From: Candidatus Tenderia sp.
GTDB lineage: Bacteria > Pseudomonadota > Gammaproteobacteria > Tenderiales > Tenderiaceae
Assembly (NCBI GenBank): GCA_031416075.1
Contig: JANOSY010000088.1
Span: 9,504-73,503 of the forward strand
DNA: 64,000 nt
Reading direction: 5' to 3'
In this document: one piece after another, positions 1 to 64,000 of the stretch
Numbering within the stretch: the first letter of the stretch is position 1
Layout of the letters: each line of letters begins with the position of its first letter
Made by a program: the position numbers and the translations under genes
The notes under the pieces: generated by a model
The model's database searches: none
What the model was told of the DNA's origin: nothing
Seen by the model: the letters and a program-made list of their open reading frames with translations, nothing else

Positions 1-648
1 GCCATGCCGGTGCGCTGCTGCAGCGCCTTCATCAACCGCAAAATTTCCGCCTGCACGGTCACATCCAGCGCGGTGGTGGGTTCATCGGCAATCAGCAGGT
101 CTGGCTCACACGCCATCGCCATGGCAATCATCACCCGCTGCCGCTGGCCGCCCGAAAGGCGGTGTGGATACTCATCGATCCGTTCTGCCGCATTGGGGAT
201 CTGCACCTGCTGTAGCGCCTCTATCGCTCGCTGGCGTGCCTCGTTATGGCTCATCGTTGGGGTGTGCATCTGTAGTGCTTCGATAATCTGATCACCAATG
301 GTGAAGACAGGATTCAATGAGGTCATCGGCTCCTGAAAGATCATGGCGATACGGGCACCACGGATATGGCGACGCCGCTCTTCATCCAGCGTGACCATAT
401 CTACCTGCTCATGTGTCTCATCGTCGTGGCGATATTTGAAAAAGATGTTGCCGGACGGATGTTCACAGACATCTTTAGGCAGCAGCTGAATCACCGACAG
501 CGCCGTGATCGACTTGCCACTGCCCGACTCCCCCACCAGGCAAAACGTCTCGCCACGGTCGATCTCAAAACTGATGCCGTCCACTGCCTTTACCACATCA
601 TCACCGGCGCGCAGATAGGTCTTGAGGTTATCTACCCTCAGCAACATT
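1..648 (-). CDS. Peptide/oligopeptide ABC transporter ATP-binding protein (YejF/DppD-like), 3' end cut by window edge
   Basis: Not in the ORF track because no stop lies in the window. Hand translation of the reverse complement from ATG at 648 gives MLLRVDNLKTYLRAGDDVVKAVDGISFEIDRGETFCLVGESGSGKS (Walker A), then LSGGQRQRVMIAMAMACEPDLLIADEPTTALD (signature and Walker B). It follows two permease genes in the same operon. Confidence 0.9.
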
Positions 649-660
649 GTTTGCCCCTCA

Positions 661-1848
661 TCACTTGGCCGATTTTTTCGTGTAGGGGTCGATGGCGTCA
701 CGCATCGTCTCCCCAATCAAGTTATAGGCAAACACCGTCAGGAAGATTGCACCACCGGGAAAGACCGCCATCCACCAGTTAAAGGTCGCCGACTGCACCG
801 CCTGATTTAACATCTGTCCCCACGACGGATCATCCACCAGACCTAATCCCAGAAAGCTCAGCGTCGCCTCGGCCAGAATCGCCGAGGCGACACCAAAGCT
901 GGTCGCTACCAGAATCGGTGCCATGCCGTTAGGCAGGATGTGGCGAAACAGGATCGAGCGCAGCGGCAGACCACAGGCAACCGCCGCCTGCACAAACTCC
1001 TGTTGCCGCAACTTTAAAAACTCGGCACGCACAAAGCGGGCATAACCGGTCCAGCTGGTAATGCCGATGATGATCATCATCACGTAAAGATTGCGGCCAA
1101 AAAAAGCTACAAATGTGAGCAACAGAAATAGCACCGGTATCGCTTCAAAGATCTCCACCAATCGCATGCCGATCATATCCACCACGCCGGAGAAATAGCC
1201 CATCAACCCCCCAATGATCGTGCCCAGTACCATGGCGATGCCCGTGGCAACAAAACCTATACTCAATGCAATGCGTGAGGCGTGAATCATCCGGCTCAAG
1301 ACATCGGCACCGTTCTCATCCGTACCAAACCAGTGGGTCTGCTCGGTGGCACTCAGGGGGGCCTTAAGGCCGGAGTCCCCTACATCGCGCAGGTAGTCTT
1401 TAGGCGAGTAGGGAATTGGCGCACGGATCAACCACTCATAACTGCCCGCACGCTCCTGCTCCCGGTACTGCTCATAGATATTGAGCTGAGGTGGCGAGAC
1501 AAATGCGTAACAGACCGTGGCAACAGCGCTGCCCAGTAGCAGCGCCAACGCCATCTTTTTACGCACACTGATCTTCACCACGCTGAGCAACAGCACCATA
1601 AAAAACAGTGCCAACAGTGTCACATCCGTGGCGCTCAAACTATGCAGTAACGGGCTGCGGATCTGCGACTGCTCACTCAATAGCAGCGGGTAGCTGCTAG
1701 CAAAAAATGGGGCAAAGACCGAGATAATTACTAACAGCCCGATCCAGGCGATGCCAATACGCGCTCCCCACTGCATCAATACTTCACGCACTACCTGGGC
1801 GGCGTAACTACGCTGCTGACGCGGAATGGCAGTCTCTATCTCACTCAT
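661..1848 (-). CDS. Peptide ABC transporter permease (OppC/DppC/YejE-like)
   Basis: 395-aa ORF with multiple hydrophobic spans and a binding-protein-dependent transport signature region (EAIPVLFLLL...SWTGYARFVRAEFLKLRQQEFVQAA). It overlaps the upstream permease by 8 nt. Confidence 0.9.
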   Translation of the reverse strand: MSEIETAIPRQQRSYAAQVVREVLMQWGARIGIAWIGLLVIISVFAPFFASSYPLLLSEQSQIRSPLLHSLSATDVTLLALFFMVLLLSVVKISVRKKMALALLLGSAVATVCYAFVSPPQLNIYEQYREQERAGSYEWLIRAPIPYSPKDYLRDVGDSGLKAPLSATEQTHWFGTDENGADVLSRMIHASRIALSIGFVATGIAMVLGTIIGGLMGYFSGVVDMIGMRLVEIFEAIPVLFLLLTFVAFFGRNLYVMMIIIGITSWTGYARFVRAEFLKLRQQEFVQAAVACGLPLRSILFRHILPNGMAPILVATSFGVASAILAEATLSFLGLGLVDDPSWGQMLNQAVQSATFNWWMAVFPGGAIFLTVFAYNLIGETMRDAIDPYTKKSAK

Positions 1849-3223
1849 AACTCACCCGTGGATCGGCAATGGCGTAACAGAGATCGGCCAACAGGTAACC
1901 AGCCAACGACAGAAGCGCACCAATCAGTGTGATGGAGAGCACCAGCTCACGGTCACGGCTCTGCACCGCCTCCACCGCCAGCTTGCCCATACCATCGATG
2001 CTGAACAGTACTTCCACAATAATGGAGCCACCCAACAGACTTGGCAACAACCCCGCTGATACCGTGATCAACGGCAACAGACTATTGCGAAAAACATGAC
2101 GCCACAATACCTGCTGCTCCGGCACCCCTTTTGCGCGGGCGGTGCGGGCGTAGTCAGACAACAGATTCTCCAGCACGGAGCTGCGTGTCAACTTGGCAAG
2201 AAAGGCAAAGCCACCATAGGAGAGACAGACCACTGGTAATATAAGATGCCAGAGACGATCAAACAGAAACCCAACCACAAACCCGTTCGACATAAATACA
2301 AACGCAATGCCAATACCGAGGCCCAACCCCACCAGCCCCATCATGCCGGTCCGCAGCGCGTGGTAGTCGCTATAGGCAATCAGGCCACAGATCGCCGCCA
2401 GCAGCGCTATCAATACAACCTGCGTCCACAACGCCGCCTCACCTGGCAGTGCCGCCGCCATGGCAAACCCCAATCCACCACCCAGCAGCGCCATCAGCCC
2501 CATACGTAACCGCTGGCCACCACGCAGACTCAGGCTGACCAGCCCCGCCACGGCAATCACCACCAAAACAAACAGCAACAGCAGATCAACAGCACTGTTC
2601 CAGTGGGGCAGAAACTGCATATCCAACGCCTCGCGCTGACTCAACCCCGCTGTGGGAAACCAGTGCCAATATTGGTCACTAGCAAAAAAGCCGATCATCA
2701 ACACCCCCGCCAACATGGTGGGCACCGACCACAACGCCAACATTGATATCCCGGAGCCTACATCAAACGCCTTGCCACGCTGGGTGGCTGCATGCACACC
2801 TATCACAATGGCCACTATGTATATAAGAGGGATAGAGAGCAGATTCAGTAACAGGGTAATGGGCAAGCGCTCTTCAATCAGATCCAGCACCGGACGACCA
2901 TAACGGAAGCTGGTGCCAAGATCAGAACCTTTGGTAAACGAGAACCCTTCAACATCATTCTCTTCATCAAAGGTAAAGCCAATGGGTGAAACATTGTTCA
3001 GCCAGCGCAGGTACTGCACCGGTGCCGGATCATTCAAACCATACAGGCGGTTGTAGTATTCCTCCATCGCCTTTTTTACTTGCGGCTCAAGGTTCTGCCC
3101 CTCCACCAGGCTCTGGGCGCTGATCCCCCCCGGCGCTGCCGCCATCACCGAAAAGACCACAAGGGTGATGCCGATCAGTGTCGGAAACATCAGCAACAGA
3201 CGGCGGATGATATAGGTATGCAT
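1841..3223 (-). CDS. Peptide ABC transporter permease (OppB/DppB/YejB-like)
   Basis: 460-aa ORF starting MHTYIIRRLLLMFPTLIGITLVVF, typical of OppB-family permeases. C-terminal YARTARAKGVPEQQVLWRHVFRNSLLPLIT motif. Confidence 0.9.
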   Translation of the reverse strand: MHTYIIRRLLLMFPTLIGITLVVFSVMAAAPGGISAQSLVEGQNLEPQVKKAMEEYYNRLYGLNDPAPVQYLRWLNNVSPIGFTFDEENDVEGFSFTKGSDLGTSFRYGRPVLDLIEERLPITLLLNLLSIPLIYIVAIVIGVHAATQRGKAFDVGSGISMLALWSVPTMLAGVLMIGFFASDQYWHWFPTAGLSQREALDMQFLPHWNSAVDLLLLFVLVVIAVAGLVSLSLRGGQRLRMGLMALLGGGLGFAMAAALPGEAALWTQVVLIALLAAICGLIAYSDYHALRTGMMGLVGLGLGIGIAFVFMSNGFVVGFLFDRLWHLILPVVCLSYGGFAFLAKLTRSSVLENLLSDYARTARAKGVPEQQVLWRHVFRNSLLPLITVSAGLLPSLLGGSIIVEVLFSIDGMGKLAVEAVQSRDRELVLSITLIGALLSLAGYLLADLCYAIADPRVSYE

Positions 3224-3237
3224 CGTTATTCAGCCGC

Positions 3238-5091
3238 TTATTGCTTGTACTTCTGCTGACCTTCCGGCACAAAGATCTCTACCGGTACAGCCCCCATATT
3301 CAACCCCAGCTTGGTAATCTGGAGGTTATGGATACGTTTATCGATAAAGACCAGCGACTGACGCCGCATCAAAAAGGTGTAGGGTTGATCCTCATACATA
3401 ATCCGCTCTGCCTGCTGCCAGAGTGGCATACGTTTGGCTTCATCAACCGTGCCGCGGGCCTGATCGATCAACTGATCGAGTGCGCTGTTTTTATAGTGCA
3501 CAAAGTTATCACCCCCCCCCTCGATCTGTTTGCTGTGAAAGATCTGATAGATATCAGTCTCAACACCGCTGGTCCAGCCAAGCGTAATCGCCTCAAAATC
3601 ACGCCTGTTAATCAGATCGAGCATCACCGACCACTCCGTTGGTTTTGGAACCAGCACAATCCCGGCGCGGGCGTACAGATCCTTCAGGAACAACACGATG
3701 CGTTTGGTATCTTCGTTATCCTGAAAAAAGACCAGTTCAAACTCAAACGGTTTGCCTTGTGCATCCTCCAGCACCCCGTCTCTATTACGGTCAGCAAACC
3801 CCGCATCCTTCAACAGCTGCCTGGCCTTTTCAAGATCAAATCCCCGCGCCACCAGTGCCACATCGTGCTGCTTACTACGCGGGCTAAACGGGCTGACCGC
3901 TGCCTCGGCATAACCGAGCATAATCTCATCGTTAATGCGCTTTATGTCAGTCAGATAGGTCATCGCCTGTCGCACCCGTTTATCGGCAAAGCGGGTGGAC
4001 TTGCCACTGCGCTGCTGATTCCAGCCAATGTAACTGTAACCTGCCGTAGGACTCATATACTCAAACTGCTGAGTGCGTGCGCTCAGCCCTTTATCTTCAC
4101 GCAGGGTTTGATACTCACGCGGGCTGGCACCATAGGCATCGATCTCACCATTACGGAAGGTTGTCAGGCGCGCCGCATCATTCTGAATCACCTTCCAGAG
4201 CAGGCGATCAAAGGAAGGTTGTGGCCCCCAGTAACGGGGATTGCGCTGCAGCTCCACCAACCCCTGATCAGGGGTCCAGCCTTTAGGGTCCGCGAGACGG
4301 TATGGTCCCGAACCCAGTAACAGCCCCTTGGACTGATTAAATTTTTCAGGTGTCTTTAAGTACGGCTCATAAAAGTGGCGAGGTAAAATGGAGATTCCAC
4401 CCGCCATGGCAAGGCTGTCGTAATAGGGCTCTTTAAACTGGAATACCACCTCATACTGCCCCGTTGCAGTCACACTGGCGATTTTGTCGTACACCGCCCG
4501 CTCACGTGGTGCTGTAATCTCAGGGGTCTGAATAAAGGCAAAAGTGAAAGCAACATCATCGGCAGTCAGCGCCACGCCATCTGAAAACTTCACATCCTCA
4601 CGTAGCTGAAAGGTAAAGGTCAGCCCATCCTCACTCACCTGCCATGATTTGGCAATCAACCCCAGCCACGCCAACGTTTCAGGGTCACGGGTCAGCAGTG
4701 ACTCTAAAATATACGAGTGCACCTCACTTGCATAAGCATCAGTAGAGACCAACGGTGTAATGGTTTTAAGGCCGGTACCAAACGAGCTGACCAACCAGTC
4801 GCCCCGTTTATAACCAGGCAACTGCTCCGCCTGTCTGCCCCGTTCAAACGCCAGGGCTACACGTGAATCGCCCTGCGCCCCACCCACATCAGCCCGAACA
4901 CGCTGATCAGCTCCATTCAACAGACCACGCAGGGCGTGAATATCCTCCGCCTGCTCACGCAAGATGCTTTGTATACGCGCCATTTCTGCCCACTGCCGAT
5001 CTACCATATACATGGAGAGCAACAGCGTCACAAACAGCAACCCAAGACAGACAAAGAGAGAAAAATCTTTAAACGTAAATCGTTTTTCCAT
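3238..5091 (-). CDS. ABC transporter substrate-binding protein, family 5 (YejA/OppA-like) with N-terminal membrane anchor or signal
   Basis: 617-aa ORF. N-terminal hydrophobic segment FSLFVCLGLLFVTLLLSMYMV, with SBP_bac_5-like content throughout. First gene of the SBP-permease-permease-ATPase operon. Confidence 0.88.
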   Translation of the reverse strand: MEKRFTFKDFSLFVCLGLLFVTLLLSMYMVDRQWAEMARIQSILREQAEDIHALRGLLNGADQRVRADVGGAQGDSRVALAFERGRQAEQLPGYKRGDWLVSSFGTGLKTITPLVSTDAYASEVHSYILESLLTRDPETLAWLGLIAKSWQVSEDGLTFTFQLREDVKFSDGVALTADDVAFTFAFIQTPEITAPRERAVYDKIASVTATGQYEVVFQFKEPYYDSLAMAGGISILPRHFYEPYLKTPEKFNQSKGLLLGSGPYRLADPKGWTPDQGLVELQRNPRYWGPQPSFDRLLWKVIQNDAARLTTFRNGEIDAYGASPREYQTLREDKGLSARTQQFEYMSPTAGYSYIGWNQQRSGKSTRFADKRVRQAMTYLTDIKRINDEIMLGYAEAAVSPFSPRSKQHDVALVARGFDLEKARQLLKDAGFADRNRDGVLEDAQGKPFEFELVFFQDNEDTKRIVLFLKDLYARAGIVLVPKPTEWSVMLDLINRRDFEAITLGWTSGVETDIYQIFHSKQIEGGGDNFVHYKNSALDQLIDQARGTVDEAKRMPLWQQAERIMYEDQPYTFLMRRQSLVFIDKRIHNLQITKLGLNMGAVPVEIFVPEGQQKYKQ

Positions 5092-5328
5092 GAGGCTCTC
5101 TAATATTTAGCAGCGCTATCAACAATCCATTGGATGGCAAGCATCGGGCAGATGCCAACCTGACTCTTCGTCAGGATAGCGGGCTTACCACACAGGAACA
5201 AGAGCATACGCCAGCTAGCCCCTTCCCCTAAAGATTAATTTTCGGTAAGTTATGGCAACAGAGTGGACGTGCCAGATTTAGAATGCCTCCATACGAGGTT
5301 TATCGTCTCCATCAATTCAAGGTGAGCC

Positions 5329-6114
5329 ATGGGATTTCTAAACGGAAAAAAAGCACTCATTGTCGGCTTGGCCAGCCACCGATCCATCGCCTGGGGCATC
5401 GCCCAGGCAATGCACCGCGAAGGTGCCGAGCTGGCCTTTACCTATCAGAATGAAAAGCTGCAATCCCACGTTGAAAAGATGGCCGCTGAACTCGACTCAG
5501 ACATCGCCATTCCCTGCGATATTGGCCACGACAGTGATATCGAAAAGGCTTATGAACACCTGGATGATTATTGGGATCACCTCGACATCATCGTCCACTC
5601 AGTTGCCTACGCCCCACACGAAGCACTTGAAGGGGACTATCTTGACACCGTCACCCGTGATGCCTTCAACACCGCACATGAAATCAGCTCTTACAGTTTT
5701 GCAGCATTGGCAAAAGCGGGACGCAATATGATGGAGGGGCGCAACGGGGCGTTGATCACAATCAGCCACCTCGGTGCCGAACGCACACTGCCCAGCTATA
5801 ACGTCATGGGACTAGCCAAGGCCAGCCTGGAAGCCAACGTCCGCTATATGGCCGCCAGCCTTGGCCCGGATGGCATTCGTGTCAACAGCATCTCCGCTGG
5901 GCCTGTCAAAGCCCTGACCGCCACTGGCATCAGTAATTTTCGCCACATCCTCAACCACGTCGAAAAAAACGCGCCGCTACGGCGTAACATCACTATCGAA
6001 GAGGTTGGCAATACCGCCGCCTTTTTATGCTCTGATCTGGCTTCGGGCATTACCGGAGAGAACATCTATGTAGATGGTGGTTACAACACCATAGGCATGG
6101 GCCTGAACGAATAG
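5329..6114 (+). CDS. fabI: Enoyl-[acyl-carrier-protein] reductase (NADH) FabI
   Basis: 261 aa. [44 protein letters not shown] and a C-terminal [12 protein letters not shown] are classic FabI sequence. Confidence 0.95.
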
Positions 6115-6140
6115 ACTCTCGTCTGCTACTTATGTAAATA

Positions 6141-6177
6141 AAAAAGGGGCGGGCCATCACTGGCCCGCCCCTTTTTT
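6141..6177. terminator. Bidirectional Rho-independent terminator between convergent fabI and ppiD
   Basis: AAAAA-GGGGCGGGCCA-tcac-TGGCCCGCCCC-TTTTTT. An 11-bp GC stem is flanked by an A-run and a T-run. Confidence 0.8.
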
Positions 6178-6235
6178 ACCTGTGCCTTACACAATCAACC
6201 ATGCCAGCCGCTTTATTCCGACATGGCCAGATTGG

Positions 6236-8134
6236 TTAAAGGTTCTCTGGGTACTCTCTAATCTCAGCAACACTACGCAATCCCTTCACCACCCCTTCCA
6301 AGTGGCTAAAGCCATAGTAACGTTCACGATTCACGGCCACACTCTTGGCCTGTTCATCATTCACATCAACCGCCCCATCATTCACAGCAAAAAGCGCCAC
6401 TACCGCATAGTCACCAGACGGCAATACAACGCCACCGAAACTACGACTCTCTTGTGCAGGTGCTTTCATACGGAACACCTTAGTAATCACATCATGATCA
6501 GCAGCTGTTGAAGAGCGCTTTACCAAACCAAGATACTGCCAGTCCAAACCCTTCTGTTTAGCCAACGTTTCAACATCAGAATCAGCCTTCAGCAACTGCA
6601 GCAGAGCCTGCCCCTCTTCCTTCGCCTTGGCTTCGGCGCGCTGGCCTTTCAACTGCGCCACCACCTCACTCTGCACCTCCTCAAAAGGCCTCACAGTGGA
6701 TTCCAAATGTTCCTTAACACGCAATACAATCAGGTGGCCACTACTAATCTCCTTAACTTCACTGTTGTTTCCCTGAAACAACACCTCATCAGAAAAAGCA
6801 GTTTTACGAATATCAGGATTACTAGCCAACCCCATCCCCTGATCACGCACAAACAGTGGTGTCACATTAATTTTCAATCCCAACTGTTGGGCGGCTGGCT
6901 CCAGCGAATCCGGATTTTCAAACGTTATGTTCGCCAACATCTCACGTTGCTCAAAGAAGATCGCTTCAGCCTGCTTATGACGGTAATCCTGCACTAACTG
7001 AGTTCTCATCTCAGCAAAAGAGCGGACCTGACCACGCTTGATCTCGCTAAGCTTAATAATATGGTATCCGTATGCGCTCTTTACAGGCTTGCTAACCTCA
7101 CCTTGTTTAAGTGCAAACGCCGCATCAGCAAAAGCTGGGTCTAACATGGCATCACGACTTAAAAACCCCAGATCCCCACCATCTTTGGCAGAACCGGTAT
7201 CGGCAGAATCCTTACGTGCCAGCTCCTCAAATGAAGCACCACCCGCAAGCTGCTCAAACAGTGCATCGGCCTTCGCCTTGGCAACATCCCCATCGGCAGA
7301 AGATTCAATCAAAATATGGCTAACATGACGCTCCTCAGCCGTACCAAAATCACCTTGATGCTCCTGATACATCTCCTGCAGAGCAGCCTCATCAACCTGC
7401 ACCTTCTCCATCAATGCGTCCAGCGACAGCTCCAGATACTGAATACTCACCTGCTCAGTGGTTGCATAACGCTGCTTATCGCCCTCATAGTGGCTACGCG
7501 CATCCGCGTCAGCGACCTCAATGCCAGCTACAAAAGCCTGTGCAGAAATCTTCACCACCCCTACATCACGCTGCTGTTCAAGTTTCTGAAAAATGGCCTG
7601 CCGCTCCTTCCCAGTCACCCAGGCTGTACCCGCAATCCCCATGCGATATTGCTGAACAATCACATCACGACGCAACATTGCCTCAAAATCTGCTGCGCTC
7701 ATTCTATTTTGCTGTAGCCACTGCTGATAAAGTGCCGCATCAAACTGGCCATTGGTATGAAACGCTTCAATAGCACGAATCTGCTGCGCCAACTGGACAT
7801 TACTGACAGAAAAACCATCCTTCTTGGCAATCTGCAAAACCAGCTCCTCCTCTTCCATCCCCTTCAGGATATTAGATTTGAATTGAGACTCATCAGGAAT
7901 AACCTTGCTAATATCGGTGCCCCCCAACATCGATTGCAGCCGCGCGCGCTGCCGCTGATACTCCATCTGAAATTGGTTCGCCGTGATTTTTTCACCATTC
8001 ACATTGGCGACTGCAACCTCTACATCAGGCCTGAAATATGAATCCCAAGCAAACGAAGCAAGGCCCAGGATCAACATTCCGATGATGACCATCACGATCC
8101 AGCCTTGCGCTCTGTCCCTAATCAACTGCAGCAT
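6236..8134 (-). CDS. ppiD: Periplasmic chaperone / peptidyl-prolyl isomerase PpiD
   Basis: 632 aa. N-terminus MLQLIRDRAQGWIVMVIIGMLILGLASF (membrane anchor) and a parvulin-like segment HILIES...GGDLGF...GYHIIKL. It sits after hupB as in E. coli. Confidence 0.9.
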   Translation of the reverse strand: MLQLIRDRAQGWIVMVIIGMLILGLASFAWDSYFRPDVEVAVANVNGEKITANQFQMEYQRQRARLQSMLGGTDISKVIPDESQFKSNILKGMEEEELVLQIAKKDGFSVSNVQLAQQIRAIEAFHTNGQFDAALYQQWLQQNRMSAADFEAMLRRDVIVQQYRMGIAGTAWVTGKERQAIFQKLEQQRDVGVVKISAQAFVAGIEVADADARSHYEGDKQRYATTEQVSIQYLELSLDALMEKVQVDEAALQEMYQEHQGDFGTAEERHVSHILIESSADGDVAKAKADALFEQLAGGASFEELARKDSADTGSAKDGGDLGFLSRDAMLDPAFADAAFALKQGEVSKPVKSAYGYHIIKLSEIKRGQVRSFAEMRTQLVQDYRHKQAEAIFFEQREMLANITFENPDSLEPAAQQLGLKINVTPLFVRDQGMGLASNPDIRKTAFSDEVLFQGNNSEVKEISSGHLIVLRVKEHLESTVRPFEEVQSEVVAQLKGQRAEAKAKEEGQALLQLLKADSDVETLAKQKGLDWQYLGLVKRSSTAADHDVITKVFRMKAPAQESRSFGGVVLPSGDYAVVALFAVNDGAVDVNDEQAKSVAVNRERYYGFSHLEGVVKGLRSVAEIREYPENL

Positions 8135-8184
8135 GGTTTAACTTTTCCGTTGAAATTATCGTGCGTGTGATTTTAGCCCATAAA

Positions 8185-8218
8185 CAAAAAAGGCGCAGGC
8201 TGTATTAGCGCTGCGCCT
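8185..8218 (-). terminator. Rho-independent terminator after tRNA-Val/tRNA-Asp
   Basis: The minus strand reads GGCGCAG-loop-CTGCGCC followed by TTTTTTG. Confidence 0.55.
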
Positions 8219-8230
8219 CTCATATTTTGT

Positions 8231-8307
8231 TGGCGGAGTGGACGGGACTCGAACCCGCGACCCCCGGCGTGACAGGCCGGTATTCTAACCAACTGAACTA
8301 CCACTCC
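8231..8307 (-). tRNA. tRNA-Asp (anticodon GTC)
   Basis: The reverse complement GGAGTGGTAGTTCAGTTGGTTAGAATACCGGCCTGTCACGCCGGGGGTCGCGGGTTCGAGTCCCGTCCACTCCGCCA folds as a cloverleaf. Anticodon loop is CTGTCAC. Near-identical to E. coli tRNA-Asp. Confidence 0.93.
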
Positions 8308-8324
8308 AAACATCTAACTAAAAA

Positions 8325-8400
8325 TGGTGGGTGCTGACGGGATCGAACCGCCGACATTCGCCTTGTAAGGGCGACGCTCTCCCAGCTGAGCTAAGCACCC
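8325..8400 (-). tRNA. tRNA-Val (anticodon TAC)
   Basis: Reverse complement GGGTGCTTAGCTCAGCTGGGAGAGCGTCGCCCTTACAAGGCGAATGTCGGCGGTTCGATCCCGTCAGCACCCACCA. Anticodon loop is CTTACAA. Confidence 0.93.
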
Positions 8401-8411
8401 TGAAAGCGCGG

Positions 8412-8684
8412 CTAGTTTACGGCATCCTTGAGGGCTTTACCAGCCTTAAATGCAGGAACTTTTGCTGCCGCAATACTAATCGTTGCACCTGTCTGAGGAT
8501 TACGGCCATTACGTGCAGCACGCTCACGCACAGTGAATGTACCAAAACCAACCAAGGCAACATCATTCTGCTGTTTAAGTGCTTCTGTGATAGAAGAAAC
8601 CACTGCGTCCACGGCACGGCCTGCATCTGCTTTAGTCATGTCAGCACGCTCTGCAACAGCTTCAATCAACTCTGCTTTATTCAC
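8412..8684 (-). CDS. hupB: DNA-binding protein HU-beta
   Basis: 90 aa. [38 protein letters not shown]...[21 protein letters not shown], a canonical HU sequence. Confidence 0.95.
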
Positions 8685-8927
8685 TCGAAAACTCCTCTAA
8701 TTCTTCTATCCAATTGTCTGCTTGGTTCATAGCAAGCATAACTTCAAATAAACAATAACCCTAACGGTAACCACCGCACACCTACCAGACGCACCCGCGA
8801 ACTTCTTACCGAAGAAAGAGCTGCAGCGATACAACTTATTATTATGTGCCAGCCATTATTTTACGGCCATCTAAGACAGGGCAAAATTTATACATTTCCC
8901 CCTCCTTAATGTCAAGAAAAACCACGC

Positions 8928-11375
8928 CTAATGGTGCGGTACCCGCTCCGATTTAACCCGCTTTTTCTTTGTCGTAACAAGCTTATCCTCGTCAACATCA
9001 GCCACAACGCTAACATCAGGCATATGCTGTAACGCCACTTGCAACACCTCATCAAACCATCTAACCGGCTTAATTTCCAACTGATCCTTAATATTTTTGG
9101 GTATCTCCTCAAGGTCGCGTTCATTCTCTTTTGGTATCAACACAACCTTAATTCCACCACGATGCGCAGCCAACAGCTTCTCCTTCAAGCCGCCAATCGG
9201 TAAAACCTCACCACGCAGTGTGATCTCACCCGTCATCGCTACATCCGCCCGCACCGGGATCCTCGTCAATGCCGAAACCAGCGCCGTACACATCCCAATA
9301 CCAGCACTCGGCCCATCCTTGGGTATACCACCTTCAGGAACGTGTATATGAAGGTCCTGCTTCTGGTAAAAATCGATCTCGATACCCAATGACTGGGCAC
9401 GGCTCCGCACAACAGTCATGGCCGCTTGCACCGACTCCTGCATAACGTCACCCAACTGTCCCGTGATGGTTAGCTTACCTTTACCCGGCACCGGTACTGC
9501 CTCGATAGTTAACAACTCACCACCTACCTCAGTCCAGGCCAAGCCCGTCACCTGACCAATCTGGTCGCTCTCTTCAGCCTTACCATAACGGAACCTCTTC
9601 ACACCTAGATATTTATCCAGATTAGCGGGAGTCACCTTAATACAAGCAGCTTTAGTTTTACCACCTTTGTTTAACAGCAGGGCCTTTACTACCTTGCGGC
9701 AGATTTTGGAAATTTCACGCTCCAGACTGCGAACCCCCGCCTCACGACTGTAGTAACGCACAATATCGCGAACCGCCGCTTCAGAAATATCGATTTCTCC
9801 CGGCTTAAGACCATTTGCATCAATTTGTTTTGGCATTAAATATCGCAATGCAATATTAATCTTTTCGGCTTCGGTATAACCAGAAAGCCTGATTACTTCC
9901 ATCCGGTCCAATAACGGCCCAGGAATATTTAAACTATTTGCAGTAGCCACGAACATGACATCGGACAGATCATAATCAACCTCAAGATAGTGATCATTAA
10001 AGGTGTGATTCTGCTCTGGATCTAACACTTCCAACATCGCAGACGAGGGATCCCCGCGAAAATCCATCGCCATTTTGTCCACTTCATCCAACAGAAAAAG
10101 CGGGTTACGCACCCCCACCTTCGCCATATTTTGGACTATCTTACCTGGCATAGAGCCAATATAAGTCCGACGATGCCCGCGAATCTCTGCTTCGTCACGC
10201 ACACCACCCAGCGCCATCCGGACAAACTGCCGCCCTGTGGCACGAGCAATAGAACGCCCTAATGATGTTTTACCTACACCAGGCGGCCCAACCAGGCAGA
10301 GCACCGGCCCTTTTAATTTGCTGACACGCTGCTGAACCGCGAGGTACTCGAGAATACGCTCTTTAACTTTTTCCAGACCGTAATGATCCTCTTCCAGAAT
10401 TGCCTCCGCATTGGCCAAATCACCACGGATTTTGCTGCGTTTCTTCCACGGAACACTCACCATCCAGTCAATATAATTACGCACCACTGTCGCTTCAGCA
10501 GACATTGGTGACATCATTTTTAGCTTATTCAACTCGGCCTTGGCTTTAGTCTTGGCCTCTTTTGACATGCCTGCTTTTTCGATCTTGGCGGAATATTCCT
10601 CAATCTCATTTGGAACATCATCCATATCGCCAAGCTCTTTCTGAATAGCCTTCATCTGCTCATTCAGATAGTACTCGCGCTGGCTCTTCTCCATTTGCCG
10701 TTTAACACGGCCACGAATCCGTTTTTCAACTTGCAGTAAATCGATCTCCGATTCAAGTAGCCCCATCATCTTTTCGATACGTTCACGAACACTCACCTGC
10801 TCTAATACACTCTGCTTCTCATCAATTTTGAGCGTCATATGTGCAGCAATGGTATCCACCAAGCGGCCACCATCTTCAATACCAGAGAGGGATGAAAGTA
10901 TTTCGGGGGGGATTTTATTGTTTAATTTAACGTATTGATCAAACTGATTCAGCAGTGAACGAACCAAAACCTCAGACTCACGCTCATCGAGCATCTCACA
11001 CGCCAGGCTTTCGACATGCGCGGTAAAATAGCCATCCTGGTCCACGTAGTCACGGATGGTGGCGCGGCCAAGTCCTTCCACCAACACTTTAATCGTGCCG
11101 TCAGGCAGTTTAAGCAGCTGCAAAATAGTCGCCAGCGTACCTATGGAGTAGATATCGTCGGGCTGTGGATCGTCCTGAGAGGCGCTACGCTGAGCGACCA
11201 ATAAAATCTGTTTCTCACCCTCCATAGCCGCTTCAAGCGCCTTAATGGACTTTTCACGACCAACAAACAAGGGAATCACCATATGCGGATAAACCACTAC
11301 ATCACGCAATGGCAACACAGGCATCATTTTGCTGATACTTATTGAAGAACTACTGTCCTGGTCACTCTTTTCCAT
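8928..11375 (-). CDS. lon: ATP-dependent Lon protease
   Basis: 815 aa. [24 protein letters not shown], Walker [10 protein letters not shown], and the catalytic-site region PKDGPSAGI. Confidence 0.97.
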
Positions 11376-11454
11376 ACCAAAACCTCTTTATTACAACGCA
11401 CCCCACCACAAAACACAGATGCATCAATGGAAAATGTACATTCAAAACCGGACG

Positions 11455-11506
11455 AGACAAAACAGAGACCGGCCCACCCTTCGCGTCATAAAGGGTAAAT
11501 TGGGCC
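11455..11506 (-). terminator. Probable terminator or attenuator hairpin between clpX and lon
   Basis: The minus strand reads GGCCCA-attt-ACCCTT tatgacgcg AAGGGTGGGCC followed by the T-rich tail ggtctctgttttg. Confidence 0.45.
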
Positions 11507-11540
11507 TTTAATGATAAATATCAAGTTCGTTTACAAAAAA

Positions 11541-12830
11541 TTAACCGTCATTATTTGCAACACGACCTTGATGCTCATCTTGACTGTAAATCAACAACGG
11601 CTGAGACTCGCCTTTAATCACACCTTCGTCAATCACAACCTTAGTAACGTTGTCCATAGAAGGCAGGTCATACATGGTATCAAGCAACGTGTTTTCGAGA
11701 ATCGAGCGTAACCCACGAGCACCCGTTTTACGCTCCATGGCCTTACGAGCCACCGCGTAGAGCGCATCCTGACGAAACTCCACTTCGCATCCTTCCATCT
11801 CAAAAAGTTTGGCATACTGTTTGGTAATGGCATTTTTTGGCTCAGTCAAAATCCGAATCAATGACTCCTCATTCAGCTCCTCCAGTGTCGCTGTCACCGG
11901 CAAACGGCCAACAAACTCTGGGATCAAACCAAATTTCATCAAATCTTCAGGCTCTACTGAACGAAACAGCTCACCCACACTCTTTTTATCATCCTTGCCT
12001 TTTACTTCTGCCGAGAAGCCAATCCCCCCCTTTTCAGAACGATCACGAATAATACGTTCCAGTCCGGCAAAAGCGCCGCCACAAATAAACAGTATGTTAG
12101 AGGTATCCACTTGCAAAAACTCTTGTTGTGGATGTTTGCGCCCCCCTTGAGGTGGAACCGATGCTACAGTACCCTCAATCAACTTCAGCAGCGCCTGCTG
12201 CACACCTTCCCCAGAAACATCACGTGTAATGGATGGGTTATCTGACTTGCGTGAGATTTTATCAATTTCATCGATGTAAACGATCCCCGTCTGGGCCTTT
12301 TCAACATCGTAATCACATTTCTGCAACAGTTTCTGAATAATATTTTCCACATCTTCACCCACGTACCCCGCTTCTGTCAGCGTAGTCGCGTCAGCGATAG
12401 TAAAAGGGACATCAAGCAGACGCGCAAGGGTTTCTGCTAGCAACGTCTTACCGCTACCCGTCGGGCCAATTAGAAGAATATTGCTTTTGGTTAGCTCAAC
12501 ATCGCCCTTTTTTTGCCCTGCCTCAAGTCGTTTATAGTGGTTGTAAACAGCAACAGCGAGCACTTTCTTAGCCGTCATCTGGCCAATCACATACTCATCA
12601 AGGATGGCGTTAATTTCGTGAGGAACAGGTAGTTTACGGTTTTTACCAACCGCACTGCTCTCCTGTAACTCTTCACGAATAATGTCGTTACAGAGTTCAA
12701 CACATTCATCACAGACAAACACTGACGGACCAGCAATCAGCTTTCTTACTTCATGCTGGCTTTTGCCGCAAAAGGAGCAATACAGCAGTTTCTTGCTGTC
12801 TTCACCACCACCGCTCTTTTCGTCACTCAT
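11541..12830 (-). CDS. clpX: ATP-dependent Clp protease ATP-binding subunit ClpX
   Basis: 429 aa. Zinc-finger [28 protein letters not shown] and Walker A GPTGSGKT. Confidence 0.97.
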
Positions 12831-12897
12831 GTTTCCACCTCTATGTGTGAACCATCTCTTTAAAGATTGCCGACAAAACTCATCATGCCTTTAAATA

Positions 12898-13536
12898 TCA
12901 ACCTCTGGACTCCAACACGGAGTCAATCAATCCATACTCCACAGCCTGCTGCCCACTCATGAAGTTATCACGATCAGTATCATTCTGGATTTTCTCCATG
13001 GACTGTCCGGTATGTTTCGCCAGAATTGTATTCAAGCGGTCACGCACAGCCAAGATCTCTCTGGCATGAATATCAATGTCAGTCGCCTGTCCTTGGAACC
13101 CACCCAACGGCTGATGAATCATCATACGTGAGTGTGGCAGACAATAGCGTTTTCCTGCGGCACCACCGGCCAACAACAGTGCGCCCATGCTGGCAGCCTG
13201 ACCGATACACATGGTACTGACATGTGGTTTGATAAACTGCATGGTGTCGTAAATCGCCAGACCGGCAGTCACGGCACCGCCTGGGGAGTTAATATAGAGG
13301 TGAATATCCTTGTCAGGATTTTCGGATTCCAGAAACAGCAGCTGAGCAACCACTAGATTAGCCATGTAATCTTCCACAGGCCCCACCAGAAAGATAACTC
13401 GCTCTTTCAGTAGCCGTGAATAGATATCATACGCGCGTTCACCACGGGCGGTCTGCTCAACCACCATCGGTACCAAGCCAGATGCGGTAATCAGTGAGGC
13501 ACTACCGGCCACCATTTTATCGGTCATTTGCTGCAT
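12898..13536 (-). CDS. clpP: ATP-dependent Clp protease proteolytic subunit ClpP
   Basis: [29 protein letters not shown] and the catalytic context GQAASMG. The ORF extends to 13560. I chose the ATG at 13536 because a GGAG lies 8 nt upstream, so the start is uncertain by a few codons. Confidence 0.93.
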
Positions 13537-13637
13537 TCCCTTTACTCCGAAAGACCACATTTAAACCATCCAGCCTCGTACATCAGCGAAGATCTTCATC
13601 CGTTTTCTCAGAAAATCGAGGTCGACTGGCTCCAAAT

Positions 13638-14936
13638 TTACCTAGCCTGCATCACTTCGTCAAAGCCAGCTGCTACATCTTCAACTTTAACTACAGAGGC
13701 AATCCAATCAATAACCTGATCCTCAAGCACCAGCGCCTCAACGCCCGCAAGACGGGAGCGATCTTCGTAATACCAAGCAACAACCGCAGCCGCATCATCA
13801 TAACTGGAGGCTAACGTCTCGATCCGCGCACGCACTTTGTCTGCATCGGCACGAAACGCCTTTTCCCTAATCACTTCGCCCATCAACAGACCTAAGGCCA
13901 CACGGCGGCGCGCCTGTTCCATGTATGCGGTGCGTATTTCATCCGTAACAGGCTGATTCCCCTCGATTCCCATGCTCTGACGAGTCTGGCTGGCCATCTG
14001 CTCAATCTCACTCTCAACCAACGCTGATGGCAGGTCGACCGGATTGGCAGCAAAGAGCTTATCAAGAACCTGACTTTTAACCTGGCTGGCTATTTTCTGC
14101 TCCAGTTCACGGCTCATGCTATCACGCACATCTGCACGCAATGCATCAACACCCCCTTCTGATACCCCGAGAGTTTTGAGGAAATCAGGGTCATTCAAAT
14201 CAGGTAGTTTAGGACCGTTAACCTTTTGTACCGTCACATCAAAAGTCACGGGCTGGCCTGCCAATGCCTCATTCTGATACTGCTCGGGGAAGGTGACACT
14301 CACTTCGCGCTGCTCACCTGCGCTGACACCAATCAGCTGCTCCTCAAAGCCTGGAATAAACCGCTTGGAGCCGAGGATCAGTGGATAACCTTGTGCCTCG
14401 CCCCCCGCAAACGGCTCACCATTCAGTTTGCCCAGAAAATCAATCACAACTTGGTCACCCTCTGCGGCAGCGCGCTGCACCTCTTCCCAGTTGGCACGCT
14501 GCTTACGCAGCTTCTCAACCATTTCATCAATCTCTTTTTCACCCACTGCAACCGCCGGCTTTTGAATAACCATATCCGCTGGTACCACCACCTTCACCTC
14601 AGGGTAGACCTCAAATGTGGCAGTAAATGCAAATACATCTTCACTGGCGGCAGCCAGTTCAATCTTTGGTGTGCCCGCAGGACGCAAATTCTCTTTTTGA
14701 ACCGCCTGATAAAAGCTGTTCTGAACCATGTCCGCCTGAACTTCTTGCCGCACCTGTGCGCCATAGCGCTTCACCACAACAGTCAGCGGCACCTTGCCGG
14801 GGCGAAAACCGTCCAGGCGGACCCGCCCAGCCATGCTTTTAAGGCGCTGCTGCACCTCTTGTTCAACTCCGCCAGCGGGAAGTTCCACTGTCATGCGGCG
14901 CTCTAAACCTTCAGTCGATGTTACAGATATTTGCAT
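13638..14936 (-). CDS. tig: Trigger factor
   Basis: MQISVTSTEGLERRMTVELPA matches the canonical trigger factor N-terminus, and there is an FKBP-like middle domain. The ORF extends 12 codons further upstream, to 14972. Confidence 0.93.
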   Translation of the reverse strand: MQISVTSTEGLERRMTVELPAGGVEQEVQQRLKSMAGRVRLDGFRPGKVPLTVVVKRYGAQVRQEVQADMVQNSFYQAVQKENLRPAGTPKIELAAASEDVFAFTATFEVYPEVKVVVPADMVIQKPAVAVGEKEIDEMVEKLRKQRANWEEVQRAAAEGDQVVIDFLGKLNGEPFAGGEAQGYPLILGSKRFIPGFEEQLIGVSAGEQREVSVTFPEQYQNEALAGQPVTFDVTVQKVNGPKLPDLNDPDFLKTLGVSEGGVDALRADVRDSMSRELEQKIASQVKSQVLDKLFAANPVDLPSALVESEIEQMASQTRQSMGIEGNQPVTDEIRTAYMEQARRRVALGLLMGEVIREKAFRADADKVRARIETLASSYDDAAAVVAWYYEDRSRLAGVEALVLEDQVIDWIASVVKVEDVAAGFDEVMQAR

Positions 14937-15065
14937 GTTAACTTCCTCAGTGACGCCAAGGCGGCGAATCAACGGAACACAACACCCGTAGAGGGGAAGT
15001 GGTAACCGTACAGGGGTTTTTCAATGCTGGCGCCCCAGCTATTATGAACAGAAATTTATATTTTA

Positions 15066-15150
15066 TGGTGCGAAAGGAGAGACTCGAACTCTCACAGGTT
15101 GCCCCGCTGGAACCTAAATCCAGTGCGTCTACCAATTCCGCCACTTTCGC
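15066..15150 (-). tRNA. tRNA-Leu (anticodon TAG)
   Basis: Reverse complement GCGAAAGTGGCGGAATTGGTAGACGCACTGGATTTAGGTTCCAGCGGGGCAACCTGTGAGAGTTCGAGTCTCTCCTTTCGCACCA. It has a long variable arm. Confidence 0.92.
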
Positions 15151-15308
15151 AAAGTCAAAACATTAAGCAGGAAATGCGGCTATTATACAGCGACTTGCCC
15201 GCATCAGTAACCCCATGAAGTTACTTTTAATACAATCATTCTAAAAATATTTATGATTTAAAGCGGAAGTACTGGGGTAAGACCCAAAAACAGAGGATGA
15301 ACATAAAA

Positions 15309-15384
15309 TGGTGGGCCGTGAAGGACTTGAACCTTCGACCAAGTGATTAAGAGTCACCTGCTCTACCAACTGAGCTAACGGCCC
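15309..15384 (-). tRNA. tRNA-Lys (anticodon CTT)
   Basis: Reverse complement GGGCCGTTAGCTCAGTTGGTAGAGCAGGTGACTCTTAATCACTTGGTCGAAGGTTCAAGTCCTTCACGGCCCACCA. Anticodon loop is CTCTTAA. Confidence 0.92.
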
Positions 15385-15399
15385 TAAAGCTTAGGAATA

Positions 15400-15476
15400 T
15401 GGGGTGAACGATGGGGCTCGAACCCACGACAACCGGAATCACAATCCGGGACTCTACCAACTGAGCTACGCTCACC
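15400..15476 (-). tRNA. tRNA-His (anticodon GTG)
   Basis: Reverse complement GGTGAGCGTAGCTCAGTTGGTAGAGTCCCGGATTGTGATTCCGGTTGTCGTGGGTTCGAGCCCCATCGTTCACCCCA. It carries the extra 5' G typical of tRNA-His. Confidence 0.92.
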
Positions 15477-15514
15477 ATAACGCAATAACTTACACTGTTT
15501 GGACGCTAGTGATA

Positions 15515-15591
15515 TGGTGCGCCCGGCAGGACTCGAACCTGCTACCCTCGGCTTAGAAGGCCGATGCTCTATCCAGATGAGCTACGGGCGC
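15515..15591 (-). tRNA. tRNA-Arg (anticodon TCT)
   Basis: Reverse complement GCGCCCGTAGCTCATCTGGATAGAGCATCGGCCTTCTAAGCCGAGGGTAGCAGGTTCGAGTCCTGCCGGGCGCACCA. Confidence 0.92.
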
Positions 15592-15653
15592 ATGGATCAC
15601 GACTCTACCACTGCATTCAACTAGGCCATTCATTCACAGTAGAAGCTGAAAAA

Positions 15654-15730
15654 TGGTCGGGGTAGGGGGATTCGAACTCCCGACATCCTGCTCCCAAAGC
15701 AGGCGCGCTACCAGGCTGCGCTATACCCCG
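15654..15730 (-). tRNA. tRNA-Pro (anticodon TGG)
   Basis: Reverse complement CGGGGTATAGCGCAGCCTGGTAGCGCGCCTGCTTTGGGAGCAGGATGTCGGGAGTTCGAATCCCCCTACCCCGACCA. Confidence 0.92.
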
Positions 15731-15817
15731 ATGTTTACAATCCCGCCGTGCATGACTGCTAGCGGCTAGGAGGACGGCATATTACTCGTTGATTTTACTG
15801 TCGTCAATGCCCTGTTT

Positions 15818-16951
15818 TTAAATTGATGGTTTAAGAAAGCGCCAGACCAGTATCCAGGCTAAAAAACTTGTGGCTGCCGCTAGGCTATAGGTGGCCGTAG
15901 AGCCAACACCTTCCCATAGATAACCGCTGGCCAGACTACCCGCCGCACCTCCCGCGCCGAAACTGATGCTGCTATAGAGTGCTTGGCCACGCCCCTGGTG
16001 CTGGCCGGTAAAAAAACGGTGGATCAAGTGGATGATAACCGCATGATAGATGCCAAAACTCGCGGCGTGCAGCAACTGGGCGAATAACACCACCGCCAAC
16101 CACTCAACACCCCACGCCACCAGTAGCCAACGCGCTGTTGTAAGTACAAGACTGACCATCAGCAACAGGCGGGCACCGTAACGCGGCAGCAGTTTGTGCA
16201 TCACCAGGAAGACGCCAATTTCAGCCACAACACCCAACGCCCAGAGCTGGCCTATCAAGCCACGACCATAACCGTGCTCTTCAAGGTAGATGGTATAGAA
16301 GGTGTAGTACGGACCGTGGCTTGCTTGGGACAGAAAACAGACCACCAGGATCGCCAGCACTTCAGGTCTCAATAATACTGCAGTGATCGACTGATGGCTG
16401 CGCGCGGGCACACGCACCGGCTCTCTTGGCACCCATAACGTGGCAATCCAGGCGCCCAACAACATTATTAAGATGGCCTTGGGGATGATGTCAGGGCGAT
16501 GGGTTTCGAGTAGTGCACCTACGCCTGCCACCGAGAAGATAAACCCCACCGACCCCCACAGCCGGATAGAACCGTAACGGTGGCTCTCCTCCCCCAGCAG
16601 GCTCATGGTGGTAGCCTCAAACTGAGGCAGCGCCGCATTCCAAAAGAAGCTGAATAGCGCCATAACCATCACCATCCACCAGTATCCCTGACCTAGGAAG
16701 ACACCACCAAAGGTGATCAATGCCATGAGCACCCCTAAGCGCACAATCAGCACCTTTTGGCCCGAGCGGTCTGCAACCCAGCCCCAGATATTGGGGGCGA
16801 TGATTTTGGTGGCCATGATGACCGCCATCAGCTCGCCGATATCAGAGGCACCAAACCCTAGCGACTTAAGGTACAGCGACCAATACGGGACCAACACCCC
16901 CACAGAGGCAAAAAAGAAGAGATAGAAGTTGGAGAGCCGCCAATAGGGCAT
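15818..16951 (-). CDS. MFS transporter, HcaT (3-phenylpropionate transporter)-like family
   Basis: 377 aa with about 12 hydrophobic spans. The motifs RLWGSVGFI and LWALGVVAEIGVF parallel E. coli HcaT (RLWGSVAFV, LWSLGVVAEV), as recalled from memory. Confidence 0.8.
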   Translation of the reverse strand: MPYWRLSNFYLFFFASVGVLVPYWSLYLKSLGFGASDIGELMAVIMATKIIAPNIWGWVADRSGQKVLIVRLGVLMALITFGGVFLGQGYWWMVMVMALFSFFWNAALPQFEATTMSLLGEESHRYGSIRLWGSVGFIFSVAGVGALLETHRPDIIPKAILIMLLGAWIATLWVPREPVRVPARSHQSITAVLLRPEVLAILVVCFLSQASHGPYYTFYTIYLEEHGYGRGLIGQLWALGVVAEIGVFLVMHKLLPRYGARLLLMVSLVLTTARWLLVAWGVEWLAVVLFAQLLHAASFGIYHAVIIHLIHRFFTGQHQGRGQALYSSISFGAGGAAGSLASGYLWEGVGSTATYSLAAATSFLAWILVWRFLKPSI

Positions 16952-17013
16952 TAGCGCCTCACAGATAGCGTGGTATAGATCGAACAGCCCAGCGGCTGTT
17001 CACGAGGACACCC

Positions 17014-18111
17014 TCAAGGGTGTGCAGGGATAATGGGGGTTGCGGAGAGCACATCCATATTCTGAGCGCGATGTCGCAGCAGATGGTCCATCAGCACCAG
17101 CGCCAGCATCGCCTCAGCGATCGGTGTCGCCCGAATGCCCACGCAGGGGTCATGACGCCCCTCAGTACTCACCTCGACCGCCTCGCCCTTTACGTTCACA
17201 CTCCGCCCCGACAACCGCATGCTAGAGGTTGGCTTGAGCGCGATGCTCACCACAATGTCCTGGCCGCTGGAGATCCCCCCCAAAACCCCGCCGGCATTGT
17301 TGCTCAGAAAACCTTCCGGGGTGATCTCATCCCGATGTTCGGTCCCCTTCTGCTCGATACAGCCAAACCCCGCGCCGATCTCCACCCCCTTGACTGCATT
17401 GATGCTCATCATGGCGTGGGCAATTTCCGCATCCAGGCGGTCAAAGATCGGCTCCCCCAGCCCTGGGATCATGCCGGTGGCGACCACATTGATCCGCGCA
17501 CCGATGGAGTTACCCTCTTTACGCAGCGCATCCATATACCGTTCCATCTCTGCCACCTTGTTGACATCCGGAGAGAAGAAGGGGTTTTTCTCCACCTCAT
17601 TCCAGTCGAAGGTTTCTGTTTTAATCGGTCCGAGCTGGGCCAGATAACCACGCACCTCAATACCATGGCGCTGTTGCAGAAATTTTTTGGCAATCGCCCC
17701 GGCAGCCACCCGCATCGCCGTCTCACGCGCCGAGGAGCGGCCACCACCGCGATAGTCACGCATCCCGTACTTCTGCTGATAGGTGTAATCGGCATGTCCA
17801 GGGCGGAAGCTGTCCATGATGTTGCTGTAGTCCTTGGAGCGCTGATCGGTATTTTCGATCATCAACCCAATGGGGGTACCGGTTGTTTTACCCTCGAACA
17901 CCCCGGAAAGAATTTTCACCAAATCACCTTCACGGCGCTGAGTGGTATGGCGCGACGTGCCCGGTTTGCGCCGGTCAAGATCGTGCTGCAGATCCGCTTC
18001 GCTCAGCGCCAGTCCCGGCGGACAACCATCCACTATCGCCCCCAGGGCGGGGCCGTGGCTCTCACCAAAGGTGGTGACTGTAAAGAGTTTTCCGTAGCTA
18101 TTGCCTGACAT
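17014..18111 (-). CDS. aroC: Chorismate synthase
   Basis: 365 aa. [34 protein letters not shown] and GRHDPCVG. Confidence 0.96.
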
Positions 18112-18150
18112 GGTGGGTATACCCTAACAATTTGGTGGATAAAGCAGTGG

Positions 18151-19533
18151 TTAAATAACCTTGGAAAACCGTTGTGTCTGGTCCTGCCGCAGATATTTAT
18201 CAAATACCATACAGAGATTACGAATCAGAAAGCGGCCCGCGGGCTGGACCCGAATAGCAGTCTCATCAAAACTGATCAGGCCATCCTCAGCCAGCTGCTC
18301 AAGCGCGCCCCGCTCAACTGCAAAATAGTCATCAAAATTAATGCTGTACTTAGTCGCAACCGCCTGTTTATCCAGTTTGAAGTTACACATTAGCTCAGTG
18401 ATGATGTCGCGACGCAGCCGGTCATCCACATCCAGCTCAACACCACGAAACAGCGGCAGGTGGTCGGCATCAATGGCGGCGCAATACTCATCCATCGTCC
18501 GTCTGTTTTGCGAATAGCTGCTGCCCACCTTACCAATGGAGGTCACGCCCAGACCAATCAGGTCACAATCAGCATGGGTGGAGTAACCCTGAAAGTTGCG
18601 GTAGAGCTGCCCTTGACGCTGCGCCTCTGCCAACTCATCCCTCGGCTTGGCAAAGTGATCCATACCAATATATACATACCCGGCCTGCTGCAGACGTTCA
18701 TTGGTCATCTGCAGGATCTCGAGTTTCTGCTGTGACGACGGCAGCTGATCCTCTTTGATCCGGCGCTGTGGCGGGAACATCTCGGGCAGGTGGGCGTAAT
18801 TAAAGACCGAGAGGCGGTCAGGGTCGACCGCCAAGATACGATCAAGGGTTTTACTAAAGCTCCCGACTGTCTGGAACGGCAGGCCGTAGATCAGATCGAT
18901 ACTGGTCGACTTGAACCCCGCCTGACGCGCCTGATCCAGCACCGCCATGGTCTCGGCCTCACTCTGAATCCGGTTAACCGCTTTTTGCACCTGCGGATCA
19001 AAATCCTGTACCCCCAGACTCATGCGATTAAAACCGAGCTCACGCAGCAGCTTGATACTGTCAGAGGTCACCTCACGTGGGTCGATCTCGATGGAGTATT
19101 CGCCGCTGTCGTCATCGCGCAGATTGAAATATTTGCGGGTCTGCGCCATCAGCTCGCGCATCTGCTCCGGGCTGATAAAGGTCGGGGTGCCGCCGCCCCA
19201 GTGCAGCTGGTCCACCATGCGCGAGCTGTCGAACAGTTCGGACTGCATCGCCAGCTCTTTATATACACGGTCAAGGTAAGGCTGCGCCTTGCTGCGATCT
19301 TTGGTCGCAATCTTGCTGCAGGCACAATAGAAACAGACCGTATCGCAAAAGGGGATGTGAAAATAGAGTGAGAGTGGCTGTCCAGCGTCATTGGTAGCCC
19401 CGGCAATGCGGCGATACTCAGACTCGCCAAACCCCTCATGGAACTGCACCGCCGTTGGATAGGAGGTGTAGCGCGGACCAGACTTGTCATAGCGGTTGAT
19501 CAATTCAAGATCAAAAACAAGGGATTGGTCCAC
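18151..19533 (-). CDS. hemN: Oxygen-independent coproporphyrinogen III oxidase (radical SAM)
   Basis: 460 aa. YFHIPFCDTVCFYCAC is the radical-SAM CxxxCxxC motif, and the N-terminus YDKSGPRYTSYPTA matches HemN. Confidence 0.93.
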   Translation of the reverse strand: MDQSLVFDLELINRYDKSGPRYTSYPTAVQFHEGFGESEYRRIAGATNDAGQPLSLYFHIPFCDTVCFYCACSKIATKDRSKAQPYLDRVYKELAMQSELFDSSRMVDQLHWGGGTPTFISPEQMRELMAQTRKYFNLRDDDSGEYSIEIDPREVTSDSIKLLRELGFNRMSLGVQDFDPQVQKAVNRIQSEAETMAVLDQARQAGFKSTSIDLIYGLPFQTVGSFSKTLDRILAVDPDRLSVFNYAHLPEMFPPQRRIKEDQLPSSQQKLEILQMTNERLQQAGYVYIGMDHFAKPRDELAEAQRQGQLYRNFQGYSTHADCDLIGLGVTSIGKVGSSYSQNRRTMDEYCAAIDADHLPLFRGVELDVDDRLRRDIITELMCNFKLDKQAVATKYSINFDDYFAVERGALEQLAEDGLISFDETAIRVQPAGRFLIRNLCMVFDKYLRQDQTQRFSKVI

Positions 19534-19595
19534 GGCACACTCCAGTCAATACAGATGTCGGGACATTATAGGGGCATAGGGCGATGATTAAAACG

Positions 19596-20525
19596 TTATA
19601 ACGCCGCCCGGAAGCGCATTTGATACTCGATCAGGGTTGCCGCACTCAGCATAAAGACCCCCTGGCCGCCACGTTCAAACTCCAGCCAGACAAACGGCAC
19701 CTCAGAAAAACGCTCCACCAGTGCCGCCTCACTGTTGCCCACCTCTACTATCAATACCCCGTTTTCTGTCAGAAAATCGGGGGCCTGAGCTAACATTCGC
19801 AAAACAATCTCCAGGCCATCGTCACCGGCGGCAAGCCCCAGCGTCGGCTCACAACGGAACTCATCAGCCATGGCCGCCAAATCTTCGGCATCAACATAAG
19901 GGGGGTTTGAAACAATCAGGTCGTAACGTCGCCCGGCCAGACCATCAAACAGGTTCGACTCAATCAACTCGACCTGCTCGCTGGCATCGTGGCGCTCAAC
20001 GTTGATCTGGGCCACTGCCAGCGCGTCGGCGGAGATATCGGCCGCATCCACCGTCGCCCATGGAAAGGCCATGGCGCAGGCGATGGCAATACAACCACTA
20101 CCCGTACAGAGGTCAAGCACTGCCGCCACCTGATCTGCCTCTACCCAGGGGGAAAACTGCCGCTCAATCAGCTCAGCAATAGGCGAGCGTGGTACCAATA
20201 CCCGCTCATCCACATAAAACGGCAATTCGGCAAACCAGGCCTCGTGGGTCAGGTAGGGGGCGGGCAGGCGTTCATCGATACGGCGGCGCAGCAGTGCCAC
20301 CACCGCATGTTTTTCACTGTCTGTCAGGCGACCACGCAACAGCTCCACCGGCACCCCGGGTTTAAGATACAGGGCATGCAACACCAGGTAGAGCGCCTCA
20401 TCCACCGCATTATCGGTACCGTGACCAAAAAAGAGTCCTGCTTCGTTAAAGCAGCTAGCACCCCAGCGAGCAAAATCGACCACCGTCTGCAGCTGCATGC
20501 AGCCCACTTCACTTTTGTTACTCAC
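19596..20525 (-). CDS. prmB: 50S ribosomal protein L3 glutamine N5-methyltransferase
   Basis: [30 protein letters not shown] and the NPPY motif (VSNPPYV). I chose the GTG at 20525, 6 nt after AAGAGG, which gives 310 aa like E. coli PrmB. The ORF itself extends to 20597. Confidence 0.88.
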
Positions 20526-20544
20526 GGTACACCTCTTGAAAAAA

Positions 20545-21243
20545 TCAGTCTGGCAGATAGGCAGAGAAGAGTGGTCGCAGCTCCTTGAGCAGGCCATCCA
20601 GCCGCAAGGGGAACATTCCGGAGAGCATCCCCCACTCCATCATGCACTGGGCTAACAACTCACCTTCGCCGGAAGCCTTCAGGCGCGACACCAGTGCGGT
20701 ATTGACGATCTCCAGATTCTGGTAAATCTCAACCACCCCCTCAAGATCAAACCGCGCCTCCTGGCCACTCTCCTGGCGGAAGGTCTGTGCCAGCAGGTAC
20801 GAAGAGGCGGCACGATACATGGTTTCAGCCTCACTTGCCAACGGCATGTGAAAACGGGCCAGCGGGCGGAAAAAAGCGGCATGTGGGCAGTCGCTGGTGG
20901 CCAGTAACAGGCCAATAAAAGAGCCTATCGCCTTCTGCACGGTGGTGGAGAGTGCCACCACTCGCCCTGACATCAACACCTTCAGTGTCACCGAGTCCAG
21001 CATGTCCAGATCACGACTCTGTTCCGCCAGCTTTGCCAGATTCAGCGCTGCCGGGCAGTAGGGGGATTTGTCACTGCTCAATGGACAGTTTTTACACTGA
21101 TGGTTTTGCAGCGCCGCCCACTGCGGCGGTTTGCTCGGCACCCAACCCACGGGTACCAGAGAGTCCGCACGAAGATGGAGCTCGAACTGCCGCTCGGCAC
21201 CATCTGCAAACGTGAGTCGATAGTTGATTTTATTAATCTTCAC
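20545..21243 (-). CDS. Hypothetical protein with conserved-looking Cys motifs
   Basis: 232-aa ORF in the ald-prmB operon context. It has no signal peptide or TM segment. Cys pattern: CKNC...YCP...DCPH. I do not recognise the family. Confidence 0.6.
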
Positions 21244-21277
21244 GGCAATACCACACTCCAGCCCAGGGTTACCCGCA

Positions 21278-22387
21278 CTATTTCAACAACGTCACTGCTT
21301 CAACATAGGGATAGCCCAGATTCTCGGCCACCGCCCGGTTTGTCACCTGGCCACGGTAGAGATTAAGGCCGCTCCGCAAACCACTATTATTCACCAGCGC
21401 CCGCTCCCCTTCCGCCGCCAGCTGCATGGCATAAGGCAGGGTGGCGTTGGTCAGAGCCAGGGTCGCAGTACGGGCGCAGGCACCGGGCATATTGGTGACG
21501 CAGTAGTGAACCACCCCTTCGTCGATATACATAGGCGCAGAGTGGCTGGTTGGACGCGAGGTTTCGATACAGCCTCCCTGGTCAATCGCAACATCCACAA
21601 TCACCGCCCCCTGCTGCATCTTTTTCACCAGCGCCCGCGATACCAGCTTGGGGGCAGCATGGCCGGGGATCAACACCGCACCGATCAACAAATCGGCCTG
21701 TGGCAACAGCTCTTCCAGCGCATAAGATTCCGAGTAGCGGGTTTTAAGCGCCGGGCCAAACAGGTCATCGAGCTGCCGCAACCGCTGCAAGCTGCGGTCA
21801 AGCACCGTCACATCGGCCCCCAGCCCCAGCGCCATTTTGGCCGCCTCGGTGCCCACCACACCGCCACCAATGATCACCACTTTGCCCCGCGCCACGCCCG
21901 GCACACCGCCGAGCAACACCCCCCGTCCGCCATTGATCATCTGCAGACCGGCGGCACCTGCCTGAATGGCGATACGCCCCGCCACCTCACTCATCGGAAT
22001 CAACAGGGGTAACTGGCCGTTGGCATCGGTGACCGTTTCATAGGCAATGGCCACCACTTTGCGCTCAAGCAGATGGCGAGTCTGTTCAGGATCCGGGGCA
22101 AGGTGCAGGTAGGTGAAGAGCAGCTGCCCTTCGTGCAGCATGGCAAACTCACTGGCTTGTGGCTCTTTAACCTTCACCACCATGGGGCAGCTGTAAACCT
22201 CTGCCGCTGTGGCAACAATCGTCGCCCCCGCATGGCGGTAATGGTCATCCACAAAGCTGATCACCTGACCAGCACCGCTCTGTACCCACAGCTCATGGCC
22301 AGCGGCCACCAGTGCCTTAACCCCAGCGGGTGTCACCCCCACACGAAACTCGTGATCTTTTATCTCTTTTGGGACACCTATTTTCAT
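21278..22387 (-). CDS. ald: Alanine dehydrogenase
   Basis: 369 aa. MKIGVPKEIKDHEFRVGVTPAGV and the NAD-binding GKVVIIGGGVVG. Confidence 0.95.
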   Translation of the reverse strand: MKIGVPKEIKDHEFRVGVTPAGVKALVAAGHELWVQSGAGQVISFVDDHYRHAGATIVATAAEVYSCPMVVKVKEPQASEFAMLHEGQLLFTYLHLAPDPEQTRHLLERKVVAIAYETVTDANGQLPLLIPMSEVAGRIAIQAGAAGLQMINGGRGVLLGGVPGVARGKVVIIGGGVVGTEAAKMALGLGADVTVLDRSLQRLRQLDDLFGPALKTRYSESYALEELLPQADLLIGAVLIPGHAAPKLVSRALVKKMQQGAVIVDVAIDQGGCIETSRPTSHSAPMYIDEGVVHYCVTNMPGACARTATLALTNATLPYAMQLAAEGERALVNNSGLRSGLNLYRGQVTNRAVAENLGYPYVEAVTLLK

Positions 22388-22794
22388 TGGCCGACTTTGG
22401 CGCTCCAGGCACGCAGCACCGATTGCGCCAGCGTCATTGGATCAAAGGGCTTGGCAATCACTTCAATGGCACCCAGGGATTTAAAGTGCGCCACCTCTTG
22501 TGGCTGCACCTTGGCGGTCATAAAGATCACCGGCACCTGTGCCAATTCGGGGAGTTTACGCAGTTCTGTCAGCGTGGTTGGGCCATCCATGCCGGGCATC
22601 ATCACATCCAAAAGCAGCAACTGCGGGGCAAAGGCCACCGCATTGGCCACCGCCTCTGCGCCCGCACTAAAGACTGCCAGCTCAAATCCACCCACCGCCT
22701 CCAAAGCAATCTTGGCGATTGCCTGAATATCCGGTTCATCCTCTACATACAAAATCCGTTTCAGTTCAGATTGACTCAATTGTAACCCCTCCAT
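22384..22794 (-). CDS. Stand-alone CheY-like response regulator receiver protein
   Basis: 136 aa. ILYVEDEPDI...LLLLDVMMPGMDG...FMTAK are receiver-domain hallmarks. The stop overlaps the ald start (ATGA). Confidence 0.88.
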   Translation of the reverse strand: MEGLQLSQSELKRILYVEDEPDIQAIAKIALEAVGGFELAVFSAGAEAVANAVAFAPQLLLLDVMMPGMDGPTTLTELRKLPELAQVPVIFMTAKVQPQEVAHFKSLGAIEVIAKPFDPMTLAQSVLRAWSAKVGQ

Positions 22795-22814
22795 GAATGG
22801 CTGTTATTTTAAGC

Positions 22815-32776: not shown

Positions 32777-35700
32777 ATGTCCTGCACTGTTGTAAGGGCA
32801 ATCACAGCTCTCTGTCCCGGCCCACTGGCCGGGCAGCGGGCCCCCTTACACCTTTATATAACAACCCTTCTTGGATTCCTGGTACTGCTCTGGTCAACCA
32901 CGACCCTGGCCGTCCCCCCTGGCACCATCATCAGCAACGTTGCCAGCATCAATTACACCATTGGCGGCCTACCCGGTCTGCCACTCAGCTCCAACATCGA
33001 TCAATTTACCGTGGTCGCCGCCGCCAATACGGTGGATGGCACCATGAGTGTGGCCGCGCCAGGCGGTAATCTATATGCCGGTTCGCCCCGCGCCACCACC
33101 ATCACCCTTAACAATACCGGCACCACCCTGCTGAACAATCAACAACTTACCATTACCGCACCGCTTAACAGCCAAGTAACACTGACCGGCAGTGGGGTCA
33201 CGCTGGCCGCTTCCATGAGCAGCAGCACTACCACCACCTACATTTTTAACGTGGCAGATCTACCGGTTGCTGGCAGTCAGGACCTCCAGCTGGTACTGAC
33301 CGCAGCCCCCACCGCTGTCAGCCGCCCCCAGACATTCACCGTTGCACACAGTGTTGATGGCACAACACTCCAGCAGCAATCCCTGACACTGAGCGCCTTG
33401 CCACGCACGGCGGCCAGACTGGAGATTCTGCAACACTCCCTCAGTAACAGGGCACTCTCGGCCATCGTCAATTCCACGCTGATCCGGGGGGAGAGCGGTA
33501 CCTTTACCCCCATTGCGCCGCCGACACTGCCGGAGGCACCAGACCGGCTAGTGACCGACAGCCCCATCACACTGGAGCCTGCCAACGTATTCAGTAATAT
33601 CCAGACGCTTTTTATCCGGGTCACCGATCTGGATCAAAATCTCGACAGTACGGTTCAGGAGAGTCTCGACATCACCATCAAGCTGCCCGATCGAGACGAC
33701 TATGTCACGCTGCGAATCCTCGAAACCGGCATCGCAACCGGCATCTTCAGCGGTTACGTCACCTTTGAAAAAAACAGCGCCACCAGCAGTGGCGCGCTAC
33801 CGGTCAAAAGCAATTCCAAGCTGCTGGTCAGCTATACCGATACGATCGATGGTGACGACAGTGTCGCCGAGACCGTGCTGATCGACCCCTACGGCGTGGT
33901 ATTTGACAGCGCCACCGGCCAGCCACTGGATGGTTACACCGTACAGATGGTCAACACCGATACCGGCCTGCCCGCCACGGTCTATGGCGATGACGGTGTC
34001 AGCAGCTACCCCGCCACCGTGATCACCGGCAGCCCGGTGACCGACAGCAGTGGCAACCTCTACAGCTACAATACCGGCGAGTACCGTTTTCCACTGGCCC
34101 CAGCGGGTAATTACAGACTGGTCGTCACCTCACCCAGCAGTGCCCAGTATCGCTGGCCCTCAACCCAGTCAACCGAACAACTCCATAACCTCTCCCGCAG
34201 CAACCTTGCCATCACCCTCGGCTCGCGGGGTGAGCGCTTCCCGCTGCTGCCAGGACCACCGCTGCATATTGATATTCCTGTGGATCCGCTCACCACCCAG
34301 CTCTACCTCCAGCGCAGTGCCAACCGCGAGAGTGTCGCGACGGGTGACCTGATCCGCTACAGCGTCCAGGTTGAGAACAGCACCGCCACCACCCTCAACG
34401 ATGTGGTGCTGACCGAGTCCCTGCCCCACGGTTTCCGCCTGGAGCCAGGCTCCATCAACATGGACAACAACCCGCAACAACCCGCCACCATTGAGCCACA
34501 AGGTACAACCTTCACCCTGAATCTCGGTGCCATGATCGCCGGTGAGCGCCGCCAGATCCGCTACGTCAGCGCCGTGGGTGCAGCACGCCAAGGACTGGCC
34601 AGCAGCAGTAGCCACGCCCGCGCCAACAGCGGTGCCGCCAACTCCAACCACGCCAGACACGATGCCATGGTGTTTGATGAGTTGATGCGTGGCCGCGCCC
34701 TGCTGCTCGGGCAGGTCATTATCAACCCCACCGACAACGACCCCACCCCCGCCAGCGGCTTAAAAGGGGTGCGTATCTATATGGAAGATGGCCGTTACGC
34801 CATCAGCGATGAACGGGGCATGTTCCATTTTGACAACCTCACCCCCGGCAACCATCTAGTACAGCTCGATACCGCCACCCTGCCAGACCACTATTCGCTG
34901 GTGATGGGCGACCAGGACACACGCAACGCCCACAGCCCCAGCTCGCAATTTATCGACCTGCAGGGCGGCACACTCTGGCGTACAGAGTTCCACGTTGCCC
35001 GCAAGCCCACCCCCACGGGGGCGCTATCACTGCAACTCAGCAACACCGCACCCGACAGCCAAGGCAACATCCCCTATCAGGTAACGCTGGAGAACCGGGG
35101 TGTCAGCGCCAGCAACCTGCGGTTAACACTCATGATCCCCGCCACCACCCACTACCAGCCCGGCAGCAGCCACGTTGGCGGCCACCCCGTTGGCGATCCT
35201 GATATTGTCGGCAACGTGCTCATTTATCGCCTGAACAACGACCACCCAAGCGGTGGCTGGCAACGTCAGCTCCACCTCACCCTGCAGGGCGACACTGGCA
35301 ATAGTGCCAGTGGTGACAGCCGCGAATTGACCACCAAGGCGTCACTCCAGTTTGATACCCCCGCCCAGCAGAACCAGCGCCTGCCACTGCTGCAACATAC
35401 CTTTACACTCACCACGGAACAGGTCAAACAGGGGGAACAGAAGGTCCTGGCCGAAAGCCTCACCCTCGACAACTTCAACGGCAGCAGCAATGACCTCAGC
35501 GAGGAGCATAAAACAGTCGTGCAACAGCTGGCAGAACGCTGGGCCGGCCAGGATATCCACATCCACGCCATCGGCCACAGCGACAGCCGGGACATTATTC
35601 AGAAGGAGAAGGAGGACCAGCGCCTGTTTGCCAACAACCAGATCCTCTCTGAATATCGCGCCCATGAGGTCGCTAACCAGCTCCGCCAGCAGCTCTCCCT

Positions 35701-38700
35701 GCCAGCCAACCGCATCTCCTTTGAAAGCAAAGGGGAGGACGAACCTGTCGCCAGTAATGCCACATCGGCGGGTCGAGCGACCAACCGCCGGGTAGAGCTT
35801 CATATATATAGCGTGATCAGCACCACAACCCCACATATCCACGGTACTGCCACCACCAGTGAGCGTCTGAGCAGTACCATCACCGGCCTTACACCCGGTG
35901 AACAGCCAATAACCACCGCGACCGTTACCACAACCACGGAGTACAACAGCCAGTGGCTCGCCAGCCAGACCGCCAGTATTGAGTGGCTGCTGCCCCAGGA
36001 GCGACCCGCGCTCCCCACCACCAACATCGCCATCAAACACCACAGCGACCAGAACGTCACCCTCACCCTCAATGGCCAGCCCGTGGCCGCCATGAACTTC
36101 AACGGCACCCTCAACAACAGCCATGGTGCTGCCGTCAGCCACTGGGCCGGGGTTGATCTGAACGAGGGCGACAACCTCTTTCATGCCACCATCAGCAATG
36201 CCCAAGGTGAGTTTATTCAACAACTTAACCGCAACCTGCACTACTCCAGCGCCCCCGTGCGGGCAGAGATTGTGCCAACGCTCTCCACCCTCATTGCCGA
36301 TAGCATCACCCCGCCGGTCATCGCCGTACGCCTGTATGACAAAGACAGCCACCCCATCCACGCCGGCATGGAGATTGAGTACCAAATCAGCCCACCGCAC
36401 CAGCCCGCCCAAGAGAGTTTTAATACCGACAACATGGTTGCCGCCCCTGGCAGACGCCACTACGCCACCTCCGACAATGATGGTCTCATCCTGATCAAAC
36501 TCGCCGCCACCAACAGCACCGATGATCTACGTCTGCAGCTGCCCCTGGCCCACAACCGGACCGTAGAGTTAAAGAGCCGTCTCCAGGCCAAGGCCCGCGA
36601 CTGGATACTGGTGGGGCTTGCCGAAGGGGAGGCCGGTTTTAACAGCCTGAGTGGCAATATGGAGGCGCTCGACGGCAACGCCGCCCAGGATCATCTCTAC
36701 CAGGACCAACGTATCGCCTTCTTTGCCAAAGGCCAGGTGCTGGGTAAATGGCTGCTGACCCTGGCCTACGACTCCGATAAAGCACAACCACAAAAACAGG
36801 GGAACGATCCAGCGCTGTTCCAGGCCATCGACCCCGGCAGCTACTACACCGTCTATGGTGATGCCGGTCAAAACGGTTTTGATGCCGCCAGCAGCAAAAA
36901 GCTCTACCTCAAGCTGGAGCGCAACGCCTTCTACCTGCTCTTTGGCGACTACCAGACCCAGCTCAGCGAGACCCGTCTGGCCCGCTACGACCGCACCCTG
37001 ACCGGCATAAAGTCCCGTTATCAGAATGAACAATACAACCTCATGCTCTTTATCAGCGAAAACAGCCAATCCTTTGCCAAGGATGAGCTGCGCGGCCAGG
37101 GCAGCACCGGCCCCTACCCGCTGTCACGCAGCAACGTCGCCCTCAACAGCGAAAAGGTAGTGCTGGAGGTGCGCGACCGTTTCCGCAGCGAACAGATTGT
37201 CAGCAGCACACTGCTGGCGCGCCACAGCGACTACGACATCAACTATCTGGAGGGCAACATCACCTTCCGCGAGCCGGTATTCAGCACCGATGCCAACCTC
37301 AATCCGCAATACATCGTCATCAAATATGAGTCCTACACCGGCGACAGCCAGACCACCATCGGTGGCCGGGCCGAGGTGAAGGTCAACGACCAGCTCAAGA
37401 TCGGCGTTACCCAAGTGAGTGAAGGGCGCGCTACAGGTGATGCCCTGCTCGGGGCCGCCGATCTGCAATACAAGTTCAACGATGCCACCACCCTGCGCCT
37501 TGAGACGGCCCGCAGCCTGATTGCCGACGAAGGCAGCGGCAACGCCTATCTTGCCGAAGTTGAACACCAGACCGTCAACAGCAGTAGCAAACTCTATCTG
37601 CTGGATAACGACACCCATTTTGGTCTGGGACAAACCAACGCCAGCGAAAATGGCATGTACAAACAAGGGGTTGAGACACAGCTGCGAGCCAGCGACAATA
37701 TCAACATCAAAGGCCAGCTCTACCGCCAGGAGAGCAGCCTCAGCCACGCCAGCCGTGACCTGGCCGAGGCACAGGGCGAGATCAGCCGCGGCACTACCCG
37801 GCTGCGCGCCGGCCTGCGTGAGGTGCAGGATCAGCGCGGCGACAACAGCCAGCAGCAGTCGGAACAGCTCACCACCGGCATCAGTCAACAGCTGCTGGAC
37901 AGTAAGGTGACCCTGCGGGCCGACCGCGAGATCAACCTCAACAATGGCAATGACAGCATCGACTTCCCCGACAAAACCCGGCTTGGGGCCGACTACCACA
38001 TCACCCAGAAGATCAGCCTGTTTGCCGAACAGGAGGTGGCCAACAGCGACCTCCGCGATACCCGCCAGCGCCGTCTTGGTATCAAATCAAACCCCTGGAA
38101 CGGCGCGGAGATTTACAGCGGCCTGAGCCACTCCAGCAGTGATAACGGCACTGCAACCAGCGCCAATGTCGCCGCCCGCCAGCGCTGGCAGCTCAACCCA
38201 CAGTGGAGCGTTGATGCCGGTATCGAGCAGTCCCAAACCCTAAGCCAGAATCTGAACCAGAACCAAAGCAGCGGCCCAACCCTCAGCCCACCTGCCGCCA
38301 CGCCGTTCAACCTCAACAGCGGATTTGCCATCGGCAGCAACGAAGATTTCAGCGCCGCCTCCTTGGGTGTCACCTATAGCGACAAAGGGTGGCTCTGGAG
38401 CAGCCGTGTCGAGTCGCGCACCGGTGATCTGAGTGACCGTCGCCGCCTTGCCACCTCAGTACAGACATCACCACACAACGACCTCTCCATGCTCGCCTCC
38501 CTCAACCTGCTCACCAGCAGCAGCGCCCAGGGTGAACAGCAGGATAGCTCAACGGTGCAGCTCGGGGCCGCCTACCGCCCCAGCAATAGCCGCTGGCTGC
38601 TGCTGGATAAACTGACCCTGAAAAAAGAGCGCCATAACAACAGCACCCTCGACAGCAGCGGCTGGCGCATCATCAACCTGTTCAATGCCAATTACCGAGA

Positions 38701-39073
38701 AGGGCGCTGGCAGACATCGCTGCAATACGGTGCCAAGAGTGTTAAAGAGACCATCGACGGCAACGAACATAACCAGTTTGTTGACCTCAGCGGCATCGAG
38801 AGCCGTTATGATCTAACGCCAGAGTGGGACATCGGCCTGCATGGCAACATCCTGCACGCCTGGCAGCTCAACCAATATAACTACAACAGTGGTGTCTCGG
38901 TAGGCCACACCGTGGCCAAAAACATCTGGCTGAGCCTTGGCTACAACTTCAACGGCTTCCGCGACAGCGACTTTTCGCGCAGCAGCTATACCAGTCAGGG
39001 GCTGTTCCTCCGTTTCCGGATGAAATTTGACCAAACCACCGTGAAAGAGGCGATCCAGTGGGCCAGCCAATGA
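32777..39073 (+). CDS. Giant (2098 aa) outer-membrane-associated protein: DUF11 repeats, internal OmpA-like domain, probable C-terminal beta-barrel
   Basis: One continuous ORF. DUF11-like segments include GDLIRYSVQVENSTATTLNDVVLTESLP and IPYQVTLENRGVSASNLRLTLMIP. There is an SdrD-B/CarboxypepD_reg-like segment, GVRIYMEDGRYAISDERGMFHFDNLTPGNH. The OmpA_C-like segment is IHAIGHSDSRD...NQILSEYRAHEVANQL...GRATNRRVELHIY. The last roughly 800 aa have alternating beta-strand character and end GLFLRFRMKF plus 16 aa. Confidence 0.75.
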   Translation: MSCTVVRAITALCPGPLAGQRAPLHLYITTLLGFLVLLWSTTTLAVPPGTIISNVASINYTIGGLPGLPLSSNIDQFTVVAAANTVDGTMSVAAPGGNLYAGSPRATTITLNNTGTTLLNNQQLTITAPLNSQVTLTGSGVTLAASMSSSTTTTYIFNVADLPVAGSQDLQLVLTAAPTAVSRPQTFTVAHSVDGTTLQQQSLTLSALPRTAARLEILQHSLSNRALSAIVNSTLIRGESGTFTPIAPPTLPEAPDRLVTDSPITLEPANVFSNIQTLFIRVTDLDQNLDSTVQESLDITIKLPDRDDYVTLRILETGIATGIFSGYVTFEKNSATSSGALPVKSNSKLLVSYTDTIDGDDSVAETVLIDPYGVVFDSATGQPLDGYTVQMVNTDTGLPATVYGDDGVSSYPATVITGSPVTDSSGNLYSYNTGEYRFPLAPAGNYRLVVTSPSSAQYRWPSTQSTEQLHNLSRSNLAITLGSRGERFPLLPGPPLHIDIPVDPLTTQLYLQRSANRESVATGDLIRYSVQVENSTATTLNDVVLTESLPHGFRLEPGSINMDNNPQQPATIEPQGTTFTLNLGAMIAGERRQIRYVSAVGAARQGLASSSSHARANSGAANSNHARHDAMVFDELMRGRALLLGQVIINPTDNDPTPASGLKGVRIYMEDGRYAISDERGMFHFDNLTPGNHLVQLDTATLPDHYSLVMGDQDTRNAHSPSSQFIDLQGGTLWRTEFHVARKPTPTGALSLQLSNTAPDSQGNIPYQVTLENRGVSASNLRLTLMIPATTHYQPGSSHVGGHPVGDPDIVGNVLIYRLNNDHPSGGWQRQLHLTLQGDTGNSASGDSRELTTKASLQFDTPAQQNQRLPLLQHTFTLTTEQVKQGEQKVLAESLTLDNFNGSSNDLSEEHKTVVQQLAERWAGQDIHIHAIGHSDSRDIIQKEKEDQRLFANNQILSEYRAHEVANQLRQQLSLPANRISFESKGEDEPVASNATSAGRATNRRVELHIYSVISTTTPHIHGTATTSERLSSTITGLTPGEQPITTATVTTTTEYNSQWLASQTASIEWLLPQERPALPTTNIAIKHHSDQNVTLTLNGQPVAAMNFNGTLNNSHGAAVSHWAGVDLNEGDNLFHATISNAQGEFIQQLNRNLHYSSAPVRAEIVPTLSTLIADSITPPVIAVRLYDKDSHPIHAGMEIEYQISPPHQPAQESFNTDNMVAAPGRRHYATSDNDGLILIKLAATNSTDDLRLQLPLAHNRTVELKSRLQAKARDWILVGLAEGEAGFNSLSGNMEALDGNAAQDHLYQDQRIAFFAKGQVLGKWLLTLAYDSDKAQPQKQGNDPALFQAIDPGSYYTVYGDAGQNGFDAASSKKLYLKLERNAFYLLFGDYQTQLSETRLARYDRTLTGIKSRYQNEQYNLMLFISENSQSFAKDELRGQGSTGPYPLSRSNVALNSEKVVLEVRDRFRSEQIVSSTLLARHSDYDINYLEGNITFREPVFSTDANLNPQYIVIKYESYTGDSQTTIGGRAEVKVNDQLKIGVTQVSEGRATGDALLGAADLQYKFNDATTLRLETARSLIADEGSGNAYLAEVEHQTVNSSSKLYLLDNDTHFGLGQTNASENGMYKQGVETQLRASDNINIKGQLYRQESSLSHASRDLAEAQGEISRGTTRLRAGLREVQDQRGDNSQQQSEQLTTGISQQLLDSKVTLRADREINLNNGNDSIDFPDKTRLGADYHITQKISLFAEQEVANSDLRDTRQRRLGIKSNPWNGAEIYSGLSHSSSDNGTATSANVAARQRWQLNPQWSVDAGIEQSQTLSQNLNQNQSSGPTLSPPAATPFNLNSGFAIGSNEDFSAASLGVTYSDKGWLWSSRVESRTGDLSDRRRLATSVQTSPHNDLSMLASLNLLTSSSAQGEQQDSSTVQLGAAYRPSNSRWLLLDKLTLKKERHNNSTLDSSGWRIINLFNANYREGRWQTSLQYGAKSVKETIDGNEHNQFVDLSGIESRYDLTPEWDIGLHGNILHAWQLNQYNYNSGVSVGHTVAKNIWLSLGYNFNGFRDSDFSRSSYTSQGLFLRFRMKFDQTTVKEAIQWASQ

Positions 39074-39092
39074 CAACCGCCACAACATCAAC

Positions 39093-42000
39093 ATGGACAG
39101 TACGATGAGATACGGACGTTTTATTCAGCTCTGCCTGCTGGCCACCCTGCTGCTGGTGGTACTTTTGCCTCGTCCAGGGGTAGCGGCCATCACCGCCACC
39201 ACCCTATTTGAAGGGTCAACGGATGGCGATGCCAGCGCTTATACTGGACCCTCACTCAGCCCGTCGGCCAACAACCTGATTCTCGTCTGGATAACCAATA
39301 CCCGCTCCTCCTCCCCCACCGTGCCCACCTTTACCGGTAACGGCCTCACCTGGGTGCAGGTCGCCACCGTCACCTGGGGCAGCAGCGGCTCCCCCACCGC
39401 ACGTACCACCCTGTTCCGGGCCATGGGATCCTCCCCCGCTACCGGGATCAACAGCATCGATTTTGCCGGCAATACCCAGACCGGCGTGGCGATGTCAATG
39501 ATCCAGTTCAACAACGTCGACATCACCGGCAGCAACGGTGCCAACGCCCTGGTTCAGAGTGTCACCGGCAGAACTGATAGCGCCTCCTCCACCGCCGGGC
39601 TGAGCCTCACCCTGGCAGCGCTGGGCAATGTTGCCAACGCCTCTGTGGGCGGCTTTTCCAACTTTATCAACTCCGCCACCTCCATCTCCCCAGGGTCCGG
39701 CTACACCGCCTCGTCCGGCACCACCTATCTGGCCCCCAGCATCAGCCTGCGCGCCGAGTGGAAGAGTGCGGGCAGCACCATCGTCAACGTCACACAGAGC
39801 GGTACCTCCCACATTGGCGGGATCGCCGTCGAACTCAAGGCCGACCTCTGTGCCGGCAATGTGGTCACCACCATCGCCAACAGTGGTGATGGCTCCCTGC
39901 GTGAATGTATCATCAAGGCCAACCTCAACCCCGGCACCACCATCACCTTCAACATTACCGCTGCGGCCAACCAATCTTCCGGTGCCAACTCATGGTGGCG
40001 TATCACCCCCACCACCGCGCTACCCACCATCACCGCTGCCAATACGGTGATTGATGCCACCACCCAGACCAGTAATCGTGGCAATACCAATACCCTCGGC
40101 CCGGAAGTTGAACTCAACGGTGCCACCGTCGGTGCCGGGGGGTGGGACGGTTTTGGTGTGGCTTCGCCAGCCACCGGAGTCATCATCCGCGGGTTCATCA
40201 TCAATCAGTGGTCAGGGTCAGGTATCTCACTCTGGAGCGGCAGCGGCACCATCAGGGGCAACTACATCGGTACCAACTACGCCGGTACCAGTGCCCTGGC
40301 CAATACCAGCTACGGCCTCTACCTCAATACCAATGGCAATACCGTCGGTGGCACCAGTGCTGCGGACCGTAACGTCATTGCCGGTAACGGCGGGCCTGGC
40401 ATCTACATTGTGAGCAACAGCAATACCGTGCAGGGCAACTACATCGGCGTCAACGCCAGTGCTGGGGCGATAGTTGCCAATAGTGGCCACGGCGTACAGA
40501 TACTCTCCGGTGCCACCGGCAATACCATTGGGGGCACAGCGGCGGGGGCAGGCAATGTGATTGCTGGCAACGGCGCTGATGGCATCAACCATAGTTCAAC
40601 AGGCAGCAATACCGTACAAGGCAACTACATCGGTACCAACGCCAGCAGCGCGACACTCTCTAATGGTGGCAATGGCATTGCCATCTCTGCCGGCACACTC
40701 AATGTGGGCAACGCCTCTGAATCCCAATCAAACATTATTGGCCCCAACAGTGGTGCGGGCATCAACCTGGCGGGCGGAACAGTGAATCTGGCAGGCAGTG
40801 TCACCGTGCGTGGCAACATGGCCCTGGCCAGCGGCACACTCGCCATGGGCAGCGCCACACTCAACCTCTCCGGTAACTGGAGCCGTACCAGCACCACCGT
40901 CACAACCGGCACCTCCACCGTGGTGCTCAACGGCACTGCCCTGCAGAGCCTGACCATGAACGGCAGTAACTTCAATAATCTGACCATCACCAACGGCAGT
41001 GTTGCAGGTATCAGTTTTAATGATGGTTTTAACGCCGCCAACATCACCAATACCACCCCCGCCTCCCGGCTGACCTTTAAGGCGGGCGCAACCTACACCC
41101 TCTCCGGCACCCTGACACTGGTCGGCAGCAGTGGCAACCAGATCATTCTGCTCAGCGACTCCCCCGGCACCCGCTTTACCCTGAACCCAACTGCTGGCGC
41201 GCAGAGTGTCAACTATGTCAACGTCAAGGATTCACAGGCCTCAACCAACAACATCACCGCCGATAACTCCACCAACAGTGGTGGCAATGATGATGCCGAG
41301 GCCGCACCACGCTGGGTCTTTAATGCCCCCGATACCACGCCGCCCGCCAGGATCATCGACCTGACGGTCACCTCCTCCACCACCTCATCCATCACCCTGA
41401 ACTGGACTTCACCGGGAGATGACAATAACAGTGGCACGGCTACCAGCTATGACCTGCGTTACTCCACCTCGCCCATCACGGCGGGCAACTGGGCCAGCGC
41501 CACACAGGCCGTTGGCGAACCAACACCCTTGGTGGCCGGTAGCAGCCAATCATTTAGCGTGACCGGCCTGGCCGCTGCCACCACCTACTACTTTGTAATG
41601 ACCACCAGCGATGAGGTCCCCAATACCTCCGCCCTATCTGACTCAGCGGTTGGCACCACCGGCGGCGGTGGTGGCGGCAATGTGAGCTACTACGCCAAAC
41701 GCAGTAACAGTGTCTCCATCGCCTCCGGCATCACCAGCAACAGCGGCTCCTGCGGCACAGATCCAACCGCCTACTACATTGAAGAGCTGTCAAAAAACAT
41801 CAGCGACATGTGTGTCACAGCAAATGCCTACCGCTGGGAGCAGTTGACGGCCGGCAGCTACTCGGACCACTACTTCAACACCGCCTATGTGGCCAATACC
41901 ACCGTTACCGGCGTCTCTTATCAGGTCACCATCCGCGACAGCGGAACAGTAGGTTTCCAGCTTTTTTATGTCACCTCCGGCGGTACCAAAACCTATCTTG

Positions 42001-44711
42001 GCACTGAAGTCACCCAGGTAAACAGTGGCATAGAAACCAATAACTACATCCTTAACCTCTCCGGCCAGTCTGGCACCATCCCCACCGGGGCAAAACTTGG
42101 GTTTCGTACCCGTGGTATCTCTGTCAGCCCCAGCTTCAGGATCTATGTGGGTAATCTGGATGGCAGGACACCCAGCAACCTCTCCGGTCATCTAATCGTC
42201 AACGAGGCCGTGGGCAGCAGCGATACCACCGCCCCGGCCAGTGTCACGCTCTCTACCGGTACCATCACCAACAACTCCGTGCTGCTGAACTGGGTATCAC
42301 CGGGGGATGATGGCAATACCGGCACCGCCCAGATCTACGACATCCGTTACTCCACCGCCGCCATCACGGCGGGCAACTGGGCCAGCGCCACCCAGGTAGG
42401 CGGGGAACCAACACCTCTGGTGGCGGGCACTGCCCAGACCTATACCGTGACCGGGCTGGCCCCCAATACCCTCTACTACTTTGCCATCAAAACCGGCGAC
42501 GAGACACCCAACTGGTCAGCGGTCTCCAACTCCCCCAGCGCCACCACCTACGATCCACCGGTGGGTGGCTTTAGTGTCGATAATGTGATCCCCGCCACCC
42601 AGATCAGCCAGTCCACCAACGGTTCAGGCATCATCACCATCAACTGGAAGGGGCGCGACAATCAGGCCAATAACGTCACACTCAAAACCTTTCAGTACAG
42701 CGTGGACGGTGGGGCTAGCTGGAACGCCCCCACCAACGGCGACGCCTCCGCCGCACTCTCCGCCACCTGGAGCAACAACGGCGGCAGTGGCTGGACCACC
42801 GCCACCACCTTGGCTGCCGCTCCTGTCAACAGCTTCACCTTCAATACCAAACATGCCAATGTCTCGGGGTTAAACGGGGTGGACCAGAACGATGTACGGG
42901 TCCGGTTTCTATTACGTGATGCCACTATGGATAGCCAGAGCTATGTCACCTCGACCGATTTTCGTATCGATGCCCTTGCCCCTACCGCGACCATTGGCAG
43001 CGCCATTTACGATGCTGCCAACGACCTGCTGACCATCACCGGCACCAACTTCACCACCATTGCGGCGGCCAGCACCGACATCAAAGCCTATGTCGACTGG
43101 AGCAAATTTGTCTGGGACATCAACGGCGACAACGCCACCACCACCGACATCAGCTTTGTGCTGGGTGACATCACCAGCCTGATCATCACCGACGATACCA
43201 CCATCACCCTGCAGTTCAGTGCCGCCAAAGGGATCGCCATCGAAGCCACCGCCGGCTACAGCACCACAGGCGGGGTCGACACCCTCGATGTTGCCGCCGG
43301 TTTTGCCCGAGACGACTACGGCAATGCCGCCACCACCGATGCGGTGGCCAACGGGCCACTCGTTACCACCTCGGTCTCAGGGATACTCTACGATACCGAC
43401 CGCACCACCAGCCTCGGTTTTGGCATGACGGTACGGCTACTCATCAACGGCGCCAGCATGGGCTCCACCACCACCGACGGCAGTGGTCGCTATACCTTCT
43501 GGAATAACGTCAGTGCCGGCAATGCCATTCTGGTCTACATCGACAATGGTGCCAGCACCGCCATCAGCGCCACCGTTACCGCCAACGCCAGCCTCTCGGA
43601 CTTTGATCTCTACGCCAGCCATCTGGTGGCCCGCCACGATAATGGGGGCGCACTCAGCAACGCCAACCTGGGAAGTGCCAAGGGGGCGTATGTCGACACC
43701 GATATTGTTTACTCCGTCACCGGCAGCGCGTTAACCGTCAGTGGCAGCGCCACCCGGCTACACATCCCGGCGGGCAAAAGTTTTACCCCGGAGGGCAACG
43801 TCACCACCCCGGCCATGAGTAATCTTGGCACCTTTGTCGGCGGCAGTGGTGCCATTACCATCAATGGCAACCTGAGTAACAGCGGCAGTTATACCGCCAG
43901 CAGCGCCACCACCACTGTTGCTGCTGACTTCAGCAACAGCGGTACCTTTACAGCCGCAGGCGGTACCGTGCTGCTTAACGGTATCAATCAAAACATCACG
44001 GGGACCACTACCTTCTTCAACCTGACCAAAACCGTGGCCACCGCCGACACCCTATTTTTCAGCGTCGGCTCCACCACCACCGTCACGGGTAGCGCCACCC
44101 TGCAGGGGGCATCGGGCCAGCCACTGAGTCTGCTCTCGATCACCCCCGGCAGCCGCTGGAACTTCAACATCGGCAGCAGCGCCACTAAGTCCTTCAGTTT
44201 TCTGAATGTGATCGACAGTGACGCCTCAGGCTCTGCCGCTGCCAAAAAACCGCTCATCGCCCAACCCAGCAACTCTACCGACAGCGGCAACAATGTGGAC
44301 TGGTTTGGCCTGCCCTCCATCTCGGTGATCAAATCCAGTACCCTGATATCCGACCCCGTTAACGGCACCACCAGCCCGCTGCATATCCCGGGGGCAATCC
44401 TTAACTATCAGATCCTCACCACCAACTCTGGCAACGGCTCACCCGATACCAATACCGTGGTGGTAACCGATGCACTGGACTCCAGCAAGCTTGAGTTTGA
44501 TGTCACCACCGGCATCACCTTTACCGCCAATACCTCGGGACTGACACTGGGCACAGTGAGTTATGCCCATACCGCCACCCCCACCACCTATACCTACACC
44601 CCCACCGGCCCCTACGACGCCAATGTGGCGGGCATCAAGATCACCACCAGCGGTACGTTTGCCAGCGCCGGTGCCAGCTTTACCCTCAACTTCCGCGTCC
44701 GCATAAAATAG
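39093..44711 (+). CDS. Giant (1872 aa) secreted beta-helix / FN3 / DUF11 surface protein (adhesin-like)
   Basis: Signal-like N-terminus RFIQLCLLATLLLVVLLPRPGVAA. It carries right-handed beta-helix repeats (NVIAGNGGPGIYIVSNSNTVQGNYIG, NVIAGNGADGINHSSTGSNTVQGNYIG), two FN3-like modules, and a C-terminal DUF11 domain (ISVIKSSTLISDPVNGTTSPLHIPGAILNYQILTTNSGNG). Confidence 0.75.
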   Translation: MDSTMRYGRFIQLCLLATLLLVVLLPRPGVAAITATTLFEGSTDGDASAYTGPSLSPSANNLILVWITNTRSSSPTVPTFTGNGLTWVQVATVTWGSSGSPTARTTLFRAMGSSPATGINSIDFAGNTQTGVAMSMIQFNNVDITGSNGANALVQSVTGRTDSASSTAGLSLTLAALGNVANASVGGFSNFINSATSISPGSGYTASSGTTYLAPSISLRAEWKSAGSTIVNVTQSGTSHIGGIAVELKADLCAGNVVTTIANSGDGSLRECIIKANLNPGTTITFNITAAANQSSGANSWWRITPTTALPTITAANTVIDATTQTSNRGNTNTLGPEVELNGATVGAGGWDGFGVASPATGVIIRGFIINQWSGSGISLWSGSGTIRGNYIGTNYAGTSALANTSYGLYLNTNGNTVGGTSAADRNVIAGNGGPGIYIVSNSNTVQGNYIGVNASAGAIVANSGHGVQILSGATGNTIGGTAAGAGNVIAGNGADGINHSSTGSNTVQGNYIGTNASSATLSNGGNGIAISAGTLNVGNASESQSNIIGPNSGAGINLAGGTVNLAGSVTVRGNMALASGTLAMGSATLNLSGNWSRTSTTVTTGTSTVVLNGTALQSLTMNGSNFNNLTITNGSVAGISFNDGFNAANITNTTPASRLTFKAGATYTLSGTLTLVGSSGNQIILLSDSPGTRFTLNPTAGAQSVNYVNVKDSQASTNNITADNSTNSGGNDDAEAAPRWVFNAPDTTPPARIIDLTVTSSTTSSITLNWTSPGDDNNSGTATSYDLRYSTSPITAGNWASATQAVGEPTPLVAGSSQSFSVTGLAAATTYYFVMTTSDEVPNTSALSDSAVGTTGGGGGGNVSYYAKRSNSVSIASGITSNSGSCGTDPTAYYIEELSKNISDMCVTANAYRWEQLTAGSYSDHYFNTAYVANTTVTGVSYQVTIRDSGTVGFQLFYVTSGGTKTYLGTEVTQVNSGIETNNYILNLSGQSGTIPTGAKLGFRTRGISVSPSFRIYVGNLDGRTPSNLSGHLIVNEAVGSSDTTAPASVTLSTGTITNNSVLLNWVSPGDDGNTGTAQIYDIRYSTAAITAGNWASATQVGGEPTPLVAGTAQTYTVTGLAPNTLYYFAIKTGDETPNWSAVSNSPSATTYDPPVGGFSVDNVIPATQISQSTNGSGIITINWKGRDNQANNVTLKTFQYSVDGGASWNAPTNGDASAALSATWSNNGGSGWTTATTLAAAPVNSFTFNTKHANVSGLNGVDQNDVRVRFLLRDATMDSQSYVTSTDFRIDALAPTATIGSAIYDAANDLLTITGTNFTTIAAASTDIKAYVDWSKFVWDINGDNATTTDISFVLGDITSLIITDDTTITLQFSAAKGIAIEATAGYSTTGGVDTLDVAAGFARDDYGNAATTDAVANGPLVTTSVSGILYDTDRTTSLGFGMTVRLLINGASMGSTTTDGSGRYTFWNNVSAGNAILVYIDNGASTAISATVTANASLSDFDLYASHLVARHDNGGALSNANLGSAKGAYVDTDIVYSVTGSALTVSGSATRLHIPAGKSFTPEGNVTTPAMSNLGTFVGGSGAITINGNLSNSGSYTASSATTTVAADFSNSGTFTAAGGTVLLNGINQNITGTTTFFNLTKTVATADTLFFSVGSTTTVTGSATLQGASGQPLSLLSITPGSRWNFNIGSSATKSFSFLNVIDSDASGSAAAKKPLIAQPSNSTDSGNNVDWFGLPSISVIKSSTLISDPVNGTTSPLHIPGAILNYQILTTNSGNGSPDTNTVVVTDALDSSKLEFDVTTGITFTANTSGLTLGTVSYAHTATPTTYTYTPTGPYDANVAGIKITTSGTFASAGASFTLNFRVRIK
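41331..41660 (+). repeat. FN3-like module, copy 1 (internal duplication within the 1872-aa gene)
   Basis: DTTPPARIIDLTVTSSTTSSITLNWTSPGDDNNSGTATSYDLRYSTSPITAGNWASATQ...TTYYFVMTTSDEVPN. It shares a near-identical nucleotide stretch (catcacggcgggcaactgggccagcgccac) with copy 2. Confidence 0.8.
42222..42548 (+). repeat. FN3-like module, copy 2
   Basis: DTTAPASVTLSTGTITNNSVLLNWVSPGDDGNTGTAQIYDIRYSTAAITAGNWASATQ...TLYYFAIKTGDETPN. Confidence 0.8.
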
Positions 44712-44799
44712 CCCAGATGTACATTGGGGTGGTGTCCTGAAACCGAGGCACCGCCCATGGTATGCTCTCTTCCCTTGCAACAACCCTGACCCTCTCACC

Positions 44800-46161
44800 A
44801 TGAACCATGAGATCAAACTGCCGGAACGTGATGTGCTCACCGTCTCCCGCCTGGTGCGTGAAACACGCGCCGTGCTGGAGGGAAGTTTTCCGCTGCTCTG
44901 GCTGGAGGGCGAGATCTCCAACTACTCGCGCCCCGCCTCCGGCCACCTGTACTTCTCCTTGAAGGATGAGGCGGCGCAGGTGCGTTGTGCCATGTTCCGC
45001 ACCCGCAACCTGCAACTCCGTTTTGCCCCCACCAACGGCATGCAGGTGATGGTACGGGCGCGTATCACTATGTATGAACCACGCGGCGAGTTTCAGATTG
45101 TAGTGGAGCAGATGGAAGAGGGCGGCCTGGGTCTGCTGCAACGCAACTTCGAGGCACTGAAAACCCGTCTCGGTCAGGAGGGGCTGTTCGACACCGCCCA
45201 CAAAAGGCCACTGCCGACGATGCCGCAACGGCTGGGGGTAATCACCTCCGCCACCGGGGCCGCCATTCGCGACATCATCAGCGTGCTGAAACGGCGCTAT
45301 CCGGCGCTGCCGGTGCTGATCTACCCCGTACCGGTGCAGGGCGAGTCAGCGGGTCGTGAGATCGCGGCGGCAATCAAACTCGCCAACCAACGCAAGGAGT
45401 GCGATGTGCTGATCGTCGGCCGCGGCGGCGGCTCGCTGGAGGATCTCTGGGCCTTTAATGAAGAGGTGGTGGCACGGGCTATCTACACCAGCGCCATCCC
45501 CATCATCTCCGCCGTCGGCCATGAGGTTGACTTCACTATCGCCGACTTTGTGGCCGACCTACGCGCCGCTACCCCTTCCGCCGCCGCTGAACTGGTAACG
45601 CCGGATATGGCTGAGCTGAAACAGCGCCTGATGCAACAACAGCAACGTCTGCACAATCGCATCCGCGCCACACTGCAACAGTCACAACAACGGCTCAGCT
45701 GGTTAAGCAAACGGCTACAACAACAACACCCAGGGCAACAGCTCCAGCAAAAAGGACAAAGACTTGATGAGTTGGAGCAACGTCTGTTGCAGGGCATCAA
45801 CATGCAGCTGCGGCATCGGGGCCACCAGCTCCAGCAACTCACCACACGCCTACACCACAACTCACCACGCCACCGTCTGCAACAGCTAAAAACTCACCAT
45901 AAACAGCTACAACAGCGGCTCCACCGCGCCTGGCAGTCAACGCTGAACAACAAAAAACAGCAGCTCGCCGCCACCAGCCGCGCGCTCAACAACATCAGTC
46001 CGCTGGCAACACTGGAGCGGGGTTATGCCATCGTGCAACAGCTGCCTAAACGGCAAGTAGTTCGTGATGCAACGGTGATGCAGCCGGGTGATAAAATTCA
46101 GGCTCGCTTGTCCAAAGGGGTGTTGCTCTGCACCGTTGATGAAATTAAACAAGAGGTTTAA
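44800..46161 (+). CDS. xseA: Exodeoxyribonuclease VII large subunit
   Basis: 453 aa. LTVSRLVRETRAVLEGSFPLLWLEGEISNYSRPASGHLYFSLKD and the Gln-rich coiled C-terminus are typical of XseA. Confidence 0.94.
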   Translation: MNHEIKLPERDVLTVSRLVRETRAVLEGSFPLLWLEGEISNYSRPASGHLYFSLKDEAAQVRCAMFRTRNLQLRFAPTNGMQVMVRARITMYEPRGEFQIVVEQMEEGGLGLLQRNFEALKTRLGQEGLFDTAHKRPLPTMPQRLGVITSATGAAIRDIISVLKRRYPALPVLIYPVPVQGESAGREIAAAIKLANQRKECDVLIVGRGGGSLEDLWAFNEEVVARAIYTSAIPIISAVGHEVDFTIADFVADLRAATPSAAAELVTPDMAELKQRLMQQQQRLHNRIRATLQQSQQRLSWLSKRLQQQHPGQQLQQKGQRLDELEQRLLQGINMQLRHRGHQLQQLTTRLHHNSPRHRLQQLKTHHKQLQQRLHRAWQSTLNNKKQQLAATSRALNNISPLATLERGYAIVQQLPKRQVVRDATVMQPGDKIQARLSKGVLLCTVDEIKQEV

Positions 46162-47020
46162 TCCGTTGTTATCTACCTACAAAAATCTAGCCATACTGGC
46201 ATTGGCACTGCTCTTTTCACACGGCAGCTTGGCCGTCGAACTTCCATTGCAGCAGCTTGTGCCAGGCGGCGTTGCTCTATTACCCATCGCCAATGCCACA
46301 GACAAACAGCCACAAGCCGAATACAACGGCAAACCGGTGATGGTGATCAACAGTCAGGGGCGGTGGTATGCAGTGGTGGGCATCCCACTTGATGCTGCCA
46401 TCGGGCAACAACAGATCACCGTGACGCTGGCCGACGGCAGCGATGTCACCCAGACGTTCACCGTCAGCGACAAGGCTTACGAGACCCAGCGCCTCATCAT
46501 TGCAGACAAACGCAAGGTCGAGCCCAACGAGGAGGAGATGCAACGCATCACTCAGGAGAAGGTGGAGACGGACAAGGCGCTGGCCCACTGGGGCGATGCA
46601 CTGCTGACCGACAACCTGCAACTCGACCTACCGGTAGAGGGGCGGCTCAGCAGCGCCTTCGGCCTGCGCCGCTTTTTTAATGACCAACCACGCGCACCCC
46701 ACAGCGGTCTCGACATTGCCGCACCAGAGGGAACACCAATCAAGGCCCCTGCCAACGGTCGTGTAATTTTGAGCGGTGATTTCTTTTTTAACGGCAATGG
46801 CATCTACATCGACCACGGCCAGGGATTAGTCACCATGTACTGCCACATGAGCCGCATCGACGTAAAAGAGGGGCAAGAACTAAAGCGGGGCGAAATCATC
46901 GGCGCGGTGGGCATGACCGGCCGCGCCACCGGGCCACACCTGCACTGGGGGGTTAGCCTCAACGACGCACGGGTCAACCCATCACTATTTGTACCCGCAC
47001 TGATGAACAGAGTCCCATAA
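46139..47020 (+). CDS. M23 family metallopeptidase (murein endopeptidase-like), secreted
   Basis: Signal peptide KNLAILALALLFSHGSLA. M23 motifs HSGLDIAAPEGTPIKAPANG and GPHLHWGVSLN. The start is uncertain: ATG at 46139 overlaps xseA, and a TTG at 46166 sits 9 nt after AAGAGG. The ORF track starts at 46088. Confidence 0.85.
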   Translation: MKLNKRFNPLLSTYKNLAILALALLFSHGSLAVELPLQQLVPGGVALLPIANATDKQPQAEYNGKPVMVINSQGRWYAVVGIPLDAAIGQQQITVTLADGSDVTQTFTVSDKAYETQRLIIADKRKVEPNEEEMQRITQEKVETDKALAHWGDALLTDNLQLDLPVEGRLSSAFGLRRFFNDQPRAPHSGLDIAAPEGTPIKAPANGRVILSGDFFFNGNGIYIDHGQGLVTMYCHMSRIDVKEGQELKRGEIIGAVGMTGRATGPHLHWGVSLNDARVNPSLFVPALMNRVP

Positions 47021-47058
47021 ATAGCGGGTCACAGAAGACTATCAAGGAGGCCATCACC

Positions 47059-47445
47059 ATGAACAAGATTATTGCCACGGCTGTACTACTCATCATCCTT
47101 ACGGGCTGCAGCCAAATGCCCACCACCACACATACCGGTGGCCAGATCAACCACGTTGTGCTGATCTGGCTCAAAGATGCCGGAAACCCAGAGCAGCGTC
47201 ACCAGATTATCGAAGCAACCCGCACACTGGAACAGCTACCTGGCATTATCTCTGTGCATGTTGGCGCGGTCATACCCAGTGACCGCAAAGTTGTGGATGA
47301 TAGCTTTGACATCGGCGTGCATATGCTCTTCAGCGACCGTCAGAGCATGGAACATTATGGTAACCATCCCGAACATCAACGCATTCTCAACCAGATTGTC
47401 ATGCCACTGACAGAGCGCATACTCATTTATGACTTTGCACAATGA
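47059..47445 (+). CDS. Dabb (stress-responsive alpha/beta barrel) domain lipoprotein
   Basis: 128 aa. Lipobox LLIILTGC. The Dabb-like core is INHVVLIWLKD...HVGAV...FDIGVHMLFSDRQSMEHYGNHPEH. Confidence 0.8.
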   Translation: MNKIIATAVLLIILTGCSQMPTTTHTGGQINHVVLIWLKDAGNPEQRHQIIEATRTLEQLPGIISVHVGAVIPSDRKVVDDSFDIGVHMLFSDRQSMEHYGNHPEHQRILNQIVMPLTERILIYDFAQ

Positions 47446-48004
47446 TCTGACAAACCCCCATCACCATAGTAACAATATCAACAACATGCCCTCCGCTTGT
47501 TACCGTTAATAGTTAATATAAAAACCACTTTAAAATATGGCTTTTATAATTAATGAGTATTTCAAACCACTACGACAAATAAAATAAATTTTATAAATCA
47601 TAAATACCGCAAAACAATTACCCATCACACCTGTGAAACCTCACTCAAATACCTTTATTTAACACCTGTTTTTTTCAATTAAAACAAGAACATTAATGCA
47701 CTTTTATTGTTTATTTATAACGCTAAAACAACATAAATAACCATATTAAAAAAGACTTTATTAATACCCATATATGAAAAAAATATCACTCAACACAAAC
47801 TCAATATGTTTAGCACAAAATAACTTAATGAAAATTTAAGTTTTACGGTGTAGGATAAATTTCACCCTCAGCGACATAACCAGTTATTTCTTGGAATGTT
47901 GCACTCTCGGGATCACGAGAAGAGCAGAGGGGGGAGTACTGATATTTGAATGGTTCAAATATTAGAGGACTATGATTTAAATCACATTTACTAAGGAGAT
48001 TATT

Positions 48005-48127
48005 ATGGGTGGCGGCGGCGGTATGGGCGGTGGCGGTATGGGCGGTGGCGGCGGCGGTGGTATGGGCGGCGGCGGCGGTGGCGGCATGGGCGGCGGTGGC
48101 GGCGGTGGCGGTGGCGGCGGTATGTAG
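48005..48127 (+). CDS. Micro-ORF 1: 40-aa Gly/Met-only peptide MGGGGGMGGGGMGGGGGGGMGGGGGGGMGGGGGGGGGGGM
   Basis: Hand-translated. AAGGAG at 47993-47998, a 6-nt spacer, ATG at 48005, TAG at 48125-48127. Followed by a structured 3' region and terminator. A paralogue lies at 48540. Absent from the ORF track, which shows only the antisense artefact 47843..48139. Confidence 0.6.
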   Translation: MGGGGGMGGGGMGGGGGGGMGGGGGGGMGGGGGGGGGGGM

Positions 48128-48208
48128 CTCCCGGCTCACTATGCACCCTCTCTCTCATGTGAGGGGCTCATAGCACAGTTGTAATGGCATATTGCCATGC
48201 GATGAAAT

Positions 48209-48236
48209 GGGGGGGCATTATGTCCCCCTATTTTTT
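48209..48236 (+). terminator. Rho-independent terminator of micro-ORF 1 unit
   Basis: GGGGGGGCA-tta-TGTCCCCC followed by TATTTTTT. Confidence 0.7.
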
Positions 48237-48539
48237 ATGCCAAAAAACAACACCTACCCCCTATCCTCGCCCTCCATATCCCGTGTGCTCAATAGCTTAA
48301 TTACACACAAAAAATAAATCATTTTTCCTGTGCGGAATATATTTTCTATTTCCCAACAAATTTAAGGGAAGGTTAACATACCCGATGTAGTATCGATAAC
48401 ACCTTAAACGTTGTGCCTGCTTTTTGGCTTAACGACTTCTCTGAAACTATGACGAGATAATAAGGCAGTACCGGTCTTTGAGTTATCAACGACCCAATAT
48501 AAATATCAATTACTTTTAAATAAAACTAAGGAGTTAATC

Positions 48540-48608
48540 ATGGGTGGAATGAACGGTGGTCGTGGTGGTATGGGTGGCGGCGGTGGCGGTGGTGGCGGCG
48601 GCATGTAA
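48540..48608 (+). CDS. Micro-ORF 2: 22-aa Gly/Met-rich peptide MGGMNGGRGGMGGGGGGGGGGM
   Basis: Hand-translated. AAGGAG at 48528-48533, a 6-nt spacer, ATG at 48540, TAA at 48606-48608. It has the same SD geometry, the same MGG start and the same GGM-stop end as micro-ORF 1. Confidence 0.6.
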   Translation: MGGMNGGRGGMGGGGGGGGGGM

Positions 48609-48687
48609 TATGCCCGCGTCACGCACTCCCTCTCACTATTGAGAGGCATGTTGCGTACCGCTATGGCTAACGCCATACAATAAAAAT

Positions 48688-48716
48688 GGGAGGGCATGTC
48701 TGCCTCCCATTTTTTT
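48688..48716 (+). terminator. Rho-independent terminator of micro-ORF 2 unit
   Basis: GGGAGGGCA-tgtc-TGCCTCCC followed by ATTTTTTT. Confidence 0.7.
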
Positions 48717-48800
48717 CGTCAATAATTCCCTGGCCTACGCCATTACTCGATACTCAAATAACCCACCGCCTTACCCTTCATCTCTCAAAAATTTCTTTTA

Positions 48801-50576
48801 TTATGCCTCGTTATCAGACTGCCACAGCACTGAAACCTTATATTCTGGATGGGATATATAGAGTTCATCATGTGTACCTACTGTAATTGAGCCATTGCCA
48901 TTAAAATAGAAGACTCTGTCGGCATTGCGAATAGACGAATAACGATGGGCGATAACAAAAGTCGTGCGACCTGTACGTAATGTATCCAGGGCAGCCACTA
49001 CCTCTTTCTCTGATTGGCTATCCAATGCTGAAGTTGCCTCATCCATAATTAAAAATGGAGCATCCATTAACATCGCCTGTGCAATTGCAATACGTTGATA
49101 CTGTCCACCTGATAGCTCAACACCGCCGGATCCTACGCGAGTATCAAGCCCATCACTCAACGCTGTAATAAATTGCCATGCGCCACTCACTTCACAGGCG
49201 TGTACCATCTGCGACTCAGTGGCATCCGGCTTCACTAATAGTAAGTTGGTGCGAATCGTATCGTGCATGATGAACGGGGTTTGCCAAATGATTGAGAATT
49301 GCTCACGTAATGAGGCGATAGTTACAGTGCGAATATCCACCCCATCAATTGTAATACGGCCTTGCTGAGGGTCATGAAAACGCATCAGCAGCCGGGCAAG
49401 TGTTGATTTTCCAGCACCGCTTGCTCCAACCAGGGCGACTGTTTCTCCGGCGCGCACTTCAAGATTGACACCTTGTAAGAGCAGCTCCCCTCCCGTGTAG
49501 GCAAAATCTACACTCTCAAAACGAATACCTCCCTCAGTCACAACTAATGGCTCTGCATCAACAATATCCTGGGTCTCAGGTTTTAGATCAAATATCGCCA
49601 AAACACGCTGCGCAGCCCCAAAATCACCTTGTAACTGCATTGGTGCTTGTGCAAACCCACGCACCGGCACCGAGAGATACCCCAAGTAGAGTAGGAAACT
49701 GACCATCGCCCCTATACCAAAACCGTGACTCTCTATCCGATCGATCCCGACGAACACTATCACGATCCCACAAAAATAGATCATGGCCGCCAGTGTGACC
49801 GTGAACCCTTGGTCCAACCAGCGCATCTTCATGCCCCAGTAACGTGCCTGTTCGTAACACTCACCATGCCTAGCCGCCATGCGTGTCTCGCCCCGGACTG
49901 AGCTTATGCCACGCAGATTGCTTAAGACCTGTTCTTCAAAGGCTAATAGTTTGCCCGCTTCATGAAAAAATCGTTGCGATGCCTTACGCTTGCGCGGGCC
50001 GAATAACCCCTGATGTATGACAAACAGTGGCACAAACATTAACGCCACCAGGGCCATATACCAATCGATCCAAAACAACATGCCACAATAAAAAAATAGG
50101 GTTAACAGGTGAGAAACAAGAAAGAAGGGGACTTCGAGTACCATGTTCTGCACACTGTCCACATCACTGCTAAGGCGGGCAAGCACGTCCCCCTTCTGTA
50201 GATGTGCAGCACCGGGCGCAGAGACATCAAACAGATGACGCAGGGCAGCTTGACGCAGCCGCCCCACAAAACGAAGCCCCAACCAGTTAGCCATCAGGGT
50301 GGAGGAGAAGTGAAATCCCTGGTTGATGACAACAACCAGTATCAACCAGAGCAGCACCGATTTAACCTGATCAAAACGCCCGGCCTGTAAGTGGTCAAAC
50401 GGTAACCCTATCAGCCAGACCATGGCGGTATTGGTCACGGTTAACCCTACAATAGTCCCTATGACCAAACTGACAAACACCACATCGGCACGTGCGTATG
50501 GCAAAAAATGGCGGAAGACTTGCCAGAATTGGGACCTTTGCACGACAGTTTCGCCCTGCTGAGGGGTATCACTCAT
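48801..50576 (-). CDS. ABC exporter, fused permease/ATPase (MsbA-type half transporter)
   Basis: 591 aa. The N-terminal half has six TM spans. Walker A GASGAGKST, signature LSGGQYQRIAIA, Walker B FLIMDEATSALD. There is no N-terminal C39 peptidase domain. The start overlaps the asnB-like stop (ATGA). Confidence 0.9.
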   Translation of the reverse strand: MSDTPQQGETVVQRSQFWQVFRHFLPYARADVVFVSLVIGTIVGLTVTNTAMVWLIGLPFDHLQAGRFDQVKSVLLWLILVVVINQGFHFSSTLMANWLGLRFVGRLRQAALRHLFDVSAPGAAHLQKGDVLARLSSDVDSVQNMVLEVPFFLVSHLLTLFFYCGMLFWIDWYMALVALMFVPLFVIHQGLFGPRKRKASQRFFHEAGKLLAFEEQVLSNLRGISSVRGETRMAARHGECYEQARYWGMKMRWLDQGFTVTLAAMIYFCGIVIVFVGIDRIESHGFGIGAMVSFLLYLGYLSVPVRGFAQAPMQLQGDFGAAQRVLAIFDLKPETQDIVDAEPLVVTEGGIRFESVDFAYTGGELLLQGVNLEVRAGETVALVGASGAGKSTLARLLMRFHDPQQGRITIDGVDIRTVTIASLREQFSIIWQTPFIMHDTIRTNLLLVKPDATESQMVHACEVSGAWQFITALSDGLDTRVGSGGVELSGGQYQRIAIAQAMLMDAPFLIMDEATSALDSQSEKEVVAALDTLRTGRTTFVIAHRYSSIRNADRVFYFNGNGSITVGTHDELYISHPEYKVSVLWQSDNEA

Positions 50577-52591
50577 ATGTGTGAATCAGTAAAACAGCGC
50601 GCCGTTTTGTTGATAAACAGGTCGTACAGAATCTGCACCGTCAGGATCGAAAACAGCACCCACTCCTGCCTCATTGCCCGGTAATAGGCATTGCCATCAG
50701 GGGGTGTGGGCAGGTTCACCAACTCATCCAACAGCGCAGTCACCACTTGAGGATTAAAGATGCCCGCCTGTTGAATCTTCTCTTCAGAGAGAAATTGCGA
50801 CAACCGGTCTGCATTTTTTGGCGTAAAAAACCATTCACGAATAGGGGTGTAAAAGGCACGTTTTTTATACGAAGTGGGATGTTCTGGTAACTTTGGCAAC
50901 ATTAACTTACGCAAAATATACTTCTCATCCAGGCCATTCAGCTTGAGTGCTGGTGGCACCTTTGCCGCTAACTCCACCAGTTTGTGATCCAGAAATGGGA
51001 CCCGCGCCTCCACACCGTTAGCCATGGCCAGTCGATCTGCCCGCCACAATATCCAACCTGGCAGACGGGTCTTTATCTCCAGATACAGGGACTGGTTGAG
51101 TGGATGCAACCCTTCCAGCCTGGGCTTTAAGGTGGTGATCAACTCTGCCATCTGCTGATCGTGGTCGGCGGACTGCTCCAGAAAATCATCGCTGAAGATC
51201 CCTTCACTCCCTTCACGAAGGATTTGCCAGAAGTCATACCAGACGGGATAACAACCAAATTGCGCCACCACCTTCTGCTGCTGCTGCGACTCATGTAAAC
51301 GAGCCAGCATCTGCAGATAATCAGGGGCAAAATCATTGCCAAAATCATCTAAATAGTAACGCAGCCGCTCCTCCTGCCCCCCCTTCTCATTACCCCACTG
51401 ACGGATGTAATCCTGGCGGAAGCAGTCATACCCCCCCAATATTTCATCTGCACCTTCACCGGTATACACCACTTTAAACTGATTTTTACGCACCAGCTCC
51501 GACAACATCAGCAGCGGGATATCCAGCGCCATACGTTGTGGCTGCTCGACGCTGTACATCGCCTCCACCAACACATCCAGATAATCATCACTGCGCTGGT
51601 CATCCATATACAGGTCATGCAGCTCAACACCGATGTGGTCGGCAATACTGCTAGTAATTGGATACTCGTCATTAGCACTATTGGAAAAGCGGATAGTAAA
51701 TGCCTTTACACTCTGCTCCGCAGACTGCTGCAACCAATAGGTGGTAGTGGCCGAGTCAACACCGCCGGAAAGATAGGAGCCAATAGGTACCTCGCCAATC
51801 ATGTGTGAGCGCACAGCGTCCTGCAAAACACCATCAAACTCTGCCAACCACTGCTCTTCACTGCGATCCTCATACTCACCCTCTCGGGGAAACTCCAGAT
51901 CCCAATAACAGTCAATTTGCGGCTGCTTACCTGCCACCAGTGTCATGGTATGGCCGGGGGCCAACTCAACCACCCCGGCAAAGAGCGTATGTGGCGCAAT
52001 ATTAAATTGATAGGAGAAAAAATTCCGTACCGATTGGGGATTAAAGGCGGGAGTGATCTGCCCCGATGCAAACAGCGATTTCACTTCTGAGGCACCATAC
52101 AGGGTCGTGCCGTCCCAATGGTAAACCAGCGGTTTGATACCCAACCGGTCCCTGGCCACAAATAGTTCGTTAGTTAATGAGTCATGAATAGCAAACGCAA
52201 ACATTCCCCGCAGGCGCGGCACACACTGCGCGCCATCGCGCTGGAACAGATGGAGAATCACCTCCGTATCCGATTGCGTCTGAAACAGAACGCCCTCCTG
52301 CTCCAGTTCAGCCCGCAACACCTTGTAATTATAGATTTCACCGTTATAAACAATGGCATAACGATCATCAATGCTTAACATCGGCTGGGCACCGCCACGA
52401 ATATCAACGATACTCAAACGGGTATGGCCTAACGCCACACCACCACGCACCAAATGGTTCTGTGCATCGGGTCCCCGATGTATCAGCGCATGCACCATGC
52501 GCCCTATTATTAATTCACTCGACTCACTCTGCGCCAACGGCTCAGCGGATTGATGATGGCCAGCACGATAGATGAAACAGATCCCACACAT
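50573..52591 (-). CDS. Asparagine synthetase B-like glutamine-dependent amidotransferase
   Basis: MCGICFIY carries the N-terminal nucleophile Cys2 when the start is the second Met at 52591. GHTRLSIVD, and the PP-loop SYLSGGVDS. About 672 aa. Confidence 0.88.
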   Translation of the reverse strand: MCGICFIYRAGHHQSAEPLAQSESSELIIGRMVHALIHRGPDAQNHLVRGGVALGHTRLSIVDIRGGAQPMLSIDDRYAIVYNGEIYNYKVLRAELEQEGVLFQTQSDTEVILHLFQRDGAQCVPRLRGMFAFAIHDSLTNELFVARDRLGIKPLVYHWDGTTLYGASEVKSLFASGQITPAFNPQSVRNFFSYQFNIAPHTLFAGVVELAPGHTMTLVAGKQPQIDCYWDLEFPREGEYEDRSEEQWLAEFDGVLQDAVRSHMIGEVPIGSYLSGGVDSATTTYWLQQSAEQSVKAFTIRFSNSANDEYPITSSIADHIGVELHDLYMDDQRSDDYLDVLVEAMYSVEQPQRMALDIPLLMLSELVRKNQFKVVYTGEGADEILGGYDCFRQDYIRQWGNEKGGQEERLRYYLDDFGNDFAPDYLQMLARLHESQQQQKVVAQFGCYPVWYDFWQILREGSEGIFSDDFLEQSADHDQQMAELITTLKPRLEGLHPLNQSLYLEIKTRLPGWILWRADRLAMANGVEARVPFLDHKLVELAAKVPPALKLNGLDEKYILRKLMLPKLPEHPTSYKKRAFYTPIREWFFTPKNADRLSQFLSEEKIQQAGIFNPQVVTALLDELVNLPTPPDGNAYYRAMRQEWVLFSILTVQILYDLFINKTARCFTDSHI

Positions 52592-52661
52592 CACAGACTC
52601 TCACGTAAACAATCCCTGCACACAACGCCGGTCAGCAACAACCGGAACCCGCCTGATACCA

Positions 52662-52686
52662 TAAAAAAAGGGGCCAATGGCCCCTT
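52662..52686 (-). terminator. Rho-independent terminator after pnp
   Basis: The minus strand reads GGGGCC-att-GGCCCC followed by TTTTTTTAT. Confidence 0.75.
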
Positions 52687-52715
52687 TCTTATATCAAACC
52701 CACGTTAAGAGGTAC

Positions 52716-54806
52716 TTAAACCTCTTCCGTGACGGCCTTGATGCTTAAACGGATACGACCCTGCTTATCCACCTCAAGCACTTTAACCTTAACCACTTCA
52801 CCTTCGGTAAGCTTATCAGCCACATTCTCCACACGCTCATTGGAAATCTGTGAGATGTGAACCAAGCCATCCTTGCCCGGAAGGATGGTGACAAAAGCAC
52901 CAAAGTCCATCAACTTGGCCACTTTACCATCGTAAATCTTGCCGACCTCAACATCAGCAACCAACTCAAGAATCCGCTGCTTCGCCGCCTCACCCGCCGC
53001 CCGGTCAACCGAGGCGACCTTAACGGTGCCATCATCATCCAGATCAATCGATGTGCCTGTCTCTTCGGTCAGTGCACGAATAGTTGCGCCCCCTTTACCA
53101 ATAACATCGCGGATACGGTCCGGATTAATCTTGAAGGTGATAATCCGTGGTGCATATTCAGACAACTCTTCACGAGGTGCAGTGATCGCTTTATCCATTT
53201 CACCCAGAATAAACAGACGGCCATCTTTTGCCTGAGAGAGTGCTGCCTGCATGATCTCACGGGTAATCCCGTCAATCTTGATATCCATCTGCAACGCAGT
53301 GATACCTGATGACGTACCGGCGACCTTAAAGTCCATATCACCCAGATGATCTTCATCACCCAGAATATCGCTCAACACGGCAAAACGGTCACCCTCTTTA
53401 ATCAGCCCCATCGCAATACCCGCTACCGGCGCTTTTAAAGGGATACCCGCATCCATCATCGCCAAACTACTGCCACAGACAGAGGCCATTGAACTGGAGC
53501 CGTTGGATTCAGTAATCTCAGAGACCACACGAACAACGTAAGGGTAGTTTGCCATATCAGGCATCACCGCTTGAACACCACGTTTGGCCAGACGGCCATG
53601 GCCGATCTCACGACGTTTAGGGCTACCCACCATGCCGGTTTCACCAACACTGTAAGGGGGGAAGTTGTAGTGGAACATAAACGGGTCTTTACGCTCACCT
53701 TCGATGGCATCGATCATCTGCGCATCTTTGCCAGTACCGAGGGTGGTCACCACCAGCGCCTGTGTTTCACCACGGGTAAAGAGTGCTGAACCATGTGTAC
53801 GTGGCAACACACCCACACGAATGGTGATCGGACGAACAGTTTTGGTATCACGTCCATCGATACGCGGCTGACCATCAATAACACGGCCACGCACCACCTT
53901 GCTCTCAAGCACGCCAATCATCTCACCTACGTCAGCCGCGCTCCACTCAGGTGTCTCACCACCACACAACGTAGTAACCGCCTGACTGCGAATATCATCC
54001 AGCGCCGCATACCGATCCTGCTTTACCTTAATCTGATAGGCTTCGTTCAACTGTGTCGCAACAACACCGCTCACCGCGGACTCCAGCGCGCTGTTCTTGA
54101 CAGGCGACTGCCACACCCAAGCCTCAACACCCACTTCATCGCACAGCTCACGAATAGCCTTGATCACAACACACATCTGTTCATGACCAAACATCACCGA
54201 ATCCAACATCACCTGTTCTGACAGCTCATGGGCTTCAGACTCCACCATCAATACCGCACCCTCAGTACCGGCAACCACCAGATCCAACTGCGAGGCCACC
54301 AGCTGAGACTTGCTCGGATTCAGCAAAAACTCACCATCGACATAACCAACACGGGCAGCACCGATCGGTCCCTTGAAAGGAACACCTGCCAGCATCAATG
54401 CCGCTGAAGCACCGATCAGCGAGGGAATATCAGGATCAATTTCAGCATCCAGTGAGACAACGGTGGCAACAATCTGGACTTCATTAGTGAAGCCGTCGGG
54501 AAACAGTGGACGTATCGGGCGATCAATCAGACGAGAAGTCAGTGTCTCTTTTTCCGTAGGACGCCCTTCGCGCTTAAAAAACCCGCCAGGAATCTTACCC
54601 GCTGCGTAGGTTCTCTCTTGATAGTTGACAGTTAGTGGAAAGAAGTCACGCCCCGGAACAACCTCTTTACGTGCAACGGCAGTCACCAGAACGGTCGTAT
54701 CTCCCATGCTGCACATCACAGCACCACTAGCCTGTCTGGCAATCTCACCAGTCTCTATCGTGACAGTGTGATTACCATACTGAAAAACCTTTTTAATGGG
54801 TTTCAT
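52716..54806 (-). CDS. pnp: Polyribonucleotide nucleotidyltransferase (PNPase)
   Basis: 696 aa. [30 protein letters not shown], with KH and S1 domains at the C-terminus. Confidence 0.97.
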
Positions 54807-54895
54807 TAACTATCCTTAAAATTTCTTATGGGGTATTTAACAAAGATCCAAAAATGATCGGATTCTGGATCAACGCACTGCGGGCATAGCAACAG

Positions 54896-54944
54896 AAACA
54901 GACCGCCCCGCACATCCTTCGATGTTACGCAGGGCAGTCTGTTT
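54896..54944 (-). terminator. Long hairpin between rpsO and pnp (rpsO terminator / pnp leader processing stem)
   Basis: The minus strand reads AAACAGAC...GTCTGTTT with GC-rich internal pairing, followed by CTGTT. Its position is equivalent to the RNase III-processed hairpin of the E. coli rpsO-pnp leader. Confidence 0.55.
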
Positions 54945-54964
54945 AATCCAGCTCGGCATTCCGC

Positions 54965-55234
54965 TTAGCGGCGCAGACCAAGACGGGTGATCAATTCACG
55001 GTAACGATCCTGATCTTTCTTTTTCAGGTAGTCGAGCAACTTACGACGCTGACTAACCATTCTCAAAAGACCCTGACGTGAGTGATGGTCATGAGAGTGT
55101 TTCTTAAAATGACCAGAAAGCTGATCGATACGAGCGCTCAACAGCGCAACCTGAACTTCAGGAGATCCAGTATCCCCTGTGGCACGCTGAAAATCACCAA
55201 CGACTTTCTGCTTAGCTTCTGCATTCAAAGACAT
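54965..55234 (-). CDS. rpsO: 30S ribosomal protein S15
   Basis: [57 protein letters not shown]. The start at 55234 gives 89 aa. Confidence 0.96.
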
Positions 55235-55353
55235 GTTATCTCCCAAATAGACACTACTAACTCAATAAGCGGCGTATTTTACAACCGCATCAAGCCCGGT
55301 ACAAGCACGGAATTGGCCAATTCTCCTCTTAAAAGGCAGATTAGGCAATAATC

Positions 55354-56271
55354 CTAGCAATTCACCAGACGTTTTGGAGCAACCCTGCCATCATCCAGGA
55401 TGTGGCCGATCCCCAGAAATCCATCTTTATGACCATACAACCTAACCAACCCTGTCATCGGTGCCTTCGGCACCAGCACAGCTTGGCCTCGTTTGACATA
55501 AAATGCCATGTCATCGGTCAGTGCGATCGATGGCCACTGCGATAAGGCGCTATCCATCGGCAGCAAACGTCTATCAACACTATCAAACCCAGCAGCTTCA
55601 ATCGCATCAGCCAACTGCTCAAGAGTCATGCACTGATCAAGCTGATGGCCACTCACCTGGGTACGGCGTAGCACTGTTACGTGTGCACCACACCCCAAAA
55701 GCTCACCAATATCTTCGGACAGTGTACGAATGTAGGTCCCTTTCGAACACCTGACATGCAGATCAATTTCATCGCTACTTTGGCGCAGTAGATCAATTTG
55801 ATAAATAGTCACTTGCCGCGGCTGACGCTCCACCTCCAACCCTTGGTGGGCCAGTTTGTAAAGCGGCTGGCCATTCACCTTAAGCGCTGAGTGCATGGGC
55901 GGTACCTGCTGAATAATACCCGTCAACTGCTCCAGCACTTTACGCAATGTCTGTTCGCTGATATATGGCACGGGGCGGGTCTCAATGACCTCTCCCTCAA
56001 TATCCGCAGTATTGGTCTTTTGCCCTAACTTGAGGGTGACAAAATAACTCTTGTCAGACTCCAGCAGATATCCCGAGACCTTTGTCGCCTCGCCCAAACA
56101 GATGGGCAATACACCGGTGGCAATAGGGTCAAGGCTGCCCGTATGGCCCGCTTTATTGGCATTAAACAGTCGTTTGACCTTCTGCAGCGCCACGTTGGAA
56201 GTCATGCCCGCCGGTTTGTCGAGCAAAAAAATGCCATGGATATCTCTACCCGGTATGCGCCGTTTTTGCAC
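55354..56271 (-). CDS. truB: tRNA pseudouridine(55) synthase
   Basis: 305 aa. GIFLLDKPAGMTSNVALQKVKRLFNANKAGHTGSLDPIATGVLPICLGEATK. Confidence 0.95.
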   Translation of the reverse strand: MQKRRIPGRDIHGIFLLDKPAGMTSNVALQKVKRLFNANKAGHTGSLDPIATGVLPICLGEATKVSGYLLESDKSYFVTLKLGQKTNTADIEGEVIETRPVPYISEQTLRKVLEQLTGIIQQVPPMHSALKVNGQPLYKLAHQGLEVERQPRQVTIYQIDLLRQSSDEIDLHVRCSKGTYIRTLSEDIGELLGCGAHVTVLRRTQVSGHQLDQCMTLEQLADAIEAAGFDSVDRRLLPMDSALSQWPSIALTDDMAFYVKRGQAVLVPKAPMTGLVRLYGHKDGFLGIGHILDDGRVAPKRLVNC

Positions 56272-56292
56272 CCGTGCTAGACCGCGAACAGA

Positions 56293-56658
56293 CTATTTTT
56301 CGCCACGATCAGAAGCCAATGCGGCATTGATCAAGGCGTTGATATTGGCACCATTTTCCACGGAAGCGTCATAGACAAATACCAGCTGCGGTGTAATCCG
56401 CAATTTCATCCGTTTGCCCAACTCACGACGCAGAAAACCTGCCGCATGATTCAGTGCCGCCAAGACATCCTCCACGCCATTGTCCGCATTAAACATGGTG
56501 ATGTAGACCTTGGCATGGGCCATATCACGGGTCACATCCACGCCGGAGACTGTCACCAGTCCCACACGTGGATCGTTGAGCTGAAACTGAATCAGATCCG
56601 CCAACTCACGCTGTATTTGTGAGCCAACCCGCTGGCTACGACTAAATTCTTTGGCCAT
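56293..56658 (-). CDS. rbfA: Ribosome-binding factor A
   Basis: 121 aa. FSRSQRVGSQIQRELADLI...DPRVGLVTVSGVDVTRDMAHAKVY. Confidence 0.95.
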   Translation of the reverse strand: MAKEFSRSQRVGSQIQRELADLIQFQLNDPRVGLVTVSGVDVTRDMAHAKVYITMFNADNGVEDVLAALNHAAGFLRRELGKRMKLRITPQLVFVYDASVENGANINALINAALASDRGEK

Positions 56659-56678
56659 GACGCTCTACCGTAGTGAAA

Positions 56679-59234
56679 TCAAGTGATGAACTTGGCAACT
56701 TCGGTACGCTCGTAGACCTCAATCTGGTCTCCTGGGCGTACATCGTTGTAGTCCTTAACGCCGATACCACATTCGGTACCAGAGCGCACTTCACCCACAT
56801 CATCCTTAAAGCGACGCAGCGACTCAAGCGCACCTTCATAGATAACCACATTGTCACGCAATACGCGGATCGGATTATTACGTTTGACCACACCATCAAT
56901 AACCAGACAGCCAGCAATGGCACCGATCTTGGGTGAGCGGAAGACATCACGAACCTCTGCCAGCCCCACAATCACTTCACGAATTTCTGGTGACAACATA
57001 CCGGACAGCGCATGTTTAACGTCATCGATAATGTCGTAGATTACGCTGTAGTAACGTATATCAATACCCGTCTCTTGGCAGATGCGTTTGGCAGCGCTGT
57101 CAGCACGGACATTAAAGCCCATGACAATCGCCTGCGATGCAGCCGCCAGATTGACATCAGATTCGGTAATACCACCCACGCCGCTAGCCAGAATTTTAAC
57201 CCTGACTTCATCGGTAGAAAGTTTGGTCAGTGCATCACGCAACGCCTCGGCACTACCCTGTACGTCGGTCTTGATCACCAGGTTAAGGGCGCTGATCTTG
57301 CCATCTTCCATTTGTGAGAAGACATCTTCAAGCTTGGAGGCCTGCTGGCGAGCCAGTTTCACATCACGGAACTTGCCTTGACGGAACAGGGCAATTTCAC
57401 GTGCCTTACGCTCATCCGAAATAACAGCTGCGTTGTCACCCGCATCCGGCGTACCGGAAAGACCCAACACCTGCACTGGAATTGAAGGGCCGGCAGAATC
57501 GACCGGCAGACCATTCTCATCAAACAGGGCGCGAACACGACCATACTCCTTACCCACCAGCAATACGTCACCCTTGTTCAGCGTGCCGCTCTGCACCAAT
57601 ACTGTTGCCACAGCACCGCGCCCTTTATCCAGGCTCGATTCAACAACAATACCTGTGGCATGGCCATCTTTGACCGCTTTCAGCTCCATCACTTCCGCTT
57701 GCAACAGAATAGCTTCGAGCAGCTGATCAATACCGGCACCGGTCTTGGCGGAGACGTGAACAAACATCGAATCACCACCCCACTCTTCAGGAATCACCCC
57801 TTGAGCAACCAGCTCCTGCTTAACACGATCAGGATCAGCGTCAGGCTTATCAATCTTATTCACCGCCACCAGCAACGGCACTTCTGCTGCACGGGCATGC
57901 TGAATCGCTTCAATCGTCTGTGGCATCACGCCATCATCCGCCGCCACGACCAAAATAACGATATCGGTAGCCTGGGCACCACGGGCACGCATCGCCGTAA
58001 AGGCGGCATGGCCCGGAGTATCAAGGAAAGTGACCATACCGCGATCAGTCTCTACATGATAGGCACCGATATGCTGGGTAATACCACCCGCCTCACCCGC
58101 TGCCACTTTGGCACGACGAATGTGGTCGAGCAGTGACGTCTTACCATGGTCAACATGACCCATGATGGTGACAACCGGGGCGCGACTGATCAGCTCACCC
58201 TTATGACCGGTCTGCACTTCAAGCAGCTCAGCCTCAAGTGCGTCTTCACGCATCAGCTTAGGTGTATGACCCATCTCTTCCACTACAATGGCAGCGGTAT
58301 CCTGGTCGATCACCTGATTGATGGTCACCATGGTGCCCATCTTCATCATCACCTTGATGACTTCAGCAGCCTTGACCGACATCTTCTGCGCCAGCTCGGC
58401 CACAGTAATGGTCTCAGGGATGGCAACTTCATGAGTCACGGGTGCCTGAGGCTTCTGGAAACCATGTGGCCCCGCAGCAACCACCACGCGACCGCGGCTT
58501 GGCGAGTGCGATTTTTTCTTACGGCGGCCAGCCTTGTCGGCGGAGACATGCAACTCTTCACGATCAAAGCCACCTTTTTTGCCTTTACCACCAAACGGCT
58601 CATCAGCAACGCCTTTGCCACGCTTTTTAGGCTTTTTGTCCTTACCGGCATCACTAACAACCACGGCTTCCGGTGTCACCGGTGGTGCCACCGGGCGCAC
58701 AGTTGCCTCGGCTGCCGCCTGCTGAATCATCTGTTCAGCGGCCCGCCTTGCGGCAATCTCCATGTCGGCACGACGCTGATCTTCCAAGGCCTGCAATCGC
58801 ATGGCCTCTTCTGCCGCCTGACGTGCGACCTCCTCGGCACGCGCCTCATTAAGCTCAGGACTCTCTGGCACAACCTCTTCTTCCGGAGACTCTTCTTCAG
58901 ATTCATTGGCAACATCAGTGGGACGCTTAACGTAAGTGCGGCGCTTACGCACCTCAACGCTCACGGTTTTGGCGCGCCCCTGGGTCCCTGACTGCTTAAG
59001 CTCACTGACAGTCTTGCGTTTCAAGGTGATCTTCTTGGGAGATGCCGCCTCCTCAGCGATTTCAACCGCATCGCCCCCTCTACGCAGATGCTTGAGCAGC
59101 TGCATCTTGTCCTCATCACTGATGGTAGCGTCGGCGCTCGGTACCGGCACGCCCGCTTCATCAAGCTGGACAAGCAAGCGATCGACTGGAATGCCAACCG
59201 CATCTGCCAACTGCTTTACTGTTACTTCTGACAT
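56679..59234 (-). CDS. infB: Translation initiation factor IF-2
   Basis: 851 aa. [24 protein letters not shown] and the G-domain [17 protein letters not shown]. Confidence 0.97.
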
Positions 59235-59279
59235 TGCTGCCTACCCCTCTTACTCAAGTGCTCTTAATCCTTGGTGCTA

Positions 59280-60764
59280 TTACGCAAACCAAGGGGCACG
59301 AGCGGTCATAATCAATTGACTGGCACGCTCTTCATCCAAGCCAACCACATCACCCAGTTCATCCAGCGACTGTTCCGCCAGATCTTCCATAGTGATTACA
59401 CCCTTGGCTGCCAACGCATAGGCCAGGGACTCATCCATACCTTCCATATCCAAGAGATCCTTGGCAGGCTGCTTGTGGGCATGTTTCTCTTCACCAGCGA
59501 TTGCCTTGGTCAGCAATACATCACGGGCGCGATTACGCAGCTCTTCCACCATCTCTTCGTCAAACTCTTCAATCTGCAGCATCTCCTGCACAGGCACATA
59601 AGCCACCTCTTCAATCGAGCTGAACCCCTCCTGCACCAGAATAGAAGCAACCTCTTCATCCACATCGAGCTGCTCTTTAAACAGATTGAGCACAGCCACT
59701 GACTCTTGTTCGCTCTTTTTCTCAGCATCGGTTTCAGTCATCACATTCAACTCCCAACCAGTCAACTGACTGGCAAGGCGCACATTTTGACCGCCACGAC
59801 CGATGGCTTGCGACAGGTTCTCTTCTGAGACGGCAACATCCATGGTGTGACTCTCTTCATCAACAACAATAGAGACAACCTCAGCCGGTGACATCGCATT
59901 AATCACAAACTGCGCCACATTATCATCATACAAAATAATGTCGACACGCTCACCGCCCAGCTCATTGGAGACCGCCTGCACACGCGAACCACGCATGCCC
60001 ACACAGGCACCCACTGGATCGATACGCTGATCGTTACTCTTGACGGCAATTTTGGCACGCACACCTGGATCACGGGCTGCGGCCCTGATCTCAATCAACC
60101 CTTCACCCGCCTCCGGCACCTCAAGCTTAAACAGCTCAATTAGCAGCTCAGGGGCCGTACGACTGATAAACAGCTGTGGACCACGTGGCTCGGAACGGAC
60201 GTCGCGCAGATAACCACGCACGCGATCACCCGTGCGTAACGATTCACGTGGAATCATATCTTCACGGGCGATCAGCGCTTCAACATTACCACCCAGATCC
60301 AGGATGACACTGCCACGATCGTTACGTTTGACAATCCCCATCACCAGCTCGCCGATGCGCCCTTTATAGGCGTCCACCACCTGCATTCTTTCAGCCTCGC
60401 GCACCTTCTGCACGATCACCTGCTTGGCAGTCTGGGCAGAAATACGACCAAACTCAACCGACTCAAGTGGCTCTTCTATATAGTCACCGGCATTGACATT
60501 AGGATTCTTGACCCGCGCATCTGCCAGCATGATCTGGTAATCAGTTGACTCAAACGCCTCCTCATCCTCCAGCACCAACCAGCGACGAAAGGTCTCGTTA
60601 TTCCCAGTATCACGGTTGATAGTGACCCGCACATCAACCTCGTCTTCATAACGTTTTTTGGTGGCTGTTGCCAACGCAGCCTCTATCGCCCCAAAAATGA
60701 TGCCTTTATCGACACCCTTTTCGTTAGATACAGCCTCTACTACCAATAAGATCTCTTTGCTCAT
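59280..60764 (-). CDS. nusA: Transcription termination/antitermination factor NusA
   Basis: 494 aa. [39 protein letters not shown]. Confidence 0.97.
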
Positions 60765-60799
60765 AGCTCAGCCTCTATTCAGCACTGCCTTGCAAATCC

Positions 60800-64000: not shown

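Follow-up and report, generated by a model that had tools for sequence, protein, structure and literature searches.

A large protein with an internal OmpA-like domain and a predicted giant outer-membrane barrel in Candidatus Tenderia sp.

The 2098-residue protein encoded at 32777..39073 (+) in Candidatus Tenderia sp. (GCA_031416075.1, JANOSY010000088.1:9504-73503) places an OmpA-like domain, a putative peptidoglycan binder, between an adhesin-like stalk and a C-terminal antiparallel beta-meander of at least 34 strands that is predicted to be an outer-membrane beta-barrel. The window analyzed is a 64,000-nucleotide stretch, and all positions are counted from its first letter. The protein, here called C, belongs to a widespread family that is always encoded next to small pilin-like proteins, and it probably exports or anchors a surface fiber. 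A literature search found no paper describing the operon.

A preliminary description, made from the sequence alone, had noted that an OmpA-like domain sits in the middle of this protein, before a putative barrel. The observation is confirmed. The open reading frame exists, and gene callers on an identical public contig call the same protein. Some details are corrected: the confident barrel starts near aa 1378 rather than 1270, the terminal motif GLFLRFRMKF is aa 2075-2084 (nt 38999-39028), and the tail after it is 14 aa rather than 16.

The interpretation offered with that observation, a periplasmic or peptidoglycan-tethered N-terminal region with a very large barrel, or else an inverse-autotransporter-like layout, is only partly supported. 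Alternating hydrophobicity of the strands, co-evolution of neighboring strands, and an OmpA segment with the features of a functional peptidoglycan binder agree with it. The layout is not inverse-autotransporter-like, as the predicted barrel is C-terminal and far larger than 12 strands. The internal OmpA position is also not an oddity of this gene but a family-wide, optional insert. The operon context, which is the main clue to function, had been missed.

The N-terminus of C is made up of a Sec-type signal peptide (aa 1-45, ..STTTLA|VPPGT; 32777..32911) followed by a short tag (aa 46-80; 32912..33016). The signal peptide forms a hydrophobic helix at aa 21-38 in the AF2 model, and AxA-type sites directly precede the tag in homologues. 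The tag reads G-T-I-I-S-N-V-A-S-I-N-Y ... S-N-x3-F-x-V and is shared with the product of gene B. G49, N54, and A56 are at least 90% conserved. The tag has a pLDDT of 41-59 and is not confidently docked in cis.

The stalk (aa 85-880; 33029..35416) is composed of about six beta-sandwich domains of CnaA/CLIPPER, transthyretin-like, and SdrD-B-like types, seen in the AF2 model between aa 88 and 878. Pfam identifies CarboxypepD_reg at 373-458, DUF11 at 510-603, and a weak SdrD_B match at 660-713. The DUF11 (PF01345) criteria, a profile match above the cut-off and a CnaA-like fold, are satisfied.

The OmpA-like domain (aa 891-1010; 35447..35806) matches PF00691 over aa 900-1004 with 40.3 bits against a cut-off of 27.2, and the TIGR03350 TssL-type domain with an E-value of 1.3e-22. 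It has the alpha/beta fold of OmpA C-terminal domains. Alignment to TssL1 and OprF shows the conserved binding-site motifs GH[ST]D, LSxxRA, and NRRVE. H934, S958, R961, A962, N1003, and R1005 are invariant in 31 homologues. The domain is present in 42 of 63 loci and in 105 of 171 complete homologues, and is thus absent from about one third.

The 1088 aa downstream of the OmpA-like domain have no Pfam, NCBIfam, or PDB sequence hit. The AF2 model of this region (pLDDT 76, pTM 0.60) begins with two Ig-like domains (aa 1069-1268; 35981..36580), with strands at pLDDT 80-92 and a conserved ADGxTxPVIAxRLxDxDGxP motif in the family consensus. The next segment (aa 1275-1376; 36599..36904; WILVGLAEG..AFFAKG..WLLTxAYDS) is the most conserved, with invariant residues, though its pLDDT is only 32-48. 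It contains a co-evolving hairpin, 1274-1286 with 1306-1320 (z 5.0/5.9), and may contribute further barrel strands or a plug.

The barrel-like meander (aa 1378-2084; 36908..39028) is composed of about 34-36 confidently predicted strands ending in GLFLRFRMKF; the AF2 model shows more than 30 long antiparallel strands up to aa 2082. A small beta domain (aa 1440-1509; 37094..37303) is inserted between two strands; strand 1420-1439 co-evolves with 1510-1535 (z 7.1), bridging the insert, and segment 1354-1362 pairs with 1483-1491 (z 5.9). A 14-aa tail (DQTTVKEAIQWASQ; 39029..39070) follows the aromatic terminal strand. The tail is conserved in the family (consensus FRxKFDQxSVKxAxxW) and predicted to be helical at low pLDDT.

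The strands of the meander show dyad hydrophobicity, and mean-field DCA makes AF2 neighbor strands each other's best partners (z 3-10). Barrel closure, in which the first strand pairs with the last, was not seen in the DCA. The meander was judged to resemble only outer-membrane barrels, and none closely, although the top Foldseek hit is the open ApoB100 beta-belt. Foldseek ranks the largest known sheets and barrels first, with TM-scores of 0.26 or less for bacterial barrels other than MtrB (0.31). PF13505, an outer-membrane beta-barrel family, is precomputed on three homologues.

The C-terminal module occurs in 1363 clusters at 50% identity (E<=1e-30), always C-terminal in the listed hits, with relatives in at least 510 species of several phyla. 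Total length ranges from 1490 to 2608 aa among complete homologues, and longer members are listed among the clusters.

C is the invariant last member of an operon A-B-C (plus large D-type proteins). Gene A (31010..31492, +) encodes a 160-aa secreted protein with a single CLIPPER/DUF11-like domain (Pfam DUF11, E 2.6e-8). The same start is called on the identical contig, and AAGGAG lies 8 nt upstream of the ATG. A has no N-terminal tag and ends exactly at a beta-strand (..GSVNFHALVR*). This family lacks the Lys discussed below and has NPxP in place of TDxLP. A is present in 52 of 52 loci with enough upstream DNA.

Gene B (31710..32771, +) encodes a 353-aa secreted subunit, with its start taken from the identical contig. 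The tag (aa 30-64; nt 31797-31901) is followed by a middle Ig-like domain and a C-terminal CLIPPER-like domain (aa 227-353; nt 32388-32768). The N-terminus of B is homologous to that of C (33% identity, E 2e-6), and its C-terminal domain is homologous to the last 131 aa of D (32% identity, E 4e-10). B is present in 50 of 52 loci, and 27 loci have a second B-like gene.

Gene D (39093..44711, +) encodes an 1872-aa secreted protein with parallel-beta-helix-like repeats and fn3 and Pur_ac_phosph_N domains. It has no N-terminal tag, and its last 131 aa (nt 44316-44708) are the same C-terminal domain as in B. D-size proteins ending in this domain are found in many loci. Across loci, the shared domain lies at the extreme C-terminus in 191 of 192 partner ORFs. 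The tag G-T-x-I-x-N-x-A-x-V-x-Y...S-N is found in 79 of 98 B-size, 1 of 39 D-size, and 5 of 55 A-size proteins, and in 48 of 58 C homologues under a strict regex, the rest being variants.

The favored reading, held with moderate confidence, is that C is the outer-membrane conduit and anchor of an undescribed but widespread surface-fiber or cargo-display system. The analysis itself establishes the domain architecture of C, with stalk modules of the kinds found in fibrillar adhesins and Gram-positive pilins, the operon, and the distribution of the tag and the shared C-terminal domain. Inference begins with function. The barrel would sit in the outer membrane as a wide conduit, and the OmpA domain and the two Ig-like domains would stay in the periplasm, with predicted peptidoglycan binding clamping the machine to the cell wall. 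The N-terminal stalk would pass out through the barrel, its tag holding the partner proteins. Surface exposure of the stalk is favored on indirect grounds only, namely the length variation among homologues and stalk modules of types described from cell-surface stalks (PMC12617251). A stalk occupying the barrel lumen would leave no clear way out for the partner proteins, and no chaperone or energy source is encoded in the operon.

How the subunits would be joined is more tentative. In this view, the C-terminal domain of the partners stops after the sixth or seventh strand of the CLIPPER fold, and the tag, which resembles the missing strands, would complete it by strand complementation. Chains would then run from a tip (A or D, acceptor only) through B copies (tag plus acceptor) to C (tag only, the anchor). 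The pattern of tags and C-terminal domains fits subunits with an incomplete Ig fold completed by the N-terminal strand of the next subunit. The acceptor domain matches the DUF11 profile only to position 84 of 114 at its last residue. In the B-family DCA, the tag strand and the Lys-bearing first strand of the C-terminal domain are reciprocal second-best partners, though weakly (z 2.5 and 2.3), and the strongest single signals of the B tag go to B's middle domain. The tag could therefore simply be part of that domain in cis. A profile test of the split-domain idea was voided by its control, as shuffled or reversed tags raised the DUF11 score as much as the real tag (38.3, 41.5, and 38.6 against 41.8 bits). 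An HMM of the tail of C's own complete DUF11 domain barely separates real tags from shuffles.

A covalent lock on this joint is possible but doubtful. The partner C-terminal domains keep the Lys (68 of 72) and Asp (90 of 95) of the CLIPPER isopeptide triad with no conserved Asn seen within the domain, while the tag keeps an Asn that is at least 90% conserved. Equating the tag with strands 8-9 of CLIPPER, and its Asn with Asn-806 of 9IFR, rests on the DUF11 consensus and published residue spacings rather than on an alignment to 9IFR. At its fullest, and unlikely on present evidence, the hypothesis is a sortase-free and chaperone-free system of diderm bacteria. Its proteins would be ligated through a naturally split CLIPPER domain, in which the two-strand tag of B or C completes the truncated C-terminal domain of the next protein (A, B, or D-type). 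A spontaneous intermolecular Lys-Asn isopeptide bond would lock the joint, a natural SpyTag/SpyCatcher, and a single-chain barrel of 34-40 strands, among the largest known, would export and anchor the assembly.

Other readings are less likely. C may be a T9SS-like translocon that exports folded A, B, and D-type cargo recognized through the shared C-terminal domain, with a periplasmic, peptidoglycan-tethered N-terminal receptor or gate and the tag as a docking element rather than a donor strand. The position of this domain on otherwise unrelated proteins of 160 to 1700 aa, the OmpA domain next to the barrel on the periplasmic side, and the presence of SprA among the top Foldseek hits (probability 1.0) agree with this unlikely alternative. 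However, TM-scores to SprA are 0.18 and 0.10, there is no sequence similarity, and no PorV, PorU, or PorLM-like genes or motor are in the operon. This reading also does not explain why only B and C share the tag, or why the stalk is built from isopeptide-type adhesin modules of variable number. Somewhat less likely still is a self-contained autotransporter-like adhesin that exports only its own N-terminal stalk through its C-terminal barrel and displays it, anchored to the wall by OmpA, with A, B, and D as independent surface proteins that are merely co-regulated. The polarity of C, with N-terminal passenger and C-terminal barrel, is that of classical autotransporters, and its stalk modules are typical of fibrillar adhesins. 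Yet a predicted barrel of at least 34 strands far exceeds the 12 that suffice for type V export, Pfam gives no autotransporter hit, A and B co-occur with C in 50 of 52 loci across phyla, and the homologies among their termini imply physical coupling.

An envelope tether or channel, the first topology of the preliminary description, is improbable. It keeps the whole N-terminal region in the periplasm as a peptidoglycan-bound scaffold, with the barrel as a large pore or structural anchor. OmpA domains are periplasmic, and the simplest topology keeps everything before the first barrel strand there. The described layout of GfcD/YjbH proteins, with a peptidoglycan-binding domain in the middle of the chain, also speaks for it. 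Against this, N-terminal regions vary by more than 1000 residues between homologues, the longest of which, by estimate, could not lie extended in a periplasm of roughly 25-30 nm; one third of homologues have no OmpA domain; and the stalk domain types are otherwise known from extracellular stalks. The least likely alternative is that the C-terminal region is a soluble or open beta-sheet structure, the case that would have refuted the preliminary description. The lack of a closure signal, the ApoB100 hit, and the pTM of only 0.60 speak for it.

If the favored reading is right, a family present in well over a thousand sequence clusters and many environmental phyla would encode a previously unrecognized way of building or anchoring surface fibers across an outer membrane. 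Its hosts include sulfate reducers, Geobacter relatives, Nitrospirota, and sulfur-oxidizing gammaproteobacteria, with Povalibacter uvarum DSM 26723, Desulfatibacillum alkenivorans DSM 16219, and Geomobilimonas luticola available in culture. The family would also add one of the largest single-chain barrels, probably missed by AlphaFold-database surveys because these hold no uncurated models above 1280 residues. A natural split-domain ligation system would interest protein engineers. Even on the most cautious reading, the family is a clean, testable case of how a putative peptidoglycan anchor is combined with a predicted giant barrel.

Chaperone-usher pili (usher FimD/PapC), whose subunits are joined by an N-terminal donor strand, share with this system an operon of small Ig-fold subunits followed by one large outer-membrane barrel protein with periplasmic beta-sandwich domains, the barrel and the periplasmic location being predicted in the case of C. 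Both have subunit classes with and without an N-terminal extension, comparable to tip adhesin and polymerizing subunits, and a large tip-type protein with a C-terminal pilin-like domain, with no ATP source needed. C does not qualify as an usher (PF00577, 24 strands with a plug, PapC N- and C-terminal domains), and no PapD-like chaperone gene is found in this operon, which contains only A, B, C, and D, or in two further loci. The system does not qualify as Gram-positive sortase-assembled pili, which have an LPXTG sorting signal on subunits and a sortase gene: A, B, and D end in a beta-strand with no LPXTG or hydrophobic tail, and no sortase domain appears in the Pfam annotation of three neighborhoods.

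Type V systems likewise combine a barrel and an Ig-domain stalk in a single chain, and in intimin a periplasmic LysM domain lies next to the barrel. The predicted barrel of C is about three times larger, extra folded domains lie between the putative passenger and the barrel, and there are obligatory partner genes. Classical autotransporters have a 12-strand C-terminal barrel (PF03797) with a linker helix in its lumen, whereas aa 1011-2098 of C have no Pfam hit. The order of stalk, OmpA, and barrel is the reverse of that in inverse autotransporters (intimin/invasin), which have an N-terminal periplasmic LysM domain and an N-terminal barrel followed by a C-terminal Ig/Big passenger, and for which no matching Pfam hit was found. 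SprA, the 36-strand T9SS translocon, is of a similar size class in a protein of about 2000 aa or more, and its diverse cargo shares a beta-sandwich domain at the extreme C-terminus. C lacks homology or fold identity with SprA, no other T9SS components are adjacent, and the family is in Pseudomonadota, Desulfobacterota, Nitrospirota, and others rather than Bacteroidota.

In the CLIPPER/DUF11 fibrillar adhesin B9T28_05395 of Acinetobacter silvestris (PMC12617251; PDB 9IFR), the OmpA-like anchor is C-terminal and no barrel is described, whereas about 1090 residues, including the barrel, follow OmpA in C. Filaments joined by donor strands and isopeptide bonds, e.g., Sulfolobus threads (PMC9715654), and the engineered SpyTag/SpyCatcher split domain would, if the inference holds, share strand complementation between subunits, with a Lys and catalytic acid on one partner and the Asn on the other. 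Those systems are archaeal, monoderm, or engineered and have no outer-membrane barrel component. GfcD/YjbH proteins are described as having a peptidoglycan-binding domain in the middle of the chain, before a C-terminal barrel (PMC8346858), though GfcD has an N-terminal barrel rather than a stalk and belongs to capsule operons. Very large single barrels have been predicted from sequence, in the 34-, 38-, and 40-strand families of Solan et al. 2021 (PMC8346858).

The C gene is a 2098-codon ORF at window positions 32777-39073 on the + strand, and an identical protein is called on a public contig. The preliminary description had reported an OmpA-like domain in the middle of this protein, ahead of a putative barrel, and that observation is confirmed. 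Pfam places the OmpA domain at aa 900-1004, with 40.3 bits against a cut-off of 27.2, and also finds CarboxypepD_reg at 373-458, DUF11 at 510-603, and a weak SdrD_B match at 660-713. No Pfam match is found in aa 1011-2098. NCBIfam agrees and aligns the OmpA segment best to TssL-type anchors, and a PDB sequence search of the last 1088 residues is empty. The coordinates reported earlier are essentially right, with two small corrections. The motif GLFLRFRMKF is aa 2075-2084 (nt 38999-39028), and the tail that follows it is 14 residues long, not 16.

The two halves of the protein were predicted separately with AF2, using alignments of 31-36 homologues. The model of the N-terminal half (pLDDT 82) is composed of a signal-peptide helix, a low-confidence segment at aa 39-72, about six confident beta-sandwich domains, and a compact alpha/beta domain at aa 894-1010. 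At window positions 33029-33400 (aa about 85-210), this C protein, like the homologue P0012, carries an extra beta-sandwich domain right after the N-terminal tag. Most homologues lack this domain, as their consensus goes from the S-N element straight to R-T, and it is an example of stalk module gain.

The model of the C-terminal half has a pLDDT of 76 and a pTM of 0.60. It contains two Ig-like domains at aa 1069-1268, a poorly predicted but highly conserved stretch at aa 1275-1376, and more than 30 long antiparallel strands from aa 1378 to 2082. As an independent check, a 324-sequence alignment was built and mean-field DCA was run with a 10-letter alphabet. For nearly all strands from aa 1510 to 2047, the best co-evolving antiparallel partners are the sequence neighbours, with z 3-10. 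Strand 1420-1439 pairs with 1510-1535 (z 7.1), so aa 1440-1509 form an inserted domain. The conserved low-confidence stretch contains a co-evolving hairpin, 1274-1286 with 1306-1320, at z 5-6, and may add strands. The estimate is 34-36 confident strands, and possibly 38-40. Pairing of the first and last strands was not detected by DCA, so closure of the predicted barrel is not demonstrated. Soluble sandwich repeats, which had been named beforehand as the outcome that would refute a barrel, are not what the prediction shows.

The domain order is a family trait. A word-indexed search returned 291 homologues, most of which are 1900-2100 aa with the same Pfam set, while a subset lacks OmpA. An exhaustive phmmer search with the C-terminal 1088 residues finds 1363 clusters at 50% identity with E<=1e-30, and 3503 with E<=1e-3. 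The module is C-terminal in the listed hits, and total lengths reach about 3000 aa. A scan of species-representative genomes confirmed relatives in at least 510 species, including Gamma-, Beta- and Zetaproteobacteria, Desulfobacterota, Nitrospirota, Lentisphaerota, Verrucomicrobiota, and Krumholzibacteriota. Cultured examples are Povalibacter uvarum and Desulfatibacillum alkenivorans. OmpA is present in 42 of 63 full-length loci and in 105 of 171 complete proteins. It is therefore an optional insert at a fixed position between the stalk and the C-terminal module.

The C gene is preceded by two genes and followed by one. Gene A (31010-31492) encodes 160 aa with one DUF11 domain, and gene B (31710-32771) encodes 353 aa. 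Gene D (39093-44711, +) starts 19 nt after C and encodes 1872 aa with beta-helix-like repeats and fn3 domains. The N-terminal 250 aa of D have no family match, and its central part has NxIxGNxxxGI-type repeats typical of parallel beta-helices. A weak NCBIfam hit of D to the calcium-activated chloride channel family (hCaCC) covers only the fn3 region. The same gene order appears in a Geobacter relative and in another gammaproteobacterium. Among 52 loci with enough upstream DNA, A is present in 52 and B in 50, and 27 have a second B-like gene. In Steroidobacteraceae and Povalibacter (loci L042, L045, L048, L049, L058, and L079, about 1.4-4.2 kb, - strand), a protein of about 860 aa ends in the same C-terminal domain as the partner proteins (..NPYFEVRFRVRVN). 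It is encoded divergently upstream of the operon, so cargo genes are not always co-directional.

The four-gene cluster lies between guaB and xseA, flanked by guaBA and xseA at 27333-30444 (-) and 44800-46161 (+). The same placement is seen in another gammaproteobacterial genome (locus L002), whereas the flanks differ in other lineages (loci L001 and L084). This suggests a conserved insertion site in one lineage rather than a mobile island. The composition of the window is mosaic. GC is about 0.59-0.61 across the B-D genes (32000-46000) but 0.48-0.51 downstream of xseA (46001-56000), and the upstream region from 16 to 30 kb is also about 0.55-0.59. Among the housekeeping genes upstream of guaA is an 812-aa ORF (24825-27263, -) with no Pfam match at E<=1e-5. 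On the other side, the longest ORF for the M23 peptidase (46088-47020, +) overlaps the end of xseA by 74 nt, and its true start is probably further downstream.

Gene A is preceded by a 565-bp AT-rich leader (30445-31009). The leader contains a perfect 13-bp palindrome, GTCACATTGTGAC, at 30583-30595 and a further TGTGACAC at about 30686, and it may hold a regulator binding site. The A-B spacer (31493-31709) is long, at 217 nt here and often 60-240 nt in the other loci fetched, whereas B-C and C-D are separated by 5 and 19 nt. This could allow differential expression of A. An Rfam scan of the leader and the A-B spacer found nothing, the RNA fold of the spacer is unremarkable (z -0.84), and a promoter and terminator scan was at background.

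Two sequence modules tie the proteins together. The last 125-131 residues of B and D are homologous, at 32% identity and E 4e-10, running to the final residue. An HMM of this domain finds it in 192 non-C ORFs of the fetched loci, and in 191 of them it lies at the extreme C-terminus. The set includes A, B, and many proteins of 600-1700 aa. The other module is the N-terminal tag. The mature N-termini of B and C are homologous, at 33% identity and E 2e-6, and both carry G-T-x-I-x-N-x-A-x-V-x-Y followed by S-N-x3-F-x-V directly after the signal-peptidase site. The tag is in 79 of 98 B-size proteins and 48 of 58 C proteins, but only 1 of 39 D-size and 5 of 55 A-size proteins. The system therefore has three classes of protein, namely acceptor-only proteins (A and the D-type), proteins with both modules (B), and one tag-only protein (C).

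The C-terminal domain aligns to the DUF11 profile only up to position 84 of 114 at its last residue. It retains a Lys in the first strand (68 of 72) and an Asp (90 of 95), which by spacing correspond to Lys-715 and Asp-748 of the CLIPPER isopeptide triad reported for 9IFR. No conserved Asn is present within the domain. An intramolecular isopeptide using N334 of the B protein in the window was considered, but that position is not conserved in the family. The tag has a near-invariant Asn, N54 of C, and resembles the last two strands of the fold in the DUF11 consensus. This suggests a split domain completed in trans, possibly locked by an isopeptide bond.

The tests that were run do not establish this mechanism. 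Appending the tag to the acceptor domains extended the DUF11 match from profile position 65-79 to 96-98 and added 1.5-8 bits, but shuffled and reversed tags did the same. This result was rejected as evidence, because composition explains it. An HMM built from the tail of C's own complete DUF11 domain gave medians of about 0 for real N-termini against -2 to -3 bits for shuffled ones, which is too weak to use. A PDB sequence search with a chimera did not retrieve 9IFR. The best hit, for the C-terminal domain of B (32388-32768), was AbpX of Pyrodictium abyssi (9sj2, 9rhp; E 0.0024), a protein that polymerises by N-terminal donor-strand complementation. The match covers only the generic PGA..Y.I..N.G strand pair and is too weak to claim homology. 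DCA on 211 B sequences gives only a reciprocal second-best signal between the tag strand and the Lys-bearing strand (z 2.5 and 2.3), and DCA on the C N-terminal region reached only Meff 55 and was uninformative.

Stronger single couplings in the B alignment link the tag to the middle domain of B, and cis and trans contacts cannot be separated in a homopolymer. In favour of trans, C has a tag but no such acceptor domain, A and D have the acceptor but no tag, and AF2 does not confidently dock the tag of C in cis. The OmpA domain must be periplasmic, but a surface-exposed stalk is favoured because its modules are types known from extracellular stalks, because stalk length varies by more than 1000 residues between homologues, and because one third of the family has no wall anchor. 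This evidence is indirect, and a fully periplasmic topology remains a rival.

The interpretation offered in the preliminary description is partly supported. Its barrel and peptidoglycan-tether ideas are supported, whereas its analogy to inverse autotransporters is not. The domain order, the antiparallel meander in the model, the operon, and the two shared modules are results of the analysis. Insertion in the outer membrane, peptidoglycan binding, export, and the exposure of the stalk are inferred from sequence and prediction. The gene is best read as the outer-membrane component of a widespread, undescribed multi-protein surface system, and its assembly chemistry is an attractive but unproven inference.

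Literature searches found no description of the operon. A 2026 preprint still names SprA as the largest known barrel and notes that AFDB holds no uncurated models above 1280 residues, which may be why the family has escaped surveys. Two precedents are relevant. Internal peptidoglycan-binding domains before a C-terminal barrel are described for GfcD/YjbH, and barrels of 34-40 strands have been predicted from sequence by Solan et al. (PMC8346858), whose 34-, 38- or 40-strand families may or may not include this one. The C protein fails the defining features of classical autotransporters, of inverse autotransporters, of ushers, and of the T9SS translocon SprA. In its inferred function, it most resembles an usher that also serves as the anchor, or a SprA-like translocon for cargo with a C-terminal domain signal.

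Follow-up and report, generated by a model that had tools for sequence, protein, structure and literature searches.

Can a peptide of little more than glycine and methionine be the product of a gene in its own right, and what might such a gene be for? The question is raised by two very short open reading frames (micro-ORFs) in a 64-kb stretch of Candidatus Tenderia DNA, referred to below as the window (W). Micro-ORF 1 (W1; 48005-48127, plus strand) encodes 40 aa, MG5MG4MG7MG7MG11M, followed by a TAG stop; its 34 Gly and 6 Met residues are specified solely by GGC (22), GGT (12) and ATG (6) codons. Micro-ORF 2 (W2; 48540-48608, plus strand) encodes 22 aa, MGGMNGGRGGMG10M, followed by a TAA stop (16 Gly, 4 Met, 1 Asn and 1 Arg). 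Both are preceded by the Shine-Dalgarno (SD) sequence AAGGAG, located at 47993-47998 for W1 and at 48528-48533 for W2 (both on the plus strand), with a 6-nt spacer to the ATG. All of these features were read directly from the DNA, and the re-reading confirmed every detail listed in the initial annotation, including the positions, the G/M composition and the AAGGAG motif with its 6-nt spacer. A scan of all six frames of the window revealed W1 and W2 as its only G/M-rich ORFs. Other loci are designated here by L-numbers. A peptide of essentially two residue types, of which Met is the sole thioether amino acid, puts the notion of a minimal functional peptide to the test.

Organisation of the two units

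The W1 and W2 units can be aligned over ~400 bp including their flanks, with a mean column identity of 74%. Judging from this alignment, they are paralogous transcription units and more than two repeats, in agreement with the earlier proposal that the ORFs are paralogous and form independent units.

Upstream of unit 1, ~150 nt before the ATG, lies a block (47825-47856, plus strand) composed of a TTAA-N7-TTAA dyad (47825-47839) and a -10-like hexamer, TAGGAT (47851-47856). Alignments place the equivalent block of unit 2 at 48362-48393 (plus strand), with the dyad at 48362-48376 and the hexamer TAGTAT at 48388-48393. The block is common to all six aligned units (W1, W2, L002a, L002b, L003a and L003b), and a similar dyad, TTAAT-N5-ATTAA, is found upstream in L275. 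The variants of the hexamer (TAGGAT, TAGTAT, TACTAT and TACAAT) differ only at positions 3-4. We infer from this conservation that the block is a candidate operator and promoter. No canonical sigma-70 promoter was detected by a promoter scan upstream of either unit. A MerR-type promoter with a long spacer was also considered and was dropped because the dyad is off-centre in the spacer.

The 5' UTR of unit 1 includes a palindrome, ATATTTGAA-TGG-TTCAAATAT (47942-47962, plus strand), which is a candidate RNA hairpin or DNA operator. In an alignment of the 5' UTRs of seven units it is the sole consensus helix, with compensatory changes in 4 of its 9 pairs. The 3' UTR of unit 1 (48128-48238, plus strand) carries a first hairpin (CCCTC...GAGGG), a second hairpin (ATGGC...GCCAT) and a terminator stem (48209-48229) followed by a T-run. 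The same three-hairpin layout is found in the 3' UTR of unit 2 (48609-48716, plus strand), where the terminator occupies ~48686-48715, with a stem at 48692-48705 and a T-run. RNAalifold analysis of the 3' UTRs of seven units returned three helices with compensatory changes in 8 of 28 pairs, and three terminator-like sites were found where shuffled sequences would lead one to expect 1.0. The intrinsic terminators predicted 3' of both ORFs bear out the view that each unit has a terminator of its own. That of unit 2 is flanked by an A-run on one side and a T-run on the other and could therefore also serve the asnB-ABC operon that converges on it (see below).

Coding evidence and family membership

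Twelve further stand-alone micro-ORFs, encoding 21-46 aa, were found at 10 loci in related Gammaproteobacteria (relatives of Ca. Tenderia and others), bringing the total to 14, one of which is cut by a contig end. Length differs between copies while the C-terminal Met is invariant, as had been noted for W1 and W2: all complete copies of the family end with Met followed directly by a stop codon (TAA or TAG), and all but one start with MGG. An AGGAG or GGAGG motif is located 5-8 nt before the ATG in 11 of 11 tabulated units (in L003b once its true start is used). No complete copy has lost the SD, the ATG or the Met-stop, over a range in which the identity of the neighbouring AsnB falls to ~51%.

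The family is not perfectly uniform in composition. The peptides that are not purely Gly/Met are W2 and L002b (with N and R), L275 (MGGMNGGMGGMGGRGCGGGGM, with N, R and C), L278 (with R) and L003b, which is the only copy with an N-terminal extension (20 aa, containing Pro, Ala, Ile and Val). As the L003b extension and the L275 cysteine illustrate, the description 'Gly/Met-only' is not absolute. W2 itself is a member of an exporter-proximal paralogue lineage in which Asn5 and one Arg are retained.

Comparison of orthologues provides a signature of coding. W1 and L002a differ at four aligned nucleotides, all in third codon positions. W2 and L002b (MGGMNGGRGGMG4MG7M) differ at five, again all in third codon positions and including a synonymous AAC to AAT change in the Asn codon. 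Codon usage is strongly biased: among the 269 Gly codons of the 11 tabulated ORFs (leaving out the N-terminal extension of L003b), GGC occurs 137 times, GGT 120 times, GGA 12 times and GGG never. GGG makes up 20.6% of the Gly codons in genes of the window, and the probability of finding none among the 50 micro-ORF Gly codons of the window is 1e-5. Moreover, the Gly runs of the 11 ORFs are interrupted by in-frame ATG codons only, the exceptions being an Asn codon and an Arg codon in each of W2 and L002b.

The competing explanation at this level is that the tract is a GGY trinucleotide repeat acting as DNA or RNA, for example as a G-quadruplex, a CGG-type hairpin or a small RNA, and that the ORF is incidental. 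Orthologues do vary in length by 3-nt steps, as replication slippage would produce; assemblies break inside the tract at two loci (L001 and L278); the 3' UTR is conserved and structured; and gene callers never report the ORFs. Such a reading leaves unexplained the optimally spaced SD, the ATG and the stop codon placed directly after the last ATG in every complete copy, as well as the restriction of substitutions to third codon positions. Nor is the tract a pure repeat, since GGC and GGT are mixed, GGG is absent, and the interruptions are in-frame ATGs together with the conserved Asn and Arg codons of one paralogue lineage. An RNA-level function of the coding tract is also disfavoured by the predicted fold of the unit 1 transcript, which is no more stable than that of shuffled sequences (z = -1.1), and searches of Rfam with the window (at the gathering threshold) and with the region (at an E-value threshold) returned only tRNAs and sub-threshold noise. 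We therefore consider an untranslated repeat highly improbable.

The micro-ORFs are, very probably, translated genes. This was the position of the initial annotation, which had argued for real translation over a chance GGC repeat; the third-position-only substitutions, the avoidance of GGG and the retention of SD, ATG and Met-stop strengthen it. Frame-breaking indels or loss of the SD or ATG in homologous loci had been named as grounds for giving it up; they were looked for and none was found. Indels in multiples of three, which had been proposed as a check, were indeed seen, but slippage in a trinucleotide repeat gives the same result, so that they do not discriminate on their own. On these sequence comparisons, the micro-ORFs are under clear purifying selection in several lineages and constitute an unannotated family of short, essentially leaderless Gly/Met peptides.

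Such genes go unseen by gene callers and are missing from protein databases and family libraries; the repeat is also prone to breaks in assemblies. Exact look-up of nine micro-ORF peptides and of the 40-mer of the window in a collection of 15 billion proteins found none of them, and Pfam and NCBIfam gave no match to the micro-ORF peptides at E values up to 10. A homology search with the 40-aa peptide against 5.8 billion proteins considered 8000 candidates, none of which scored at E values up to 10, a result that is uninformative because the query is of low complexity. A pattern scan of metagenomes (M-G4+ / M-G4+ / M-G3) yielded at least 120 matches and is too unspecific for a census of the family: among the 120 matches listed, 115 are G/M-rich linkers inside large proteins and 2 are stand-alone micro-ORFs. 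In viral contigs the same pattern gave 66 matches, all of them inside larger ORFs, and no stand-alone micro-ORF. No account of a Gly/Met micro-ORF family was found in literature searches on Gly/Met peptides, on small proteins of Tenderia and on RiPP enzymes of the AS-like kind. The statement that no family of this kind has been described thus holds for the databases and the literature searched.

Association with an AsnB-type enzyme and an ABC exporter

An operon that the initial annotation had not connected with the micro-ORFs lies 190 bp downstream of them, in convergent orientation. It consists of a gene for an AsnB-type glutamine-dependent amidotransferase of 672 aa (50573-52591, minus strand; Pfam GATase_7 and Asn_synthase) followed by a gene for an ABC exporter of 591 aa (48801-50576, minus strand; Pfam ABC_membrane and ABC_tran). 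The TGA stop of asnB overlaps the ATG of the exporter gene (ATGA). The exporter is of the ABCB/MsbA type, with a transmembrane domain and an ATPase and without a C39 peptidase domain; it reaches the cut-off of no NCBIfam equivalog, and its closest relatives in the PDB are ABCB1, Sav1866 and MsbA.

The AsnB protein passes the asparagine synthase equivalog TIGR01536 (436 bits, cut-off 267) and fails both NF006949, the E. coli-type AsnB (286, cut-off 499), and NF033535, the lasso cyclase (200 bits, cut-off 525). Its motifs are intact, including the N-terminal MCGI (Cys1), RGPD, NGEIYN and SDTEV, and the PP-loop SGGVDS. Among proteins of solved structure, it is matched best by the hydroxyamidotransferase 7ylz and by E. 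coli AsnB (1ct9). The subfamily to which it belongs comprises more than 300 clusters at 90% identity, and no alignment column separates micro-ORF-linked from unlinked members.

In the window, the interval between pnp and xseA contains only asnB, the ABC exporter gene, the two micro-ORFs, a Dabb lipoprotein gene and an M23 peptidase gene. The module has neither a leader peptide nor a gene for a RiPP recognition element (RRE) or a protease, and no B-protein (leader peptidase, RRE) is encoded between pnp and xseA. Some M23 enzymes are Gly-Gly endopeptidases, and the M23 peptidase, encoded two genes upstream, was considered as a processing enzyme. It was rejected because this neighbourhood is confined to W and L002 and is not seen in L003, L205 or L275; its proximity is probably coincidental core-genome context.

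Every micro-ORF with an assessable context is located between 58 nt and 2.8 kb from a gene for an AsnB of this one subfamily (L178 is too short to assess and was left out). Three arrangements occur. In W, L002, L003, L205, L275 and L278 a convergent asnB-ABC operon is followed by the micro-ORF; in L006 the order is asnB, a gene for an 815-aa protein, and then the micro-ORF; and in L010, L011 and L134 the micro-ORF comes first, then a terminator and then asnB. In the clade of the window, asnB, ABC exporter and micro-ORF(s) occur together in 6 of 6 loci, with the exporter in the middle and a far flank that varies. Pfam gave no match to the 815-aa protein, whose gene adjoins asnB in L006 and also in L008, and the protein does not resemble the SpeE-like membrane protein found in L134.

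The strength of this association depends on how the loci were gathered, which was mostly through AsnB; the unbiased observations are the window and L134 only. The L134 micro-ORF was found by the metagenome pattern scan and not via AsnB, and is located 58 nt upstream of a gene for an AsnB of the linked subfamily. In the reverse direction, 8 of 21 loci fetched via the AsnB subfamily contain a micro-ORF and 13 have none nearby. The unlinked loci include a sister clade with 72-75% AsnB identity, in which the context is histidine kinase, asnB, cspA and mutM. Around more distant AsnB homologues (33% identity), no micro-ORF was found in ~69 loci (1.18 Mb). These distributions suggest that the AsnB-like enzyme is likely to be a functional partner of the micro-ORF peptide. 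The subfamily is large, uniform and mostly without a nearby micro-ORF, which argues against AsnB as a dedicated, specialised maturase; the enzyme may have another main substrate.

It is also conceivable, if unlikely, that the peptides are translated but act independently of AsnB, as a chaperone chain resembling the GroEL tail or as a sacrificial Met antioxidant, and that the adjacency reflects co-regulation or shared ancestry. The coding evidence is equally compatible with this possibility, which would also accommodate the uniform and mostly unlinked AsnB subfamily. G/M tracts are, moreover, common in larger proteins, as linkers or functional segments, to judge by 115 of the 120 metagenome matches listed and 66 of 66 viral ones, and the Gly-Met-rich tails of GroEL are functionally important (PMC11978752, PMC12571646). 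However, the linkage survives three gene orders and ~50% enzyme divergence, which inherited synteny explains poorly. The invariant C-terminal Met-stop suggests that the C-terminus itself matters, and the translational coupling of the exporter to asnB implies that the product of AsnB leaves the cell.

The micro-ORF-terminator-asnB arrangement invites a different interpretation, in which the micro-ORF is a regulatory leader or sensor of Gly-tRNA, Met-tRNA or one-carbon status that controls termination before asnB, the peptide being a by-product. A hairpin and terminator do separate the micro-ORF from a same-strand asnB in L010, L011 and L134; in L010 only 3 nt lie between the end of the T-run and the asnB ATG, with no separate SD visible, and AsnB resembles a housekeeping enzyme. 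A sensor of tRNA supply, as suggested in the initial annotation, fits these three loci but not the window: throughout its clade (6 of 6 loci, the window included), the micro-ORFs are convergent with asnB-ABC and have their own terminators, with nothing downstream to regulate. The maintenance of two paralogous copies also speaks against a leader, as does the near absence of Asn, the amino acid of AsnB, which is represented by one codon in one paralogue lineage only. Classical leader peptides are not known to be constrained along their whole length and at the C-terminus, whereas the composition of the micro-ORF peptides is constrained in both respects. No convincing antiterminator alternative was seen in a non-exhaustive look, and the fold of the unit 1 transcript, which does not rise above shuffles, gives no encouragement. 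A leader or sensor function is accordingly rather improbable.

A proposed pathway and its relation to known systems

The best explanation of the whole, which we put at only a little short of even, is a translated Gly/Met peptide that would be amidated at its C-terminal Met by the AsnB-like enzyme and exported. The peptide would be made in the cytoplasm, where the initiator Met would probably be removed because Gly follows. A pure Gly/Met peptide has a single carboxyl group, the alpha-carboxylate on its invariant C-terminal Met, which the AsnB-like enzyme would adenylate and then amidate with glutamine-derived ammonia. The neutral amidated peptide would then be pumped out by the ABC exporter. 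Outside the cytoplasm, its flexible poly-Gly chain with 4-9 thioethers could bind the soft metals Cu(I)/Ag(I) or serve as a sink for oxidants. Export by the ABC transporter in the clade of the window is slightly more likely than not. C-terminal amidation specifically is put forward tentatively, by analogy with the AS-like enzymes TsrC, ScdTA and PesC, which in RiPP pathways convert peptide C-termini into amides or nitriles (PMC13060819).

Among the four roles envisaged in the initial annotation, that of a RiPP-type precursor has gained the most support, through the previously unnoticed linkage to asnB-ABC. The conserved SD, ATG and stop, together with the codon bias, indicate a ribosomally encoded peptide gene, and AsnB has the fold, the PP-loop ATP site and the N-terminal Cys glutaminase of enzymes of the TsrC/ScdTA/PesC type. 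A leader or follower region that the enzymes would recognise, distinct from a core, is missing: the G/M composition runs from one end of the peptides to the other, with the exception of the L003b extension. A precursor gene, a leaky terminator and then an enzyme gene form a layout typical of RiPP clusters, and it is matched by L010, L011 and L134.

The same enzyme could in principle cyclise the peptide instead: after removal of Met, the Gly amine would attack the adenylated C-terminus to give a head-to-tail macrolactam. Lasso-peptide cyclases and beta-lactam synthetase provide the analogous chemistry. Gly1 is used by many lasso peptides, and nearly all micro-ORF peptides start Met-Gly, so that Gly1 would be exposed. 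An AsnB-like enzyme, an ABC exporter and a small precursor gene together make up an McjC/McjD-like layout, which the present gene set resembles, and AS-family enzymes are able to form lactams (PMC13060819). However, the glutamine-hydrolysing domain of AsnB is fully intact (Cys1, RGPD, NGEIYN, SDTEV), which argues for ammonia transfer; the NF033535 score is well below its cut-off; a B-type leader peptidase and an RRE gene are absent; and peptide length is variable (21-46 aa). Cyclisation is thus very unlikely.

The end function of an amidated, exported peptide is a separate matter. A copper-related one is doubtful, although there are pointers to it. In L010 and L011 the module lies beside genes for a Crp/FNR regulator and two cupredoxin-type (split) multicopper-oxidase proteins, which have HCH copper motifs and near-identical internal G/M tracts. 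The Cu(I) 'Mets' motif consists of three or more Met at MX1-2M spacing, usually with His or Asp. In the micro-ORF peptides the spacing of Met is mostly 3-11 residues (4-11 Gly in the spacers of W1), and a fit to MX1-2M is limited to the opening MGGM of W2-type peptides and to L003b (MGMGGMGMGGMGGM). The Cu(I)-binding role suggested earlier is therefore favoured indirectly by the split multicopper oxidases with G/M tracts at two distant loci and disfavoured by a Met spacing mostly outside the 'Mets' motif. Met-rich domains as such are known Cu(I) ligands (PMC11840665).

If the AsnB partnership holds, a leaderless class would join the ribosomal peptide natural products, and peptide tailoring would become a known activity of an enzyme family that annotation routinely labels asparagine synthase. 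If the amidation reading is true, the large AsnB subfamily labelled 'asparagine synthase' in these bacteria would really, or also, be a peptide C-terminal amidase. Depending on the end function, these peptides could reveal a new form of extracytoplasmic copper or oxidant handling in metal- and electrode-oxidising bacteria. It seems unlikely, at present, that every element of the most specific version applies, that is, ribosomal natural products of a new, leaderless class, made of Gly/Met only, amidated at the C-terminus by a conserved, housekeeping-looking AsnB, exported by a coupled ABC transporter and acting, once secreted or in the periplasm, as thioether ligands in the manner of a chalkophore-like carrier or buffer of Cu(I)/Ag(I) in Tenderiales and related chemolithotrophic Gammaproteobacteria. 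The amidation model is tractable, with synthesisable peptides, a single soluble enzyme and an expected mass shift of -1 Da.

Several known systems share part of these properties. The Met-rich segments of CueO, CopA/PcoA and Ctr1 resemble the micro-ORF peptides in having thioether-only ligands in a flexible, Gly-containing sequence; the micro-ORF peptides differ from them in the absence of His and Asp and in wider Met spacing, and the module of the window includes no copper gene. To our knowledge, the GroEL/Hsp60 tail, (GGM)4M, is the only well-known natural sequence composed solely of Gly and Met. Like the micro-ORF peptides it has Met at its end. However, it makes up only the last 13 residues of a 57-kDa chaperonin, repeats GGM regularly and has no gene of its own, whereas the micro-ORFs have irregular spacers of G2-G11 and their own expression signals. 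In structural terms, the Gly-Met-rich tail of GroEL is a flexible or PPII-like segment of weak hydrophobicity (PMC11978752, PMC12571646).

Lasso peptide clusters (McjA, McjC, McjD) likewise combine a small ORF, an AsnB-family enzyme and a half-size, peptidase-free ABC exporter, and the N-terminal residue after processing would be Gly in the micro-ORF peptides. They differ in that the micro-ORF module lacks a B-protein/RRE, retains an intact glutaminase and has an enzyme scoring far below the lasso-cyclase cut-off. In addition, no micro-ORF peptide contains the Asp or Glu that serves as acceptor at core position 7-9 of lasso peptides. A further parallel is provided by microcin C7. Its mccA gene encodes 7 aa ending in Asn; the C-terminal carboxyl is modified after adenylation by the ThiF-like MccB, and the product is exported as a Trojan-horse antibiotic. 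The likeness lies in a strong SD before a tiny ORF, in a transcript ending at a terminator before or apart from the enzyme genes, and in the C-terminal modification and export; the differences lie in the length and last residue of the peptide, in the antibiotic nature of the product and in the enzyme, which is ThiF-like in one case and of the AsnB type in the other.

The systems of TsrC (thiostrepton), ScdTA (scytodecamide) and PesC (nitrilobacillins) differ from the micro-ORF module in their substrates, which contain a leader and are heavily modified, and in their dedicated enzymes. The module has no leader and no other tailoring gene, its peptide is made of about two residue types, and its AsnB belongs to a subfamily that is large and uniform, goes under the annotation of ordinary asparagine synthase and is mostly found without a peptide gene. 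The likeness is that in each of these systems, as here, an ATP- and glutamine-dependent enzyme of the AsnB fold is encoded beside a small precursor gene (PMC13060819). Their chemistry, moreover, is directed at the C-terminal carboxylate of a peptide, which is the sole carboxyl in the micro-ORF peptides and the predicted site of AsnB activity.

Micro-ORF units and their coding signatures

Reading of positions 47600-49100 together with the ORF listing confirmed exactly the two Gly/Met (G/M) micro-ORFs described in the initial annotation: W1 (48005-48127, + strand) encodes 40 aa, MG5MG4MG7MG7MG11M, with a TAG stop, and W2 (48540-48608, +) encodes 22 aa, MGGMNGGRGGMG10M, with a TAA stop. Both carry an AAGGAG Shine-Dalgarno (SD) sequence with a 6-nt spacer before the ATG, and each has its own intrinsic terminator downstream, in keeping with their description as independent units. 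They are paralogous transcription units, aligning over about 400 bp, a stretch that takes in some 150 bp before and some 110 bp after the ORFs. A six-frame scan of the whole 64 kb found no further G/M-rich ORF in the window, and Rfam returned nothing in the micro-ORF region.

AGGAG or GGAGG lies 5-8 nt upstream of the ATG in all 11 tabulated units (L003b, described below, being counted from its true start), and in every complete copy the final Met codon is followed at once by the stop. The differences from the two micro-ORFs of a related locus, L002, fall exclusively at third codon positions: five of five between W2 and L002b (one of them the AAC-to-AAT change of the single Asn codon) and four of four between W1 and L002a. 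The Gly codons of the 11 ORFs are GGC (137), GGT (120) and GGA (12), with GGG at 0; since genes of the window use GGG for 20.6% of their Gly codons, the probability of finding none among the 50 Gly codons of the window micro-ORFs is 1e-5. Length differences, which the initial annotation had proposed to check, are all multiples of three and are given no weight, because slippage of a trinucleotide repeat would yield an identical pattern. The antisense poly-Pro and poly-Ala ORFs, already regarded as artefacts, occupy frames without ribosome-binding sites. On these sequence features it is very probable that the micro-ORFs are translated, and the central interpretation of the initial annotation is supported. 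Nine of the peptides were looked up in a 15-billion-protein collection and are absent from it, and Pfam and NCBIfam gave no match, in agreement with the earlier view that they belong to no described family.

The restriction to Gly and Met is not strict across the family. The exporter-proximal paralogue lineage (W2, L002b and L275) has kept Asn5 and one Arg, and the L275 peptide has a Cys. L003b, the exporter-proximal micro-ORF of a Candidatus Tenderia MAG (L003 13970-14095, -), is extended at its N-terminus by 20 aa of Pro/Ala/Ile/Val composition: its start lies 60 nt further upstream, preceded by a normal AAGGAG SD, and its product reads MPVVIAPPIIPAPPAPAPGG then MGMGGMGMGGMGGMGGGGMGM. This CCA/GCA-rich extension resembles a GGT/GGC tract in reverse complement. 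Inversion of a segment of the repeat may have created it, and it could base-pair with the G-rich portion of the mRNA. About 4 kb from the same micro-ORFs, a Gly/Asn/Thr-rich protein of about 370 aa (L003 18934-20046, -) ends in ...GQMAGMGGMGGQQGGGMMGM-stop, a G/M tail with a terminal Met like those of the micro-ORF peptides and GroEL.

In Tenderia-type units a conserved TTAA-N7-TTAA dyad is found, together with a TAnnAT element, some 150 nt before the ATG. The presumed 5' UTR contains one conserved hairpin or palindrome, of small size; the ORF comes next, and the 3' UTR comprises three helices, of which the third is the terminator, with compensatory changes at 8 of 28 pairs. In three other loci (L010, L011 and L134) a hairpin and terminator separate the micro-ORF from the downstream asnB gene, and in L010 the T-run stops 3 nt short of the asnB ATG. 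Many ribosomal-peptide clusters typically have a terminator between the precursor gene and that of the enzyme. The conserved upstream dyad of these three loci, CTGTC-N8-GACAG (L010 1418-1441 and aligned positions in L011 and L134), differs from the Tenderia-type dyad, so that the regulators of one and the same peptide family appear to differ between lineages.

Gene neighbourhoods and family distribution

The window is core genome, with nusA-infB-rbfA-truB-rpsO-pnp on one side and xseA, guaBA and tig-clpPX-lon elsewhere. Just upstream of xseA are two tandem giant genes (32777-39073 and 39093-44711, both +) encoding 2098 and 1872 aa; the 1872-aa product is repetitive, rich in Gly/Thr/Ser/Asn/Ala, and its sole NCBIfam match, TIGR00868, is weak, partial and far below cut-off. 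The micro-ORFs are followed directly by a convergent two-gene operon, on which the initial annotation did not remark. Its first gene encodes an AsnB-type glutamine-dependent amidotransferase (672 aa; 50573-52591, -) retaining the N-terminal Cys and the glutamine-binding and PP-loop motifs; its second encodes an ABCB/MsbA-type exporter (591 aa; 48801-50576, -), whose ATG overlaps the asnB TGA stop (ATGA).

The nearest relatives of the amidotransferase are in an uncultured Chromatiaceae MAG (86% identity) and a Candidatus Tenderia MAG (78%), followed by other gammaproteobacterial MAGs (51-72%); remaining homologues, at about 33%, are generic. Sampling the surroundings of these homologues in GTDB genomes yielded stand-alone micro-ORFs in L002 (two), L003 (two), L006, L010 and L011, and none around distant AsnB homologues (about 69 loci, 1.18 Mb in total). 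A scan of metagenome contigs by G/M pattern, independent of AsnB, gave at least 120 matches; among the 120 listed, 115 are G/M-rich linkers within large proteins and two are stand-alone micro-ORFs: L134, 58 nt upstream of an AsnB gene of the same subfamily, and L178, on a 1.7-kb contig too short for its context to be judged. Additional loci sampled via the protein database and its contigs showed the asnB-ABC-micro-ORF arrangement in L205, L275 and L278, and no micro-ORF at seven others of the subfamily. The final tally is 14 micro-ORFs, one cut by a contig end, present at 8 of the 21 loci fetched via the AsnB subfamily. Within the window clade (AsnB identity at least 78%), all six loci show the order asnB-ABC-micro-ORF(s), whereas the genes lying past the micro-ORFs differ from locus to locus.

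It is the stand-alone gene form that is rare, and not G/M composition in itself, since (M G3-6)n tracts are frequent low-complexity segments of large proteins from many environments (metagenome L082-L201, viral L209-L274); on viral contigs, including giant-virus MAG contigs, all 66 pattern matches lie inside larger ORFs. In two independent short-read assemblies the contig end falls right within a micro-ORF's GGY repeat (L001 5644-5757 and L278 4283-4398), which partly explains why the family has been overlooked. Micro-ORF loci may be split by assembly at this repeat, and the family is probably under-represented in assemblies.

The AsnB-type enzyme and a possible maturation route

The micro-ORF lies 58 nt to 2.8 kb from asnB across three gene orders, and the linked enzymes are spread over three separate clades of the subfamily tree, so that inherited synteny alone is an inadequate explanation. 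The enzyme would not, however, be a dedicated maturase: its subfamily is large (more than 300 clusters, most named asparagine synthase), scores above the TIGR01536 cut-off and is often unlinked, and no residue was found that separates linked from unlinked members. Either the peptides exploit one general AsnB activity, or unlinked genomes may encode the peptides elsewhere. A common context, with no micro-ORF nearby, is histidine kinase, asnB, cspA, mutM. This is a second conserved context of the subfamily: a cspA-type cold-shock gene immediately follows asnB in L004, L009, L012, L202, L204, L206 and L277, in most cases with a hybrid histidine kinase before asnB and mutM plus an ABC-2 transporter cluster after cspA.

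Large proteins accompany asnB or the micro-ORF in other loci. In L006 (5936-8383, +) and L008 (11902-14601, +) asnB is followed by a gene whose 815-899-aa product has two predicted membrane segments, a HELGY motif and no Pfam match; in L006 it sits between asnB and the micro-ORF. A large protein is encoded divergently from the micro-ORF in L010 (1-1400, -), L011 (1-2324, -) and L134 (1978-4668, -), that of L134 combining about 13 predicted membrane segments with a spermidine-synthase-like domain. It could fill the membrane or export role of the ABC pump of the window clade.

The peptides contain no Asp or Glu, so the C-terminal carboxyl, always that of a Met, would be the only target for an adenylating AsnB-type enzyme. 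Amidation of ribosomal peptides at the C-terminus by AS-like enzymes, or its continuation to the nitrile, is established for TsrC, ScdTA and PesC (PMC13060819). With its glutaminase domain intact, the enzyme is more likely to transfer ammonia than to carry out a lasso-type cyclisation; it does not match the lasso cyclase model, and both a B-protein and an acidic acceptor residue are absent. Translational coupling of asnB to the exporter implies that in the window clade the product of the enzyme would leave the cytoplasm. The peptide would be made by the ribosome, amidated at its C-terminus and exported, a complete chain that we propose tentatively, at slightly under an even chance. The description that fits the system best is that of a small ribosomal peptide accompanied by a putative AS-like tailoring enzyme and an exporter. 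It is unusual in a Gly/Met composition unprecedented in the databases and literature searched, in a peptide without a leader and in a partner enzyme resembling a housekeeping one.

Candidate functions and natural parallels

The Cu(I)-binding role suggested in the initial annotation finds only indirect support, in L010 and L011, where a Crp/FNR regulator comes after the module, as do two cupredoxin-type multicopper-oxidase proteins encoded by adjacent genes (L011 6570-7700 and 7769-8941, +; the same pair at L010 4605-5729 and 5760-6920). One protein has a Tat signal; its partner has none and carries two internal G/M tracts (e.g. GMGGGGMGGGGMGGG) that look like the micro-ORF peptides. HCH copper motifs occur in the pair, including the protein with the G/M tracts. 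The two resemble a multicopper oxidase divided between separate proteins, which may be exported as a hetero-complex. Against a copper role, the window module contains no copper-related genes, and Met spacing in the peptides is mostly wider than the MX1-2M of 'Mets' motifs. Alternatively, the peptides may have a chaperone-like or antioxidant role, considered because the closest natural all-Gly/Met sequence is the C-terminal tail of GroEL (PMC11978752, PMC12571646).

Follow-up and report, generated by a model that had tools for sequence, protein, structure and literature searches.

Stable stem-loops at the 3' ends of bacterial mRNAs are known as stabilizers of the message, including the REP stem-loops of E. 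coli, the 'positive retroregulator' of the Bacillus thuringiensis cry gene, and the terminator hairpin of rpsO, which forms a barrier to PNPase and RNase II. Short ORFs and structured RNA are combined in dual-function small RNAs (sRNAs), such as SgrS/SgrT, RNAIII/delta-haemolysin, SR1/SR1P, and AzuCR, and 3' UTRs are themselves a source of sRNAs, including CpxQ, DapZ, and MicL. Tiny ORFs are also carried by type I toxin mRNAs (hok, tisB, ibs, ldr, and aapA1). Structured bacterial 3' UTRs are far less catalogued than 5' leaders.

Two units, each composed of a micro-ORF followed by a structured 3' module, were identified on the forward strand of the 64-kb stretch of DNA analyzed here (the window). 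Micro-ORF 1 (48005–48127; 40 aa: MGGGGGMGGGGMGGGGGGGMGGGGGGGMGGGGGGGGGGGM) ended with TAG and micro-ORF 2 (48540–48608; 22 aa: MGGMNGGRGGMGGGGGGGGGGM) with TAA, and both were preceded by the Shine-Dalgarno sequence AAGGAG. The 3' modules (48128–48236 in unit 1 and 48609–48716 in unit 2) contained, in the same order, a long irregular hairpin (H1), a short hairpin of the form AUGGC-loop-GCCAT (H2), and an intrinsic terminator. Besides both modules, the span 48128–48716, to which the initial annotation had referred, also includes unit 2 from its promoter through the 5' UTR to the ORF.

H1 of unit 1 (48139–48173) had an outer stem CTATG/CATAG and an inner stem CCCTC/GAGGG. It was followed by H2 (48178–48203), with the core ATGGCA-TAT-TGCCAT (48184–48198) and a G-U-rich lower stem GTTGT/GCGAT, and by the terminator (48204–48236), a G/C stem flanked by an A-tract and a T-tract (T-run at 48231–48236). 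Unit 2 additionally contained a hairpin around the end of the ORF (H0; 48600–48614), GGCATG-TAA-TATGCC, the loop of which is the stop codon. Its H1 (48616–48661) was built in three layers, GCG/CGC, CACGCA/TGCG(T), and the innermost CCTCTCA-CTAT-TGAGAGG (48629–48646), and was followed by H2 (48662–48677; TATGGC-TAAC-GCCATA) and the terminator (48682–48716), which had symmetric A-run and T-run flanks and lay 85 nt from the stop codon of a convergent ABC gene. RNAfold recovered the three hairpins in each module (−44.8 kcal/mol in unit 1 and −45.3 kcal/mol in unit 2), and none of 200 dinucleotide shuffles was as stable (z = −4.1 and −6.5, respectively). The last hairpin of both units was a G/C-rich stem-loop with a U-tract directly behind it, located 3' of the stop codon, and thus had all the features of an intrinsic terminator. 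Both were detected in a terminator scan; between stop codon and module, a terminator-like signal was absent. The three-hairpin architecture that had been described after each micro-ORF was therefore recovered by sequence and by RNAfold, with all elements at the positions claimed.

The conserved partner of the micro-ORFs was a convergent gene encoding an MsbA-like ABC exporter (48801–50576, minus strand), in which permease and ATPase were fused and a peptidase domain was absent. An AsnB-like glutamine amidotransferase gene (50573–52594, minus strand) was co-oriented with the ABC gene and overlapped it; this gene was confined to loci with ...GGGM at the C terminus of the peptide. A downstream gene open to regulation by the modules was absent: next after unit 1 comes the unit 2 promoter, and beyond unit 2 lies the end of the convergent gene.

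The peptides consisted of 84–100% Gly plus Met and were encoded by stand-alone ORFs of 21–63 aa with their own Shine-Dalgarno sequences. Within the family, both the usage of Gly codons and a substitution bias at third positions supported coding. Poly-Pro ORFs on the reverse strand were rejected, as the Shine-Dalgarno sequence, start codon, and third-position bias all fit the plus strand. Likewise rejected were an ORF starting from the AUG of H2 (38 codons in unit 1 and 6 in unit 2, without a Shine-Dalgarno sequence) and one starting from an AUG 2 nt past the stop codon in B-type units (8–10 codons, amino acids not conserved). An exact look-up of the 40-aa peptide returned no record, and a phmmer search with it against 1.84 billion representative proteins returned nothing, a result that is uninformative for such a low-complexity query; five of the peptides had no family in Pfam or NCBIfam. 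In essence, the peptides are free-standing Gly-Gly-Met repeats and in this resemble the C-terminal (GGM)n tail of GroEL, a type of tail covered in the literature (PMC11978752 and PMC12571646). Many matches to the micro-ORF DNA pattern proved to be GGM tails at the C termini of larger proteins; judging by nothing but the tail sequence, we regarded these proteins as chaperonins. Unlike these tails, the micro-ORFs stand alone with their own promoter, UTRs, and exporter, and the likeness concerns the peptide, not the 3' module. Full-text literature searches returned only papers on GroEL tails and on unrelated systems, and no prior description of the peptide system was found in them or in Pfam, NCBIfam, or Rfam.

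The PmrA box has been defined as two hexamers resembling CTTAAG/xTTAAT with a 5-bp spacer (PMC3973317), and such a tandem box is described as lying just upstream of the −10 element, in place of a −35 element (PMC3973317 and PMC10570014). Both units carried two hexamers 5 bp apart on the plus strand: CTTAAT-GAAAA-TTTAAG in unit 1 (47824–47840), 10 nt upstream of a −10-like TAGGAT (47851–47856), and TTTAAG-GGAAG-GTTAAC in unit 2 (48361–48377), 10 nt upstream of a −10-like TAGTAT (48388–48393). A box of the form NTTAAK-N5-NTTAAK was present in 21 of the 21 units examined, 142–202 nt upstream of the ATG. Each unit may be activated by a cognate regulator from this candidate PmrA/QseB-type promoter. 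In addition to the tandem box with its 5-bp spacer at the −35 position, the units share with PmrA/QseB regulons the type of regulator, in that the response regulator adjacent to the units in relatives was closest to QseB/PmrA, although it scored below the NCBIfam QseB/PmrA cut-offs (251 vs. 345 bits). The QseB/PmrA-like regulator adjoined the units in at least 12 related loci, and none was found next to the units in this window. From the conserved box and −10 element, the transcript of unit 1 was predicted at approximately 375 nt and that of unit 2 at approximately 320 nt, so that the 250–300 nt initially expected is probably too small. RNAalifold yielded no consensus structure from a MAFFT alignment of nine 5' UTRs; individually, the 5' leaders looked structured.

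Homologous loci were gathered in two independent ways, via the ABC protein and via the micro-ORF DNA pattern. More than 20 distinct units were found among related Gammaproteobacteria, on contigs from MAGs and metagenomes; the order of elements after the stop codon (hairpins, H2, and terminator) was kept, and the units were nearly always convergent to an MsbA-like ABC exporter, often adjoining a QseB/PmrA-like response regulator. Among seven close units in a MAFFT-only alignment, 96.4% of cells were paired, compared with 44–60% with slid partners, and nine pairs were changed on both sides; the observed covariation score was matched by 0 of 500 shuffles, a count that overstates the significance because the homologues are few and related. 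In 10 model-aligned units, 92.8% of cells were paired (44–58% in slid controls) and 10 pairs were changed on both sides. For H2 and the terminator in 20 units (MAFFT), the corresponding values were 84.8%, 43–57%, and 11 pairs, and the terminator helix in 20 homologues was 91% paired with six covarying pairs. The outer stem of H1 covaried as well (column pair 14–54, UA to CG). The close clade showed 17 G-U pairs vs. five A-C mismatches, an excess that fits folding of the sense RNA. In a distant clade, the position of H1 was taken by two hairpins of unrelated sequence, the first of which covaried in its own right (CG:5/UA:4 and GC:4/AU:3).

Stems were conserved throughout, whereas hairpin loops and linkers varied. 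H2 was also conserved in sequence: (U)AUG(U)GGC...GCCAUA was kept over ABC identities from 55% to 97%, the exceptions being compensatory and preserving the helix (GUGGC/GCCAC in locus L003 and GCA/UGC in locus L013), and the loop usually contained YAC. The initial annotation had argued for selection on RNA structure from the two window copies and had named a lack of further homologues and of covariation as grounds against it; since homologues exist and their stems covary, neither ground applies, and the argument now extends to the wider family, beyond the two paralogues.

The covariance-model search proposed at the outset was run with a model built from relatives. It matched the 64-kb window only at 48606–48720 (108 bits) and 48136–48238 (54 bits), the two copies already noted; its terminator part also scored weakly on the reverse strand (13.7 bits, E = 0.27). 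In 25 related loci, significant sense-strand matches of the covariance model (R1) occurred only behind micro-ORFs. A dispersed repeat of the REP or MITE type was rejected, because there were only two copies in 64 kb, both directly 3' of micro-ORFs. No Rfam 15 family corresponds to the module: at gathering thresholds the whole window gave tRNAs only, and a permissive scan of 47450–48850 gave chance-level matches (E ≥ 0.16, with bit scores far under gathering). The hairpin structures thus exist, are specific to these micro-genes, and are conserved and covarying. The module is a real, previously undescribed RNA element, the general kind of which is already known.

A 3' region that controls stability or translation, one of the options raised in the initial annotation, appears the most plausible reading. 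In the form that we tentatively prefer, with confidence slightly short of even, the module would act in cis as the 3' UTR of a short mRNA that is induced by a two-component system and encodes a Gly/Met-repeat peptide, ending and protecting the message by analogy with known 3' stem-loops. Each micro-ORF would form its own transcription unit, giving an mRNA of approximately 320–375 nt with a 5' leader of approximately 140–170 nt, from a promoter in which the PmrA/QseB-type box replaces the −35 region. The last hairpin and its U-tract would terminate the transcript, keeping unit 1 from reading into unit 2. With A-tract and T-tract on its flanks, such a terminator probably works in both directions; this is probable for that of unit 2, given its symmetric A/T-run flanks and its distance of 85 nt from the ABC stop codon, and it would block read-through in either direction between unit 2 and the convergent ABC-exporter gene. 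H1 and H2, together with H0 in unit 2, leave almost no single-stranded RNA between stop codon and terminator, so that the stacked hairpins may shield the 3' end against RNase E entry and 3'-to-5' exonucleases. As the coding part is far too short for protection by ribosomes, the hairpins could thereby set the half-life of the mRNA and the yield of peptide following induction. This stabilizing role of H1 and H2 is suggested by analogy.

Protection requires no particular sequence, yet that of H2 is conserved, which hints at a specific partner. Some Gly/Met micro-ORF sub-families (L021, L037, L051, L080, and L089) carried other 3' UTRs without H2, an observation that also runs counter to a protective reading, as does the preference of minimum free energy (MFE) whole-transcript folds for pairing between ORF and 3' UTR with H2 open.

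Those folds bear on an unlikely alternative, a switch linked to translation or stability, in which the 3' UTR would act as an 'anti-ORF' strand, so that the mRNA would fold back as one long, imperfect hairpin tipped by the stop codon (H0). The 3' arm of H2 (GCCAUAC), the H1–H2 segment, and the bases just past the stop codon would pair with the GGU-AUG-GGC and GGUGGC repeats of the ORF; the 5' arm of H2 (UAUGGC) would mimic the ORF motif and compete for its partner, and translation would open the closed form. This would account for the conservation of H2 in sequence as well as structure. In six of seven units, the MFE fold contained 32–55 ORF-to-3'-UTR pairs with H2 opened, the exception being window unit 1 (only six such pairs, H2 kept). 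In 21 of 22 units, the ORF:3'-UTR duplex was lower in energy than its counterpart with the 3' UTR shuffled; in the close clade, it was also much lower than the ORF:5'-UTR duplex. However, the z-scores were mostly only −1 to −2, because the G-rich ORF pairs with nearly any RNA containing C and U. In H0, the stop codon occupies the loop of a hairpin whose arms differ between clades (GGCAUG/UAUGCC, GCGGCCG/CGGUUGC, and CGGUC/GACCG), and its stems reached 6–8 bp in close B-type units and the L010/L024 group; against this, H0, although strong in the sub-clade of the window, was only modestly above chance family-wide (mean of 4.8 bp vs. 3.1 bp in shuffles), and it was absent from window unit 1. Moreover, the covariation backs the local hairpins, including the H1 outer stem that competes with ORF pairing, and no ORF–UTR compensatory change beyond H0 could be scored, the ORF being repetitive. 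H2 might instead, perhaps with the CUCU/AGAG top of H1, be recognized by a dedicated RNA-binding protein, such as one that binds 3' ends in the manner of ProQ/FinO, or one that governs translation or brings the mRNA close to the exporter. The H2 sequence kept throughout the ABC-linked family, with its compensatory exceptions, is consistent with this, as is a similar hairpin, CUCUGA/UCAGAG, in the 5' UTR. The idea is purely inferential and quite unlikely, given that no conserved RNA-binding gene was a candidate in the neighborhoods examined and that the motif had no Rfam match. Joining these strands, H2 and H0 would form a dedicated riboregulatory element of a new two-component-controlled RNA class, gating translation or decay of a peptide destined for the MsbA-like exporter, either as a switch pairing with the GGU-AUG-GGC repeats of the ORF or as the docking site of an unknown factor; we regard this as improbable.

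The initial annotation had also considered a dual function as peptide and RNA. A trans-acting RNA, whether a dual-function transcript or a released 3'-UTR-derived sRNA that pairs with mRNAs or titrates a protein, is unlikely. By analogy, a short ORF in a structured RNA of 300–400 nt with a terminator and a stress-type two-component promoter resembles known dual-function and 3'-UTR-derived sRNAs; an A-rich linker precedes the terminator, and Rfam gave a weak, non-significant match to DapZ (18.5 bits vs. a gathering score of 56, E = 2.9). Positive evidence for a dual function was not obtained, however: no conserved single-stranded stretch or seed was found, since loops and linkers vary while stems are kept, and complementarity to the asnB-like translation start at the head of the neighboring asnB-like/ABC operon, the sole candidate target examined, did not exceed chance, with z between −1.1 and +0.9 across six loci. 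Internal promoters were not above chance (two promoter-like sites vs. 5.4 expected), the A-tract pairs with the U-tail in the predicted fold, which would be unfavorable for Hfq binding, and the RNA had no Rfam family. That only the terminator matters, with H1 and H2 as inherited passengers alike through recent tandem duplication, is very improbable. The window units are indeed paralogues with 75% column identity across the whole unit, and two copies alone cannot prove selection; the covariation contradicts this reading, as the hairpins persist with compensatory changes at ABC identities of 55–85% and structure is kept where the H1 sequence is replaced.

Across an uncultured gammaproteobacterial clade, the module has been kept through compensatory changes, on mRNAs for unusual (Gly)n-Met repeat peptides, and the gene cluster appears undescribed within the databases and literature searched. 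Its genetic context, with a PmrA-type box, an ABC exporter, often a response regulator, and in one sub-clade an amidotransferase, makes it testable. If the hairpins set mRNA lifetime, they would represent natural 3'-end engineering of a message too short for ribosome protection; if H2 has a specific partner, it would be a new regulatory RNA element. Riboregulation by H2 and H0, if true, would mean an undescribed system of peptide export and RNA control, beyond a protected mRNA end.

Compared with known systems, the units resemble type I toxin mRNAs in their tiny ORFs, heavily folded UTRs, and tandem copies, which toxin loci sometimes show. They differ in that the peptide is Gly/Met-rich and not a hydrophobic helix, the conserved partner genes encode an exporter and a response regulator, and 5'–3' pairing in whole-transcript folds is not conserved (20 pairs in window unit 1 and 0–4 in the other six units). 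A type I toxin-antitoxin locus was accordingly rejected, the peptides being of the Gly/Met type and neither an antisense RNA nor, on the minus strand from 47400 to 48900, a promoter-like site being found. With dual-function and 3'-UTR-derived sRNAs, the units share a small ORF embedded in a folded RNA a few hundred nt long, stress-type regulation, and a structured module near the terminator; unlike in those RNAs, a conserved seed, complementarity to the one candidate target examined, an internal promoter above chance, and an Rfam match were lacking here. The terminator of unit 2 matches intrinsic bidirectional terminators in its G/C-rich hairpin with a U-tract and an upstream complementary A-tract between convergent genes, whereas unit 1 has the same layout without a convergent gene, and the module adds two conserved, covarying hairpins upstream that are unnecessary for termination. 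As in the 3'-end stabilizers, the stable 3' stem-loops would be expected to block 3'-to-5' exonucleases and to leave RNase E little room; in contrast to them, this putatively protective module is specific to a gene family, present once per gene, fixed in its order of hairpins, and conserved in the sequence of H2.

Each of the two tandem Gly/Met micro-ORFs on the forward strand of the window, ORF 1 (48005-48127, +; encoding MGGGGGMGGGGMGGGGGGGMGGGGGGGMGGGGGGGGGGGM) and ORF 2 (48540-48608, +; encoding MGGMNGGRGGMGGGGGGGGGGM), was preceded by a strong Shine-Dalgarno sequence (AAGGAG) and followed by a 3' module composed of two hairpins (H1 and H2) and an intrinsic terminator. The initial annotation had described three hairpin elements after each micro-ORF, and all of them were located: in unit 1, H1 (48139-48173, +; CTATG/CATAG around CCCTC/GAGGG), H2 (48178-48203, +; core ATGGCA-TAT-TGCCAT at 48184-48198), and the terminator (48204-48236, +); in unit 2, a three-layered H1 (48616-48661, +; top CCTCTCA-CTAT-TGAGAGG), H2 (48662-48677, +; TATGGC-TAAC-GCCATA), and the terminator (48682-48716, +). 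RNAfold predicted exactly these hairpins in both modules, with fold z-scores of -4.1 (unit 1) and -6.5 (unit 2), and no shuffled sequence was as stable. Both terminators were also detected by a terminator scan, and this last element has the sequence features that define intrinsic terminators. Owing to H1 and H2, nearly no unpaired RNA was left between the stop codon and the terminator in the RNAfold structures. No Rfam family matched the 3' module at gathering or permissive thresholds.

The two units were alignable over their full length, from promoter to terminator, with 75% column identity, indicating that they are paralogues. Since the window holds only these two paralogous copies, selection on the RNA structure is unprovable from them alone. 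Related loci were retrieved as contigs encoding proteins 56-85% identical to the fused, MsbA-like ABC exporter (48801-50576, -) located downstream of the units in convergent orientation. Wherever the flanking DNA of a retrieved locus was long enough, the ABC gene was directly followed by one or two convergent Gly/Met micro-ORFs, and this pairing persisted where the other neighbours differed and the AsnB-like gene was missing. In addition, a search of JGI metagenomes with a DNA pattern based on the Shine-Dalgarno sequence and first codons only (AGGAG-N6-8-ATGGGTGGAATGRRNGG) yielded about 15 further stand-alone micro-ORFs; many other hits were GGM tails at the C-terminus of larger proteins, taken as chaperonins. 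Most of the pattern-found micro-ORFs on long-enough contigs adjoined an ABC homologue and/or a response regulator.

The three-hairpin layout was present in the close units, whose ABC partners were at least 74% identical (window and loci L001, L003, L008, L094, L095, and L096). In a distant group with full-length ABC matches of 55-72% identity (L005, L010, L011, L013, L024, L039, L052, L057, L090, L091, and L097), the position of H1 was taken by hairpins of unrelated sequence, usually two, followed by the same H2 and terminator. Sub-families with differing 3' UTRs and without H2 were found in L021, L037, L051, L080, and L089. H2 was the best-conserved part of the module (consensus (U)AUG(U)GGC-loop-GCCAUA), standing on a lower stem (e.g., CAUC/GAUG or UCUA/UAGA).

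For seven close units aligned with MAFFT alone, RNAalifold gave a consensus of 32 pairs, in which 96.4% of cells were paired, versus 44-60% in slid controls with 3' partners shifted by 1-3 columns. Both sides had changed in nine pairs, and none of 500 shuffles matched the observed covariation score, although such counts are not probabilities. The proposal in the initial annotation that stem-keeping compensatory changes reflect selection on structure was upheld in the wider family. A covariance model of the module (R1) was built from this alignment; R1 matched the A-type units of relatives and, within the window, the two modules only (108 and 54 bits). Among ten R1-aligned units, 92.8% of cells were paired (44-58% when slid), with ten doubly changed pairs; in a MAFFT-only alignment of H2 and the terminator from 20 units, the values were 84.8% versus 43-57%, with eleven such pairs. 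The H2 stem AUGGC/GCCAU of most units was replaced by GUGGC/GCCAC in L003, and L013, misaligned by MAFFT, carried UGUGCA/UGCAUA, read by eye as two compensatory swaps. The top of H1 was CUCUCA/UGAGAG in most units and CUCUUAA/UUAAGAG in three (L001, L008, and L095), and two positions of the first hairpin covaried in the distant clade (CG:5/UA:4 and GC:4/AU:3). G-U pairs exceeded A-C mismatches in the close clade (17 vs 5), in keeping with a folded sense RNA. Although the sequences are few and related and one alignment is model-fitted, the slid controls and the MAFFT-only alignments agree in direction. The conserved, covarying 3' RNA module is real, and the finding is stronger than a reading of the sequence alone could have known.

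The Gly/Met ORFs behave as coding sequences. Differences at codon positions 3, 1, and 2 numbered 67, 30, and 21 among equal-length orthologous micro-ORFs, and glycine codons in the window and all loci were mostly GGC (322) or GGU (303), together 625 of 673, with 47 GGA and a single GGG, so that long G-runs are avoided in an ORF of about 80% glycine. The peptides resemble the C-terminal GGM tail of GroEL (PMC11978752 and PMC12571646); searches of the literature, Pfam, and NCBIfam found no paper or family for free-standing GGM micro-ORFs. One micro-ORF in L003 (7955-8080, -) had an N-terminal Pro/Ala-rich extension (MPVVIAPPIIPAPPAPAP then GGMGMGGMGMGGMGGMGGGGMGM) and kept the same Shine-Dalgarno sequence, 3' module, and terminator.

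In all 21 units examined, a direct repeat, NTTAAK-N5-NTTAAK, preceded the ATG by 142-202 nt; those of the window, at 47824-47840 (+; unit 1) and 48361-48377 (+; unit 2), were followed after 10 nt by the -10-like sequences TAGGAT and TAGTAT, respectively. Their layout is that published for the PmrA box, two hexamers (CTTAAG/xTTAAT) 5 bp apart (PMC3973317), which stands in for the -35 element (PMC10570014). In at least 12 related loci, the micro-ORF was adjoined by a response regulator that is nearest to QseB/PmrA but under NCBIfam cut-offs; no such regulator gene was found beside the units in the window. From the repeat, the -10 sequence, and the neighbouring regulators in relatives, each micro-ORF is most likely a separate unit under activation by a two-component system, with a leader of about 140-170 nt. 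The predicted 5' UTRs span 47863-48004 (unit 1) and 48400-48539 (unit 2), and the predicted transcripts are about 375 and 320 nt. The leaders look highly structured, with internal hairpins and with pairing between the C/U-rich sequence CACCCUC at their 5' end and a run of GAGGGG farther downstream; a long hairpin of unit-specific sequence precedes the Shine-Dalgarno sequence (e.g., CTGATATTTGAA-TGG-TTCAAATATTAG, ~47938-47964). MAFFT/RNAalifold gave no leader consensus, and Rfam no match.

The module belongs to an apparently undescribed gene cluster that combines a QseB/PmrA-like regulator and an MsbA-like exporter with a Gly/Met micro-peptide and sometimes also carries an AsnB-like gene. In the window, the exporter and the AsnB-like amidotransferase (50573-52594, -; also downstream and convergent) lie at the end of a nusA-infB-rbfA-truB-rpsO-pnp block, whose PNPase is 100% identical to a protein encoded on an 86-kb NCBI contig and has Candidatus Tenderia electrophaga as its closest named relative (83% identity), placing the source among uncultured gammaproteobacteria; the genes upstream of the units on the same strand (+) are xseA and those for an M23 peptidase and a Dabb-domain lipoprotein. 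The AsnB-like gene adjoined the ABC gene only where peptides end in ...GGGM (window, L001, L003, L008, L094, and L095) and was absent from loci with RGR/RR/GR ends; that it might replace a basic C-terminus by C-terminal amidation is only a speculative idea. In some relatives, a protein of about 300 aa adjoined the exporter (L005 4882-5787, -; L096 45-995, -; L003 12919-13782, -), with conserved Cys pairs, three stretches rich in Gly and Met, one of them the C-terminal tail GGGGMGGGGMGGMGGM, and a signal-peptide-like start, clearest in L096, suggesting that the GGM stretches function outside the cytoplasm. Pfam lists no family for it, and the window encodes no homologue. Further, two ORFs of 2098 and 1872 aa, both very large (32777-44711, +), were present upstream of xseA; the L001 counterpart of these ORFs gave faint or weak fn3 and NDNF matches and a Pur_ac_phosph_N match. 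Genes for tRNAs were located at ~8.3 kb (two; 8234-8400, -) and ~15.1-15.7 kb (five; 15069-15730, -), with a single one at 61541-61614.

Structured, conserved, and restricted to these genes, the module is tentatively read, with slightly less than even confidence, as a cis-acting 3' UTR of the micro-ORF mRNAs, in which the last hairpin would end transcription and H1 and H2 would guard the 3' end. With 22-40 codons, the ORFs are too short for ribosome shielding, and H1 and H2 may stabilize the message by analogy with known 3' elements. The downstream context, the unit 2 promoter after unit 1 and the end of the convergent ABC gene after unit 2, leaves no cis target for regulation by the module. 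Symmetric A and T flanks suggest that the terminator could act in both directions and insulate the convergent genes; the terminator part of R1 scored weakly on the reverse strand (13.7-15.8 bits). That the terminator alone matters is very improbable, being contradicted by the covariation. The sequence conservation of H2 exceeds the need of plain protection; a dedicated protein partner binding H2 is improbable.

Somewhat less improbable, though still unlikely, is a switch in which the 3' arm of H2 (GCCAUAC) would pair with the recurrent GGU-AUG-GGC of the ORF, the 5' arm mimicking that motif. In six of seven units, whole-transcript MFE folds opened H2 and placed 32-55 ORF positions in pairs with the 3' UTR, the exception being unit 1 of the window (6 such pairs, H2 intact), but duplex z-scores were weak (mostly -1 to -2) and the covariation favours the competing local stems. 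Many units also carried a small hairpin (H0, 4-8 bp; 48600-48614, +, GGCATG-TAA-TATGCC in unit 2) formed by the last codons and first UTR bases with the stop codon in its loop; its arms differ between clades, it is missing from unit 1, and its mean length (4.8 bp vs 3.1 bp in shuffles) is a modest family-wide excess over chance. A trans-acting or dual-function RNA, the latter suggested by the initial annotation, is a little less probable than the switch: no single-stranded seed is conserved in the family, and neither internal promoters nor complementarity to the one candidate target examined, the asnB-like translation start, rose above chance.

Compared with known systems, the module shares no more than a general shape with dual-function sRNAs and with type I toxin mRNAs; defining features tested for each were absent. 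It is undescribed, although structured 3' UTRs that carry a terminator are known in general. REP elements, the cry retroregulator, and the rpsO 3' hairpin are analogues for 3'-end protection, and the module may work as these stabilizers do; it differs from them in being specific to a gene family and in its fixed order of distinct hairpins, one of which is conserved in sequence.

Follow-up and report, generated by a model that had tools for sequence, protein, structure and literature searches.

Lasso-peptide clusters such as that of microcin J25 (McjA, McjC, McjD) place a small peptide gene beside a homologue of AsnB and an ABCB-type exporter of approximately 580 aa that lacks a peptidase domain, while AsnB-like enzymes of the TsrC type amidate the C-termini of thiopeptides. 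Class II microcin and bacteriocin systems closely link the structural gene of an unmodified, Gly-rich peptide with a dedicated ABC exporter such as CvaB, and the peptide gene is strongly expressed and followed by a terminator of its own. MrpX carries a Sec signal peptide and belongs to the sigF/nrsF-yedY regulon. In Azospira suillum, this periplasmic, methionine-rich peptide scavenges hypochlorite, and a Met-sulfoxide reductase in the periplasm returns it to the reduced state (PMC4436054). The C-terminal (GGM)n tail of GroEL is part of a cytosolic 57-kDa chaperonin (PMC11978752, PMC12571646).

The stretch of Candidatus Tenderia sp. DNA analysed here (64,000 nucleotides; the window) contains a locus that resembles each of these systems in part. 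The AsnB-family glutamine amidotransferase (AsnB; 50573..52591, minus strand) is encoded within an open reading frame at 50573-52594 that opens with GTG; the internal ATG at 52591 yields a protein of 672 aa with the N-terminus MCGICFIY, which includes the Cys2 nucleophile, and with the PP-loop YLSGGVDSATT. On the same strand follows an ABCB-type (type IV) half-transporter exporter of 591 aa (ABC; 48801..50576), which bears the subfamily motif SF[LIV][LIV]YLGYLSVPVRG. The junction between the two genes reads cacacatATGAgtgat, so that the ATG of ABC and the TGA of AsnB share positions 50573-50576 (minus strand), an ATGA overlap of the kind associated with translational coupling, and no Shine-Dalgarno sequence precedes the ABC start codon in the junction sequence. 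The identical 4-nt overlap is present in four related loci (L001-L004), and ATGA coupling in every member of this clade that was seen. The gene pnp (52716-54806) ends in a strong intrinsic terminator (GGGGCC-ATT-GGCCCC followed by T7; 52663..52685, minus strand), which was read directly and has equivalents in L003 and L007. Since pnp has its own strong terminator, the nusA-infB-pnp operon does not extend into AsnB and ABC, which form a separate two-gene unit. A hairpin with a T-run (A5-TGGGAGG...CCTCCCA-T7; 48682..48716), located 3' of micro-ORF 2, is separated from the ABC stop codon (48801-48803) by about 85 nt and is common to ABC and micro-ORF 2; flanked by an A-run and, opposite it, by a T-run, it would be able to terminate both convergent units. 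The remaining neighbours in the window are rpsO, truB, and genes for a Dabb lipoprotein and an M23 peptidase, along with xseA. The initial annotation had described a 672-aa AsnB homologue with MCGI and SGGVDS, its ATGA overlap with a 591-aa exporter, and an operon end 85 nt from the terminator of micro-ORF 2, all of which agree with our reading of the ORFs, motifs and junction.

Both micro-ORFs of the window lie on the plus strand, past the stop codon of ABC at distances of 193 and 674 nt. Micro-ORF 2 (48540..48608) encodes a peptide of 22 aa, MGGMNGGRGGMGGGGGGGGGGM, and ends in TAA, while the 40 residues of micro-ORF 1 (48005..48127) are exclusively Gly and Met; an AAGGAG sequence is found 6 nt upstream of each. 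Translation confirmed the C-terminal Met that had been reported for both peptides, and neither contains Asp or Glu. Micro-ORF 1 has an intrinsic terminator (48209..48236, plus strand) and, in its 3'UTR, a conserved ATGGC...GCCAT hairpin (48184..48198, plus strand) with a counterpart at 48662-48677 for micro-ORF 2; Rfam returned nothing for the micro-ORF region of the window. Across loci, the micro-peptides comprise 11-62 aa with approximately 72% Gly and 21% Met (together about 93%), and have neither a signal peptide nor a double-glycine leader. An AGGAG-type Shine-Dalgarno sequence is positioned 6-8 nt before the ATG in all 45 of the 45 true micro-ORFs, the stop codon is TAA in 40 of them, and GGG accounts for none of 1056 Gly codons, compared with a fraction of 0.20 in the neighbouring ABC genes. 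The inspected micro-ORF loci have their own terminator, including L138, in which micro-ORF and ABC are co-oriented; a simple 110-nt scan detected one in 19/45. Several paralogous copies are present per locus in the window, L003, L010, L101, and L111. On these features the micro-ORFs are real genes and would be very strongly translated.

The family assignment of AsnB is based on domain content, profile scores and catalytic residues. The protein contains the Pfam domains GATase_6/7 and Asn_synthase, and scores 436.3 bits against the asparagine synthase model TIGR01536, above the cut-off of 267.1. The Cys directly after the initiator Met is invariant in 13 homologues. Alignment with AsnB from E. 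coli K-12 indicates that the equivalents of Cys1, R49, N74, E76, D98, SGGxDS, and E348/D351 are conserved, while, among the positions that bear on aspartate as the acceptor, K449 is replaced with Arg and the T322/R325 region aligns poorly; overall identity is 32%, and this long-form protein has some 100 additional aa as an insertion and differs in its C-terminal region. AsnB is thus predicted to be a catalytically intact glutamine-dependent ATP/PP-loop amidotransferase. Assignment as an XrtA/PEP-CTERM amidotransferase was rejected (TIGR03108; 429 bits, cut-off 817), and no exosortase or EPS genes were found in the window region or in the loci of relatives. The same applies to assignment as a lasso-peptide cyclase (NF033535; 200.1 bits, cut-off 525). 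Unlike McjC, AsnB retains the Cys nucleophile, and, unlike the lasso clusters, the locus has no gene for McjB/RRE or a leader peptidase among the window neighbours of AsnB and ABC, its peptides offer no Asp or Glu for an isopeptide bond, and AsnB is dispensable (see below).

ABC matches Pfam ABC_membrane (PF00664, from residue 38) and ABC_tran (PF00005), and its N-terminal six-helix membrane domain and C-terminal nucleotide-binding domain (NBD) are those of an ABCB-type half-transporter. The NBD motifs are canonical, namely Walker A GASGAGKST, the signature LSGGQ, Walker B FLIMDEATSALD, and the H-loop IAHR. The protein falls below every NCBIfam cut-off; its best curated matches are MsbA-type flippases and glucan and heterocyst-glycolipid exporters, all of them far below cut-off. 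Identification as an MsbA lipid A flippase was rejected (TIGR02203, 354.9 vs 602; PRK11176, 290.6 vs 867), as was identification as a peptidase-containing PCAT transporter (no C39 Pfam match; TIGR01193, 210 vs 524). Its PDB matches are the generic Sav1866, MsbA and ABCB1, and this resemblance provides no clue to the substrate. No gene for a membrane-fusion or outer-membrane partner was found adjoining ABC. The protein apparently represents an uncurated and undescribed gammaproteobacterial subfamily.

The distribution of this subfamily ties it to the micro-ORFs. Two features define the module: the motif SF[LIV][LIV]YLGYLSVPVRG in ABC and, no more than 2.5 kb away, a stand-alone micro-ORF that has a Shine-Dalgarno sequence and a G+M content of at least 75%; the window contains the motif and two such micro-ORFs, and a motif-based metagenome scan added 54 loci. 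Flanks of 1 kb or more are available on either side in 30 homologous loci, whose ABC proteins are 43-100% identical; of these, 28 have a stand-alone G/M micro-ORF within 2.5 kb of ABC, and 29 within 5.3 kb. As a control, 80 generic ABC-exporter loci (1.37 Mb) contained no G/M micro-ORF, vs 45 in 0.51 Mb of family loci. The speculative link between operon and convergent micro-ORFs made in the initial annotation is thus supported, though for the ABC gene only. The micro-ORF is convergent and 3' of ABC in 37 cases and co-oriented and 5' in 11, and these placements span 14 of 22 ABC clusters (65% identity). In L007, L008, L009, and L149 (ABC identity 72, 65, 56, and 68%, respectively), AsnB is missing and a convergent G/M micro-ORF lies 96-200 nt past the ABC stop. 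The genes flanking the module vary by lineage and include pnp, groESL, cysN, DUF255, and genes for a Dyp peroxidase, an FAD monooxygenase, and a fused MFS/spermidine synthase. Thus, ABC and G/M micro-ORF have stayed together as a module in 14 or more divergent ABC lineages despite changes in position and orientation; we found no description of it in the literature. A weak trend between the charge of the peptides and that of the ABC transmembrane domain (rho -0.35, p 0.04) is uncorrected for phylogeny, and the NBD exhibits a similar trend.

AsnB, by comparison, adjoins ABC in one clade only, that of the window and L001-L004 (AsnB identity 78% or more), which provides 5 of 63 ABC/micro-ORF loci, and is absent from some 56 of the 63 (about 90%). 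In the nearest outgroup (L007, L103 and L135), pnp is followed directly by ABC. Five orthologues of AsnB (73, 64, 72, 75, and 56% identity) are located in AsnB-CSD(csp)-mutM-DUF4340 synteny, and neither an ABCB exporter gene nor a G/M ORF lies close to them. The catalytic residues are identical in ABC-linked and unlinked copies, and no residue changes were found that separate the two. Since micro-ORF and ABC occur without AsnB, the latter is removed from the core of the module, from which it is separable. The gene was probably relocated into its ABC-adjacent position and not duplicated, although the window does not contain the csp-mutM region and no assembly was found with both an ABC-linked and a csp-mutM AsnB. 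In a second, unrelated lineage (L143 and L107), an AsnB homologue is located about 1.6 kb beyond the micro-ORF, a proximity which exceeds what pure chance readily gives and makes a facultative role for AsnB possible.

We estimate a probability of roughly 60% that ABC exports unmodified G/M peptides and that AsnB, an amidotransferase gene of the ordinary kind, came to lie next to ABC in the window clade. The initial annotation had instead envisaged a RiPP-like pathway in which AsnB amidates the G/M peptides at the carboxylate of their C-terminal Met, or modifies them in some other way, and the coupled ABC secretes them. The conserved ATGA coupling in the window and L001-L004, the intact glutaminase and PP-loop sites and the AsnB homologues near the module in L143 and L107 are compatible with such a pathway. 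The AsnB/ABC pair is also accompanied by micro-ORFs wherever the flank suffices (window, L001, L003 and L004), and no polysaccharide or lipid genes lie nearby, so that neither a pair without micro-ORFs nor one within a polysaccharide or lipid locus, which the initial annotation had named as contrary findings, was encountered. Nevertheless, the absence of AsnB from most module loci and from the closest outgroup, and its occurrence alone in another conserved neighbourhood, argue against a shared product that is amidated and then exported. A C-terminal Met is present in 34/45 peptides and is equally common in clades without AsnB, so that it does not follow the presence of that gene; moreover, no further maturation genes are located within about 10 kb, and nothing in the sequence of ABC-linked AsnB marks it off from stand-alone copies. 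A TsrC-type role in RiPP tailoring was rejected on account of the inconsistent co-occurrence of enzyme and precursor, and the pathway as a whole is improbable. We consider still more doubtful that AsnB amidates, and ABC then flips, a substrate other than a peptide, for example a lipid-linked or envelope precursor, with the micro-ORFs functionally unrelated. Parallels would be AsnB/LtsA enzymes, which amidate mDAP, and flippases similar to MsbA. The coupling of the two genes, the nature of the best curated ABC matches and the nearly equal scores of AsnB on the XrtA/PEP-CTERM amidotransferase and asparagine synthase models would fit, but the flippase, exporter and XrtA models all score far below cut-off, no polysaccharide, lipid or exosortase genes are nearby, the control exporters lack G/M ORFs, and it is the micro-ORF, not AsnB, that the ABC subfamily retains as neighbour.

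The G/M peptide might also remain in the cytoplasm as a regulator or sensor, either as a plug or activator of ABC or with its translation reporting Gly/Met-tRNA or one-carbon status, while ABC exports something else. The absence of any export signal from the peptides is in keeping with this, as are the 11 loci in which the micro-ORF shares the strand of ABC and precedes it by 160-350 nt, in the manner of a leader peptide, and the QseB/PmrA-like response regulator gene adjacent in one clade. The 37 convergent downstream cases, however, make cis attenuation impossible, and in the co-oriented L138 a strong terminator separates micro-ORF and ABC. The extreme translational optimisation and the divergent paralogues per locus fit an abundant product better, and the peptides are devoid of the hydrophobic or amphipathic stretches that are usual in small proteins which bind transporters. 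A regulatory role therefore seems unlikely.

In the reading that we favour, the two-gene unit of asnB-like and abc unites genes of different histories. ABC, a presumed homodimer-type ABCB exporter, has the G/M micro-ORFs as its sole constant genomic partner. With a promoter and a terminator to themselves, these genes would yield large amounts of peptide in the cytoplasm, and the ABC dimer would pump the peptides, unmodified, over the inner membrane into the periplasm. There they might act stoichiometrically, e.g., as a sacrificial methionine sink, a soft-metal buffer, or a flexible segment like the GroEL tail. In the window clade, AsnB, lying between the pnp terminator and ABC, is coupled to and co-expressed with the exporter and is not required for the peptide system. 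The gene anatomy, the family assignments, the association of ABC with the micro-ORFs and the separability of AsnB are shown here; we infer both the export of the peptides and their extracytoplasmic role. The latter is made plausible by a protein of 300-345 aa, encoded near ABC in five loci, which has a signal peptide and bears G/M tracts both internally and at its C-terminus. In a parallel to MrpX, oxidative or envelope-stress genes are present in some relatives' loci (Dyp and cytochrome c peroxidases, MsrB, DsbD, DegP, and HSP20); no Msr gene is consistently adjacent.

The peptides resemble MrpX, as a functional analogy only, in being short, Met-rich and presumably unstructured with a proposed stoichiometric role outside the cytoplasm; they differ in their Gly content of about 72%, the absence of a signal peptide, and the pairing with an ABC exporter. 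Their composition (MGGMGGMGGM...) is nearly identical to that of the GroEL tail, but the G/M stretch is here a free-standing gene product. ABC directly follows groES-groEL in 12 related loci, where groEL has its own terminator before ABC and the two are thus not co-transcribed. The tight linkage of an expressed Gly-rich peptide gene to an exporter recalls the class II microcins; in contrast to these, the double-glycine leader, C39 peptidase domain, CvaA-like adaptor and immunity gene are all absent, and we know of no bacteriocin composed only of G and M.

Beyond this, we tentatively speculate that the module is an unrecognised envelope system, widespread in uncultured sediment Gammaproteobacteria, which delivers leaderless, disordered poly-Gly/Met peptides in bulk to the periplasm via a dedicated ABCB exporter, where they might serve as a sacrificial methionine sink, a Cu(I)/Ag(I) soft-metal buffer, or a free holdase like the GroEL tail; AsnB, added in the window clade, may cap or service the peptide. 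Small peptide genes beside an ABC exporter to which an AsnB homologue is coupled mimic a lasso or RiPP cluster, and this tempting misannotation is corrected by comparative genomics, since AsnB is not conserved in the module. The module itself has been overlooked by gene callers and NCBIfam. If ABC handles the G/M peptides, these would constitute a novel class of ribosomally made cargo peptides, about 93% Gly and Met, leaderless and apparently unmodified, and ABC would be a new dedicated subfamily present in many environmental Gammaproteobacteria. Were export true, the system would offer a testable handle on the function of free (GGM)n, a question still open for the GroEL tail.

The initial annotation of the window described two overlapping minus-strand genes, one for an AsnB-like amidotransferase (AsnB; 672 residues, 50573–52591) and one for an ABC exporter (ABC; 591 residues, 48801–50576), and on re-reading the sequence the ORFs, their motifs and the ATGA overlap proved correct. 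The AsnB product starts with MCGICFIY and contains YLSGGVDSATT. Its start is placed at the ATG at 52591 rather than at a GTG one codon further 5', because Cys must be residue 2. The TGA of AsnB and the ATG of ABC overlap at 50573–50576 and, as no Shine-Dalgarno sequence precedes this ATG, translational coupling of the two genes is plausible. The pair is located after the cluster rimP-nusA-infB-rbfA-truB-rpsO-pnp; however, pnp has its own terminator, a strong hairpin followed by T7 (52663–52685) 5' of AsnB, and thus AsnB-ABC constitutes a separate unit. Approximately 85 nt from the ABC stop, an A5-hairpin-T7 structure (48682–48716) also terminates the convergent micro-ORF 2 (48540–48608, plus strand) which, like micro-ORF 1 (48005–48127, plus strand), encodes a Gly/Met (G/M) peptide.

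Micro-ORF 1 is separated from a gene for a Dabb-domain lipoprotein by some 560 nt of AT-rich sequence poor in ORFs (47446–48004), where the regional GC content is 0.48, compared with 0.59–0.60 in the preceding four 2-kb windows (38–46 kb). Further upstream, 30935–44711 (plus strand) holds two very large ORFs (2098 and 1872 residues) with DUF11, OmpA, CarboxypepD_reg and Fn3 domains, and 5' of them are two smaller ORFs of 185 (DUF11) and 402 residues (no Pfam match). The arrangement resembles a surface-protein locus, with no apparent relation to the genes discussed here.

Based on sequence analysis, AsnB itself is ordinary. It scores above the NCBIfam equivalog cut-off for asparagine synthase (TIGR01536; 436 bits vs 267) and falls below those of the models for XrtA/PEP-CTERM amidotransferase (429 vs 817), NAGGN amidotransferase (352 vs 570) and lasso cyclase (200 vs 525); gene context also argues against the exosortase and lasso readings. 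Alignment with AsnB of E. coli K-12 indicates that Cys1, R49, N74, E76, D98, SGGxDS and the E348/D351 motif are all retained, although the window protein has an insertion of about 100 residues, a different C-terminus and Arg in place of K449. The closest solved structures are a hydroxyamidotransferase (PDB: 7ylz) and AsnB (PDB: 1ct9).

It had been proposed that AsnB amidates the C-terminal Met of the micro-peptides, which ABC then exports. Among the loci fetched for their AsnB or ABC homologues (L numbers), the order pnp, terminator, AsnB, ATGA, ABC is kept in L001 and L003, where AsnB is 86% and 78% identical, respectively. The orthologues in L146, L005, L145, L006 and L147 (75, 73, 72, 64 and 56% identity) share another neighbourhood, in which AsnB is accompanied by a cold-shock-domain gene (csp), a convergent mutM, DUF4340 and a gliding-type ABC-2 system; neither an ABCB exporter gene nor a G/M ORF was found near AsnB in these five loci. 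One of them, L006 (GCA_975852575.1, labelled Kaarinaea lacus), is a contig assigned to a cyanobacterial assembly. It shares the AsnB-csp-mutM synteny with the other four, of which L147 is labelled by one source as a gammaproteobacterial MAG; the contig probably reflects contamination or misbinning. The csp-mutM region is not present within the window, and a comparison across homologues revealed the same catalytic residues in ABC-linked and stand-alone copies. The simplest reading is that csp-mutM is the ancestral position of AsnB and that its adjacency to ABC arose only in the clade of the window; direct adjacency of the two genes is seen in five of 63 family loci, all from one clade. A facultative, clade-specific role of AsnB in the peptide system would agree with the conserved ATGA coupling, and also with a second lineage (L143, L107) which has an AsnB homologue some 1.6 kb past the micro-ORF, behind a gene for a periplasmic-binding protein. 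We nevertheless regard such a role as improbable. Amidation or other RiPP chemistry by AsnB is not supported: AsnB is absent from most modules, i.e., pairs of an ABC subfamily gene and a neighbouring stand-alone G/M micro-ORF, it stands alone in relatives, it is not a lasso cyclase, and its presence does not track the C-termini of the peptides.

Of the operon's two genes, only the exporter bears out the proposed link to the micro-ORFs. In L007, L149, L008 and L009, ABC homologues (72, 68, 65 and 56% identity) occur without AsnB, and just past each ABC stop is a convergent micro-ORF encoding a peptide such as MGGMGGMGGGGMGGMGGMGGMGGGRMGGGRGGRGR. Scanning metagenome contigs for the subfamily-specific motif SF[LIV][LIV]Y.GY..xP.RG yielded 54 further loci whose ABC is 39–71% identical to that of the window, and the family set comprises 62 fetched loci and the window (n=63). 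With a micro-ORF defined as stand-alone and at least 75% Gly+Met, 45 were identified in 0.51 Mb of fetched family-locus sequence, and none in 1.37 Mb surrounding 80 unrelated ABC exporters (29–35% identity) that were taken as a negative control from genome contigs hitting generic Walker and signature motifs in an ABC-alignment scan. A looser scan added two micro-ORFs with a Pro/Ala-rich centre. Where at least 1 kb was available on both flanks of ABC, a micro-ORF lies within 2.5 kb in 28 of 30 loci and within 5.3 kb in 29. The exceptions to the linkage are L130 and the IS-disrupted L103, which is slightly under the flank threshold. Directly 3' of the ABC stop in L103, at the micro-ORF site of its relatives, is a partial or disrupted transposase-like ORF (2679–3299, minus strand), whose insertion probably displaced the micro-ORF or destroyed it. 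When ABC proteins were clustered at 65% identity, 14 of 22 clusters had a micro-ORF; in those without, L130 excepted, one or both flanks are short or missing. In 37 cases the micro-ORF lies 3' of ABC and converges on it, and in 11 it is co-oriented, 160–480 nt 5' of ABC.

Other neighbours of ABC differ among loci. They include pnp (directly before ABC in L007, L103 and L135), groES-groEL (12 loci), a QseB/PmrA-like response regulator, a fused MFS/spermidine synthase, a DUF255 thioredoxin-like protein, cysN and peroxidases. As these vary while the micro-ORF is kept, the micro-ORF is the sole constant partner of the ABC subfamily. Co-transcription of ABC with pnp or groESL was rejected on account of the intervening terminators; groEL has its own in each of the 11 groEL-ABC spacers that were read, and the genes are thus neighbours but do not form an operon. 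ABC lies directly 3' of groES-groEL in L010, L095, L099, L105, L108, L117, L121, L123, L127, L130, L132 and L139, and the groEL product in these loci ends with its own (GGM)n tail. The long groEL-ABC spacer of L105, L108, L121 (approximately 5400–6300) and L130 contains a conserved non-coding element, ttgcttgacgcc...tacactc followed by gggcggc...ggcatgggtgtcctcttgtt, which looks like a promoter with a small structured RNA and has no Rfam match at the gathering threshold. The fused MFS/spermidine-synthase membrane protein (NF037959; about 1000–1100 residues) recurs in nine loci, divergent from the micro-ORFs in L010 (17763–20849) and L101 (5569–8856), and present also in L091, L105, L108, L111, L121, L127 and L142.

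An AGGAG-type ribosome-binding site precedes the ATG of each true micro-ORF by 6–8 nt; the raw count was 43/47, the misses being two GroEL tails and two ORFs with starts further upstream. Their Gly codons (n=1056) include no GGG (GGC 0.49, GGT 0.42, GGA 0.09), as opposed to a GGG share of 0.20 in adjacent ABC genes, and 40 of 45 end with TAA. The 3'UTR, of approximately 65–130 nt in the downstream sequences inspected, carries hairpins and then an intrinsic terminator; within 110 nt, a simple scan detected such a terminator for 19/45. Given these ribosome-binding sites, codon bias, TAA stops and terminators, the micro-ORFs are, as read from sequence, real and independent small genes, probably very abundantly translated. 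The antisense poly-Pro reading (MPPPPPIPPP...) was rejected because it is the G/M strand that carries the SD, the ATG and the TAA stop. The peptides have 11–62 residues (median 32) and end mostly with Met (34/45) or Arg (8/45), and some loci have several paralogues. Eight of them had no NCBIfam match at E values up to 10, and Rfam gave nothing real either in the window (47400–48900) or in four relatives' groEL-ABC spacers. As judged by eye, the promoter of the micro-ORFs may be of the sigma-70 or of a sigma-32-like (CCATGT) type. Just 5' of the terminator, across distant ABC clades, is a hairpin (Y)RTGGC-loop-GCCAY(R), often TGTGGCTAAnCCCACA, found in the window (48184–48198 and 48662–48677) and in L001, L003, L007, L008, L099, L102, L115, L132, L133, L141 and L149. 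Its 5-bp core is near-invariant, the closing pair is A-U, G-U or G-C, and covariation is modest.

The exporter combines a six-helix ABC_membrane domain with a canonical nucleotide-binding domain and lacks a C39 peptidase domain. It falls under every curated cut-off, and its identification as MsbA was rejected on this basis (355 vs 602) and on gene context; PDB comparisons gave only generic resemblance to Sav1866, MsbA and ABCB1. The association is one of genes, from which we infer transport of the peptide: a leaderless G/M peptide with its own strong expression signals would be exported by the dedicated ABCB exporter encoded next door, in either orientation. The same gene layout is known from the cargo-exporter pairs of bacteriocins, microcin J25/McjD and a-factor/Ste6. 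Regulation in cis is ruled out because the micro-ORF is convergent to ABC, and the predicted expression signals and several micro-ORF copies are more in keeping with an abundant product than with a regulator. Peptide net charge shows a weak trend with the charge of the ABC transmembrane domain (rho -0.35, p 0.04, few independent lineages) and a similar one with that of the NBD.

Near ABC in five loci, either adjoining the module or a few kb away, is a gene for a secreted protein of 300–345 residues (L003, 18934–19968, and L008, 8882–9787, both minus strand; homologues in L133, L137 and L140). Gly/Met tracts occur at several places within the protein, and its C-terminal tail is (GGM)n-like; the L003 copy starts with a signal-peptide-like sequence, and neither Pfam nor NCBIfam gave a match. 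Extracytoplasmic use of G/M segments thus occurs in these organisms. By analogy, extracytoplasmic G/M peptides might act as sacrificial Met sinks, like MrpX (PMC4436054), as soft-metal ligands, or as flexible segments resembling GroEL tails (PMC11978752, PMC12571646). Full-text literature searches returned only papers on GroEL, Hsp60 or Hsp70 tails and on MrpX, with no stand-alone G/M micro-proteins described, and neither these searches nor the NCBIfam and Rfam scans yielded a description of this ABC subfamily. The module extends the theme of a small peptide plus a dedicated ABC exporter, and the composition of its putative cargo is unprecedented.
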